NCBI RefSeq assembly: GCF_964194025.1
Contig: NC_134479.1
Coordinates: 50,902,001-50,966,000 of the forward strand
Source: Convolutriloba macropyga
Lineage: Eukaryota
Length of the DNA stretch: 64,000 nt
Direction: 5' to 3'
This document shows, piece by piece, positions 1-64,000 of the stretch; the stretch's first letter is position 1, and each line of letters starts with the position of its first letter. Below the pieces are notes generated by a model that was not told the origin of the DNA, ran no database searches, and worked only from the letters and a program-made list of their open reading frames with translations. Position numbers and translations under genes: made by a program.

Positions 1-106
1 ACTAGAAGTCAAGCGGAATAGTTTTTTCAATGGTTAAATCAAACGTAAGGAACCTCTACAGTTTTCGTTTTCTGCTCAGAACTTATCCATAAGGGTCATC
101 ACTGGT

Positions 107-2673
107 CAGAAATACCGCATTTTATATTTACTATTTTAAAAAATCTCTTAGAATAAAAAGAAAAATAGTTTGAAAATTAAACAGAGGTGTTCTTATAGAG
201 TTCAAATCTGTCCTCAATAATCATTTAATTACCGTTTTATGCTCTTTTATAAAATATGTGGGCAAAAACATCATTACTATTAAAAACGTTTGGGAGGTGA
301 AAATTAAGTGACAAAGGTTATATAATCGCACCACTTTGGATAAAACAAACGTAGTACAAATATTTTATCAATGTTCAGTTGAACTGGTTTAAAAATGAGA
401 AATAAACTGGTATCGATAGTGGAAACCAATAACAATCTGGTCACCTTAGAGTTCTTGCATAATTTGGTGTCAAAGAGTACCTATGAGAATAGCCGAAGCT
501 ATGAGAGTAACTATAGTTTTGAGATCAACTGAAGTTGAAAAATGGTTTTATGGCAAAAACTGACATGAAAATGCTTGCAAAGGCCCATTTATAGGCAAAT
601 ACCACTACGAGTGAGACATGGCAGGTCCAACAATACATCAGTATATGCTCCTAGATGCTCAAATCTCAAAAAATGCCAGAAAAACTTGATACAATATTGA
701 ACACTAACGCTATGAAAACTTGCAAAATTATAGGTTTCTGTCTCAGGGGTACCTATGAGGCGCCAAAAGTCAATTGCACATTCATTTATCTTTCGTTATA
801 TGTAATTCGTATTGAAGACTTTATTCAAGAAAAGTTATATAAAATTAGCAAAACAACCCCAAAATTTTAAAACAATAACCTTTTTTGGTGGAAAAATTTT
901 TTGATTAGTTTTTGGTCAGTCGCTTATCAATGTATATTGAGATTAAATTGCTTTGACAGAATCGTTGTTTGACAGTTAACGAAACACTTCGTTTTAACAG
1001 AGAAACTTAATTAAGCAGTTCTAAGAACTCATATTTAATCTTTTTTTCTTAAAGATAATTGTAACAAAATTTTTTTTGGGGTATGGAACATCCCTTGATT
1101 TCAACTACTGCTGTCCTAAAAATTTTCTAATTGTGAAAACTTTTTGTGGAAAGGTTTTACTAGATGCTCTGTCTTGAGAAAGGTGGACAATGGAGAAAAC
1201 AAGTTTGTTCAGAAGTAAGATTTGTTGGTTCACAGCCCTTATGTGAGTACAAACTGTGCTTTCTTAAAGTTTTGCTAGAGTTTATTTATTCAAAGAAACA
1301 TTAAGTTCCTTAATTTTAATGTATCTCATGCGAATATAAAGACTAAAATCTGTTCTGCAACTGATCACTGAAGACTCAAAATTACAGATTTTAAACCAAA
1401 ATGCAGCACTTTTGGAATTTACTACTTGTTTTTTTGTTGAAATAATTTTCCTTTAAGAAAATTTGTTCTGTTCGTTTAGGATAACAGTAACAAAAAAACA
1501 GCTGGTATCTTTTGATTCAAATATAGTGCAAGCGAATCATGTCTTAATCAATTTGTAACCTTTTAGTGTATGTTATTAGAAAAAATATTTTAGTGGGGAA
1601 AATTTACTCCACTCCTATTATTTAGAGACAACATTGGTATACATCTAATTTTTGATGATCTTTATTTTAACACTGAACTTGTCTTTAGATACATTTTCTT
1701 ACATCCGGTCTACTCATAGGTATTTTTTGAAAGTTTAATTATGAGTTCTTAGAACTGCTTAATTAGGTTTCTCTGTTGAAACGAAGTGTTGCTTTAACTG
1801 TCAAAAAAAGATTAGTTCAGATCAATTTAATCACTATATACATTGATGAGCGACTGACCATTGGCTATTCAAATAATTTTTCCACCAAAAAAGATTATTA
1901 TTTTAAAATTAAGGGTTGTTTTGCTAATTTTAAATTTTTTTTTTCGAATATTGTCCGCAATACGACATGAATTTAACGAAAGAGAAATTAATGTGCAATT
2001 GAACTTGGCGAATCATAGGTATCCCTTGAGACAGAAACCAATAATTTTGCAAGTTTTCATAGTGTTAGTGTTCAATATAGAATCAAGTTTTTCTGGTGAT
2101 TTTTTTTGTGAGATTTGAGCATCTAGGAGCATATACTGATGTATTGTTGGACCTGACATGTTTCATTCGTAGAGTCATTTGCCTATAAATGGACCTTTGC
2201 AAGAATTTTTCTGTTAGTTTTTGCCATCTAACCGCTTTTTATTTTAAATTGTTTTCATAACTATACTTATTCTCATAGCATCGGCTATTCTCAGAGGTAC
2301 TCTTTGACACCAAAAAAGGCAAGAGCTCTCAGGTGACCAGATTTGTATTAGTTTCCTCTGTCGATACAAGTTTTATTCTCACTTTTAAACCAGTTCAACT
2401 GAACTTCGATAAAAAAATTCTACTATATTTATTTTATCCAAAGCGGTGAAATTATATAAATTTTGTCACTTAGTTTTCACCTCCCAAATATTTTTTTTTA
2501 ATAATAATGATGCTTTTGTCCACATCTTTTTATAAAGAGCATAAAACGGTAAACAAATGATTATTGAGGACTGATTGAACTCCAAAAGAACACAATTATT
2601 TGATTTTCAAACTTTTATTCTTATTATTCTAAAAGAATTTTTAAAATATTAAACATAAAATGCGACATTACTG
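107..2673. mobile_element. Foldback-type (very long TIR) non-autonomous DNA element: about 0.93-kb inverted arms (107-1040 / 1730-2673) around a 0.69-kb spacer
   Basis: Arms are reverse complements along their length, e.g. CAGGTCCAACAATACATCAGTATATGCTCCTAGATGCTCAAATCTCA (622-668) vs TGAGATTTGAGCATCTAGGAGCATATACTGATGTATTGTTGGACCTG (2110-2156). Identity is roughly 80% by eye. No transposase and no clean TSD. Confidence 0.85.
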
Positions 2674-4823
2674 AAGTAAGTAGTATTTTGTAACACTGTA
2701 GAAAATAGTTAGCAGGGCGTTGATGGTTGTATTAGGTATTCGTATTAGTCTATTAAGTAGTAAGCAAAAATTAGTATGTAGTAAAGAGTATGTGAAAGGT
2801 AAAAAATGTTTTGTAGTAGGTAAGAAGTAGTGAGTAGTAGGTGGTAGATAGTATGTAGTAAGTAATGAAAAGTTTGTAGTAAGCAATAAGTAGAAAATAA
2901 TATATAAAATGAAGTAAGTAGCATATAGTGAATAGTTTGCATCAAGAATGAACTAGTATATAGTAGGTAGTGTTTAGTACGCAGTAATTAGTGAGTAGAA
3001 AGTAGTTTTTAGTCATTTTTATGTGGTAAGGGTAAGCAGTTCGTAATCAGTAGTTTGTAGTTAGCACTATGTATAACTAGTAAGCACTTGTACCTACTTC
3101 ATATTACTTACTTTTTGATGCAGAATATTCACTACGTACTACTTACTTCATTTTATATACTACTTTCTACTTACTGCTTACTACAAACTTTTCATTACAT
3201 ACTACATATTACCTACCAACTACTAACTTTTGCTTATTTATTACTTACAAAGTAGTATGAAGTAAGTTTTATGTAGTGTAGTAAGTATTACGTTGCAAAA
3301 ACTATTAAGAAGGTTGTAAGTAGTATATGGTAATTTGTATGCAGTGTGTAGTAAAGAACATGTAGTAATTAGTATGTTTTTGAAGTAAGTAAAATAAATT
3401 TAGTAGTAAGTAGTTTATATTAAGCAGTTTCTAGTATGAAGTAATGAGTATGTAATAAGTAGTATGCAGTAAATGTATTATGTTGTAATTAGTCAGTAGT
3501 TAGATAGTAGGCAGTATATTTTTAGTACAATGTATTAGGCAGTATTTAGTAAGTAAATAGTAATTGGTATGAAACAGGTAGTAAGTTGTTTGTGATTTGT
3601 GGTAAGTAGCATGTAGTATATGTTATGCACCATTTAGAAAGTAGCGTTTTGCGGCTAGTATATGTTAACTAGTATACATTAAGTAGTACTTAGTGGGTAG
3701 TCTGTAATAATTAGTAGGTTTTTCGTAGTAAGTAGCAACTAGTAGATAGTAGTAACTAGTAATCTTTATGTGGTAAGTAGTGTGTAGTATGTACTAAGTA
3801 GTATGTGGTAAGTAGTATGTACCATGGAGAAAGAAGTACCTAGGGAGCAGTATGTATTTAGTAGTGTTTTGTAACAAGTAATTAGTAAGAGGTTAGTGGT
3901 ATACAGTAAGTATAGTATTTAGTATGTAGTAAGTAGTATATATATAGTAGTAAGTAGTACAAAATAAGTATTTTTAGAAAAAAGTAATTAGCATGTTTCA
4001 AATAGTATACAGTAGTTGTAGTATGTTGTAATTAGTATGCAATTAGGTAGTAGGGTGTATGTGGTAAGCAGTAATTAGTAGGTATTAATTAGTGAGCGAT
4101 TTTTAGTTTGTGGTAAGTAGCATGTATTATATTGTATGTAGTACCTAATTAGTATGTTGTGACTAGTATGTTTTAAGCAGTATAGAGTAAGTAGTATTTA
4201 GCAGATATTCTGTTATAAATAGTAAGTAATATGTAGTAAGTAAAAACCAGGCGGTGGTAAACAGTTTTGAGGTAAGTAGTGTGTAGTATGTACTATGAAG
4301 AAAGAAGTACGTAGTAAGTAGTATGTGTTCAGTGGTCAGTGTTACGTAGTAACTTGTATTAAGTAGTAATTAATTAATTAAAAAGTGGTAGGTCTCAAGC
4401 TGTAAGTAGTAAGTAGTTTTAGTAAATAGTTTTTATTTAGTTTTTTGCAGTAAGTAGTGTGTTCTAATCAGTAAACAGTAAGTCGTTAAATCGTAGGTAG
4501 TAAAAAAATTATTAATTACTAGGCGGTAAGTAGGATGTAAAAGGAAAATTAAGCAGTAAGTAGTAGATATTAAGTAGTATGTAATAGTTAGTAAAAGTCA
4601 GTAAAATGTAGTAAGTAGCATTTATTATGTGCTAAGTAGAAAGTTATATGTAGTAAGTGGTATGTATTGAGTAGTAACCATTAAGCAGAGGGGGGCAAGT
4701 AGCTTGTAGTAAGTACTTTGTAGCCAGTAGTTTTTAGTGAGTAGTGTGTATTAAATAGTATGAAGTAATTAGTATCTACTAAGTAGAATGTATTAAGTAG
4801 CATCAGTAAGTTGTATGTAGTAA
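2674..4823. repeat. Degenerate AGTA/GTAGTAAGT/AGTATGT low-complexity satellite (C-poor on + strand) with one inverted block
   Basis: Continuous variants of gtagtaagtagtatgt. Segment 3085-3250 flips to tactacttac and is the reverse complement of about 2830-2947. Confidence 0.9.
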
Positions 4824-4829
4824 TATATT

Positions 4830-6735
4830 TCTTTTTATCCCATGCCGTACTGTAGCATACTAATCTCTTTCAAGAGTCAACCCTATTACTCGCATGCAAA
4901 AAATCAGTTCTATACACTAGTATCACCATTGCGAAACTAAACTATAAAACCCCATCTACTTTATACCCTATTAACTCCATGCAATAGCTCACCCAAATAT
5001 CACAAATAGAGTTTTCACCCTATTGCTCTTCAGATATTTAATCCTATACCCCACCATAACCGTGACAATGGTTTAACCTCTTATCCCAGTGCCAAACTAC
5101 GTCTACTATATTGTTTCAAATCCTTACCCATTTACCCGTATGCAGATTTTCATATATCCCGAATCAAACTTCAACTTACCAATTTATTTTGCAGATTTTT
5201 AGATTCATACCCCACTATCCCCAGGGCAAAATTACACCAAATCATCCAGATGGTGAAGATGATTTTTATTTCCAATAGACAAACTGTAGCTTGTAGCCGG
5301 GTACATTTAGCAACTACTATCTAAGATCCTCGTGCAAAAGCTATACCTCATTATTATCAAGGGATTTATACCCTATTATCCCCATTCATAAATCTCCAAC
5401 CCATTACTCGACTGCAGATTTTGAAATCTTTTCCCTATTATCCCTATCTCAAAACATTACGTTGTTATTGTCCATGCGTTACTAAATCCCTCTATCTTGA
5501 TTCAAATCTTCACCCTACTAACCGTTTGCAGATGTTCAAATCAAAACCTTAGAATGTTTATATCAAAACTATAACCAACTATCTCCATGGGAACCTATAT
5601 CCTATTACACCCATGCAATTTTATCCCTGCTATCTTGACTCAAAGGATCACCCTATTGACCGCTTGCAGATATTCAAATCTACATATTCATATCTGTACG
5701 GCAAAACTATATCCTATTGCCACCAAGCGAATCTACGACCTATTCCACCCAAGCAATTCTGCATCCTACTATCCTGATTCAAAGTTTCATGCTATTACGC
5801 GATTGCAGATACTCAATCTATATCCTATTATCCCTACGACAAACACTTAACATAATTTTCCATGGAACACAATACCAAACCATCTTAATTCAAACTCTGA
5901 TTTTATTACCCGAATGCAGATATTGTAATGTATACCCTTTTATCCCCATACAAAATTATGCAATACTATCTCCATGGCAAAACTATACCCTATTACCCCC
6001 AATCAAGACTATGTCCTATTTTCCCGATTCAAATATTCACACTGTTACCGCATGCAGATATTCAAACATTTGCCCCACTAAACTCATGGCAAAACTAAGC
6101 CCTATGATCCCCATGCAATACTCGATCCTACTATCCTGTTTCCAATCTTCACCATAATACCCACTTGCAGATTTTTAAATCTATGCCCTATTATCTCCAT
6201 GCAACACAATAGCCTACTATACTGATTCAAATCTTCACACTATAATCTGTTTGCAGATATTCAAATATAAAGCCTATTATCTCGAAGGCAGCATTATACC
6301 CTATTATCCCATGCAACACTTTAAATTACTATCCTGATTCAAATTTCACCCCAATACCAGCTTGAATACTTTGCGATCTGTGCCCTACTATATCCAAGTC
6401 AAAACTATACCCAATTAACCCCATGCATTTTTAGACGCTACTATCACCATTCAAATTTTTACCATTTTATTAGGTAAAATTCTCACCCTTTTAACAGGTT
6501 AATTATATACCCTATTATCCCCACAACCATACCCTATTATCACCATATGGCACATCTATACACTATTATCCCCATACAATACTATTATGGCGCATTTATA
6601 GCCTATTATCCCCATAAAATACTATACTTCGCTATCCTAACTCAAATCTTCACCCCTTTTACCCGTTTGCGGATTTTAAATTCTATACCATATTATCCCA
6701 ATGGAAAAATTAAACCCTATTATTCCATGCATTAA
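4830..6735. repeat. Degenerate minisatellite, about 20-24-bp core ACCCTATTATCCCCATGCA in higher-order blocks of about 110-130 bp
   Basis: Dozens of (a)ccctattatccc variants recurring with tgcagatattcaaat and ctatcctgattcaaa sub-blocks. G-poor on + strand. Confidence 0.85.
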
Positions 6736-6872
6736 GCGCAATTGTAATTCCAGTGGCCAGACTGTAGCAAGTAGCGGTTGTATATATGACGGCTTCGCCC
6801 TATTATCCCCTGTATTGTGAAAGAAAAAAATCGGAAGAAAGCCAGTGAAATGTTTTACATGTATCACCGCTG

Positions 6873-6959
6873 AGGATAACCCACTCACTATTATCCCAGG
6901 TATTATATCGAAGGATAACCCACTCCCTATTATCCCATGTATTATATCGAAGGATAACC
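6873..6959. repeat. 39-bp tandem repeat, 2.2 copies
   Basis: AGGATAACC starts at 6873, 6912 and 6951. The unit contains the ctattatccc core of the upstream minisatellite. Confidence 0.9.
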
Positions 6960-8260
6960 TCCCTTTCCTAGTGCGCTACATGAATACTACTTACGACTCC
7001 TGATTAGGCCAAAGATTTCGATTGATCTCAATACACAGTTTGAACGCTTGAGGTTGATTAGTTGAAAAGCTCTCAGAAACAGCGCTTACTTTTATTTACT
7101 TTGTAACACCATCTGGTCCCGATGAAGATGATTTAAAATAGGTACTAAATTATAAGTGGTTAAACCGATTGGAAAGGGGAGACGTACGCAATAGAGCGAT
7201 ACGTGCGACGCTGTTGGATCTGTATCGCAGTATAGGGATAATAATTCAGATATTAATCTATGAAATTGGTCTCCTCAACTACAAAATCTAGTCGTTTGTC
7301 TTAATGTTTTTATCAGCAGCGGGGGGTCTGCAACTTCGAACGTCGGTTCGGCAATAGAGCGTTTTGTCATTTTGATCAAACGTGACTCAACCGCATCAAC
7401 GTGTTGTTATCAAAACCGTAAATATCAACCACCATAGGGTTATCAGTGTACTGATTACCTAGTAAAGAGTGGTTCCGAGTAACCGCGCCTAGGTCGTACG
7501 ATCGTTAGCAGACGTAATTTTAGCTCTCAAAATGACAAAATAGGGTGTTGCAAAAACATTTAGGCAACGAGGCTGTCGTAGAGCTATCTCTTTATTCTAC
7601 GTACAAGCCTCTACCACATGCTATCTTTGTGTGGCGCACTGGCTGACTTGAACCCGCTAAACTGTAAACCTTAAACAGTTCTCGAGGTAAATTTTTACCA
7701 GAGATCACTTTCTTGGTTCAAACAAAGGTATTACTATTGTCTGACCAGAGAATTTCAGTTTTATCCGAATTAGAGACAAGCAACTAAACTTGCTTTGAAG
7801 AAAAACTAGGGTTTTTGAACAAAACGGTTTCGACATGGGCAAAACAACCTCACAAGCACGTAAGTGGAGTACCTCAACTCTTTGAGGCATGCCTACTCAT
7901 GAACATAGAAAGTGGAAAAATTGTCAACACCAATTTTTGTTTGTCGACATTAGAGAAACGCAAGTTTCTATCCAGGTTTGCCGGCCATGATGTGCCGAAA
8001 GCTGGCAGCTGGGATCAATCACAATGTAACACAGTCGGACTTTATTGAAGACAGTAAGGATAATTTTTTAATTTTGCCTAATTCTTTTCGATAAATGATT
8101 GGAGGAAAACAATTGTCTGATAGATATGGACGTAAGTCGAGGAGGCAAATTGACAAATAAAAGGGCGTCTAAAAATTAGGATATATGACAACGAAGTCAG
8201 CTTCAACTAAACGCTTGATCCGGAGATTTGATCAGATTGGACAATTTTACCCTTCTTTTT

Positions 8261-11200
8261 TTGGATGTTCTCAGAGCACATACCACAATTAAAGGTGCTT
8301 GCCAGGTTATAACATCATATAGCGGAATTTCTGTCAAGACTTTAAATACTTTTCTCTCTCTCGCATAACCAGTTTGAAATGATTAGTGGCATTGCTGGAT
8401 CAAATTTACGGTAACTAAAAGAACTCGACAGATGTCTTACTTCAGCTGATCTGCTAGCTGGGCAAATTACAGTTCCAGCATTGGAACACTCATCACTAAC
8501 ATAGTTGCTTGAGCAGTTTTAACCCGGATGAAAGGAAACTCTCTCTGGGTCCAACTTCAAGCAGTTACGCGAGATGGTAGAAGAACAAAAACACTGAGAA
8601 CCACCCAAATTATGACTCGAGACATTCAATTAGTCTCACAAACGCTCATTGGCTGGCGGTGCTTAAAAATTGGGTAGTTTTTTTTGATTCAAGGAAACTT
8701 TCAACAAAGCCCTTTGGTTTTTCATCGCCCGATGCTTTCGTCAAAAGCGCCGTGCTTTTCGGCAACATTCAGCAACCAGATAGGGAAGATACACAAATTT
8801 GTTCATGCTGTTTTCAATAACTTCGAAAGACCTCAGAAGAAACAAAGCCTTAATCAAAAATTTGTCTAAGGCGGATTTGTCATCTTCTGGACGGAAGCTG
8901 TGTATTGGTATTGGACTGGTGGTTGTAAAGCACAATTAGCGCTTCTGCTCAAATCTTTAGTATCCGAATATTTGGCATATGAAGACAAGTTGCACTGAAG
9001 ACAGGTCAGAAGCAATCACAGAAACTTGGAACAAAAATCCCTCAAAAATACAGCACACAGCGAAATGATGTATTTGCAACTGTCTTAGCACACGGGTTTT
9101 TGTTTTTAGGCAGTTCAAGGCCACAGGGAAAAAAATTCTTTAAAAAAGATATAATACGGAATTTGTTTTTTTTATGTTTAAGTCTAGAAATCATATTTGG
9201 TTTGATGGAAAATAGGCGCTTATAGTGTATCAATGTTCAACAGACCACTTCCCAACCATGTTAGCAAAAAAGGTTCAGAAACGTTGTTTTTCGATAAGAC
9301 CATATTTGGTTGTTTTGCGTGTAGGTCTTTTGAATGCATGTTTCTCGTGAGCTGCATTTCAGGATAATTTAGATGTGCCTGGTCCGAAAAAAGCTCTCTG
9401 GGAGCTCAATGTTAGCATCAGCCATTGGAAGTTCTCAGAGCACCTACCACAAATAAAGGCGTTTGCCAGGTTATCACATCATATAGCGAAATGTTCTGTC
9501 AAGAATTTAAATACATTTCTATTTCTCGCATAACCAGATTTAAATGATTAGTGGAATTGTTGGGTCAAAAATTGGGGTTACTGAAAGAACTCGACAGATG
9601 TCTTACTTCAGCTGATCTGCTAGCTGGGCAAATTACAGTTCCAGCATTGGAACACTCATCACTAACATAGTTGCTTGAGCAGTTTTAACCCGGATGAAAG
9701 TAAACTCTCTCTGGGTCCAAATTGAAGCAGTTACGCGAGATGGTAGAAGAACAAAAACACTGAGAACCACCCAAATTATGACTCGAGACATTCAATTAGT
9801 CTCACAAACGCTCATTGGCTGGCGGTGCTTAAAAATTGGGTAGTTTTTTTGATTCAAGGAAACTTTCAACAAAGCCCTTTGGTTTTTCATCGCCCGATGC
9901 TTTCGTCAAAAGCGCCGTGCTTTTCGGCAACATTCAGCAACCAGATAGGGAAGATACACAAATTTGTTCATGCTGTTTTCAATAACTTCGAAAGACCTCA
10001 GAAGAAAGAAAGCCTTAATCAAAAATTTGTCTAAGGCAGATTTGTCATCTTCTGGACGGAAGCTGTGTATTGGTATTGGACTGGTGGTTGTAAAGCACAA
10101 TTAGCGCTTCTGCTCAAATCTTTAGTATCCGAATATTTGGCATATGAAGACAAGTTGCACTGAAGACAGGTCAGAAGCAATCACAGAAACTTGGAACAGA
10201 AATCCCTCAAAAATACAGCACACAGCTAAATGATGTATTCGCAACTGTCTTAGCACACGGGTTTTTGTTTTTAGGCAGTTCAGGGCCACAGGGAAAAAAA
10301 TTCTTTAAAAAAGATATAAAACGAATTTGTTTTTTTCATGTTTAAGTCTAGAAATCATATTTGGTTTGATGGAAAATAGGCGCTTATAGTGTATCAATGT
10401 TCAACAGACCACTTCTCAACCATGTTAGCAAAAAAGGTTCAGAAACGTTGTTTTTCGATAAGACCATATTTGGTTGTTTTGCGTGTAGGTCTTTTGAATG
10501 CATGTTTCTCGTGAGCTGCATTTCAGGATAATTTAGATGTGCCTGGTCCGAAAAAAGCTCTCTGGGAGCTCAATGTTAGCATCAGCCATTGGAAGTTCTC
10601 AGAGCACCTACCACAAATAAAGGCGTTTGCCAGGTTATCACATCATATAGCGAAATGTTCTGTCAAGAATTTAAATACATTTCTATTTCTCGCATAACCA
10701 GATTTAAATGATTAGTGGAATTGTTGGGTCAAAAATTGGGGTTACTGAAAGAACTCGACAGATGTCTTACTTCAGCTGATCTGCTAGCTGGGCAAATTAC
10801 AGTTCCAGCATTGGAACACTCATCACTAACATAGTTGCTTGAGCAGTTTTAACCCGGTTGAAAGTAAACTCTCTGGGTCCAACTTGAAGCAGTTACGCGA
10901 GATGGTAGAAGAACAAAAACACTGAAAACCACCCAAATTATGACTCGAGACATTCAATTAGTCTCACAAACGCTCATTGGCTGGCGGTGCTTAAAAATTG
11001 GGTAGTTTTTTTTATTCAAGGGAACTTTCAACAAAGCCCTTTGGTTTTTCATCGCCCGATGATTTCGTCAAAAGCGCCGTGCTTTTCGGCAACATTCAGC
11101 AACCAAATAGGGAAGATACACAAATTTGTTCATGCTGTTTTCAATAATTTCGAAAGACCTCAGAAGAAACAAAACCTTAATCAAAAATTTGTCTAAGGCA

Positions 11201-14200
11201 GATTTGTCATCTTCTGGACGGAAGCTGTGTATTGGTATTGGGCTGGTGGTTGTAAAGCACAATTAGCGCGTCTGCTCAAATCTTTAGTATACGAATATTT
11301 GGAATATGAAGACAAGTTGCACTGAAGACAGGTCAGAAGCAATCACAGAAACTTGGAACAGAAATCCCTCAAAATTACAGCACACAGCGAAATGATGTAT
11401 TCGCAACTGTCTTAGCACACGGGTTTTTGTTTTTAGGCAGTTCAAGGCCACAGGGAAAAAAATTCTTTAAAAAAGATATAATACAGAATTTGTTTTTTTC
11501 ATGTTTAAGTCTAGAAATCATTTTTGGTTTGATGGAAAATAGGCACCTATATTGTGTCAATGTTCAACAGACCACTTCCCAACCATGTTAGCAAAAAAGG
11601 TTCAGAAACGTTGTTTTTCGATGAGACCATATTTGGTTGTTTTGCGTGTAGCTCTTTTGAATGCATGTTTCTCGTGAGCTGCATTTCAGGATAATTTAGA
11701 TGTGCCAGGTCCGAAAAAAGCTCTCTGGGAGCTCAATGTTAGCATCAGCCATTGGAAGTTCTCAGAGCACCTACCACAAATAAAGGCGTTTGCCAGGTTA
11801 TCACATCATATAGCGAAATGTTCTGTCAAGAATTTAAATACATTTCTATTTTTCGCATAACCAGATTCAAATGATTAGGGGAATTGTTGGGTCGAAAATT
11901 GGGGTTACTGAAAGAACTCGACAGATGTGTTACTTCAGCTGATCTGCTAGCTGGGCAAATTACAGTTCCAGCATTGGAACACTCATCACTAACATAGTTG
12001 CTTGAGCTGTTTTAAACCGGATGAAAGTAAACTCTATCTGGGTCCAACTTGAAGCAGTTACGCGAGATGGTAGAAGAACAAAAACAAAGAGAACCACCCA
12101 AATTATGACTCGAGACATTCAATTAGTCTCACAAACGCTCATTGGCTGGCGGTGCTTAAAAATTGGGTAGTTCTTTTTTTCATTCAAGGAAACTTTCAAC
12201 AAAGTCCTTTGGTTTTTCATCGCCCGATGCTTTCGTCCAAAGCGCCGTGCTTTTAGGCAACATTCAGCAACCATATGTAAATGACTACAATTTCACAATG
12301 CTGTCAAATGACCAAGCATTTTGTTAATGATTTCGTTGCCATGCTTGAGCGATCCCGACTCACGATCACATTGTCATCGTTTTAATCCGATTTCAACCCG
12401 AGCCAATTCGAAGAATACTCTTCAAATGGCGTAATTGCATTTAATTGATGAGACCGAGGAGATTCTTCGAAATGGTCAACCAGGCTCGATTCATGGCTTA
12501 CCTAATTCTGTATCATGCTAAATAGTGAAGATACACACATTTTTTCATACTGTTTTCAATAATTTCGGAAGACCTCAAAAGAAACAAAGCCTTAATCAAT
12601 GCAAAAGTTTGTCTAAGGCAGATTTGTTTTCTTCTGGACGGAAGCTGTTTATTGGTATAGGCTGGTGGTCGTAAAGCTTAATTAGCGCTTCTGCTCAGAT
12701 CTTTAGTCCCCAAATATTTGGCATATGAAGACAAGTTGCATTGAAGACAGGTCAGAAGCAAGCACAGAAAGCTGGAACAGAAATCCCTCAAAATCTCAGC
12801 ACACAAAGAAATGATGTATTTGCAACTGTCTTAGCACACTGGTTTTTGCTTTTAGGCACTTCAAGGCCACAGGGAAAAAAGTTCTTTAAAAAAGATATAA
12901 TACGGAATTTGTTTTTTTTTCATGTTCAAGTCTAGAAATCATATTCGGTTTGATGGAAAATAGGTTCCTATAGTGTATCAATGTTCAACAGACCACTTCC
13001 CAACCATGTTAGCAAAAGGGTTCAGAAGTGTTGTTTTTCGCTGAGATCATATTTGGTTGTTTTGCGTAAAGCTCTTTTGAATGCATGTTTCTCGTGAGCT
13101 GCATTTCAGGATAATTTAGATGTGCCAGGTCCAAAAAATGCTCTCTGGGTTGCTCAATGTTAGCATCAGCCATTGGAAGTTCTCAGAGCACAGACCACAA
13201 ATAAAGGCGTTTGCCAGGTTATCACATCATATAGCGAAATGTTCTGTCAAGAATTTAAATACATTTCTATTTCTCGCATAACCAGTTTTAATTGCTTAAT
13301 GTAATTGTTGGGTCAAAACTTGGGGTTACTGAAAGAACTCTAGAGATGTCTTACTTCAGCTGATTTGTTAGCTGGGCAAATTACAGTTCCAGCATTGGAA
13401 CACTCATCACTAACATAGTTGCTTGAGCAGTTTTAACCCGGATGAAAGTAAACTCTCTCTGAGTCCAACTTGAAGCAGTTAGGCGAGATGGTAGAAGTGC
13501 AAAAACTCTGAGAACCACCCAATTTATGAATCGATACATTCAATTAGTCTCACAAACGTTCATTGGCTGGCGGTGCTTAAAAATTGGGTAGTTCTTTTTT
13601 TTCATTCCATGAAACTTTCAACAAAGTCCTTTGGTTTTTTATCGCCCGATGCTTTCGTCCAAAGCGCCATGCTTTTAGGCAACATTCAGCAATCAAATGT
13701 AAATGACTACAATTTAACAATGCGGTCAAATGACCAAACGTTTTGTTGATGATTTCGTTGCCATGCTTGAGCGATCCCGGCTCACGATCACATTGTCATC
13801 GTTTTAATACGAGTTCAACCCGAGCCAATTAGAAGAATACTCTTCAAATGGCGTAATTGCATTTAATTGATGAGACCGAGGAGATTCGTCGAAATGGACA
13901 ACCAGGCTCAATTCATGGCTTACCTAATTCTGTATCATACTAAATAGGGAAGATACACAAATTCTTTCATACTGTTTTCAATAATTTCGGAAGACCTCAA
14001 AAGAAACAAAGCCTTAATCAATGCAAAGGTTTGTCTAAGGCAGATTTTTCATCTTCTGGACAGAAGCTGTGTATTGGTATAGGCTGGTGGTTTTAAAGCA
14101 CAATTAGCGCTTCTGCTCAAATCTTTAGTCCCCAAATATTTGGCATATGAAGACAAGTTGCATTGAAGACAGGTCAGAAGCAAGCACAGAAACACAGAAA

Positions 14201-14583
14201 TCCCTCAAAATCACAGCACACAGCGAAATGATGTATTCGCAACTGTCTCAGCAAACGGTTTTTTTAGGCAGTTCAAGGCCACAGGGAAGAAAGTTCGCCA
14301 AAAAAGATATAATACGGAATTTGTTTTTTTTTCAAGTTTAAGTCTAGAAATCATATTCGGTTGGATGGAAAATAGGCGCTTATAGTGTATAAATGTTCAA
14401 CAGACCACTGCCTAACCATGTTAGCAAAAAGGTTCCGAAATGTTGTTTTTCGCTGAGATCATATTTGGTTGTTTTGCGTGTAGCTCTTTTGAATGCATGT
14501 TTCTCGTGAGCTGCATTTCAGGATAATTTAGATGTGCCAGTTCCGAAAAATGCTCTCTGGGAGCTCAATGTAAGCGTCAGCCA
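8261..14583. repeat. Tandem array of five long units (1164, 1164, 1163, 1421, 1411 bp)
   Basis: Units start with TTGGA(A/T)GTTCTCAGAGCAC at 8261, 9425, 10589, 11752 and 13173. Units 4-5 carry an extra 250 bp or so (about 12275-12520). Short ORFs recur in the ORF track. Confidence 0.95.
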
Positions 14584-15708
14584 TGAGCACAATGACACCA
14601 TTTTTCGACGGTTATAAATGGTTGTTTCATAATTTGCATATGCGCGGATCGTGGTTCAGCTTCATTTTAGAAGTTCGCTCTAAGAATCCCGTTTGTACCA
14701 AACAAAATTGACTTTGCTATAACGACTGTTCAGTATTGATTTTGTAACGCGCTGCAAATTTGAAACATTTCTCAGGTTATAGAACACCCAGATAAACATT
14801 TTTTTCATGTGTGGCCGTAATGTAAACCGTTCGAAAGCATACATTTAATATTTAAATCATTTACTACGCATACCGTGAAAATCTTCATCTTTTTTGGGAT
14901 CTAAAAGATTTTCAACCCTTTTCCTCTCACTGTAATGTGATTTTCAGTTTTTGAGCAGACGATTGCAATTTTTAATCGTTAACCTGCCAGCTGAGTATTA
15001 TAACTGAAGAACTATAGGAGCGTCAACAGTTACTGCAAACCTTACGGAAAAAAACCAACGGCCTAGTATTGTCAACAGATTAATTCGTCAGTTGCTAGTC
15101 TGTAATCTGGAACAGACCTTGACATCCATGAAAGCGTACGAAGTATTGAATTTTCTGGTTCACTGCAGACCGGTTTATAATTTACTAGGATTTGCGTATA
15201 AATTCATTCTAGGGTTTGGCAGCAGGGAAACTTTCAACTCAGCAAATGTTGTGGAGCAGACTCAACCTTAATTTTTTTTAGATACATGGACCTGGGAACT
15301 GCCCGAACATCTGTTTATCACGCAAAATTTAGAAGCGAAGCATTTTATAGACCACTGCCTTGGCCCATTTAGTGGGTGTTTTTTTTTCTAAGAGTAACGA
15401 ATTTTCCACAGCAAATGAGAACAATTGCAAAACATTAGGTTTGTGCGAAAAATAGAGAATGATTTTTACAACGCTTTGCGGGTTCCCTTATGTTGCCATT
15501 TTGCAGTAAACATTTTTGCTTGAATCATTTTCTTTGCGACTGAGACGGTTGCATACTGAGTTCCTGCTTCAGATGATGTGCCCTTTATTAGGTGGTGCAC
15601 TTTTGCTTCATACTTTAAGCAATTATTTATGTCTGGTGGGTTGGTTGGCTTATGTGCACTGGTTGGCCGAACCCTATGCTTCCATGCAAGGGTATGAAAA
15701 GACCGTTA

Positions 15709-15994
15709 GTCTACTTATGAAAAGACTTTAGGTCGACCATTACTACACTCTAAATAATGTATAAGTAAATTTACTTGAACAGTGTGCAGGTAAAGCCATG
15801 TGCAGGTAAATTTTACCTGCACAATTTTCTCTGGAATTGCTTGCCTGCACATTATTTAGATAATTTACCTGCACTTTTTTGTGATTTTAATTTATCAATT
15901 TGAAGCAAAATTTTTACAAGAAAGGTCGACCGTGTATTTAAGGTAGGGAAATACCCCCCTAGGTCGACTCTATACGTCTTTTCATAAAGTCGAC
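15709..15994. mobile_element. MITE-like palindromic element with internal TGCAGGTAAA motifs
   Basis: GTCTACTTATGAAAAGACTTTAGGTCGACC (15709-15738) is inverted to GGTCGACTCTATACGTCTTTTCATAAAGTCGAC (15962-15994). Internal palindrome GTGCAGGTAAATTTTACCTGCAC. A related fragment lies at about 29800-29870. Confidence 0.6.
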
Positions 15995-16204
15995 CTCTCA
16001 TTTGGGTTGAAGTCATGAGCGAGTGTAACTTTTTCATACTGTGTGGTTGTATGTGTACTGTACTAATGAAAAGTGAAGATCTTTGGGGTTTTCGCTATCT
16101 GGCAATTTCACCAGTATAAAGCTGTCAGGATTGTCCAAATGGGCACGCACTAACGCGCGTGTGTGCGCGGCCAAATTCTACCTGAAACAAAAAACAATCC
16201 TCAA

Positions 16205-16660
16205 CACCCGAACCAAGTTGTCACCGGGTTGAGAAAAAGCGACAAAATCGACGCAAGAAGCGTCGTTTTGTGTCGAATTTTGTCGATTTCGACGGCTTTT
16301 TTAATGTAGGAAATATCGCTAACCGTCGTTTTTGTCAGTTTTGTCGATTTTTGATGGAACAAGGGTCCATTATTGTCGTTTTTTGTTGGTACTGTCAGTC
16401 TCAATTTGGTTTAAATACAAAAGAAGTAGAGTTAAGTAAAGTGACTGGTGGCGCAGTGGAGGAGAAGGTGAAAAGTAATTTGGGGGTCGCAGGTTCGAAT
16501 CCTTCAAGCTACTGTCATCTTGGTAAGACTTAGTACGGAAAAGACCGACGATTCCCACGTTTAAATACCGGCGAAAACCGATCAAAACAACGAAAAAACG
16601 TCAAAATTGGCGAAGTACAACCGACAAAAACCGACGATTCCTTATGTTTGAATCCAACGA
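16205..16660. mobile_element. MITE-like element with GTCG-rich left arm, CGAC-rich right arm and a central tRNA-derived cassette
   Basis: cgtcgtttttgtc on the left vs gacaaaaaccgacg on the right. A/B boxes sit in the middle. Ends are uncertain. Confidence 0.5.
16443..16510 (+). promoter_or_regulatory. tRNA-derived Pol III A box / B box cassette (not an intact tRNA)
   Basis: A box TGGCGCAGTGG at 16449-16459 and B box GGTTCGAATCC at 16492-16502, at tRNA-like spacing. No acceptor or anticodon stem can be folded. Confidence 0.7.
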
Positions 16661-17004
16661 AATTCTCTTTACGTGTTACTCGGCCAGCTTGCGTCACTTA
16701 GAAACTCTGTTCAACGCTCGTACTTGCTCCTGAGCTGTGAAAAATTCCCAACGCGTCCAATTTAATATTTTTCGCAATAAGGCCAACTTAAAAATAAAGT
16801 TTTGGTAAACGAATTTTCCATAAGATTTCTACGTGATATGCGGTTTTTTTCGCTACGTATTAGTTTTATTCAATCCTCCTACAATTATATTTATCAGAAA
16901 TAGCTGCTGAAGTTGTGGTATTTTCATACTTTTTTAAGTTAAAGATAAAATAACCTTGCCAAATTTTTTTTTACGAAAAATTATTTTCTGTGTAGTTTAA
17001 TTTG

Positions 17005-17189
17005 TGCTAGAACGCGCTGAAATTTTGTAAGATTGCGCTGAATTTTCATCGCAATTTTTACAAAGTTTCAGAGCATTTCAGCACATTTCAGCGCATTATT
17101 ACGTAAGGTTTTTGCGATGAATTTTTGAAAAAGAAGCGCATTTCAGCGCATTTCTTACATAAATTTCGGAAAATTTCTCGACACGGGTG
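17005..17189. repeat. Cluster of GCGCTGAAA / TTTCAGCGC motifs in inverted arrangement (MITE subterminal-like)
   Basis: gcgctgaa twice, followed by five catttcagcgca-like motifs, ending in cacgggtg. Confidence 0.5.
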
Positions 17190-17268
17190 GGCTAGTTTCC
17201 TTGCTGACTTTTTGTAAATGACATTGATTTCATATTAATCAAGTTATTGTACTTGGTATTATCATAAA

Positions 17269-20200
17269 AAATGTTCTTTCTATTGCTCGTTAGAAAAAAC
17301 TAAAAGCCAGTCCATTTGGTCTTGCGACTTTCGCGAGAATCCAGAACGGCAAACCCTTATTCAAATCAGTTACTATAAACAGCTACTGCGACTTCCGCAG
17401 TCTGCTAGTATTTTTTTTCAAAAAAAAAAGAAATAACCAGATTTTTTCATTGAAACGCAAGGATTTTTTTCTTTTTTTTTTCTTTTTTCATTTTTTTTTA
17501 TTTCAGTTTTATTTAGAGATTCGGATGTTGCGACTTACGCAATTTCTGACATCCTTTTGTGATAAGACGAAATGTCGAAAAGTAAACTTATTAAGTGAAA
17601 TGATAACAAACCTTAAAAATTGAAGAACGTAAATCTTCATCAAATCTCAGCGCGCGAAGATTCTTAATGCTCATGGAGTTTACAATTTTTCTTCAAAATG
17701 TACGATCGATACACAAAAAGTTTGAACTGCTAAAAGTTTTGATTGAAAGTGTACAATCCAAACCTACTGTTATAGCTCTCACTGAAACATGGTGCAAAGA
17801 AAATTGTTCACCAAATGCATACAATTTAAATGGGTATGGAAAATTGCTTCGATGTGACAGAGAAACGAGAGGAGGGGGTGTAGCTCTTTATGTTGGTAAT
17901 AAGTTTGAAAGTAACGAAGTAAAGAAAACAACAAACAAACATGTACAAGTTTTGACCACGCAATTGCACTCAGAGAAAGAGAGATTTTATGTGACTGTAC
18001 TGTATAAGGTACCCAATTACGCAATTGCAATTTTGTAGAAGTACTAGATACTCATTTTACTGATCTAAATACTCTTGATTATACACACATAGTTTGTGGT
18101 TATTTTAACGTAGACATGTTAATATCAAGTCGAAACGCTGAAAAAGTTTGCGATTATTTTCGTTTACTAGGTCTGGAACTTTGTTTTAATCAGGGTTTTT
18201 GTACTCGTGAAACCAGACAATCTAAAACAGCAATTGACTTGTTTTTTTCAAACATTGAAAGTGAAAATAAAATTATCAAAAGCGACTTAACTGACCACTA
18301 TACTGTTATCTTTACTTCTCAAAAATTGTTTTTGAAAGTAAATAAAGAAAAAACCTTCGTTTTGAATCAGCTACACAAACTGTCTGACGAGGAAGTTAGA
18401 ATAGATGCCAATTTTGAAGTTTTCAAAAACTGCAGAAAAATCAAAAATGATTTGGAATTTGTAGCAATTGATGAGAGTTTTTCTTTAATTCAAGAAATTG
18501 TTTATGAAGCGAAAGAAAAAACTATTCCCGCTAAGGAAGTAACCGCTAACAATTTTAAAAGGATAAACAATGGGTCAACAATCATGTGAAGAATTTAGCT
18601 ACAAAGAAACGTAAACTTTGGCAGAAATACATTGCAACAGGCAGAGCGGAAGTGAAAGAACAACATCGTGTGCTGAGTAATAGACTTAAAGCTCTATGCA
18701 GGTTGCATAAAACAAACTTTTTGAGCAAAAAGTAAGCAGTCAGAAAAACTCGTAAAAACTTTTTACCTTTGTGAAAGATATCAAAGAAGAAAAACAAAAC
18801 CATTTTTGCCAGGTTGATGCGGATAAGTTGAATTATTTTTTTGTTACTATTGGCAGAGAATCAGAAAAACGTCACACAGAAGTTGATTACCTGAAGACAG
18901 TGAAAACCATTCAAAGCAGTATAGTTCTCGAAAAGACGTCAAGCACAGAAGTTTTCAAAATCATTAAAAATTTGAAAAGCAAAAAATCAACTGATTGCTA
19001 CAAATTAAGTAATGTTCTCCTAAAGTCAGTAAATCATGCAGTTTGTGAACCACTAACAATTTTATTCAACAGATGCTTACAACAGCAATATTTTCCAAAA
19101 TGCTTAAAAGTAGCAATAGTTTTCCCTCTCTACAAAACCAAAGGCAACAAATTGGATCCATCGAACTATAGACCTATATCACTAATGCCAGTCTTCGGGA
19201 AAATTCTTGAAAAACTATTATACAGAAGATTTATTGGTTTTCTTATAAAATATGACGTTTTATCAAAAGAAAAATTTGGGTTTCAATCAAAGAAAAGTAC
19301 AATTGATGCTGTAATGGAAGTTGTTGAATATTTAAGGAATAACATGAATAAACAAGAACCGACGTGCTGTGCTTTCATTGATCTGACAAAGGCTTTTGAT
19401 AGAGTGAATCACAGTTACCTACTAACCAAATGTTACAAATATGGATTGCGCGGACCTGCTCACAACATTTTGAAGTCTTTTCTAGAATATAGGAAACAAT
19501 ATGTTGAAATTGGAAATAAGAAATCGGATAAACTACTGGTAAACTGTGGCGTCCCACAAGGCTCAGTACTGGGTCCTCTACTGTTTTTGATATATATTAA
19601 CGACCTTCCATCAGTTTGCAATGATAACAAAGTAACCTTATTTGCTGATGACACTAACATTTATGGATCGCTAAAAAATGGAAACGAAAACTACAAAAAC
19701 TGCCTAACAAGAGTTTTTGAATGGATGACAGCAAACAAATTAACAATTAATGATGAAAAATCGTCTTTAATGATGACCAATGAAAAGAACACATGTGATC
19801 ATCTAGAAATACTTAACCACAAATTGAAGATTAGTGAAAATTTGAAATATTTAGGGGTTTATTTAGACAACCAGCTAAACTTTAAGGAACACATAAAACA
19901 AGTTAAGATCAAATTAACTCAAGTCTCAGCTGCTATGTTCCAATTCAAAAAATTTTTTCGACGACCAACACTTGTGAAGTTATATAAAACTTATGTCCAG
20001 CCCATTGTGCAATATGGTGTCTTAGTTTACGGCTGTGGCAACAAGACAATTGATTGGGCACAAAACAGGATTATGTGGCACAAGAAAATTGATTGGGCAC
20101 AAAGCAGGATATTAGGGTTAATTTTCTCATTTAAAAAGGGGGTTGATTTGTCAGAAATTAGGCAGAACTTCAAAATCTTCTCAGCTTTTGAGCTCCATGT

Positions 20201-20755
20201 ATATGAGCTATTGAAACAACTAGTAAAAACATAAGTATGTCAGAAGCAAAAAATTTAAAAACGCGAATAATATCGGATAACGAATTGAATGCAGTACTTT
20301 CAACAGAACATAGAATTAAGAAATTGAAAACAATTAACAAAAACACTACACATGTAAGAAAATCAATAACTGAACGTGTAAGAAATCTTTTCAACATAAT
20401 CGCAAGACTTGATTTTTCATTTATTCAAGAAATTGTAAATTTAAAAACAGAAGGAACGGAATGTTTCTTACATATGTTTCGAGATAATTATATTTTACTA
20501 AATAAAGAATTATTTAATGCATTTTGGTGAAAAAAAATAGGCTTAGTTGACAATTCCTATATATATTAAAACTTGAATATGAAGTCAGTCTTTACACTAG
20601 CTAGTTCATATTTTGCTCTGGAGGCACCACTTGACAGGCCAACGGCCTTTTTGGTGCTCTCTCTCTCGAATGATCACAATTTGTTGTTACGAAAGAAGTT
20701 GTTTTGTAAAATGTCTGTATTTGATCATTCAGAAAAATTCATTATTATTATTATT
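17269..20755 (+). mobile_element. Non-LTR retrotransposon (LINE), CR1/L2 group, (ATT)n tail, no ORF1 visible
   Basis: APE endonuclease plus RT ORF2. (ATT)5 tail at 20741-20755. Flanks ...GGTATTATCATAAA (to 17268) and GTCAAAGTCTC (from 20761) rejoin to match the uninterrupted copy at 21042-21066. Confidence 0.93.
17667..20530 (+). pseudogene. LINE ORF2 (APE endonuclease + reverse transcriptase), disrupted
   Basis: EN motifs QNVRS, ALTETW, RGGGVALYV, TAIDLFF, LTDH. RT motifs NYRPISL, FIDLTKAFDRV, GVPQGSVLGPLLFLIYINDL, LFADDT, KYLGV. Frameshifts near 18030, 18560 and 20234, an in-frame TAA near 18733, and a duplication of about 39 bp at 20034-20110. Confidence 0.93.
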
Positions 20756-20760
20756 ATAAA

Positions 20761-20987
20761 GTCAAAGTCTCAACTAGGAAACGACATTGCCCTGTTGAAA
20801 TTATCAAGGAAGCCAAGCTTCTTATTAAACGAAAAGAACCCTATCCTTCCGCTGTGCGAGCACGACTATGATGACTATCAGCTGGCCGTATGTGGAATGG
20901 GTGCTGTTAATAGAACTACATGGGAAGACGCTGTTGTTCTGCAAGAGTTAAAAGTTGATTCTTTATCTCAAGAAGAATGCCCATCCA
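20761..20987 (+). CDS. Trypsin-family (S1A) protease exon, copy A (catalytic Asp102 region); functional status uncertain
   Basis: SKSQLGNDIALLKLS...PILPLC...VCGMG...LQELKV...CPS with phase-1 donor A|GTTAGT. The LINE is inserted immediately 5' of it. The acceptor position is uncertain. Confidence 0.6.
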
Positions 20988-21056
20988 GTTAGTACAATTT
21001 TATTGTTTAGTAACTTTTATATTACTCAAGTTATTGTACTTGGTATTATCATAAAG

Positions 21057-21282
21057 TCAAAGTCTCAACTAGGAAACGATATTGCCCTGTTGAAATTATC
21101 AAGGAAGCCAAGCATTTTGTTTAAAGAAAAAGATCCCATTCTTCCATTATGCGAGCACGACTATGATGAAAATCAGCTGGCCGTATGTGGAATGGGTGCT
21201 GTTAATAGAACTACATGGGAAAAAGCTGACGTTCTGCAAGAAATAAAAGTTGATTCTTTGTCTCAAGAAAAATGCCCGTCCA
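21057..21282 (+). CDS. Trypsin-family (S1A) protease exon, copy B (catalytic Asp102 region)
   Basis: NDIALLKLS motif. Phase-1 donor A|GTTAGT at 21282/21283 matches the phase of the next exon. The 5' boundary could be the AG ending at 21030, 21056 or 21072. Confidence 0.8.
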
Positions 21283-23146
21283 GTTAGTACAATTTTATTG
21301 TCTATGGTAGCTTTTGGGGTGCAATAAGACTTTTTTGAGTATTGGGATAAAAGTTTTTTTAGTTAGTGAATGCAGAGCAAGTTATACTAAATGGCATTAA
21401 CAAAAACGTGACTACATATATCATGAAAAAATAAAACGGTTTTCCAATTTAGGTCTTTCAACCTAGAGTTAGTGTTGATCAGACATCAGAAAAAAATGAA
21501 CAATTACCAAACTGAATATTGAAAAAAGAGCGATTTAGGCATGCATTTAATTTGTGGCATCAAACGTGTTTTTTCAGTTTTGCATTTTTAAAGCTGATCA
21601 ATGAGTTTTTAGAAAGAAAAATATACGACAAAAAATTTCATCAGGGAAAAGAATGTTATAATTTCTATTCTCTGGTAAAGCATTTTAAAATGCCAGTTTG
21701 CTAAAAAACCAAAAAACCCTGCACTAAAACAACACACATATTCTTACTCTAATAAAAAGTTGAACGTTATTCGACTAACTCTCAAATTTATTGGTTTGCA
21801 TTGTGTCAATGTTAGAACCTAATTTTGATAAATTTCAACCACCAGAATTTAGGATTGAGACGTGAAAAATTAAGACGAGCATTTAAAAAATTCTGCTCTT
21901 TGTGGAAGCTCATTAAAAACATTCCACCTGCAGCTTGATTTCTGTCCTTTCTTCATTGCTTTGTTTTGTTGACAATCTTAATGAATAAATTTTGTCTCAA
22001 CAATTATTACAAAATATAATTGATTAATTAGTTGAGTGGACCCATAGACAGACTGAACTAGAGTACATTGCAAACAAATGCAATCTGTTTCTAGAGTTCT
22101 GTTCCTGTTCTTTTTTACAATCAAAGAATTAGATTATTTTCGTTGCTGTATTCTTAAGATCTAAAGTTTTGATTGTTTTTCGAGTTTAGATTGTATTGGG
22201 GTTCTGTTTTTCCTTACGACTCGAAGAGGAGTATTCTATAAGTCATTTTTCCATCAGTTTTATTGGAGTGATCTTTAAAGCAGGAAAACACATACGTGAA
22301 AAAAATAGAGTGGTCTGTTGCTGAATAAAAGGAAGAGTAGATTATAAAAAGATTGATTCTTTGTTGATACCACGGTTGTGGGGAAAGCAAAAAAATTGAG
22401 GTGTAAAAAAATTTTGAAAGAGCGTTTTTTGTTCACAAGCGTTTTTTAAAATTTTTTGCGTAATTCGTTTTTATTTTCAATATGATAGTTGAGTATGTAT
22501 AGATTTAACTTGTTAAATGTTGAATGTTTTCTTTTTGTTTATTTCTGTTTTAAGCTACTTTTTAGCTTTTTTAGCCATTTTGATGATTTTAGGCGAATTT
22601 TTGCGATTTTTAGCCTATTGTTTTGTTTTACTAATTTAAGTGGGATTTGAAAAAGAAGCCGATCACTTAAGGAGTGTTTAGGTACCAAGTGGTTACAGTT
22701 TTGTTTGTATAAAACATTTTTTGTCGATAGATAAGAAAAAAAATGAGAAGTTAATGAAATTTTCCTAATTTTTTGCAGGTCTCTGTTTTTTAATAATGAC
22801 AAGTGTTTTTCCATATATATTTTCTTCATGTTGTTTTAAAGAGTTTTTTTAAAGAATTGACTGCGAATTTGATGTTAATTCTCCTGAGTGGTTTTGTTTT
22901 CTAAAGTTGTTTGGTGGTTTAATATTTTTTGGCAGTAAAGGCCCTCCCAATTTTTTTCTGGAATTCGTCCGGCTAGATTTTCCGAAAAGATCTGATCACA
23001 TAATCATAAATTTTCTGAAATTTTATTGGAGAAGTGACATTTGTCACGCCGTAACAGGGAGTGGAGCAAAAAATGAGTAGTTTTATGGCTTGAATTGCGT
23101 GGAAGTGTACTGCCATTTATTAACAACCATTTTTTATCACCAACCA

Positions 23147-23587
23147 CCCTAGTTTAAAACCAACGCCAAATTTGCAAACATTTGCAAATTTTTGCTCGAT
23201 AAAGCCAAATTTGTAATAATTTGCAATTTATCTCTTCGCAAGGTCAAATTTTTCAAAATTTTGCAAAATAATGTTAAGTTTGCAAAAGTTTGCAAGGTAT
23301 CGATCGTACTGTTCGTACCGTTCGAGCTCTTCTTAATTTAGCAATGTGGATTGTTTTCCTAACCATTTCTCTGAGAATGCATAATCCGATTTAAAAATGT
23401 TTTAAATACACCTTGGAAACGATATTTGTGGTCAAATAGCCCTACATGGCCAACTGTTAACAATTAGAGACAAAAATATTCACACTTCACTTGTTTGCAA
23501 ATATTCATAAAATTAATGCTTTCTTTTACAAGTTTTTCAAAACTCTTTATAAATAGTCGCAAATTTGACATTAAGCTGAAACTAGGG
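23147..23587. mobile_element. MITE with 29-bp TIRs and internal TTTGCAAA repeats
   Basis: CCCTAGTTTAAAACCAACGCCAAATTTGC vs the reverse complement of the right end, CCCTAGTTTCAGCTTAATGTCAAATTTGC. CA dinucleotide on both sides. It ends 37 nt before the GDSG exon. Confidence 0.75.
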
Positions 23588-23624
23588 CATTTTGGAAGGT
23601 ATTTATCTCATTGTTTTGTTTCAG

Positions 23625-23714
23625 ACATGTCCGATGCTGATGGCAGCATTGGAAGCGTAATTTGTGTAATGGCTTCTAACGAGGTGGCTGGTGACGTTTG
23701 CGCGGGGGACTCTG
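23625..23714 (+). CDS. Trypsin-family protease exon with catalytic Ser195 (VICVMASNEVAGDVCAGDSG)
   Basis: Acceptor ttgttttgtttcag|AC, donor TCTG|gtaaat. 90 nt, phase 1-1. In frame with both neighbouring exons. Confidence 0.92.
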
Positions 23715-24649
23715 GTAAATGCACTTTCCAAAAATAATTTCAACAAACTGATTATAAACTATTTTTTTAATGCCTCATCATACTATCATCAATGGATAGA
23801 AAACTTGAGACAAATTATTTAAAAAAATAGTTAAGAAAGCAGTATTGTGTCAAACATAATGCATAGATTTTGATGAAAAAAAACTGTCCGATAACACAAC
23901 TATTCAATAATTAAACTGTCAAAAAGTTCATGCTTCGATATAAGAGAAAAGTACGTGCTTCTGTAAAAAAATTGATAATATAGAATTCTGTTTTTTTGAG
24001 GTATCGAGTAGAGTAAGTGTTTGATTGAAGCCCAAGATGATTTTATTCCAATAATTGCGATAGTCAAAAACAAGCAAATTATTGGAAAGAAAACAAGCAA
24101 ACAAGGAAAATTTTTGAGTGATTGGTAAGTTTATCAGTTGGTAGTCATTCTTGGACAATTTGTCAAGTACATTTGTAAAAAATAAAATTCATTGGATAAT
24201 TTTGTGACATTTTCTGATAAAAAAACGCAGTCATTTTGGCTTATTTTTGCTCTGTTTGAACGTTCATTTCTGACTGCCTGATCAAAAGAATCGGGCTGTG
24301 AGAACTGCTTAAATACGGCTGGAAAAACTGCGAATAAAAATTGAATTCCTTATAAGCATCATAAGCAGGAAAAAATTGTAAGAGAAATCTTTTTCCACTA
24401 AAAAGGTGACAAACAACGGCAGGTTTTGGTTCCCTTTGGAACTGCTTTCAGGCCGTATGCAGAAGCAGAAGTTGTATATTTGGTTAGGAGAAAAACGTTT
24501 CCTGTTAAAAGATCTTTTTTCCTATTGTTTTTACATGAACGAACTATGAAATTCAGTTTTATTTACCACTAGTCAGTATTTAAGCAACCATCCATATCCT
24601 GAATTAATGAAATTACCTTCAAAAGAAGGTCACTAAAAATTTCAGCTTA

Positions 24650-27190
24650 CTACTCTTTTTTTATCCAGTCAGAGGAGGCGTGAACAATTCTAGAGATGTC
24701 ACAATGAATGCTTTGCATTAATTTGGACATCAGATTTTGTTATTGGATGTTGATATTAAGACGAAAAGAGATGCGAGTAACATGAATTCATTGGGGTTAG
24801 AAGTGTCCATGTACATAAGAATTTTTGTATTAGTAAATATTATCTGTCCTCTCAATTAGAAAATTATCAATTAACCGGGTCAGTAATGGCGTGTATTTTT
24901 AATTCCAATGACGTTAGATTGTAAGGCAGACACTAGTTGTGCTCTCTTTTTTACAGCTGTAGGGTTTATGGAATTAAGGGCAACTCAGTTTTCAATGCGA
25001 AATTGACTGACATAGTTCTCTCCATAAAACTGGAGATGAAATTCAATTATAACGGCGGTAAGAATATCCAGCACCGGATTCAATGTTAAATAGATAGTAC
25101 AACTATTTGTTAGGTGTGTATGCGCTATTTAAAAGAGAATGGAGACTTCTCAGTTTGATTGGTAAAGAATACACATTCTGCATTCTGTTTTTTTTTGAAA
25201 TGACAAGATTCGGGTTGTCTCTCACTGTCATATAGTGAGGCTGGAGGGAGAGTTTTCTTGTGTGAGTCTGAGCTGATGGTACATGCAGGATTCAATTCAC
25301 CTCTCTTTAGGAATGTTATATTCCGATCGGGTTTACCAGCTTACCTTCGGCTCAGTATCCGTAATAGCTTTTGTGAGAAACCTTTATTAAACTCAAAATA
25401 TAGTTCAAATTTTTTTCAGAGAAGGTTCCGACCAGAGAAAGAAATAAAACGAAAACTGTTCATAATTTGAGGAATTATCAATTAGCATGAAGCACAAGTA
25501 TCATAGGAAACATAAATATGATAAAAAGACAATAAAAAAGAAAAATTTAAAAAGAAAAGGAAGGATACTATAAAGAAAGGGAAAGAGTTTTGAGGGGAAA
25601 GCCGATCAAGGGGACGAGAACAGTTTCTAGCAGAGGTGGGGACTGTGGCCTACTAAGGATCCCTTCTTCAAAGTCCGACAACGATTCTGTAAATTGCGGA
25701 AGAACTCGAGGAATTCCCGGTCACTGGCGACATATGAGGTCGAAATTTGGGGTTTGAGGTCCTTATCACAATGCGGCTCCATCGCAAGAAGGATTTAGGA
25801 TGTGCTTTTCTTTTTGCAGTGGCTCTCTGTTTGCAAGACTATTGTTTCTCCGTAGGTATAAAGGGTAACAATGTGGATATATATCCTTATAGGGTTGTTT
25901 CGCAGCAAAGCGGCTCATTTATATAGGAATAAATGAGATAGTAAGCTGATCTGTTTTGGTGTTCACATACTGTAGTCTGGAAATGACGTGCTTGAGGGGG
26001 TTGGTTATATCAAAATGTTGTTGCACAAACAATTAATTACGCATTGCATGGAGCATTCTTCTTTTGCTGATTCTATGAATGGTTATCGATATCAATCTGC
26101 GTAAGATATAGAAATCCAAACTGCAGATAGAAAGGGTCGTACATCTGTTAGACGCGATTGGGGCAGTGTCCCTCGTGAATATGGTCGCACAATCGGCCAA
26201 AGCAAAGAAAATTTTTGACGTCTGCCAAAATATCTCAGTGAATTGTGGGTTCAGATGAAAATGAGCACACTCCAAAGGAAGATCTGGATCACGTCTCTCC
26301 AACATTTATTCGTTAACAGCTGACCCATCGTGCAATTCACTGCAGTGCGTTTGATTGTGTGTTCAATGAGCGTCTCAATATAGTTGATCATTTCGGTGAC
26401 GTTAATGCTCAGAGTTAACTCCCTGGGGATTAATCAGTTGGTGATGAAAGTTGGGTCCGGTTGTTCAATTTTATATCTTTTGCGTGGGTGCAAAACGATT
26501 TGGTTTGTGCTGTCGTGATGAGTACTGTGAACCACGAGTTGAACTATCTGCGGGCTTATAAGTAGAGACAGGCGTTTGCGTGGAGTAGCGTAGCGGAGAC
26601 GACTGCGGCGTCCTGACTGGACACATGCTTAAAGAGGATGTTCCTTCTGGCAGAGTAGGCTGCCTCTGATGTGAGGGATCTTTCATAGGGTAGTTCTTTG
26701 TTGATGATGGCTTCTCATAGGGGAGGGGTTTGTGGCATTTGATTCAATAATTTTGGCGCAAGAACAATCGGGCTGCTGTACCTGGGTGTTTGTTACTGTG
26801 TCTGGGCCTGCGGAGTCGGAGACACCAGCTGAGGCGGATAAATCAGTGGTTGCGTAGACTAAGAGACTAAGGATCGGGCATGCGGACACGTCCGAAATTA
26901 CCCCGTTAGGGAGGACTGTCTTCAGAGTTCACCGTTCGGATTGATCAGCTCATGACTCATCCTCTCAAAACCTAGTTGAGGGTGGAAACTCTTCTTTGAC
27001 GGCGAACTTTTGCTCTTATGTTGAGCTCGTGGATTGTTGCATTCGAGTGATATAGATGCACTGCCAATCAGTGATTTAGATGCACTGCTAATCAGAAGAG
27101 TGAACTTGCACGTTGCGCTTGAATAGAATGAAGACGGTGTGCAGGTTGAAGGCACAAATTTTACCCGAGAATGTTTCGCTGATGTCACTG
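24650..27190 (-). pseudogene. Heavily decayed probable LINE 5' portion (ORF1-like region plus start of an APE endonuclease)
   Basis: The minus strand near 24885-24980 reads LNSINPTAVKKRAQLVSALQSNVIGIKNTR, resembling the APE N-terminus (N.N....KR..L....DVIGIQETR). Fragmented, more GC-rich minus ORFs at 26033-27188. Confidence 0.3.
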
Positions 27191-27225
27191 CCTGAGGTTG
27201 TGGCGAGGTCTACGCCATAGGTAAC

Positions 27226-27540
27226 AACACTGGTGTTAGCATCTTGCTTTTTCTATTTAAGCACTCAGATGATTTACGATTTGTTTACTTCAAAATTGAA
27301 TGTCTGGGAGCTATTCATGGAGTCTTCATGAAATGTTTTTCTTCCAGTTAATTTATCAGTTCTTTGTTTATGCTCTTATATGTACATATAAGAGCATAAA
27401 CTAAGAACTGATAAATTAACTGGAAGAAAAACGTTCCGTAAAGACTCCATGAATAGCTCCCAGACAATCAATTTTGAAGTAATCAAATCGTAAATTTCTG
27501 AGTACTTAAATAGAAACTGCAAGATGCAAACACCAGAGTT
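27226..27540. repeat. Spacerless palindrome, arms about 157 bp
   Basis: Centre TTTATGCTCTTATATGT|ACATATAAGAGCATAAA at 27383/27384. Arms pair out to AACACTGGTG / CACCAGAGTT with scattered mismatches. Confidence 0.95.
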
Positions 27541-27599
27541 CCATATAACCAAGTTTATAATTAGAAGTAGCAACTTGGTACGCGAGAGGTGCAAAATTT

Positions 27600-29250
27600 G
27601 GATAGTGTATTCATTTGTACACAACAAAAAGTATTATATATACCTTCTTCTCCGGGAGTCTCGATTATCTTGCTGTAAAAATAAGTAATCTATCATGATA
27701 GCTAGGATAGAATTTATCTGACATCTGATGATCTTTAATTATCTCCTAGAGATCTGATCAATTTTTTTTTTGATATATGTTTGATTTTGCTATTAGCCAG
27801 TGACTTTTCGCAGATACTTCTTTACTACAATTAACTGCTATTTTTCTTGGCAATTATGTGTTTTTAGAATAGTGTTTTTTGCCCTTGACATTATCGACAA
27901 GTAAGTTTATTTATTTTTTTTTCTTATGGGCTGTCTTTCGCTAGGAAGTGCTTGACATAAAATGCAGTGTGGATAGATTTATCTGTATAAATTTTATGCG
28001 GTTTAGGTTGTAAATAATAAGTATCGTTCATTTTGATCTAATTTATAATTTCCAGTGTATCTTCCGTATTGGTGACCACATTTTTCCCCAATATATGGTA
28101 TGAGTCTTTGATGTCTTTAAGCGCTTTGCTTTAATACAATGTTTCAACAATTTTGTGTAGTTTTGCTTGTTTTTGCATTGCTATCCGTTCCGTTTTCTTT
28201 CAGAACATTACGTTGTGAAACAAACTGTTTTGTTTACTCAATTTATTCTCCTATGTTGAAGCAATCTAAGATGTTGTCTGTAAGTGTTTTTGTGTTGTTT
28301 TCTGTGTCAAAATATTATAATTTTTGATCGGTCTCAAAACAGTTGCAATCGTTTCAAGATATCGGCAATGATAAAATTGAAAAACTGTTGCACAACTGTT
28401 CCTGAGTTTTCTCATTTTCAAATTTGGTTGAAAAACGGTGATTATTTTGAATTTAGTTTATATTTGCAGATTGTTTTCTGGTGCTTGTTGAATTGATGCC
28501 AGCATTTATTTACAACGCAAAACGTATCAGTTAGTTGATTTCCTCGGGATATTTTGAAGTTTTTGCATTTACTGATTTATGTTCAAATCATATCTCCCAG
28601 CTTTTTCAGTTATTTGTTTTTAAATGATACGGAAACGAATTCCTTTTCCCTCAATATATTTTTAAAATATTTGAAAAAACTTTTAAGCGTTTCAAATTTT
28701 TCCACATTCTCTTTTCTCTTACAGTTGTTCCAATTTTTCCAATTCTCTTTTCTCTTACAGTTGTTCCAAAGGACAGTCAATTTGATCCAATCGTTAATGC
28801 TAATTGGGGTAAGATATTAGTTACTATGTTGATAACGCTACTCTGCGCCTTAGTATGTGCTTGTCCTCAACCAGAAATCATTCTTGAGACATCTGTTGCA
28901 AATTTTTCATCCAATACTTTTTTAATTTTGTGTTTTTGTGTTTCGGGTTCACTTAATGTCGTCGTTTCAGCTTTTTTTTATCTATTACTGTTTTTGATTC
29001 TGTTATTTCACCTTAAATACTGTTTGAACTTTTATTAGATTTTCGTTTCTATCAATTTTTCGCATTTTTATGTATATTTGTTTTTTCCTCCTGCATGGCC
29101 ATTTGAGAGGCTGGCATACCACTGCTCGTTTTGCAGACCAATCTTGAATTAAGGCTGCGCGTTCAAATAAGCAACGGCTGTAATGATATTAATAACAAAT
29201 TGTTCGGTATTATAAATATGATCTCCTTTTGGTGTCATCTTTGCGGTTAT
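27600..29250 (-). pseudogene. Heavily decayed probable L1/Tx1-like ORF2 fragment (endonuclease end and tether)
   Basis: Minus-strand remnants DFWL, REKRMWK and KSWE occur in the order expected for RIDFWL...G.WKFN...WE. A-rich minus strand with many stops. Confidence 0.35.
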
Positions 29251-29384
29251 TGTTTAAAAAATGACAAGTGTTTACTCATGCATTTGAAGTGAATTTTGTT
29301 GCTTTAACTTTATAAGAGTTTTAACTCTCCTGGATTTCAAGTTATTACCCTAGTAAAAACCTGGAAATATTAAAAGACCGTCCT

Positions 29385-29650
29385 TGACAGATTTAAAGTA
29401 TGAAAAGACTGTCCTCGACAGATATTGTGTATGGAAAGAATTTGTCTGAACCTAAAGTGATGTCCTAGAATTTGGCTGGAACTAAAATATACGTCCCGGA
29501 ATTTGGCTGGACAATAAAGGTATTCTGGAATTTGGCTGGACAATAAAGAAGTTCTGGAATTCGGCTGGACATTAAAACATGTCCTGGAATTACGCTCGCG
29601 ACCGTTATAATGACTTGTTTTCAATTTCCTTCAATTCTAAGGACATGTAG
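29385..29650 (+). repeat. Dispersed repeat with internal 28-29-bp units (CTGGAATTTGGCTGGACAATAAA)
   Basis: Four to five internal units. A diverged copy in the opposite orientation lies at about 53597-53890. Confidence 0.8.
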
Positions 29651-30381
29651 GGCAATTGGGTAAGCATGGGGTACGATTGGAGAAGGTCAAGAGATCGAAC
29701 CCAGGTGTTGTCGGAACTTTTTAGTTTGCCTCATTTTTGCATATGAGAAGAATTTGGATGGACTCATGGAAAGAATTAGCCTCGAAATTAACTAGGGTCC
29801 TCGACCGTGTAATTTAATTCAATATTTACCCCCTACCTGGAGTTATTAGGTCTTTTCATAAATTCCAGGTCCCGACTAGGGCATGTTTTGTTTTTAAGTT
29901 CTTGCGTGATGGCGCACTTATATCAACTGTTCTTGTTGTTTTAGGTAATAGAGGTAGTATTTGTTTTGGTTCTGGACGTTAGACGTTCTGCTTTTCAGAC
30001 GAAGCTTTGAAAACTTACAAGGACTAATACGGGGCCGTAGATAAGTTACAAAACTTTTGTACGGCGCTGTATGAGGCCGTAATAAGTTTTCTACGGCAAC
30101 TTACTCAATTGGGGAAATTACCAAGTTCTATAGTGAAAAACGGATCAAGTTTTTTGTAAGTTTGATTAGAATTCCTATATGTAGCAAATAAAGTTCTGCA
30201 TTGCCTAGAAATGAGTTTTTAACGTAATTTTAAATATTACAGAAATAATACATTTAACTTTGTAATAGTATCTAGCAACTTTGTTTTTTCTTTGCTATTT
30301 GAATGCCAACCGGAGGTTGTTAGCAGAGCAAATCAGGGCTGAATCAGTATAGAGACATTTTGTTTTTTAGGATGGCCAGTA

Positions 30382-30641
30382 CTCTGCTCATGTCCCAATT
30401 TACGCGGGCGTAGAAATTTTTGCATGAAAAATAATATACTCAACTTAACTCCAGCCAATAAGGTTTGATATATGTGAGATTCGAACTTCAGCGAGCGTAC
30501 CTGTAACATCTATTTTGCGTAGCAAGTCGTAACCACTAAGCTAAATGGGATTTGTGGTAATTGCCTACAATCTAGCTTTTATATATAGTGTGTATACTAC
30601 TATAGTATTTACCAATTATAAGCTACAGATTATAAGCAGAG
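30382..30641 (-). mobile_element. Short TA-flanked MITE-like element containing a minus-strand tRNA-derived cassette
   Basis: TA|CTCTGCT...AGCAGAG|TA. Minus-strand A box TAGCTTAGTGG (30533-30543) and B-box-like AGTTCGAATCT (30477-30487). A further TIR-like copy lies at 30663-30683. Confidence 0.5.
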
Positions 30642-32685
30642 TATGACAAAACTCTGTTCAGTCTTAAATTTGGGGCAGGAGCATTTTTCAGACTTTTCAG
30701 GATTAGTTTAGCCTGGGCTACCTTCATGACCTCAAGATAATCATAATGAAGAAAAACTGCATATGAAGAAATTTAAACAAAATGTGGAGATGCAATGTTT
30801 CAGAACTGAATTAGGATTTTACACTTGGAATATGTGGTCACAGCGCTGAAATGCTCTGCAACTCAAATCCGGGCAGTGAATTCAAAAAAATGTGCCTGTC
30901 CGCGCGTGCTATGTAATTGAAAGTCTTCAGTAACTCCAATATAAATTCTTATTAAGGTTTTCATAAATAATCAAAAGAAGCGGTAGTTTTCGCAGCAGGC
31001 AGTGTTTCCAGTGGGTTATGGTCATTTTTCATTTGTGATAATAAGATGAGAAGTTTAAAGACATTGGTCCTTCAGGGCTTGTACGGTTGGCCAGTGAAAT
31101 TACCTAATTGGTTTACGCAAAAAAAGGTTGCCGAGGTGTAATTAAACTTGTGCCAAAAACTCAGTTGGACAATAACTAGAGTAGCTTTTGATACAATCAA
31201 AACGTTTCACTTATACAATGTTTTGTTCTTAAGTATTGTCGGTTACTGAATGTCTGGCCTTCGAAGTTTAGATGAATAAGTTTTGCTGTCAAATAAATCT
31301 CTCAAATCCTATGTTTCAATCTAGTAAGACATGACAATAACACTTTTTGCTCCGACCCCACTTGTGAGGGAGGAACTATATACTCAAATGGTTTTTTTTG
31401 TCAGTCAATTTTGGCTGATCAATAATTTCATCGTAGAGATATGTGAGTGGTATAAATAAAAATCTCGTTCAGTGTCACTTTCGAATTTAATTTTTTTGAA
31501 GTTCGTTTTTTTTCGAAGAGTTATTTAGGTCGAAAGTTTTGTGTGAACAAATGACATTCTGCATGATTTTTAGGAGACTAGTAACTCTCCATATTACGAT
31601 TCTGTTATATAGAAACCTCTGTTACAGTCAAACGAAGCCCAATGAACAAATAATGTGTTTTGAAGTAATCGCTCACATTTTTAATCGCATCGACTCTGAG
31701 TTTTCGATTTTTTTACGTGATCTTACGTATTGCAAAAACAATAAATTTAATTTGGTAATAGTATCTACTAAATGGGATTTTTTTGCTATGTGAAAGCCAG
31801 AGAATTCAAAAATATAAGCTTATGCGGGCGTGCTATGTAATTGTGGTCTTCAGTAAATTCTAATATAAATTGTTTTTAACATTTTGATAAAGAATTCAAG
31901 AGAAGCGGTAGTTTTTGCATCAGCGCTATCATTCTCATTTTCTTTTAATATGAGATACTTACTATATGTATGAAATGAAAGGGAGCTTATAGTCATTTTT
32001 CATTGTGATCATAAGATGAGAAGTTTAGAGTCAATGGTCCTTTAAGGCTTGTTAATACGTGTACGGTTGGCCAGTGAAATTACTCTAAATGGTTTACCGA
32101 TAAAAAGGATGCCGAGGTTTAATTAAACCTTTGCCAAAATTTGGTTTTCTAATGACTCGAGGAACTTTTAGTACAAATAAAATGCTTCACTTCTATCATG
32201 TTTTTTTAGCTTTGTCGGCTACTGAATATTTAGCCTTCCCAATTTAGATGAATAAGTTTTGCTGTCAAATAAATCTCTCAAGTCCTCTTTTTCATTCCAG
32301 TAGGACATGACGATAACATTTTTTGTTCCGAACCCACTTGTGGGGTAGGAGCTATATACTCAAATGGGTTTTTTTGGCTGATCGAAATAATCATCGTAAA
32401 TGCATGTGAGTGGTATAATTAAAAAGCGTAAAGTTGATTTTTTTTGAACTTCGTTATTTTCTAAGAGTTATTTAGGTCGGAAGTTTTGTGCGAACAAAAG
32501 GCATTTTGCTCGATTTTTAGGAGAAATTTTGTTCAAATCATTATTTTTCGAATGAAATCCTAATTCAAATTCACGTCTTTGGTACAAAATCAAACAAATA
32601 TGTGTTTCTAGTAGAAAAAAAAGAAAAAAAATTCCTAGTTTGCTAACAATTGAATAGCGAGATCTTTTTTAGAGCTGTTTTTTTA

Positions 32686-33178
32686 ACGGGATCGACATTA
32701 CCCTCAGAATATCCATCACCGTATTTAGGTCATATTTGGCATTTGAAAGACAGGCGCTTTTGTTTAGTTAATTAATTTTAGTTCATCATAATTCTACCCA
32801 ATTGGGAGTCTGTTTATACTTTAGACAGGAAACTGTCTGTTCATACTGTAAACATTTTGTTCAGCCTTTCCTGTTTCGTGATTGAGCGTTGAACTAAAGA
32901 ACTAAAGTTATTTCCTTTTTGATCTTAATTTGTAATGTAACTTTCATTCTCCAATTTTCATCGCTAGAATTCGGTTCTAATTCAATTTTAGTAAATCGCT
33001 TTTCAAATAAACTCGCTCAATTTGTTGTAAGCTATTCGCACCGCGAATACCCGTTTCAAGAAACGATACTTCAACTAGCCTACAGAAACTTGGCAATCGC
33101 GAGGCAAAAGTCAAATCTCAGAAAATTAATAAGCATTCGCGAATCGATTAACGTACACACTTGTAATCGAGTATAACA
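32686..33178 (+). repeat. 5' LTR of element 1 (5' terminus and TSD deleted)
   Basis: Aligns to 39160-39645 with a few percent substitutions and an 8-bp duplication (GAACTAAA). Confidence 0.93.
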
Positions 33179-36100
33179 TGGCACAGTCGGCAACTGAATC
33201 CAAAAAGAAACCCCTTCATCTTGACGCATTTTGGGAAAAGCTCACCGCCACTCCGCCGCTAACGTGGCATAAATGACGCAACAGTGGAAGCTAGCACTGT
33301 TGGCAAAAGAAGGGATTCAGCTCGAACATCTATTGAAAAACCCACCAACCACGGTAACATACCAAACCGAGCCGACATACGAGGAACCAGTAGAGAATCA
33401 TACGCAAGCATCCGAAAAGGATCCAAAGGTCAGCAATCAACAACTCAAGGTAAATTGGCAAAATCGTTGTGAAAAGATGGATGAAGTTTGTAATTTGTGC
33501 GGAGACAAACCAAGGGGGATTTGTGAACAAAAGTCAGTATTACTATTGTATTTGAGCATTAGAACGGATGGACGGCGTATTTTTAAATGTAATTTTCATC
33601 ATTTTCAAATAGAGAAACAGCCATTTAAAGAACTATGGCAAGCGATGGAGGAAACCTTTACCAAAATTAGAAACATTACGTACGACCGTTTTGTCTTCGT
33701 TTCATCCAAAGAACAAAAAGGCGATTCTGCTGAAAGTGTTTACGGTCGCTTAATTGAACAGGCAGAAAACTGCAGCCTAGGAGATGAAGAAACTACACTC
33801 ATTCGAGACGCCTTTATACTTAACATGATAGATCAGGAGACTCAAAAGGAGTTACTGAAAGAAACTGTTGAACCCTCTAAAGCACTCGAAATAGCAATTC
33901 AAATAAATGGAAATGGGGGCACAGAATCAACAAAAGATAAATCAGAATTTGAATCTTACCACAAACTCAGTTAATGCCGTTAATAACTTTCAAACACGCA
34001 ATCGCAACGCGAATTCCCAAACAACCAGCAAGGACTTCACTCGATATCCATCAGTACCTCAAAACTATCAATAACTATCAATATCAGAATTTGCGTTTAT
34101 TGTGGCCAACGATGGAGTCACAATCGTCGCTAAATTCGCCACGCAAGGACAAAAAGTGCAATAATTGGGGCATAATCGGTCATTTTGCGAAAAAATGCAG
34201 AAAACCGAAACGACCACAGGGACAAGTACCCAAAGCTGCACAAACAAATGTCAACCAAATTGTGATATTTCCTGAAAAAAGTGACGACGAAGAATCCGTT
34301 AACAACATAACTAGCTATCAACAACTATACGACAAAGTCTACGACTCCAACTATGATAGTGACTCCACTGACTATGTGTCGGCTGTTTCATGTGGGTTGG
34401 CAAATCAACTAGAACCTTTAAATGCTAAGATACAATTTGGAAAGGTACAAGCAAACGCAATGATTGACTCTGGAAGTGTAGTTAGTCTTATCACGAAGAC
34501 GCTTGCAAATCGAATATTTCGAACTACACCATCTGTGAAATTGATCACTAAAAGGAGAAGAGGGACTTAAAAAATTTCTCAATTGAGCCAATCAAAGTCC
34601 TTGGACATCTCGAGACAACAGTGACATACAATAACTGGACATGCAAAGCAGTCCACCTAACAATTGTGGAGGACGGTCATAAAATCATCATTGGGAGATA
34701 TCTTTCCGATAGTCTTGGCCTTGCAATTGTTCAACAGCAACAACCAGAAAATGGTAAATGTGTTAAAAAAAACTACAAATTCTGCATGTAAAATTTAAAG
34801 ACAATCGCGGCATAATTTCCTCATTTAGTCTCAAGAACTGGCATCTCAAAGACCCATGCAGCGAGATCGAAGTTTCATCAAACGTTTACAGCAAAGCATC
34901 AAAAAGGCCCACGCGTTCCCATTAATTTACAACCTAGGGTTACGGTGGAATTAGAAAGTCTACAGAATAAAGGCCATATCGAAAAATTATCTAGTTGCTC
35001 AGACGAACTTTTCATATCTCCAATCGTGATTACAGTAAAGAAAGATCAATCTATAAAATTAGCATTAGACTCTAAAGCATTAAATAAAGCCATACATTAA
35101 AATAAATACCAAATACCTAACATTGACATGTTAATTGACACAATCTCACAACACCTCACAAACACCAAAAACGGCCAACAAGCAAATTTTTCCACATTAG
35201 ATCTCAAATATGCTTATAGTCAATTACAATTACACAAAGATAGCGCGAAAAACTGTAATTTTAGTATTATTTGTGGAGAACTTACTAGCACCTATAGATT
35301 TTAAACAGCATTCTACGGTCTTACTGACATGCTGGCAGAATTTCAAAAAGCAATGGACTATACACTGATAGGCCTACAAAACATTTATTGTTTCTTAGAT
35401 GACATAATAATTGTTAGCACAGGTTCTGGAACTGATCATCTAGCATATGTCACAAATTGTCTAAAGAAGTTAGATGACAAAAACTTGAGAATTAATCTCC
35501 AAGAATGTCATTTTGCAAAAACGGAAGTTGAATGGTTCGGGTACAAATTTACCCAAACTGGCATATCACTACTTGAAAGTAAAACTGCAGCAATTCTAGC
35601 AATACCGCCACCATCAACACTGAAAAAACTACGATCTTTCCTCGGCTCAGTACATTACATTGGCAAATTCATACCACACCTAGCACAACTGTGTCATACA
35701 CTTAGACCACTTCTCAAAAAATCCACAAAATATATTTGGACAGAAGAACACAATAAAGATTTTAACTTAATAAAGGAAAAAATTGCTATCATTACGGAGA
35801 ATAGCCACTATAATCCGAAATTAGACGTTAGAGTTAAATGTTACGCTTCAAGTTGGGTTGGGAGCAGCACTTGATCAAAATACACGTGAAGGCTGGAAAC
35901 CAACAGCATTCGCGTCGCGATTTCTAAACTCAAAAGAGGAACGTTACAATGTCAAGGAACTTGACTTATTGGGAATTTTCTGGTCCATTGAATATTTTAA
36001 ATACTACTTGCATGGAAAAAACTTCACTGTAATAACAGATCATCGCGCATTACTATCCATACTAAAAGAGAACAGATCAAAAACATCTTACACTAGTCAA

Positions 36101-39033
36101 CTTTCTAGACGTATTGATCGATTACTCCTATACATTTTCACAATTGAACACATGCCTGAAGCAAAAAAGGGGCTGGTGGATTACCTACCCAGAAATCCAA
36201 AAAAGTTCCCACCTATGAGGAGCATTTCGTTGTAGTAACAATATCCAAAATTCGTGAATCAATGGAACACTTGATTAAAAATAAAAAGCACACTATACAT
36301 AAACTTAACAGCATATTAAAATCACATTCACCGTCAAATCATCCAAATCAGTTAATCGCACCGCAAATGCCTACATCAGTGAACAAAAATCTGCAATTAT
36401 GTACCAAACCAGTTGCATCAAAATCACTACATTGTAAAAAATTGAAACCATTCGCGCCGCAATTAACACATTCAAATGCCACAGTTAATCCATATTCGAA
36501 TACACCATTCGCATCGCAAATGCCTTGTAAATTATTTAAACCACAATTTGTACCAGATGATAACGAATAATTCACTTTCTATTATTAAATGTCTTGCAAA
36601 AGCACTGCAAAAGCCAGACAATAAAGAATGTGAAAACTCTGAACAATTATGCCCAATAAAGCCCATTAATGGTATCAAATCACGTAATCAACACAAATAT
36701 TCCAAATTAAGCGCAAAAACACATATTAATGAGTATAAATATAACCCACTGAAAAAAAAACTCAATTTTGCCCAAAATTAACTCAGAATTAAGTCATATC
36801 AGAACAACTCTGTCAAGAAAATCGATAAAATGCCAAGAGCAAGGACGAATAAATCTACCCCGACGAAGGCCCGAGTTACCTTTTCGGATACCACACTATC
36901 AACACCTGAAACCAATACCTCATCCAATAAAGAAAGCATCCCATCGGGCAGCATAATTGTTGCAGCGGAAACCCTCAACAAAATCTTTAGTAAAAAGCTA
37001 CTAGCCATTCTCGCCGGGAAGGATGTAACTATAAAAGAAGTCCGTGACTGCATACTAAGAGAGGGACCAGAAAGGTTGCGAGAAATTAGCCCGTACATCT
37101 TTTCATACTGGCGGGACCTTAGTGTCAAGCATGGGTGTATTTGCCTGGATGAACGGATCGTTATACCCAAGGCAATAAAGGATGCAGTATTGGAGGACAT
37201 CCATTCAACGCATCATCCAGACAGTTTCGGGATGCTGTCAATAGCGTAAAATGTTTGGTGGCCATATATCCATCGGGATATACTGGCGAAAGCGAGCGAG
37301 TGCAAAGCCTGCACGGAAATTGGTAAGAACTTAAAATCCGTGATTCCGCACTGCAAATGGTCACCTTTACCAAAATGTGTTGAGCCGAATGACGAAATCC
37401 AATTAGATTTCGTTGGACCAGTGACTAACGAAAAGGGCATAGAACAGTATTTTATTACAAGCGTAGAGAGATATTCAAAATAGCATACAGCAGAAATAGT
37501 AAATAACGCTTCTGGTTCAAATGTAATTAAATTTCTAAAAAACTACATATTTAAACACGGGGTACCTAGAACTATTAGATTAGATCAAGCTAGATGTTTT
37601 ACAGGAAAAAAATTGAATTTTTTTTACAGAAAATAATATTTCACCTGTATATGCACCCGCAAATGATCATAGAGCAACAGGCCTAGTAGAACGTCTTATT
37701 CAAACAATTAAACGTCAATTATCATGTATGAAAACACAATTGAATAAATAAATCAATTTAGAACAATTACTACATGCAACTATACAACTACTAAGAATTT
37801 CAAAACTAAAAACAATAGATATTCCACCATTCCAGGCACACTTTGTTAGAAAATGCAACACACCAATTTCAAATATCACCTCTATACCGAAAAACAAAAA
37901 TTTAAATTATAATAAAATAATTAAACATTATTAAGATGAAGACACAATTCCAGGCAGATCCTATCTGAGGGATAAGCAGTGGGCAGACACGGCCTTATGC
38001 TCCGACACAGAAATCGAGAAAGTAATTTGCGCTGCAAATGCTCGAGCCAATAAAGAGCAAGAAAAAATCAAGGATGGCGAACCGCGGCTCATCTGGTCCG
38101 AAGGAGTGGGTCGAGCAATTCCGTGTAGTGAACGGAGCGTACAGGTGAAAATTGCGCAAAAATCTACGAGAACCGACGCCAGAAAAAGAATTTAGACGGT
38201 TTGTATGAAGTTCTTGCCCCTGGTAGTACGGTTGGTAAGATAAGCCCAATTACAAGTGTCATCAAAGAACCCAATCGACCGGAAGTGCGTGTAAGAAATT
38301 CCGATATTGCCAAATCTGGAACAAAAAACGAGCGAGATACAGAACTGGGACAGTATATCGAATGCAGGCCGAAGAAAATTTGCGAAAAAACGATTGAACA
38401 AAAATTACAAAAACACAAAAAGATCTAGTTGGAAAAAACCTAGGAATTAAGAAAATTAAACGTAATAAATGACCAGCAGGTAATCTCAGTGCCGTTTCAT
38501 CGGGTAGATCTTGCATTTCAACGTCAAGCAACGTCTCAGGTGCATTGAGAATGAGGATACTCAATCGCAACCCGAAGAATGATGATGCTTTTGTCAACCG
38601 ACCGGATTTAACAAAAATCCTTCACTTTAGCCCGCCTGTGCCACTTGCAGTACCGCCGAACAATCCCAACAAAGCTGGACCATCCGCGCCACAGGTGGCT
38701 TCACCACAATTACCAACACCGATATTGCGTAAGACTCAGGGTAAAGACAAGAGACAAATTACGGTGAGCGATATATCCGACTCAGATACGTCATCAGTTA
38801 GACGAAGCAAAAGGATGTTGAAAAAACAGAAAAAGTCGACAAAGTCCATTGTTGAAAATGTACAAAGTACTGAAGGATATTCGGCTAATATACCCGTATC
38901 AGAAACTACATTTATTGGAGTGGTGACACCGCAGAACCCCAATGAGAGATAGACTATTGATCCTAATCCGAATTTGCCAAGAGAAATGACTGTCCTTGAA
39001 GCAGAAAAACAGGCAGAATCTGATTCAGACTAA
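33178..39033 (+). pseudogene. Element 1 gag-pol polyprotein, fragmented
   Basis: MAQSATESKK start, zinc knuckle GHFAKKC, PR MIDSGS, RT YCFLDDII, RH ITDHRAL, IN HSTH...ECKAC, LDF, RLDQA, GLVER. Many stops and frameshifts. Ends EAEKQAESDSD*. Confidence 0.93.
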
Positions 39034-39153
39034 ACTCAAAAAACTTTCTGAATTATATCTATTTATTATTTAATATTCTATTATATATTTAACCGTTTAA
39101 TAGGTACTAATTTTCTGATTTTATATACTATTTTTTTCTCCAACAGGGGGAAA

Positions 39154-39645
39154 TGTCATACGGGATTGATATTACCCTCAGAATATCCATCACCGTATTT
39201 AGATCATATTTGGCATTTGCAGGACAGGTGCTTTTGTTCAGTTAGTTAATTTTAGTTCGTCATAATTCTACCCAAATGGGAGTCTGTTCATACTTTAGAC
39301 TGGAAACTGTCTGTTCATACTGTAAACATTTTGTTAAGCCTTTCCTGTTTCGTGATTGAGCGGTGAACTAAAGTTATTTCCTTTTTGATCTTAATTTGTA
39401 ATCCTAAATTTCATTCTCCAATTTTCATCGCTAGAATTCGGTTCTAATTCAATTTTTGTAAATCGCTTTTCAAATACTTTCGCTCAATTTGTTGTAAGCA
39501 ATTCGCACCGCGAATACCCGTTTAAAGAAGTGATATTTCAATTAGCCTACAGAAACTTGGCAATCGCGAGGCAAAAGTCAAATCTCAGAAAATTAATAAG
39601 CATTCGCGACTCGATTAACTTACAAAACTGTAATGGAGTATAACA
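39154..39645 (+). repeat. 3' LTR of element 1 (492 bp)
   Basis: TG...CA termini, preceded by the PPT. Confidence 0.95.
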
Positions 39646-39741
39646 CACTTTTTGTCAAGCCCCTTAGGGACAAGTAACTCTTCATATCATGATTCTATTA
39701 AAGACAAACCTCAGTTACAGTCAAATGATGCCCAATGATCA

Positions 39742-40235
39742 TGTCATACGGCAATGGATACCCTTCATGTATCCATATCCGTATTTGATTTTATTTAGTT
39801 GTTGTAAATTCCATTTGAAGGGCAAATGCCATTTAAGTTCAGTTGATGTACACTTCCTCCCATTTTAGCAGTTTTTGTCTGTTCACTCTGTCTGTAAAGG
39901 AAATACATTCGTTCACGATATAAACAAATCCAAGAGTTGCTTCCGTTATGCGTGATAAAACTTTGAACAAACTTTCTTTCTTAAATTCTATCATTCTTAA
40001 TCTTCATTCTCCAATTTGCAGCGCTAACGCTCAGTTTAATTTAATTCTTGCAAACGCTTCTCATTTGAGCTCAGTAGTTTTGACCAGAGTCAATCGCACC
40101 GCGATTGCCCATTCTAGAAAATAACCATTTGAACGTAACAACTAAACTTGCCATTCGCGGCGCAAGTGCCTATCTCAACTTGTACGAGAGCATTTGCAAT
40201 TCAATTGACTATACTCATTGTGCATGAGTATAACA
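39742..40235 (+). repeat. 5' LTR of element 2
   Basis: TGTCATACGG...GAGTATAACA, near-identical to 48212-48705. Confidence 0.97.
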
Positions 40236-40250
40236 TGGCGCAGTCAGCAG
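40236..40250 (+). promoter_or_regulatory. Primer-binding site complementary to a tRNA-Ser 3' end
   Basis: TGGCGCAGTCAGCAG directly abuts the LTR. It complements ...CUGCCGACUGCG-CCA of metazoan tRNA-Ser with one mismatch, at a position where element 1 has the matching G. Confidence 0.8.
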
Positions 40251-43200
40251 CGGACTCAAAGAAAACACCACTGCACATAGAAGCATTTTGGGAGAAACCG
40301 ACAGCAACACCTCCTCTGACGTGGGACAAATGGACGCAGCAATGGAAACTGGCTCTACTTACTAAGGAAGGGATACAATTAGACACCCTGTTAAACGATC
40401 CCCCCGCAACGGTGACTTACCCGCATGAACTACCTACGAAGAACCGGTAGAAAACCACACACAGGCAACAGAAAGAGATGGTAAAGTTCGAAATCAACAA
40501 TTGAAAGTAAACTGGCAAAACCGTTGTAAAAAGGTTGAAGAAATTGGGATTCTCTGTGGAGACAAACCGTGGGGAATTTGTGAGCAGAAGACGATATCGT
40601 TGATATATCTGAGCATTGGTACAGAGGGACGGCGGATTTTCAAGAGTAAATACCCTCATTCTCAAATAGAGAAACAACCTTTTAAAGACTTGTGGCGGGC
40701 AATGGAGGACTCATTCACAAAGGTTCGTAATATAACTTACGATCGCTTCGTTATCTACTCGTGTAAGCAGCAAAAAGGAGAGTCGGTGGAAAGTTTCTAT
40801 GGTCGTCTCATAGAATTGGCGGAAAATTGCACTCTGGGTAGTGAAGAGACTACATTGATCCGTGATGCATTCATATTGAATATGCTTGATCACGAGACAC
40901 AGAAGGAATTGTTGAAGGAAACAGTAGAACCACCAAAAGCATTGGAGATGGGAGCGCAGAATCAGCAGAAAATAAACCAAAACTTGATGTCAGGTACTAC
41001 TTCTGTGAATTTCATTAATAGTAACCCAGTACGCAATCGCAACGCGAATGGATCTTCAACAAAACGAGACTTCACACGCTACCCAACTGTCCCTCAAAAT
41101 TATCAATATACGAGTGTTTGTATGAATTTTGGTCTCCGTTGGAGTCACAATCATAAGCAGATTTGTCCCGCGAATGGTAAGAAATGCAAAAATTGTGGTA
41201 TTATGGGTCATTTCGCCAGAAAATGCCGCAAACCGAAAAAGTCGCAGAATCCGATACAGAAAACTCAAAAATCAAATGCAAACCAAATTGATCAATCGCC
41301 GGAAAAAAGTGACGATGAAGAATCCGTAAACTATATAACAAGCTATCAACAATTTTATGAACAGGTGTACGATTCAAACTATGATAGTGATTCAGATGAC
41401 TATGTAGCGGCGATTTCTTCTGATTCAGTTCATCAATTGGAACCACTGAACGTGGAAGTTCAAATGGGAGAAATAAGAACATCTGCTATGATTGACTCTG
41501 GAATTGCCGTCAGCATCATAACAAAAAGTTTAGCGAACAAAATCATCCGATCCACAAAATCAGCCAAATGGACAGATACAACAGAAAAAAGGAATTTGAA
41601 AACTTTCTCAAACGAACCAATCAAAGTCATTGGGCACTTGGAAACCACAATAATCTACAACCAATGGAAAGACACATCAGCGATGCTGACTGTGGTAGAC
41701 GATGGGCACAAAAATATCATCGGAAGAGATCTGTTCACTATATTGGGACTTGCAGTTGTTCAACAACAACCAGAAACTGGTAAATGTGTTTATAACATCA
41801 ATAATTCTACATGTAAAATTAAAGAGACAATTGCGACGCAATTTCCACATCTAGTTTCAAGAATTGGCTTATCTAAAACACATGTAGCGAAATCAAAGTT
41901 TCATCAAAAGTTTACAGCAAAGCATCAAAAAGGTCGACGTGTTCCGATAAATCTCCAACCTAGAGTGTCAGAAGAATTAGAAAGATTACAGACTGAAGGT
42001 CATACCGAAAAACTATCTAGTTGCTCTGACGAACATTTTATCTCCCCGATCGTAACCACAGTGAAAAAAGATCAGTCGATAAAGCTAGCATTAGATTCTA
42101 AAGTACTAAATAAAGCAATACATAAAAATAAATACCAAACGCCTAATATCGAAATGTTAATTGATACCATCTCACAACACCTTACAAACACACAAAACTA
42201 CCAACACGCATATTTCAACACATTAGACTTAAAGTATGCATATAGTCAACTAAAATTGCATCATGACACAGCAAAACACTGTAATTTTAACATCATATGT
42301 GGCGAATCTACTGGTACATATAGATTCAAGACTGGTTTTTATGGACTTACAGATATGCCGGCAGAATTCCAAAAAGCTATGGCTTACACACTCATAGGCT
42401 TGCAAAACACATACTGTTTCTTGGACGATATCATAATCGTTAGTACCGGCACTGAAGCAGACCATTTAGCATACGTTTACAAGTGTCTCAAAAAATTAGA
42501 AGACGATAACTTAAGAATTAACCTCCAGAAATGTCACTTTGCTAAATCGGAAATAGAATGGCAAGGTTATAAATTTACACAAACTGGAATATCACCTTTA
42601 GAAAGCAAAACAGCAGCAATTTTAACAATACCACCACCAACAACACTAAAACGACTTAGATCAATTCTAGGGTCAGTACACTACATCGGAAAATTTATAC
42701 CACACTTACCACAATTATGTCACCCTCTTAGACCACTGTTAAAGAAATCTGTAAAATTCATCTGGACAGATGAATACACGAAACATTTTAATCTGATTAA
42801 AGAGAAAATTGCAAACAGTACAGAAAATAGCCATTACAATCCAAAATTGGATGTCCGCGTAAAATGTGATGCTTCACGTTCAGGATTGGGGGCAGCATTA
42901 GAACAAAACACACCAGATGGTTGGAAGCCAATAGCATTCGCGTCACGATTTCTCAATTCAACGGAAGAACGCTACAGTGTCAATGAATTGGAACTGTTGG
43001 GGATAGTTTGGTCAATTAACTATTTCAAATACTATTTGTACAGAAAAAATTTTACAGTAGTGACGGATCATAGAGCCCTATTGTCCATACTTAAAGAGCA
43101 TCGATCTAACAAATCATACAATAGTCGACTATCTCGATGGATCGATAGATTACTTCCGTACAATTTCACAATTGAACATATGCCAGGCGCAAAGATGGGC

Positions 43201-43423
43201 CTCGTTGACTACATTTCCAGGAACCCATTTGCCAGAGCTAAAAAGATATCTACATACGATGAACATTTTGTTGTAGCAACAATTTCAAAAATCCGTGATT
43301 CATTGAAACATTTAATTATAAATAAACAGACAGCAGCTGCAAAATTTAAAAGCATTTTAAAGTCAAATTTGCCTTTGCAAAAAGTAAAACGACCATTCGC
43401 ACCGCGATTACACAGATTACTAA

Positions 43424-46400
43424 GTGTTAATTCACCTAATTGTAAGGAAGCATCTGCATCACGATTAACTACTTCACCATTGAAAACACCATTCGTACCG
43501 CAATTAACACTCCCCAATTCTAAAATTAATTCGCATTTTGAACACCCATTTGCGTCGCAAATGCCACTTAAAGTTACAAAATTACAATTTGCACTAATTA
43601 ATCGTAAAGTCAATAATTCACATTCTATTAACAAATTCGCTGCAAAAGAGGTGCAAATGTCAGACAGTAAAGAATGTGAACAATCTGAACAATTATCCCC
43701 AATACAGCCCATTAATGGTATTAAATCAAGTAATCCACCTAACAACACTGAATTAAGCGCGAAAGCACAAATTCCTAAGTATAAATACCACTTACACAAA
43801 AATCACTCGCTTTTTGCCCAAATTCAGCCTACAAAACACTACTTTGTGAATAAACACAATAAATCTCTCATGTCAAACAATTCAATAAACAGTATAAAAA
43901 CAATGTCAAAGGCCAAAGCAACCCGCTCTAAATCAACCTCTACAAAGGCGAGAGTAACTTTCTCAGACACGACTCCTTCAACACCTGGATCTAATACAAC
44001 ATCACACACAGAAACCAGACCTGGTAGTATGATAGAGGAGGCCGACGACATTATGTTTACTGAGACACTCAATAAAGTGTTCAGTAAGAAGTTCTTGGCC
44101 ATACTGACAGGAAAGGATGCGATACTAAAAGAAGTAAGGGACTGTGTGATCAGAAACGACGCGGATCGATTACAAGAGATAAGCCCTTATCTCTTCTCAT
44201 ATTGGAGAGATTTAAGCGTCAAACATGGGTGTGTCTGCCTCGACGAAAGAATTGCCATACCCAAATCAATAAAGGACGCGGTGCTGGAAGATATCCACTC
44301 CTCACACCCAGGAAGTTTCGCCATGCTCTCCCTAGCCCAAAATATCTGGTGGCCCTACATCCACAAAGATATACTGGCAAAAACCAGTGAGTTCAAAGCT
44401 TGCACGGAAATTGGTAAGAACCTCAAATCAGTGATTCCGCACCGCAAATGGACACCTCTACCTAAATGTAGTGAACCAAACGACGAAATACAATTAGACT
44501 TTAGTGGACCAATTTTAAATGAGAAAGGCATAGAGCAATATTTTATTACAAGTATAGATAGATATTCTAAATACCCTACAGTAGAAATAGTAAATAATGC
44601 ATCAGGCCCAAATGTAATCAAATTCTTAAATAATTATATATATCAACACGGAGTACCTAGAACTATTAGACTAGATCAAGCTAGATGTTTCACAGGAAAA
44701 AAGTTTGAGATTTTTGTACTGAAAATAATATTACAACTATATATGCACCAGCGAATGATCATAGAGCAATCGGATTAGTAGAGCGTATTATTCAAACAAT
44801 TAAACGACAATTATCTTGCATGAAATCAAAATTAAATAAAAAATTTAATTTAAAAACTTCACTAAAAGCAATAATACAACGATTAAGAGTATCAAAACAA
44901 AAAACAATAAATATCACACCATTTGAAGCACAATTCGGTTGAAAATGTAACACACCTATATCAAATATCACAACAAAATCTGATAGTAAAAATCTGAATT
45001 ATAATGCAATAATTAATTATTATTTAGACGAAGATACAGTTCCGGGCCGCTCCTACCTGACAGAAGAACAGTGAGAGGATACGGCTCTATGTTCTGACAC
45101 GGAGATTGAAGTGTCATTTGTCATTTGCGCCGCAAGTACCCTTGCAAGAACTGAGCAAGAGAAACGAAACGATGGAGAAGAACGTTTCATTAGTTCAGAC
45201 GCCGTTTGCCGCCCAATCCCTTGCTCGGAACGTAGCGTGCAGGTGAAGTTGGCTCGCAAGCTACACGATAACCAACGTCAAAAGAAGAACCTAGATGGCC
45301 TATATGAGGTGCTAGCACCAGGAAGCACTGTGTGCAAAGTAAGCCCCACGACGAATGTGATAAAAGAGCCACACAAACAAGAAGTACGGGTTAGGAACTC
45401 GGATATCGTAGTGTTAATTCACCTAATTGTAAGGAAGCATCTGCATCACGATTAACTACTTCACCATTGAAAACACCATTCGTACCGCAATTAACACTCC
45501 CCAATTCTAAAATTAATTCGCATTTTGAACACCCATTTGCGTCGCAAATGCCACTTAAAGTTACAAAATTACAATTTGCACTAATTAATCGTAAAGTCAA
45601 TAATTCACATTCTATTAACAAATTCGCTGCAAAAGAGGTGCAAATGTCAGACAGTAAAGAATGTGAACAATCTGAACAATTATCCCCAATACAGCCCATT
45701 AATGGTATTAAATCAAGTAATCCACCTAACAACACTGAATTAAGCGCGAAAGCACAAATTCCTAAGTATAAATACCACTTACACAAAAATCACTCGCTTT
45801 TTGCCCAAATTCAGCCTACAAAACACTACTTTGTGAATAAACACAATAAATCTCTCATGTCAAACAATTCAATAAACAGTATAAAAACAATGTCAAAGGC
45901 CAAAGCAACCCGCTCTAAATCAACCTCTACAAAGGCGAGAGTAACTTTCTCAGACACGACTCCTTCAACACCTGGATCTAATACAACATCACACACAGAA
46001 ACCAGACCTGGTAGTATGATAGAGGAGGCCGACGACATTATGTTTACTGAGACACTCAATAAAGTGTTCAGTAAGAAGTTCTCGGCCATACTGACAGGAA
46101 AGGATGCGATACTAAAAGAAGTAAGGGACTGTGTGATCAGAAACGACGCGGATCGATTACAAGAGATAAGCCCCTATCTCTTCTCATATTGGAGAGATTT
46201 AAGCGTCAAACATGGGTGTGTCTGCCTCGACGAAAGAATTGCCATACCCAAATCAATAAAGGACGCGGTGCTGGAAGATATCCACTCCTCACACCCAGGA
46301 AGTTTCGCCATGCTCTCCCTAGCCCAAAATATCTGGTGGCCCTACATCCACAGAGATATACTGGCAAAAACCAGTGAGTTCAAAGCTTGCACGGAAATTG

Positions 46401-47398
46401 GTAAGAACCTCAAATCAGTGATTCCGCACCGCAAATGGACACCTCTACCTAAATGTAGTGAACCAAACGACGAAATACAATTAGACTTTAGTGGACCAAT
46501 TTTAAATGAGAAAGGCATAGAGCAATATTTTATTACAAGTATAGATAGATATTCTAAATACCCTACAGTAGAAATAGTAAATAATGCATCAGGCCCAAAT
46601 GTAATCAAATTCTTAAATAATTATATATATCAACACGGAGTACCTAGAACTATTAGACTAGATCAAGCTAGATGTTTCACAGGAAAAAAGTTTGAGATTT
46701 TTGTACTGAAAATAATATTACAACTATATATGCACCAGCGAATGATCATAGAGCAATCGGATTAGTAGAGCGTATTATTCAAACAATTAAACGACAATTA
46801 TCTTGCATGAAATCAAAATTAAATAAAAAATTTAATTTAAAAACTTCACTAAAAGCAATAATACAACGATTAAGAGTATCAAAACAAAAAAACAATAAAT
46901 ATCACACCATTTGAAGCACAATTCGGTTGAAAATGTAACACACCTATATCAAATATCACAACAAAATCTGATAGTAAAAATCTGAATTATAATGCAATAA
47001 TTAATTATTATTTAGACGAAGATACAGTTCCGGGCCGCTCCTACCTGACAGAAGAACAGTGAGAGGATACGGCTCTATGTTCTGACACGGAGATTGAAGT
47101 GTCATTTGTCATTTGCGCCGCAAGTACCCTTGCAAGAACTGAGCAAGAGAAACGAAACGATGGAGAAGAACGTTTCATTAGTTCAGACGCCGTTTGCCGC
47201 CCAATCCCTTGCTCGGAACGTAGCGTGCAGGTGAAGTTGGCTCGCAAGCTACACGATAACCAACGTCAAAAGAAGAACCTAGATGGCCTATATGAGGTGC
47301 TAGCACCAGGAAGCACTGTGTGCAAAGTAAGCCCCACGACGAATGTGATAAAAGAGCCACACAAACAAGAAGTACGGGTTAGGAACTCGGATATCGTA
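43424..47398 (+). repeat. Direct tandem duplication inside element 2: 43424-45410 and 45411-47398
   Basis: Junction GGATATCGTA|GTGTTAATTC. I found 3 substitutions and one extra A between the copies. Confidence 0.95.
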
Positions 47399-48211
47399 AA
47401 ATTTGGGACACGGGCTGAAAGAGAAACGGAACTCACACAGTATATAGAGCGACGTCCGAAAAAGATCAACGAAAAAACCCTTGAACAAAAAATCCAGAAA
47501 CACAAGCGAGATCTTATTCGAAAAACACTGGTGACAAAAAGATTAAACGTAATAAGAGACAAACGGATGATGTGAGTGTTGTTTCATCAGGACGGTCATG
47601 TATCTCTACAGCCAGTAATATTGCAAGATCGTTAAAAATGAGAATTCCCAAGAGAAATCCGAAACACGACGAGGCATTCCTGAATAGACCCGATCTAACG
47701 CAAATACTTAGATTTAGCCCAATCGCACCGCAATTGGCTACATCAAATACGGCAGTACCATCTGGGGCGCAAATAGCCTCATCAGTGCAACCAAAGCCTA
47801 CACCCATTTTGCGGAAAACATCAAAACGCCAACTCACAATTAGCGACACATCAGATTCTGATACTTCTTCAATTCGGAAAAGCAAGCGAACCTTGAAGAA
47901 AAAGACCCAGAAGTCACAAACGATTCTTGAAAAATTTCGAAGCACAGAAGGTTACACTGATAATCAGGACATTGGAGTTGCGAGAGATTCTAATGAATGG
48001 GTTGAGGAACCCCAAAATTTACCACGGGAGATGACTGTTCTCCAGGCAGAAAATGCAGAAAACAGCGATAGCGAATAAACTTGAATAAAGCAAAACTTTC
48101 ATAAACTTTTATTTTATCTATTATTTAATATTTTATTACATAGTAACCGGTGAATATTTATCAATTTTCTGATTTTAATTAGTAATTTATTTTCTCTGCA
48201 AGAGGGGGAAA

Positions 48212-48705
48212 TGTCATACGGCAATGGATACCCTTCATGTATCCATATCCGTATTTGATTTTATTTAGTTGTTGTAAATTCCATTTGAAGGGCAAATGCC
48301 ATTTAAGTTCAGTTGATGTACACTTCCTCCCATTTTAGCAGTTTTTGTCTGTTCACTCTGTCTGTAAAGGAAATACTTTCGTTCACGATATAAACAAATC
48401 CAAGAGTTGCTTCCGTTATGCGTGATAAAACTTTGAACAAACTTTCTTTCTTAAATTCTATCATTCTTAATCTTCATTCTCCAATTTGCAGCGCTAACGC
48501 TCAGTTTAATTTAATTCTTGCAAACGCTTCTCATTTGAGCTCAGTAGTTTTGACTAGAGTCAATCGCACCGCGATTGCCCATTCTAGAAAATAACCATTT
48601 GAACGTAACAACTAAACTTGCCATTCGCGGCGCAAGTGCCTATCTCAACTTGTACGAGAGCATTTGCAATTCAATTGACTATACTCATTGTGCATGAGTA
48701 TAACA
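48212..48705 (+). repeat. 3' LTR of element 2
   Basis: Follows the PPT and is followed by TSD GAACA. Confidence 0.97.
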
Positions 48706-50389
48706 GAACAAATAATCGGTTTTGAAGAAATCACTCACGTGTTTAATGCTTCCACTCTGAGTCTTCGTATTGTTTTACGTGATCTTACGTTTTGCTGAAA
48801 CAATACATTGAATTTTGTAATAGTATATATCAAATGTTTCTTTTTTGCTATTTGAACGCCAGTGAATTCAAAAACAAATGCCAATCCACTTGTGCTATGT
48901 AACTGAAAGTCTTCAGTAAACTCTAATATAATATGTTACTGAGGTTTTGATAATTCGTGAGAAGCATTAGTTTTTGCATAAGCGCTATCAATCCTAATTT
49001 CTTTTGATAGGATTTTTTTACTGCTGGTATCAAAAAGAAGAGGAATCTAGTCATTTTTTATTGGTGATAAGAAGGCGAGAAGTTTAAAGTCAATGGTTTT
49101 TAAAGTGTTGTTATTAAGTGTACGGCTAGCTAGTGAAATTTCTCTAAACGGTTTACCGATAAAAATCATTCATAGGCCTAATTAAGTTTGTGACAAAAAT
49201 TACAATTACTAAAGGGACCTTTGATACAAATAGAAGGATTCATTGCTGCTACGTTTTGGTTGTTAACATTGTCAGTTACTGAATGCTTAGCCTTTCAATT
49301 TTTTGATGAATTAGTTCCCCTGTCAAATAAATCTACTAGTCCTCTTTTGCATTCCGACCTCAATCAAATGGTTTTTTTCTGTCTTATCGATGCATTCATA
49401 GTAGGGAAATGAGGGTGGCATAAATAGAAAACCCGTTGAGCGAAAAATTCGAAAATACATTTTTTTTAAAAAAAAAATTCCTCTAAGAGTTATTGTGGTC
49501 AAATTTTTTGTGAGTGAACACGTGATATTTGGCTTGATTTTGTTCTCTTTTAGGGGAAATTCGTTCAAACTATGATTTTGTAAATTAAAATCGAAATTCA
49601 AAGCTATATTTTTCGCTGCAAATTCAGACAACTTTGTGTTCCTAATAGAAGAAAGGCAGTAAAATAGCTAGTTATGGTCTCATAGTGATTTATACTAACA
49701 AATAAAAACCAAATTCTAATTTAGAGCTGTTTGTTAAAAAATCTTTTCAAAAATTTGTTTTCTTTTTTTTTCAAATCTCTTAGCCACTAGTCACTTTTCA
49801 TATCATGATTCTGTTGATACAAACCTCATCTACAGTCAAATGATGCCCATTGAACAAATAATTCGTTTTGAAGAAATCGATCACGTTTCTTATGGCTTCG
49901 ACTCTGAGTTGTCGTATTTTTTTTAAAAAAAATTTTGATATTCTTTTGAGATTTCGAAAGTTTTTTGCAATACTATGACAGTGTCAGTGAATTAAGCTCC
50001 ATTATGAGCATCAATTGAACCTATCTAGTGGTTTGAGTGGACAAATAATAGCTGCTAAGTCTTCAAAAACAATTAGTCGACAAATTTTTGAAAAATCAAC
50101 CGATGTTAAAGTAATTTCTTTGTATTGGTGATTCAATTTTAATAAAAAAGACCCTTTTTTTCTACTGCAAGCAAGCTTAAACTGGTTAGCGGCTTTAAAT
50201 GCTGACTATTGGTTTTATGACTTCGATGCGACGAGTTTTTTCAGTTTTTTTTTGGAAAATGTTTGTATGTTTTCATGCTTTTGGTTTGTTTCGAAATCTT
50301 GTCTTATTATCTTAATGCTGACAGTTCTCATAGGAAAAAAGAAAAGTTTAGTTGATCATAGAAAAGAATTTCAAACGAAAAGTTTATGG

Positions 50390-51090
50390 TTTTAATGGCT
50401 TCGGCACTTTTTCCTCGAACTTTTCTATTCTTTTTTTTTGTTTTGCCTGTTTTTGCTGTATTTTTCATAGTCATAAGAATTCTTTTGATGATTTTTTGAT
50501 GATTTTGAAGGGCAGATAACATTGCATTCCCATCAAGGCTAAACTTAGCGTTTTTATTGAATTCTATTGAGAACTATTGAACTTCTTGACTTTGATACTA
50601 CGGGTTCTGATGTCGTGGTTTTATTATTTGATTCAAATTTGTCGATTTTTTGGTCAGTTCGTTCCCATAAAACAATTCCATTGCTGCTAAAATTATAAAT
50701 GAAAATGAAAAACATTTAGTGAGTGGTTTGTTTTTTAATGGCTGCTCCTGGAACTTTTCCTATAGTTTTTGTTGTTTTGTCTGTAGTTTTTGTGTTTTTT
50801 ATGGTCATAAGACTTCTTGCGATGAGTTACTGATAACTTTGGAACGACTGATAACATTGCCTTCCCATCAAGACTAAATTTGGCGTATTTATTTATGTAT
50901 TCTATTGAGAACTATTGATCTTCTTGGCTTTGATACTACGGGTTTTGATGTCGTGGTTTTATTATTTTTGTTCAAACTTGTCGTTTTTCTGAGTCAGTTC
51001 GTTAAAATAAAAACAATTCTATTGCTGCTGAAAGTATAATTGTAAATAAAAAAAATTTTAATGAGTGGTTCGTTTTTTAATGGCTGCAAC
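50390..51090. repeat. About 345-bp tandem repeat, 2 copies
   Basis: TTTTAATGGCT recurs at about 50391, 50733 and 51075. Both units share GATAACATTGC.TTCCCATCAAG and TTCTATTGAGAACTATTGA. Confidence 0.9.
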
Positions 51091-52302
51091 ATTTTTCTCT
51101 CATCTTTTTTTGAGTTAGCTATTTTTTCCCTCCGTTTTTGACATTTATGTAGTCGTAAAGTTTTTTCCAATTGCTGAGAGATCTCATAGGCTTCTAATTG
51201 AGAATTGAATTAAATTATTTAATGTAGTCAAGGCACAGCTGAAGGTCTTAAAGTTTCTGATAGTTGTTTTCAATTGTTTTTTAAACTTTCCAGTTTTTGT
51301 TGTTCTTTTCGTCAACTTGTAACTTCTGTGCATCATTGGTAGGTCCATTCCGCTTCCTTGTAACTCAAACTTTAACGTGTTTTTTGACATTATGTGTTAA
51401 CTCTTGTTTTTGTGTTATTGGTCAACAAGCATTTTCATAACTACTTTGTGAGTGATCACCATTTGTGCTTTTTTTGTCTTCTTTTTAGCAAATTCGCATT
51501 ATAACATACGCCAATGGTTTGCAAATGAAACCAAGGTGATCAAATTTAACCCTACAGTTTAATTTCAACGTTTTTAGTTTTAGTTTAAATCACAATTGAA
51601 GTAGGAAACATAACAATCAGATAACAGCTAATGATCTAATTACCTAAATAATTTTAGTTTTTGAAAACTGGTTGTTTTTTTAGTTCTCCAGCACCATTAA
51701 AGAAAAGTTCGATCTGCTTTGTAATTAAGAAAAAGTAAATTTGTGTAACTGGGGTTTTGTCTGGTTGTAATTTGATATTGTAACTTTTTGATTTAAAATT
51801 ACATATTTATTTCTCGCCGTAAAACTTTTATTTTTGCTTATTTATTCTGTTGTTTGTTTTTTTCTCGAAGTCTTTTTATTTACAGATCTCGTGAGCGCAG
51901 TAATGAGACTTGGCATTACGTAATTCAATTAGCAGTTAGGTTGTTAAATGATTTTTTAAAACTCAAACATCTATTTTTGTTATCTCTTCATTTGGTTGAC
52001 AATTAAGTCAAAATATAGATGAGCTCGGGTCGGAACATCAATAGCAAACGCACATTAACGAGCCTCTTTGTTTTAATATTAGGCCATATACAATGATGGC
52101 AACTCCCGCCAGAATAGGAATAAGAATGCACTGCTTTTTTCATCTAGAACAAAATAAACGATAGATGAATTTTAAAGAGGTGCCATAGCAAGTGCACCTG
52201 TTATTACCGCCATAAAAGCAAAAAACCACATCCTAAGCGCATAAAACGACTTTATGTCGCCAGATCGCAAAAGATTTTCAAAATTTTTTTTTAATTTTTT
52301 AG

Positions 52303-52448
52303 GTAGCCCTGTTTATCCATTAGACGCAGATGAAGAACCAATTTGCCTGTACGGTATTGTAAGCTATGGGTGGCATAACTGCACATTATATAGTGCCCAT
52401 ACACGGATTCCCTTCTTCCTAGATTGGATAGAGACCAACATGGATTGA
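52303..52448 (+). CDS. Terminal exon of the trypsin-family protease (GSPVYPLDADEEPICLYGIVSYGWHNCTLYSAHTRIPFFLDWIETNMD*)
   Basis: Acceptor ttaattttttag|GT, phase 1. S1A C-terminal motifs GIVSYG and TRI...LDWI. TGA stop. Confidence 0.92.
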
Positions 52449-53596
52449 AATATGACTAGCGAAAGAAATTCCAACTTCTCTCTCTGTAAAATGGTTTGGT
52501 GAAGGGAACCTCTGAACTACTGAAAACTGCAAACGATCGCATAATTTCAATGAATAGCTTATTAGAGTTTGGAAAGAAAACATGAGAAGGCTGCTGGAAT
52601 GAAAGTTGACATGAACTATCAGTAGATCTGAAAAGTACATGATTCAGACAGAAACTTGGTTCCTCAGTCGCTCTGAAGCTGAAAAACAGAAGGCTCTCAG
52701 TGATCTTTTTTCATTGAGCAAAAACTGCTCAATCGAATAACTTTTTATACAACAAAAATCAGAAGCACAATTTTTTTTCAAAGCATGTTAATTTACAGAA
52801 TTTGAAATGTTCACAATGATGTACGTTCCCTTGCAGAAAAATGCAAAGAGATAAAAACACATTTTATCCGTAAAGACAAAGCTAAGAAAGTTGTGTTTGT
52901 GCAAAGAGTTCAAATGTAGCATCAAGCAGTACAATTTCAGTGCAAATTTGTGCATTATTCCAGGAAAAATTCATAGAAATGAAGAGATATTAAGGAAAAC
53001 TTAAGTGGTTATTTTTCACTCTTCGGCTTGCTACGCCAAGATTTCAATTTCAAATCTTTTTCTCTTGTGTGATAATTTCTCTTATATTACGCCGAGTGCA
53101 ATCTGAGTTCGTATAATATGGAAGGCTTTGCGCCAGTCTGGTTATTATAAGCAGTGGTTTTTTGTCGCTCTAATGGGAAAGCATTATGTTATTTGCTATA
53201 GTTACTTTCCCAGCTTGAAGAAGCGTTGATAGCTATTTACTATGAAAAGAACAAATTTTAGGAGATTTAGATTGGCTAACTTTTTATTGGTTTTGTTTTA
53301 GTATCAGTTGAATTCAACGCTGTGTAACTTTTTGCAACTGTGTTTAAGCAACTTTTCTCAGAATAAAGCAACTTTTCCCAGAATAAATTGTCTCAGGATA
53401 TCTAGAACACAATTGAAATGAGTTGATAGAAAGCAAAGAACGAGAAAAATACGCGCTTAGAGATTTTGTTCGATTGGGAGCAAAAATTGAGCAAAAAGTT
53501 TGACAAACCAAAATTAAGCAAAAACACTCTGAAACTAAAGGCAATAATAGCCACTTTTACGAAGCGATAAATGTATTCAAATTGAACGGATGCGTC

Positions 53597-53890
53597 ACAT
53601 GTCCGTAACTTTGAAGGAAATTAAAAGAAGAGATTGCTAAGGTTGCAAGCGTAGTTCGAGGATAATTTTTAATGTCTTGCCAAATTCCTGGACCCGTTTT
53701 ATTGCTCAGCCATATTCTGAGACAACCTTTTTTGCCCAGCCGAAATCCAGGACACGTTTTATTGTCTATAACCAAATTCGAGGACGGTTGTTTATGTTCC
53801 GGCCAAAGAGGAGGACATCAATTAAAGTCCAGACAAATTCTTTTCTCATGCTGAAAATCTATTCAGGACTGTCTTTTCAAGCTTATATTT
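53597..53890 (-). repeat. Second, inverted copy of the 28-29-bp-unit dispersed repeat
   Basis: ACATGTCC...TTGAAGGAAATT...CAGCC.AATTCCAGGAC units are the reverse complement of 29385-29650. Confidence 0.8.
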
Positions 53891-55994
53891 TTCGCGGGCG
53901 GTCAACAGTGAAAAACCTGAGAGAGACAAAACACTTGAATTACTATCATACAGGTACAAGTACCAGAAAAATGTAACCAACATTACATTATTATGACAGA
54001 AACCTGTATTCAAATGTTATTCAAATGAGAATGAATCAGTCACCTGATAATTTGGAATTGTTAAATTTTAACTAATAAGTGATTTGCAGGAAGTGCGGAA
54101 AAGTTGGGGAAGCCCTGCAACCGTTAATTCTTTTCTTGTCAAATTGACTACGGATATTTTCAGTTTGTCCCCCTCCCTAAAGTTGAGTTATAGCATATTA
54201 TGTACATCCGTTGAGTGAACAAGCCGGTGAATGAATTACTACTTGATGATAAGCTATCTGCTGGCGCCTGCTCTGTTACTGGGAGTAAAAACGCATAGAG
54301 TAAAAACGCGTCATAGATTTAAAAAAGCCCTGAATCAACGATGACAAATTTGGCAAAGTTTTTTTTTATGAATTGTCGATTTGAACAAGCGCTAACAATG
54401 TAAACAACTGACAGTAAATGTTCCAAAAGGTAATTTTGCCTAAAGTAAACAGAAAAAAATATTAAGTTAATAAATTTCTTAAGTTGTTTATTTTATGATG
54501 TTTTAGGTGATCATTAAAGATCAAATACCGTATGTTCAAGGCATTTAGAGCCTCGTAATAATCATCTGCGCTTATGTCAATAAAAGTAATTATTGCAGTA
54601 ATTTGACATTTACTATGTAAACAATGAACTAAATCATTTCCTTGATTAACCAATCAGAAACAAGTAGCAATGATGTTATAAAGGATAAATATTTGCTTAT
54701 CTAATTTAACCGAATTGTTTGATTAGTGAAACCGAATTGTATTTAGAACCATTAGAAACTGTTATACGGAGCAGTTGGCTCTCAGATTTACTAAAATTTG
54801 GTTCTTTAGCAACTTCAGTCTTTTTTGCTAAGTTTTGGTAGATCTTAAGATCTTGCGAGTTTTAAGTTTGTTTAGCTTACTTGACGAGAATTTAGCAACA
54901 TCACTGACCATGGTTGAAGCCTTACAAACTTCAGCACAAGATTGAACATAGACTATCACGAAGGATTTTCTTAACCGCAATCAACAAAATTAAAATTACA
55001 GTCCTTCAATACGTCCGAGTGACTAATAATTCTGCGAGATTGTTAGTCAATCGAAACCTGTAAAGAACCAGGCTGGCGTAAATCTCGAGAACCAGGCTGA
55101 GGTATATGGATTCCGTTGAGATTCTTGAGCAGCCGCAACACATTGCATCTAACCAAAACAGGAAAAAGGTCCAGTGCCCACCATTACAGTTTTATAAAGA
55201 ATTGACAACAGAAATTCAAATTATTCAAGCCCCCCTTGCACCTCTACGGTTCTAATTTTCGAACATCGGTTTAAAACAAAAGAAAAAGCCAGTTTTGGAA
55301 TCTTTTATATTTCCCCCACCTTTCTTTTAGGTTACTGCATCTTATTTAAACCCCTCAAAAAAAACACGCGCCCTAATTTTACAAAAACGGATTACTATGC
55401 AGTGGCACGTGCACCGTAAAAGTAGGGGGTTGTCGAACTCTTTTTGTCTGATGTAGGCTTTTGTTACGCGAGCGTGTTTTTTACGAATTGGATTTCGCTG
55501 GGCAAAATTACAACTGTAATTCTATTATTGAACATGCGGCGCAAAATCAAGAAAGAGAGAAGCAACTGAAGTTGAAATAAAAAAATGAAGCAAATAACTG
55601 CAGTGGTTAAAAACAAGTGTGATAAAGTGATCAGACGTGTCTGATTACGAGGCGGGAAAAAGTAGAAAAGATGAGTGAAATTAAGTTGAAGCGGGAAACG
55701 TGAAATAAACAAATGAAGATGAAATAGGGATAAAGGATAAACTAAAAGAATCTAAATTATAGCAATTTAAAAAATTTTACTGCACGAAATAAATTGAACA
55801 GTAAATAATGAATACAGGTATCACAAACCCATTGTGTGAAAAAGATTGAACAATTAGGGCATTTTTTCTAGTACAATAATAACAATTTTTACAAACTAGT
55901 ACTTGGTCCCCGGTTAAAGAAATAGTACAAATGTATTTGCTGGTTATCATAGCTAATAATATGAATATAAAACGTTATAACGTGTACTTGAGTT

Positions 55995-58900
55995 TTTATT
56001 TGGAGTTGTCTTGGTTTTCGGCTTCATTTAACGTCATCAAAATTATGTCCTCCTAGAGTGTGACGGAGCCCTCTGGTCTGCTAACAGGTGAACTCGCGGT
56101 TCGCATTAGAGACAGCTAATAGTTGAACTCGCGGAAGAGACGCATTGCCGATGTTTGGTGATATATTTCCGTCATCCGGGATTTGCTCTGCAATCGATTG
56201 CACTGTTTCCACCACCGAAACGTCGGTCGACTGGAAACGGTCGACTGCATGGTCTTTTGGAGCTGCTGTAATACCCGAATCTATGGAAAAGTTTTCTAAG
56301 CAGTAGTAAGATGGGCTGCGGCAATCTCTGTCAGAGGAATGCTTGTTTGTGTTGCTGAGCTCGTCGTTGGCGGAACTTGTTGTAATGCAGATGTTGATGC
56401 ATTTGGGGATGGTATCACAAGTTCTTCTTGCGAATCCGGTTTGATGACACCGAGCTCGTTTCGCAGAGCAGAAAAGTTAGGCAAATTAGGGATGCGCTAC
56501 CGCATCGCGAATGCAAAGTTGGAACGAGAAGAAGATACGCCAAAGCTTGTTTGTTGTTTTCTGTTTACATATTCACAGCTGGTGAAAAATAGTCCTTAAT
56601 GCATGCTTTATTTTGAACGAATTTGTAGCCAATTTTTCTTCTTTGATACATGTGAGTCTGTTCATAATTGTTTGTTTTAGTCTTTCTACCAAACCGATTG
56701 CCCAATGGCCGTTAACGGGAGCGTCAACAGTTTCAATATTATTTTTGTTGCAGAAGGTCTTGACTTGGTGCCCTAGAGTAAATTTTGCTTGATCCAGACG
56801 AATATAACGTGGAATTCCGTGATTTTCATTGTACATGTCCAAAAATTGTAATACATTAGGATCATTAGCTTTTTCATAGGAAGGAAAATTTGAAAATTGG
56901 TCTATTGCATCTAAAGGTTTTTTTTTCATTTCCATTTTCATCAAAAATTGGTGCCCCAATATCAATTTCTATTTCTTGGTTCAGTTCAGCTCACTGTATT
57001 TGAGGTCGAAATTGCGTATCGAGAATTACATATTTAAGATTCTTACCAAATACATTACAAGGTTTACATTTTGTGGATTTGGCTATTAATTCCCGGTTCA
57101 TGTTTACCCACCAGTGCGTGGCCATACACAACATTCCCCAGGTAACAGGGCGGCTCGCGTTGAGGTTGTATATGAGCGCCTCTCGTAGTACATTTGGGAT
57201 CGCAATCTTTTCGTGAATGCAAACGCAACCAACGCAAATATGTATATCGCGCCAATACGAATGAATGTATGGGTTGGATTCTTTCAACCTCGCTTCGTTG
57301 TTTGTCAGGTTGCAGTAGCGCACCTCTTCGAGGACCGCGTCTTTACTAGTTATTGATGTTATAAGGGATTTGCTAAACACATTCCCTATAATGTTATTGA
57401 AGGTTGGTATTTGTGGGCTTGGGGTTAGGGGTGTGCTAGCTTCAAATGATGCCTCAGTGGAAGTTGGTGTAGTGGGTTTTAGGGAGGAGTGGCTCTGCGA
57501 AAGAACTAGAAGGAATAGAGTGTGGATTCGCTGGGCGATGGGAGTCATAAACTGGACTCGGGTGAGTCATCGCTTCTTGGGAGTCATAGTGATTGAATTC
57601 ATTGAATTAGCAATATCAAGTTTAGCGACAATAAATTGATCATTGCAAGCGAAAACTCTATTAGATTTTTGTTTAAGGTGTTTAGATATACAGTCAACTA
57701 CGCCCACTTTGGCACCTGGCATATGCTCAATTTCAAAATAATAGGGTAAAAATCTATCTACCCAACGGATTAACCGACTATTGTATAACATATAAGAACG
57801 ATTTTTTTATAGGATTGAAAGAAGAGCCCTATGTTCTGTTATATCTTTCGGCTTTCATCCATCTACTGTTAATTGTTCGAGAGCGGCTCCGAGTCCGGAA
57901 CGAGATGCATATACTTAACACGCGTTACGAGTTGCTGATTATACTGAAAATTTTTGATTGCATTCAAAATGCTATTCCTTATCCCAATATAACAGTTTTC
58001 ATGTATTTAACTCCAAACATATTTAGGTGATTTTTTCAACAAGGGACGTAGTGGATGACTAATTTGTGGAAGATTTGGAATAAAATTACTTATGAAATGT
58101 ACTGAACCAAGAAAACAACGGATTTTTTTTTGGTGTTTTTGCTACTCCAAGATTCAAAATGGCAGACGTTTTGCTTTTGATCGGTGAAATAACCCATTGT
58201 GATTTAAGATAACTAAGCCTGTCAATTTCTAATTTAGCGAAATGACATTCTGGGAGATTAATTCTAAGATTTTCGTCATCCAATCTTTTGAGACAATTTA
58301 ATACATATTGTTTTTGATCTTCTTTTTTTCCCTTTGCCGACAATTAAAATGTCGTCAAGAAAACAATATGTATTTTTAAACCAACTAAAGTGTAATCTTT
58401 TGAAATTCCGCCGGCATTTTTGTTAAACTGTAAAATCCAGATTGAAATCTGTATGTGCCTGTCATGTCGCCGCTCACTATATTGAATTTACAACGATTAG
58501 CTGTAAAGGGGTCTAGGTTTAGCTGACTGTACATATTATGTACCCGCAGCTGACTCTTCGTATTTCAAGTCCAATGTAGAAAAATAGATGATGTTTTTCG
58601 ATGCGGGCTCACTAATCTGGACTTGTTTGAGAAAATTTGTCGTTGTGGTATAGCGGCTTCGCGTACCTAAAACGCATGTTTAGTGCTGTTGACCACCCAC
58701 GTTGCGAGTGATTGGTTTTGGAAAACTGCAGCCGCTTCCGGATTCGACAAGTAGTGTTGTGGAAACTTTGCCGATTTTGATCGGCATGTGTAGGGTTCTA
58801 TTTTTGCGAGGTCATCATGAATTGTGGACACCATGTCGTCCTGGCCGCTACTATAGTCGAATTCGTAAAGTTTTGCTGATTGCAAGAAATTGACAGAATC

Positions 58901-59902
58901 TTCTGGGTGTGGTTCTTCATCCACATCCACATTGTTTACTGACTTTTTCTTTGGGTTCTGTGGTTTTTTCAGTTGTTGCAGGTTTTGTTCTGGTGAGACA
59001 TTTGTCCCGTTGACTAGGAAGCCAATTTCCACCACAATTTGAACAGTAAAGCGGGACGGCTGCCTTGCTTGTGGAAATTATATGAAAGTAACCAGTTCGA
59101 TGATCGAGTACTGGGTGTATACTAAATTGTGTTACGCTATCCGGGATGAGGGTCTTATTGTGTTTTTGAATATGATGTTGGTTGCTTTTTCCAATTACCA
59201 GGTTTATTGCTAAATCCCTCGCTTGTTGCGGCTCTACCGTCTGTCTGAGAGGTTCCTTTTGAATCTCAGGATAAATCAGATTCTTAATGAACACGTCCAT
59301 GATCAGGGTTTCTTCCTTGTTCTCATAGTCACGACTTTTGGATGAATCTTTGCGTTTCCCTTAGAAGTGTTCAACTGTTCCTCCACTAATTTGCTTCGTG
59401 ATTAGGAAAACATATCTATCCAAAATGACATTTTTGGTCAAATGAACGCATCCTCTGCTATTTTCCAGAACTCGGCAGTCAATCATTATATGCGGATTTT
59501 TGCCATTCAGAATCCTGCGCCCCTCTACACCAAAATTTAGATAGAGTAAGGAAACTGTTTTTCGGTTCGCGAGTGGCCACTGTTTCTCCCCACATATGAT
59601 TCCATTTTCAATCAATCTTTGCATTTATTATGCTCTTTATTTGTTGGGAATTGCGAGCATATCGTTCCCGTTCAGATTTGAAGATGCTTCTACGATTGTT
59701 TTTTCATAGATTGGTTCCAGGGGAAGTTCAAGCACCTCGGGTTTCGGACTGAAAAATTATCAAGTATGGTATTTTCTTTAGCAAGTAGCGCTCATTTATA
59801 TTGAACTCTCCACTTCTCCCATCTGAGAGTTAAGTCGAGTGTCGGTTTGTCACAGAATGCGTCAAGTCCAAGTGGTGTTATTTTGTTTGCTGACTGCGCC
59901 AT
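55995..59902 (-). pseudogene. Element 3 gag-pol remnant (left copy, includes integrase)
   Basis: MAQSANKITPLGLDAF, CFLDDI, EHMPGAK, YIHSYWRDI, IRLDQA, GLVER, EAENQDNSK*. Large deletions across PR/RT and after the IN core. Confidence 0.85.
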
Positions 59903-60229
59903 GTCGTACTCTACTTATTTCATGTAGGCTTTTGCTGCGCGAGAGCGTGTTTCTTTTACAAATTGGATTTCGCTGGGCAAAATCAGAAGTCTAATTCTAA
60001 TTTTTAACTTGCTGAATTCTATTTTGATCTTTATTAATTCAATAAAGAGAGAAGCAAATAATTAAGAATTAAAAAATGACGCGAAAAAATCATGTGGATA
60101 TATCCAAGTGTGATCAGGTGATCAGACGTGTCTTGACACGAGGCGGGAAACACTAGACAAGATGAATGAAATTAACTCGAAGCGTGAAACGTGAAACAAA
60201 CAAATGAAGATGAAATAGGAATTAAGGGT

Positions 60230-62999
60230 ATTTTTTTTCTGGTTTGCGACTTTTGGAAAGATGCTTGAAATGTCTATTAATTAAATGAAAATAAGGCTCA
60301 TAGAGTTGAGTTTCTTGCCCCGCGGAATATTTTTCATTCTGAATTAGTAAAGAATGCTTAAAATGATGTACTTTTTGGCATTCATTAATGAATTTTGAGA
60401 TCTGGGGGATAAATGAAACTCATGCTTGTGTAAGCGAGGGTCAAATATGCTAATTGTTCTTATTGAACTTATGATAGATTCACTATTAGCTGTGATTTGT
60501 GGTGCGGGATTATACATTTTTAGCAAATTTTGCAAACGGGATGCGGATTTGCTAGATTTTAAATTTAGAGACTCTGCATATGCGGAAATAATATCAAGTT
60601 TAGCGACAATAAATTGATCATTGCAAGCGAAAACTCTTTTAGATTTTTGTTTAGGGTGTTTACATATGCAGTCAACTACGCCCACTTTGGCACCTGGCAT
60701 ATGCTCAATTTCAAAATAATAGGGTAAAAATCTATCTACCCAACGGATTAACCGACTATTGTATAACATATTAGAACGATTTTTTATAGGATTGAAAATA
60801 GAGCCCTATGTTCTGTTATATCTTAAAATTATTTGCGTACAAATAGTTTTTGAACTATTCGATGGACCAAATTACATCCAGGAGTTCTAATTTGGTAACA
60901 CTGTATCTCTCTTCACAAGAATTTAGAAACTTAGATATGAGAGCGATCGGCTTTCATCCATCTACTGTTAATTGTTCGAGAGCGGCTCCGAGTCCGGAAC
61001 GAGATGCATATACTTAACACGCGTTACGAGTTGCAGATTATACTGAAAATTTTTGGTTGCATTCAAAATGCGATTCCTTATCTCAATATAACAGATTTCA
61101 TGTATTTAACTCCAAATATATTTAGGTGATTTTTTCAACAAGGGACGTAGTGGATGACTAATTTGCGCAAGATTTGGAATAAAATTACTTATGAAATGTA
61201 CTGAACCAAGAAAACAACGGAGTTTTTTTGGTGTTTTTGCTACTTCAAGATTCAAAATGGCAGACGTTTTGCATTTGATCGGTGAAATAACCCATTGTGA
61301 TTTAAGATAACTAAGCCTGTCAATTTCTAATTTAGTGAACTGACATTCTGGGAGATTAATTCTAAGATTTTCGTCATCCAATTTTTTGAGACAATTTAAT
61401 ACATATTGTTTTTGATCTTATTTTTTTCCTTTACTGAAAATTAAAATGTCGTCAAGAAAACAATATATATATTTTTAAACCAACTAAAGTGTAATCTTTT
61501 GAAATTCCGCTGGTATTTCTGTTAAACTGTAAAATCCAGATTGAAATCTGTATGTGCCTGTCATGTCGCCGCTCATTATATTAAATTCACAATGATTAGC
61601 TGTAACGGGGTCTAGGTTTAGCTGACTGTATATATTATGTACCCGCAGCTGACTCTTCGTATTTCAAGTCCAATGTAGAAAAATAGATGGTGTTTTTCGA
61701 TGCGGGCTCACTAATCTGGACTTGTTTGAGAAAATTTGTCGTTGTGGTATAGCGGCTCCGCGTACCTAAAACGCATGTGTAGTGCTGTTGACCACCCACG
61801 TTGCGAGTGATTGGTTTTGGAAAACTGCAGGCGCTTCCGGAGTCGTGTAGTGTTGTGGAAATGTTGCCGATTTTGATCGCCCTGTGTAGGGTTCTCTTTT
61901 TGCGAGGTTATCATGAATTGTGGACACCATGTCATCCTGGCCGCTACTATAGTCGAATTCGTAAAGTTTTGCTGATTGTAAGAAATTGACAGAATCTTCT
62001 GGGTGTGGTTCTTCATCCACATCCACATTGTTTACTGACTTTTTCTTTGGGTTCTGTGGTTTTTTCAGTTGTTGCAGGTTTTGTTCTGGTGACACATTTG
62101 TCCCGGTGACTAGGAAGCCAATTTCCACCACAATTTGAACAATAAAGCGGGACGGCTGCCTTGCTTGTGGAAATTATTTGAAAGTAACCAGTTCGATGAT
62201 CGAGAAATGGGTGTATACTAAATTGTGTTACGCTATCCGGGATGAGGGTCTTATTGTGTTTTTGAATATGATGTTGGTTGCTTTTTCCAATTACCAGGTT
62301 TATTGCCAATTCCCTCGCTTGTTGCGGCTCTACCGTCTGTCTGAGAGGTTCCTTTTGAATCTCAGGATAAATCAGATTCTTAATGAACACGTCCATGATC
62401 AGGGTTTCTTCCTTGTTCTCATAGTCACGACTTTTGGCTGAATCTTTGCGTTTCCCTTAGAAGTGTTCAAATGTTCCTCCACTAATTTGCCTCGTGATTA
62501 TGAAAAAATATCTATCCAAAATGACATTTTTGGTCAAATGAACGCATCGCCTGCTATTTTCCAGAACTCGGCAGTCAATCATTATATGCGGATTTTTGCC
62601 ATTCAGAATCTGGCGCCCTTCTGCACCAAAATTTAGGTAGAGTAATGAAACTGTTTTTCGGCTCGCGAGTGGCCACTGTTTGTCCCCACACATGATTCCA
62701 TTTTCAATCAATCTTTGGCATTTATTATGCTCATTATTAGTTGGCAATTGCGAGCATATCGTTCCCGTTCAGATTTGAAGATGCTTCTACGATTGTTTAT
62801 TCATAGATTGGTTCCAGGGGAAGTTCATGCACCTAGGGTTTCGGACTGAAAAATTATCAAGTATGATATTTTCTTGAGCAAGTAGCGCTCAATTATATTG
62901 AACTCTCCACTTCTCCTATCTGAGAAGTAGGTCGAGTGTCGGTTTGTCCCAGAATGCGTCGAGTCCCAGTGGTGTTATTTTGTTTGCTGACTGCGCCAT
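60230..62999 (-). pseudogene. Element 3 gag-pol remnant (right copy, gag to RNase H linker)
   Basis: Near-duplicate ORFs of 57612-59902. It shares the PR/RT deletion but keeps RH and linker segments lost from the left copy. Confidence 0.85.
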
Positions 63000-64000
63000 G
63001 TCGTACTCTACTTATTTCATGTAGGCTTTTGCTACGCGAGAGCGTGTTTCTTTTACAAATTGGATTTCGCTGGGCAAAATCAGAAGTGTAATTCTATTAT
63101 TAAACTTGCTGAATTCTATTTTGTTCTTTATTAATTCAATAAAGAGAGAAGCAACTAATTAAGAATTAAAAAATGACGCGAATAAATCATGTGGATATAT
63201 ACAAGTGTGATCAGGTGATCAGACGTGTCTTGACACGAGGCGGGAAACACTAGACAAGATGAATGAAATTAACTCGAAGCGGGAAACGTGAAACAAACAA
63301 ATGAAGACGAAATAGGAATTAAGGGTAAACTAAAATGAACTAAATTATATCATTGTAATAAATTTTACTAAAAAAATTGAACATTAAATCATGAATAAAG
63401 GTATCACAGGGGCCAATGATATACTATGGGAAGCAGACTGAAAAAATGAAACTTTCTCTAACAATGTCCGATTCAATTTTAAAAGAGATCAAGGATTTTG
63501 AACAATTTTGGAGTAGCAATCATACAAATGATTGTCAATTTTTCTTGGATTTTAGACCAGGCATTTTTCAAATTCCGAGGAGCTTGCGAGCAAACAAATA
63601 TATTGTTATTATTTCAAGTTTGTTATAATAATGCTGACTTCAAATTTTTGTGCGAGAGTGCAAAGTGGATTTGAGCAACACTAGCTAATTGAAATTTTAT
63701 GCCAGATTCATATTGATAACAAACTAGCTAATAGAAATTACGCAGATTCATATTGATAACAAACGCAAACCAACTCTATACGAAAAACTATGTTGAGCAA
63801 TAACAAATTTACAAACAGATGTCCATGTTTCAAACACAACCCAATTCTCATAGAAGGGTCAATACTGCTTTCAATTACGCTTTGGAATTTTACAAAACAG
63901 TAGTTGCAATTTTCATCTTTCGTGCAATTAATTTGTAAAATTTCTAGCTAAAGTAGGAATAATTTTGAGAATCTATATGAATCACAAGAAAGCAGTGGGA

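Follow-up and report, generated by a model that had tools for sequence, protein, structure and literature searches.

A likely gag-pol start codon at the junction of the LTR end and a tRNA-Ser primer-binding site in a clade of Ty3/gypsy retrotransposons

We describe a clade of LTR retrotransposons in which the terminal CA of the 5' LTR abuts a tRNA-Ser primer-binding site (PBS) with zero spacer, in which the ATG formed at this junction is likely the start codon of gag-pol, and in which the codons that follow are likely re-copied from the primer tRNA. We assign this reading a probability of about 0.78. The layout itself is real and clade-wide; a PBS inside gag is known from Ty1, but there the AUG lies upstream. 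A full-text search of mostly open-access literature found no start codon described as an LTR end plus a PBS. The arrangement also has a practical side, since repeat libraries that split the LTR from the internal part halve the junction ATG and would miscall the start of gag.

Junction layout in the window and in intact genomic copies

A PBS scan of the window, i.e., the whole 64,000-nucleotide stretch of DNA that was analysed, returned four junctions and no others, their ATGs lying at 33178, 40235, 62999 (minus strand) and 59902 (minus strand). At all four, as the earlier note had claimed, the LTR end ...ACA stands directly against TGGC(G/A)CAGTC with no spacer, and the translation reads MAQSA (Table 1). 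In element 2, the final base of the 5' LTR is thus the A of the junction ATG at 40235. The accompanying claim that a 3' LTR lacks the ATG holds for the window, where the three 3' LTRs (ends at 39645, 48705 and, on the minus strand, 55431) close with the same ACA, which fixes the position of the LTR end, and meet bases other than TG; in element 1, CACTT follows the end at 39645 and no ATG is formed. It does not hold everywhere, however, as in one genomic copy (L040) a target site beginning with TG gives the 3' LTR an ATG by chance. All copies in the window are broken, element 1 by a stop, element 2 by a frame change and element 3 by stops.

Table 1. Parts of the three retrotransposon copies in the window
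Feature	Position	Strand	Remarks
Element 1, 5' LTR, eroded start	32686..33178	+	91.7% identity to its own 3' LTR, which ends at 39645
Element 1, junction ATG and decayed PBS with 2 mismatches	33178..33191	+	stop at codon 33
Element 2, 5' LTR, TGT...ACA	39742..40235	+	99.6% identity to 48212-48705; near-perfect 5-bp target duplication
Element 2, ATG at the junction, with A at -3 and G at +4; likely start of gag-pol	40235..40237	+	same position opens 1922-1956 aa frames in five intact copies
Element 2, PBS, 15 nt complementary to the tRNA-Ser(AGA/CGA) 3' end plus CCA; codes Gag residues 1-5	40236..40250	+	
Element 2, gag-pol (Gag, CCHC knuckle, RT, RNase H, integrase)	40235..44778	+	frame change near 40430-40450 breaks the frame
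Element 2, internal tandem duplication, 1987 bp, RNase H-integrase region	43423..47398	+	99.8% identity
Element 2, 3' LTR	48212..48705	+	GAACA next, hence no ATG
Element 3, 5' LTR	62999..63408	-	
Element 3, junction ATG and 14-nt PBS	62985..62999	-	in-frame stop within the LTR, 4 codons upstream
Element 3, second junction	59888..59902	-	within the 3.1-kb internal tandem duplication
Element 3, 3' LTR	55431..55825	-	ACCCC next, hence no ATG

Several further features of the window were recorded. Internal tandem duplications occur in two of its three elements, at 43423-47398 (1987 bp, 99.8%) and at 57848-63327 (~3.1 kb, 95.8%), the latter taking in a partial LTR and the second junction; tandem junction pairs were also found in L037 and further loci. 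Elements 1 and 2 lie only ~96 bp apart (39645-39742), both inserted in one older repeat, of which separate pieces match across the insertions (31644-32298 with 48706-49355, and 39649-39741 with 49765-49856). Elsewhere, about five units, each 1.16-1.42 kb long and up to 99-100% identical, are arrayed in tandem at 8400-14620. Fragmented plus-strand frames at 16186-21287 encode an RT domain (PF00078, E 2e-38); no LTR pair was seen, and they are probably a decayed non-LTR element. Long inverted repeats are represented by a 2.4-kb foldback at 205-2576 (75-90%) and a 315-bp palindrome at 27226-27540 (91%).

A search of the host genome yielded 6637 candidates, of which 150 were scored and 12 with long frames were retrieved. 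Both LTRs could be resolved in 11 of these 12 copies, the twelfth being a tandem structure, and in 11/11 a perfect 5-bp target duplication adjoins TGT...ACA, so that the LTR ends on the A of the ATG and the spacer is zero. The earlier note had named loss of the frame among intact copies as a counter-argument; in the event the frame was conserved, with a single gag-pol frame of 1922-1956 aa opening at the junction ATG in five intact copies. Pfam places CCHC at residue 322 of an intact copy, protease at 414 (weak), RT at 617, RNase H at 850 and integrase at 1348-1512. A purine run, as expected of a polypurine tract, directly abuts the 3' LTR, and the best solved-structure match of the RT/RNase H is Ty3 (4ol8, 7q5b, E 2e-61). 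With a TG...CA LTR pair and a target duplication within 4-6 bp, the order Gag-PR-RT-RNase H-IN, a PBS and a polypurine tract, the family is a Ty3/gypsy (Metaviridae) LTR retrotransposon without env. Its only named close relative bears an acoel label, and the ESM Atlas returned generic Gag/CCHC clusters only.

Reading frame, codon pattern and upstream sequence

The translation MAQSA and its frame with Gag, as described beforehand, were borne out; but MAQSA is fully dictated by the PBS, and its conservation alone is therefore no evidence of translation. More informative is the distance from the ATG to a conserved Trp. Queries restricted to the core, with the Gag N-terminus left out, picked 110 copies in five subfamilies; the junction ATG was kept in 107 of them, and the ATG-to-Trp distance was a multiple of three in 109, at spacings of 48, 51, 51, 54 and 57 nt. 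As subfamilies B-F had been picked from predicted proteins already beginning with MAQ, the blind test is confined to the set obtained with a foreign query, which matched 21 divergent copies at 32-41% identity. Here, the junction ATG was present in 21/21 copies and in frame in 17, at three spacings. Contigs of two sequencing runs of unknown kind showed the multi-copy family only.

We also counted codon positions of variants common to at least two distinct copies, after identical rows had been merged and two C loci excluded. From the PBS to the Trp, third positions accounted for 24 of the 34 shared variants, and 27 were synonymous; in the last four LTR codons the corresponding values were 7 and 9 of 19, the latter being some synonymous excess as well (p = 0.03), which counts against the favoured reading.

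With regard to the sequence upstream, the last 100 nt of the LTR in subfamilies B-F (five of seven) contain 0.06-0.19 ATG per copy compared to 1.2-1.5 expected, and no such depletion was found 300-400 nt upstream. In the divergent G families the depletion is slight, and in subfamily A an out-of-frame ATG in a weak context (T at -3) lies 11 nt upstream of the junction in 24 of 39 copies, the one at 40235 included, so that the description 'first AUG' is not universal. Subfamily D carries C at -3 of the junction ATG. A gag AUG further upstream inside the LTR, as in Ty1, was not found: there is no conserved in-frame upstream ATG, and in some subfamilies in-frame stops stand four codons upstream of the junction ATG. 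Among the 13 junctions of the long-frame copies, the 32 open codons upstream hold an in-frame ATG in one, and the next Met after the junction is residue 157 in 12. The earlier proposal of putative initiation at the junction is thus well, if indirectly, supported by a frame kept through indels, by synonymous bias after the PBS, by the lack of an alternative AUG and by an AUG-poor leader, and the junction ATG is, on this comparative evidence, likely the gag-pol start.

Primer tRNA, PBS variation and reach of the clade

The tRNA 3' end predicted from the PBS gave 59 pattern matches in the host genome and none for a reversed control, and ARAGORN identified tRNA-Ser(AGA/CGA) at five of seven loci tested. 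Genes for tRNA-Ser, the primer species of the expanded family, form large tandem arrays in the host genome (C12:7.08-7.22 Mb, C13:11.33-11.37 Mb and C12:22.27-22.40 Mb). The PBS matches the tRNA over 15 nt in the subfamily of the 40235 copy; the 15-nt length previously given for the stretch said to serve as integrase attachment end, PBS and putative start agrees with this, but is too long for other subfamilies, in which the match is mostly 13-14 nt and, in some divergent ones, shorter. The primer duplex is predicted to be stable and covers two of the three bases of the start codon. Extended pairing of the tRNA 3' of the PBS, attractive in one duplex fold, was rejected as a general feature, as it beat shuffles in one of seven subfamilies. 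In that one, subfamily D (L135-L154), pairing of the T-arm with the 27 nt that follow the PBS exceeded that of shuffles (z -1.6 to -4.5 in 12 copies); in the six others, T-arm pairing above shuffles was absent.

Variation within the PBS is concentrated at base 9, where 159 of 188 loci have T, 29 have C and none has A or G, while the other bases among 1-11 show at most seven variants each. T gives Ser and C gives Pro at residue 4 of Gag, and six host tRNA-Ser genes (three CGA, three TGA) carry the base that matches the base-9 variant. On trees built without the PBS, the base-9 state is unclustered and randomly distributed: 10 changes were counted in 29 rows (shuffles, 9.9), 7 in 20 rows (6.5), and 30 on the 110-copy tree compared to 28.9 for shuffles, with at least 19 forced by starred branches. 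In particular, two separate insertions, L091 and L101, show no difference over 875 tree columns but have different bases at position 9 of the PBS. In subfamily C, base 13 is normally the last to match, and in 9/9 variants at base 14 the base present is that of the tRNA. Furthermore, in L306 and L378, which sit on separate branches, three changes each extend the tRNA match to precisely nt 18 and bring a stop at codon 7, which cannot have spread by selection. No Ser/Pro toggle was seen in subfamilies D and E (20 copies each), and no tRNA match beyond nt 15 in any of the 39 copies of subfamily A.

The random placement of base 9 and the 18-nt copies in L306 and L378 do not fit inheritance of the PBS from genomic RNA as in Ty1 and Ty3. 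At the level of genomic inference, the pattern points to a retrovirus-like inheritance of the primer into the PBS that lands in coding sequence, and primer inheritance would thereby be recorded in protein, with a host non-coding RNA templating coding sequence. Other loci bear individual marks. L310 (host genome C1505) matches the tRNA to base 15 and then lacks 10 nt, the trace expected of a misplaced plus-strand transfer. A full 18-nt PBS is kept in some lineages (L286, P0286, P0203), where the start reads MAQ(S/P)AG and the next residue is F, Y or S, as a codon with T first permits without a stop.

At the protein level, 26 full-length polyproteins share at least 44% RT identity, and 19 of them start with MAQS, MAQP or MALR; among the other seven, one has MALR after LTR read-through, five have apparent later starts and the sister P0312 has a different start. 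The earlier note had allowed that the arrangement might already be routine among Mag-like relatives. It is the rule within its own clade, yet a PBS-encoded peptide start was found in 0/62 of the distant full-length Mag-like polyproteins retrieved, 19 of which have a second residue impossible from ATG-G. On an RT tree with K02A2.6-like and unnamed proteins as references and 11 rows left ungrouped, 18 junction-type rows fall on one side of a branch with support of 93, as opposed to 28 other starts. Gene models that extend into the LTR have Asn or His immediately ahead of the Met in 16/16 cases, as an LTR end ..AC ATG requires. The nearest named relatives are K02A2.6-like proteins with 30-39% RT/RNase H identity, across a long separating branch.

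Within the clade, the layout is held across 45-75% RT identity and through a primer change: the start of a sister clade, MALRA, is what the host tRNA-Ser(TGA) would dictate, which indicates that the start survived the change. DNA of the MALRA family was not found in the host genome (best match 41%), and this family probably comes from another host; similarly, the sister P0312 family gave no matches there. The evidence for the junctions of these two families therefore consists of protein N-termini, together with L258 and L256 from a second host. The latter was reached by a metagenome search with a narrow alignment, the broad one being too diverse, which gave 79 loci from a different, more GC-rich host. 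Eight clade members with upstream sequence were among them. A Ser-type PBS stands at the start in 8/8, CA is directly followed by TG in seven and the frame to the Trp motif is kept in six, the LTR ends being putative ones from single LTRs. In the outgroup loci L257 and L263, the ATG lies away from any such junction.

Pseudoscorpion proteins starting with MAQIQ fell outside the clade on the RT tree. Searches of protein clusters yielded no names for the unnamed members of the clade. One canonical CCHC knuckle preceded by a degenerate one is found in Gag, and many distant relatives have two canonical knuckles 20 aa apart; two tandem CCHC knuckles in Gag are a feature of the Mag lineage. The Ser primer and the 5-bp target duplication match the habit of that lineage (tRNA-Ser/Leu/Arg, mostly 5-bp duplications) and are not specific to it. 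One AP-1 gamma-like gene model (protein P0004) contains fused Gag-Pol fragments of this retrotransposon family, by misannotation or exonisation.

Explanations of the junction and comparison with known systems

In the explanation that we favour, the arrangement would follow from constraint. Integrase would need the terminal CA, and the CCA end of the tRNA would dictate TGG; with both forced, and in a context of G at +4 and, in most cases, a purine at -3, the AUG would be hard to lose. In most subfamilies no other AUG would precede it on the transcript, so that the lineage would likely have adopted it as a start instead of keeping it as a harmful upstream AUG. Plus-strand strong-stop DNA would copy the primer in retrovirus fashion and thereby renew codons 1-5, residue 4 of Gag would be Ser or Pro depending on which tRNA-Ser had primed, and over-long primer copying would rewrite codons 5-7. 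The closing of initiation by an annealed primer would be a putative by-product.

That closure might instead be a selected switch, in which annealing of tRNA-Ser, assisted by Gag, or host 3' tRNA fragments would block the AUG and commit the RNA to packaging and reverse transcription. The annealed tRNA or fragment would lie over the second and third bases of the AUG (U and G) together with codons 2-5. Such a switch would add to the constraint explanation while replacing nothing in it. Initiation is more easily blocked than elongation, and a predicted stable duplex over two bases of the AUG makes the switch plausible; the persistence of the layout across the clade, primer change included, agrees with it, but is explained equally well by constraint. 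Retroviral priming takes place inside particles, after translation, so that priming of this kind would follow translation anyway, and extra T-arm pairing above shuffles is confined to one of seven subfamilies. For ERVs, 3' tRNA fragments directed at the PBS reduce both RNA and protein (PMC7472051). We regard a selected switch as a tentative idea, with the odds leaning against it. Slightly more doubtful still is the comprehensive version, a whole invertebrate Ty3/gypsy clade with integrase end, primer site and start codon fused into one self-renewing element, in which the priming tRNA writes MAQSA, MAQPA or MALRA and its annealing shuts off translation; if true, one tRNA species would decide both the N-terminus of the protein and the fate of the RNA. 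A primer on the start codon bears on how the RNA of an LTR element is shared out between translation and packaging, and puts that division within reach of a small reporter.

Two other explanations would each remove one part of the favoured one, and we consider both improbable. Gag could start elsewhere, i.e., at a near-cognate codon in U5 with read-through of the Ty1 kind, at a spliced start or at a later Met, with the junction ATG in frame only by descent. Subfamily A does have its 32 open codons upstream, and in some subfamilies there is a Met ~35 residues in. However, subfamilies differ in the length of the open stretch upstream, which ranges from 4 to more than 40 codons and usually lacks an ATG, codon periodicity begins directly after the PBS with no third-position excess in the LTR, and a later Met would forfeit the conserved W-x-x-P...W motif. 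The T/C toggle and the tRNA-like bases could, for their part, reflect hot-spot mutation or recombination between copies, with the PBS strictly inherited from RNA; T to C is a transition, and neither Ty1 nor Ty3 inherits primer sequence (PMC5371799). The count of 29 C at base 9 against no more than seven variants at any other of bases 1-11 speaks against this account, as do L091 and L101, alike in all 875 tree columns yet unlike at base 9, and the three tRNA-matching bases, ending at nt 18, that L306 and L378 each gained along with a codon-7 stop.

The junction can thus be set beside several known systems. Ty1 of Saccharomyces cerevisiae, with a 53-nt 5' UTR and its PBS at nt 95-104 inside GAG, resembles the present family in having the PBS within translated sequence (PMC5454406). 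It differs in that its AUG lies ~40 nt upstream of the PBS and is not covered by the primer, in that primer sequence is not inherited (PMC5371799), and in being a copia-type element primed by tRNA-iMet. Ty3 is the best structural match for RT/RNase H and shares the order PR-RT-RH-IN, but its PBS is bipartite, lies in untranslated regions and is not perpetuated from the tRNA (PMC5371799), whereas the PBS described here is contiguous, coding and apparently tRNA-templated.

Among animal elements, a table of Ty3/gypsy members places the PBS within 0-1 of the LTR end in 14 of the 32 rows with a PBS that were counted by eye, under an unclear coordinate convention (PMC13524379), so that a short spacer as such is common. 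Mag-lineage or K02A2.6-like Ty3/gypsy elements in the Culex table of PMC3286476 likewise use a tRNA-Ser primer, have mostly 5-bp target duplications and carry one or two ORFs; the LTRs of the present family measure ~490 nt, compared to mostly 120-300 nt. In retroviruses and murine ERVs (MLV, HIV-1, ETn/MusD), the primer tRNA is copied into the PBS and isoacceptor switches occur, with perfect and variant PBSs scattered over the tree as here (PMC7472051). These viruses have a spacer of 2-4 nt and a PBS in the 5' UTR, in contrast to the zero spacer and the copy in Gag codons 1-6 found here. The family, a Ty3/gypsy one, thus appears to inherit its primer sequence like a retrovirus, unlike both yeast models.

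Follow-up and report, generated by a model that had tools for sequence, protein, structure and literature searches.

Probable alternative splicing around the integrase core of single-frame Ty3/gypsy elements in Convolutriloba macropyga

Spliced retrotransposon RNAs and the elements in the window

Cer1, a Ty3/gypsy element of C. elegans, encodes gag-pol in a single frame with a long post-integrase ORF. Its CERV product of 517 aa comes from a spliced mRNA in which in-frame peptides encoded further upstream are fused to that ORF (five exons from the N-terminal part of Gag, one of them in another frame), and genomic RNA requires skipping of the splice sites (sections covered of PMC10309623 and PMC3315495). 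Among Ty1/copia elements, spliced gag RNAs are described for Drosophila copia, where the entire POL region is removed, and for Arabidopsis EVADE and barley BARE1, where the splice shifts the frame and stops Gag (PMC5580714, PMC7197481); the part of PMC5580714 covered here reports that conserved splicing of this kind was not seen among Arabidopsis Ty3/gypsy elements. In the plant Ty3/gypsy element Ogre, a short non-coding spacer forms the intron, and Pol can be translated once it has been spliced out (PMC6317226); in yeast Ty1 an alternative transcript, Ty1i, gives the truncated protein p22, a trans-dominant regulator (PMC4599808).

Here we analyzed a window of 64,000 nt from C. macropyga (assembly GCF_964194025.1, contig NC_134479.1, positions 50,902,001–50,966,000), which carries Ty3/gypsy elements with two candidate splice donors, one after the protease (PR; donor 1) and one after the integrase HHCC finger (donor 2), and one acceptor after the integrase core. 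Compared with the above systems as described in the sections covered, these elements resemble Cer1 in their single frame, their post-integrase tail and the size of a predicted product (~520 aa). They differ in that the exons correspond, unlike those of CERV, to the whole of Gag-PR or to the integrase HHCC segment, in that each of the two joins preserves the frame, and in the prediction of an internal start. As in copia, EVADE and BARE1, there is one ORF with a coding-region intron and a predicted Gag-rich subgenomic RNA, but the donor 1 join leads in frame into a tail of ~350 aa, unlike in EVADE and BARE1, and a second intron excises the integrase core only, unlike in all three. The donor just after the protease recalls Ogre, whereas splicing here would remove Pol. 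The elements are also predicted to make a truncated protein from an alternative transcript, as Ty1i/p22 does; p22 is a Gag fragment, whereas the product predicted here is spliced and integrase-derived, and an inhibitory role may be suggested for it by analogy.

Element 2 lies on the forward strand between a 5′ LTR (TG...CA, 39742–40235) and a 3′ LTR (48212–48705) of 99.6% identity, with the primer-binding site TGGCGCAGTC directly after the former, a purine tract just before the latter, and flanks GATCA and GAACA, a 5-bp target duplication in which a single base differs. The gag ATG, at 40235, overlaps the end of the 5′ LTR. The longest open stretch of gag-pol (40429–44778) contains, in order, a zinc knuckle, PR, RT, RNase H (RH), an insert, the integrase HHCC finger and the start of the core, with Pfam matches to zf-CCHC, RVT_1, RT_RNaseH, Integrase_H2C2 and rve. 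The domain order Gag-PR-RT-RH-IN, the LTR termini, primer-binding site, purine tract and short target duplication are those of Ty3/gypsy elements. The best match in a search of solved structures was Ty3-G Gag-Pol (E 1.9e-08), and named RT relatives reach only 31–33% identity.

The first-pass annotation had described a single-frame gag-pol, and this holds for the family, as the relative L033 is unbroken from PR to its end; element 2 itself is a broken copy, its open stretch stopping within the integrase core and its tail carrying more breaks. This C-terminal tail, the common last exon, starts at 45028–45409 and, after a tandem duplication of 43423–45410 (45410–47398, 99.8% identity), continues at 47399–48078 up to the family stop codon; a beta-rich portion of the tail may represent the C-terminal domain of integrase. 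The second tandem unit was seen in none of 20 close copies. Two relatives lie nearby, namely element 1 (32686–39645, forward strand), decayed and 71% identical, and element 3, distant and heavily decayed, on the reverse strand.

Splice sites and intron-less genomic copies

The RNA of this family is very likely alternatively spliced from either donor to one acceptor, because many genomic copies lack exactly one of two in-frame GT-AG segments. Intron 1 (41780–45027, forward strand) runs from donor 1, G/GTAAAT (the slash marks the junction), to TATTTAG/AC, and its excision takes out RT and RNase H together with the integrase as far as the end of its core; intron 2 (44414–45027, forward strand) runs from donor 2, G/GTAAG, to the same acceptor and contains the integrase catalytic core. 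All the sites that the first-pass annotation had quoted are present and in phase 1: donor 1 at 41779 and, in element 1, at 34753/34754; donor 2 at 44413, 46400 and 37322/37323 (element 1), and in element 3 at 57047/57046 (reverse strand, within 57040–57060); the acceptor at 45027 and 47015, and its decayed form TATTAAG/AT at 37935 in element 1. The sites of the second tandem unit (donor 2 at 46400/46401, acceptor at 47015/47016, accompanied by a repeat of the ATG at 45890) do not count as independent evidence, because they lie within the 99.8% identical duplication. The G/GTAAAT at 23714 (23709–23720, forward strand), following ...VCAGDS of a trypsin-like gene and quoted for comparison, is likely a host donor judging from the sequence; the next exon of this gene was looked for and not found.

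L033, in its open frame, and 11 of 20 close copies have 615 nt between donor 2 and the acceptor; element 2, at 614 nt, and element 1, at 613 nt, fall just short of this, and the lengths agree with the proposed ancestor of 205 codons. Both intron lengths in the L033 frame, 615 and 3249 nt, are divisible by three, and the frame is kept whether the introns are retained or removed. With GT-AG ends and conservation beyond protein need, the segments are candidate exitron-like introns. Frames are open across the natural joins of L138, L148, L151, L160 and L161. In L160 the donor 1 join is followed by 352 further codons to the normal stop, so donor 1 splicing would not simply terminate Gag, and the reading frame fits the suggested fusion of Gag-PR to an extension of ~350 aa.

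Exact donor 2–acceptor joins gave 28 genome matches vs 2 for a reversed control (33 places in all), and exact donor 1–acceptor joins gave 5 vs 0 and 8 vs 1 (12 places in all, with L158 and L160 belonging to the element 2 family); these counts are of copies, not of independent lineages. When a free gap of 0–30 nt was allowed, 17 of 18 matches were exact and the eighteenth used an AG 6 nt downstream. Searching from the acceptor with the donor left free yielded 34 matches, comprising 15 joins to donor 2, three to donor 1, one to a shifted donor, 15 point decays of the AG and no other breakpoint. A donor-side search in one clade returned 17 matches, of which 10 were point decays, five were acceptor joins, one was joined in frame to a CAG closer by and one was unmapped. 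LTR pairs flank 20/20 fetched junction copies, 15 of which have exact, distinct 5-bp target duplications, and a tree of 23 spliced and 62 unspliced copies requires 18 changes, 13 of them forced. Upstream of the join, 17 of the 20 donor 2-spliced copies examined have continuous or near-continuous RT/RNase H, and the other three are tandem, with an unrelated deletion in RT/RNase H.

Codon usage at the sites is constrained. GGT is kept at donor 2 in 1105 of 1132 genome matches, and 25 of 27 family representatives use TTA for the Leu at the acceptor, which ranks first among 51 Leu columns. Free synonymous variation, which would have spoken against splicing, was thus not the general pattern, with the exception of one large group (267 matches) that reads GGT AAA at donor 2; this group contributes none of the 28 donor 2 joins, whereas the rate among GGT AAG matches predicts ~9 for it, and donor 2 is therefore not used throughout. 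In the short-linker clade donor 1 is found in 0/9, and GGTAAA occurs ~23 codons further on in 6/9; no copy has both donor 1 and the shifted donor, and one copy is joined at the shifted donor. The long-linker count in this comparison, 50/56, includes ~20 near-identical copies.

Base composition and the Met-HHCC segment

GC content in element 2 is 0.42 in gag, 0.40 in PR, 0.34 in RT, 0.39 in RH and 0.33 in the insert, rises to 0.45 in the segment up to donor 2, is 0.40 in the first 90 nt after that donor and 0.26 in the remaining core, and reaches 0.49 in the first 380 nt past the acceptor. Region counts in the element 2 family thus bear out both the GC steps and the late onset of the drop reported earlier. 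Amino-acid content alone is ruled out as their cause, since the steps persist at fourfold sites (GC4 of 0.28 in RT-RH, 0.49 in the Met-HHCC segment, 0.21 in the core and 0.42 in the tail), where the core lies below both flanks in 32/32 representatives.

The GC-rich Met-HHCC segment (43903–44413, forward strand; ~170 codons) consists of a conserved in-frame ATG (43903), RVTF (43951–43962), an S/T/P-rich stretch and the HHCC finger. The Met lies at most 24 codons from RVxF in 19 of 22 representatives, compared with 1, 3 and 2 of 22 in control windows, and 16/19 have a purine at −3. Upstream is a putative promoter-like element (43809–43840, forward strand), composed of the box GCTTTTTGCC, 17 nt and an initiator-like position that reads ACACT in element 2 and TCAGT in most families; the Met follows 50–120 nt downstream of its conserved A, which is position 43838 in element 2. 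Element 1 has a box near 36767 with TAAGT, and an ATG at 36830. Of 38 representatives, 17 carry the strict motif, and in 16 of these the spacing is 17 nt; its density is 0.93 per kb vs 0.003 in shuffles. It is absent from another 17 of the 38, many of them decayed, and from the deepest clade (L104/L111), and LTRs do not show the box-initiator layout. The element may be an internal promoter. What appears to be new here is the combination of a GC-rich HHCC segment bearing a conserved Met and RVxF with a promoter-like motif of fixed spacing above it. A palindromic CGC motif, also considered as a promoter signal, is denser in LTRs and the insert (0.7–0.8 vs ~0.15 per kb), yet dispersed and family-limited, and was rejected.

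Structure prediction for the joined protein reached low confidence, with a pLDDT of 38 from the single sequence and a mean of 57.7 from an alignment; a Foldseek search with the latter gave nothing at E ≤ 0.001, the top hit being Ty3 integrase (E 0.54).

Proposed expression and rival explanations

The intron-less copies, the synonymous constraint and the GC4 steps support what was first proposed, namely that both donors are spliced in frame to a single acceptor. Such splicing likely serves to make extra structural protein and a predicted regulator consisting of integrase minus its catalytic core. In the proposed mechanism, unspliced RNA would serve as genome and as the sole source of complete Pol, and donor 1 splicing would give Gag-PR-tail, raising structural relative to enzymatic protein in a copia-like manner. 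The HHCC-extension protein of the first-pass annotation would come from the donor 2 join; since 17 of 20 donor 2 copies keep RT/RNase H upstream, a stand-alone form needs its own start, for which the conserved Met and the promoter-like motif are candidates. Donor 2 splicing would act mainly on RNA from an internal promoter within the RNase H–integrase insert, giving a protein of ~520 aa with Met-RVxF, the S/T-rich stretch, the HHCC finger and the tail and without the catalytic core. Retrocopies beginning at the internal start site numbered 0 among 20 donor 2 copies. The core-less protein would regulate the element, most likely in RNA export or integration; a CERV- or Rev-type export role is a proposal. 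Spliced full-length RNAs would sometimes be packaged and, by means of enzymes provided in trans, be copied by reverse transcription and inserted, and such occasional reinsertion would explain the spliced genomic copies. We consider this account as a whole, with two-donor splicing, Gag-PR-tail, an internally started core-less regulator and trans-supplied retrocopies, to be probable.

It is unlikely, though a serious contender, that splicing is real and the 5′ end of the Met-HHCC RNA arises instead by spliced-leader trans-splicing or from a third cis acceptor (TCAG/T). The promoter-like motif of most families contains an AG, trans-splicing affects 30% of the genes of one acoel (according to the part of PMC9911081 covered), and in one copy, L219, donor 1 is joined to a CAG inside the Met-HHCC segment and donor 2 then to the acceptor. 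That CAG, however, is a non-conserved site 3′ of the Met, the box spacing is fixed, and the window family and L103 read ACACT or CCACT, keeping the A and not the AG. Joins from donor 1 to any conserved acceptor upstream of the Met segment were absent among 1 + 17 matches, a search of low power in which the single match was donor 1 joined to the main acceptor, and none of the 17 donor-side matches was a join to TCAG/T. More doubtful still is the view that selection on the sites serves RNA handling (U1 binding, export, limiting Pol), with the spliced RNAs as by-products that make no useful protein. The protein products are predicted ones, spliced copies amount to ~3% of donor 2 matches (28 vs 1105), and the GGT AAA group retains GGT yet yields no join; against this, constraint at the acceptor equals that at the donors, and all joins seen are in frame, those at the +6 acceptor, the cryptic acceptor and the shifted donor included. 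In addition, GC4 in the retained segments is exon-like, and a conserved Met in good context stands at the start of the middle one.

It is very improbable that the deleted copies arose through template jumping by reverse transcriptase or through DNA repair at hot spots of fixed position. Deletions are frequent in these families, with unrelated joints in L040, L049 and DNA contigs; four DNA-like contig sets contain many unrelated single-copy joints, and among the contig joints listed, 44392>45011 and 44388>45017 come near the donor 2 join without falling on it. The segment ends, however, have only 1–2 nt in common, all four kinds of join start with GT and end with AG, there are neither near misses nor other breakpoints at the acceptor, and the tree forces at least 13 independent origins.

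Beyond the favored account of two-donor splicing with an internally started regulator, a broader reading is offered tentatively, as one slightly more easily wrong than right: these elements would form a 'complex' Ty3/gypsy clade with an accessory gene concealed in integrase, in which an internal promoter and the core intron produce a Rev/CERV-like RVxF regulator and the other donor sets Gag:Pol, everything being encoded in one reading frame. RVxF would there be a phosphatase-docking motif, and the regulator an integrase zinc finger plus tail.

Gag/Pol balance and possible regulators in single-frame Ty3/gypsy elements are a largely open question, and Cer1 is the only animal Ty3/gypsy element with a spliced regulator in the literature covered. 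The literature searched, mainly open papers in their main texts, did not describe an integrase core being removed in frame. Exact intron-less reinsertions combined with synonymous constraint can map element splicing without RNA data. Here they suggest that a whole clade keeps two in-frame introns across its enzyme domains, one of them the integrase core; if true, a simple-looking element would have the expression style of a complex retrovirus.

Codon constraint and base composition at the predicted splice sites

Element 2 (39742–48705), a Ty3/gypsy LTR retrotransposon with the domain order Gag-PR-RT-RH-IN, is defective: its long open stretch stops within the integrase core, and more breaks lie in the tail. 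Because its LTRs are 99.6% identical while its coding region carries several breaks and is about 4–5% divergent from its own family, it is probably a recent insertion whose template was defective already. A tandem duplication of 43423–45410, spanning 43423–47398 (unit ∼1.99 kb, 99.8% identity), either arose recently or is an artefact of the assembly; the related element 3 (57848–63327) has a 3.1-kb duplication at 96%. Close relatives retain a single frame from protease to end, and one such genomic copy, L033 (1571 aa), served as coordinate ruler only.

Elsewhere in the window, ORFs with an RT domain (RVT_1, 17607–20234) belong to another element, probably non-LTR, and adjoin trypsin-like exons (20570–20992, 23714). 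A tandem array at about 8400–15000 has units of ∼1164 and 1420 nt, and long inverted repeats with a low-complexity GTAAGTAG-rich tract, containing many donor-like words, occupy 282–4720.

The first-pass annotation had proposed in-frame, phase 1 splicing from donor 1 (after the protease, 41779/41780) or donor 2 (after the integrase HHCC finger, 44413/44414) to a common acceptor after the integrase core (45027), and every motif it named lies at the coordinate it gave. The spans to the acceptor in the L033 frame are 3249 and 615 nt, respectively. At donor 2, a genome-wide scan using a degenerate pattern that matches where the HHCC finger ends recovered GGT AAG in 838 matches, GGT AAA in 267 and GGV AAR in 27, so that GGT is kept in 1105 of 1132 while adjoining codons vary freely in the match listings, these counts weighting copies rather than lineages. 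We relied on them at donor 2 because the 38 family representatives (from clustering 80 copies at 85%; the median identity between pairs is 57%) were chosen by their donor 2 codons and are biased in that column; at the other 23 conserved Gly columns, GGT use is 8–50%.

The acceptor and donor 1 columns played no part in this selection. TTA encodes the acceptor Leu in 25 of 27 representatives, the highest share among 51 Leu columns (median, 0.36; runner-up, 0.60), and the preceding Tyr is TAT in 26/26. Around donor 1, after the protease, the protein is poorly conserved, and 19/26 representatives carry either G|GTRA or G|GTAG there; the other seven comprise three apparently decayed sites and four members of a short-linker clade. 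Donor 1 is absent from 9/9 copies of that clade, six of which have GGTAAA at a Gly ∼23 codons downstream, and the two sites never occur together in one copy (the long-linker copies in this comparison include near-copies). Strong codon constraint across families also marks PFEAHFG (about 44925–44940), ∼100 nt upstream of the acceptor (Ala GCA 27/28, Phe TTC 26/29), a possible splicing or packaging signal.

Mean fourfold-site GC is 0.40 in PR, 0.28 in RT-RH, 0.49 in the segment from a conserved Met to donor 2 (Met-HHCC), 0.21 in the core and 0.42 in the tail. The core lies below both flanks, and RT-RH below Met-HHCC, in 32/32 representatives; amino-acid content alone is thus ruled out as the cause of the GC steps.

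Intron-less copies in the genome

Copies lacking exactly the donor–acceptor segment are present in the genome. A probe across the donor 2–acceptor join matched 28 places (reversed control, 2), and two probes across the donor 1–acceptor join matched 5 and 8 (controls, 0 and 1). Pooling all probes gave 33 distinct donor 2 places, among which three, and two, are tandem repeats of one event, and 12 donor 1 places. Alignment of 20 of the 28 donor 2 copies and all five donor 1 copies showed matches to full-length relatives ending at the donor and restarting at the acceptor (L143 vs L093, 98% and 97%; L160 vs L032, 95%), with less sharp edges where relatives are only 65–75% identical. The frame is open through the joins of L138, L148, L151, L160 and L161. 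With a free gap of 0–30 nt, 17/18 matches had the exact join, and in the remaining one the acceptor AG lies 6 nt downstream.

A search of two clades from the last-exon side, which made no assumption about the donor, returned 34 non-AG matches: 15 donor 2 joins, 3 donor 1 joins, 1 shifted donor and 15 point decays, with no breakpoint of any other kind. The donor 1 side, searched in one clade, gave 17 matches. Ten are point decays, five reach the acceptor (one of these rearranged just downstream), one reaches a CAG lying closer to the donor, and one was left unmapped.

In each of the 20 junction copies retrieved in full, LTRs are present as a pair, 18 of the pairs at 95–99%, and 15 copies have exact 5-bp target duplications, each different. 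Template jumping does not explain such copies, since their join ends share only 1–2 nt. In a tree built from the 330 nt preceding donor 2, from which four mis-mapped, 16 near-identical family and three tandem copies were omitted, 23 spliced and 62 unspliced copies require 18 changes, 13 of them forced by strong branches; 47–57 of 500 shuffles reached as low a count.

One insertion, L219 (G000:C6:50083500-50093000, 4073 bp), is doubly spliced: one join links donor 1 to a CAG ten codons beyond RVRF that is not conserved, the other links donor 2 to the acceptor, and both keep the phase. None of the 28 joins falls in the GGT AAA group (267 matches; about 9 expected); this large group, including L118–L124, has a longer insert (∼1 kb), and a donor 2-spliced copy was not found in it. 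Database proteins P0002, P0024, P0051, P0082, P0089, P0090, P0134, P0142, P0076 and P0117 (ENA assemblies) have the same joins, and were not counted as independent because they may stem from the same genome or a relative.

A candidate internal start

The GC-rich middle segment begins at an in-frame Met 8–22 codons upstream of RVxF, a PP1-docking motif, in 19 of the 22 representatives in which RVxF was located, against 1, 3 and 2 of 22 for three control windows placed upstream; a purine occupies −3 in 16/19. Upstream lies a promoter-like motif, TTTGCC, 17 nt, TCAGT, which is strict in 17/38 representatives, loose in 4 more and absent in 17; the spacing is 17 in 16 of the 17 strict cases, and its density is 0.93 per kb vs 0.003 in shuffles and 0–0.06 in other regions. 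The same layout was not found in LTRs.

TCAGT is an animal initiator consensus. Element 2 has ACACT at this position: the A is retained but the AG is gone, a pattern more consistent with an initiator than with an acceptor. Trans-splicing, described as common in one acoel (PMC9911081), remains a rival source of the Met-HHCC RNA 5′ end. Counting against an internal start, the 20 donor 2 copies examined include no retrocopy of an RNA that began there. Palindromes of the ATTCGC-NNN-GCGAAT type number 20 in the window (33036–48625), all within elements 1 and 2 (LTRs, insert, gag and tail), and are possible factor-binding sites.

Predicted products

For a naturally joined protein, the structure prediction is of low confidence overall, apart from a confident beta-rich part near residues 265–295 that may be the integrase C-terminal domain; structure comparison of the model gave no significant match. 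In known systems, splicing is described as making Gag in copia, EVADE and BARE1 (PMC5580714, PMC7197481), an intron as enabling Pol in Ogre (PMC6317226), and Gag-frame exons as joined to a post-integrase ORF in Cer1, giving the export factor CERV (PMC3315495, PMC10309623). No report of in-frame excision of the integrase core was found in a search that most subscription papers lay outside.

In this family the GT-AG sites are conserved and in frame, and insertions lacking exactly the intervening segments exist; both introns are very likely spliced. Splicing from donor 1 to the acceptor would probably raise Gag-PR relative to Pol. RNA from a putative internal promoter, spliced from donor 2 to the acceptor, might encode a core-less, integrase-derived regulator, a plausible reading that we consider about as likely as not.
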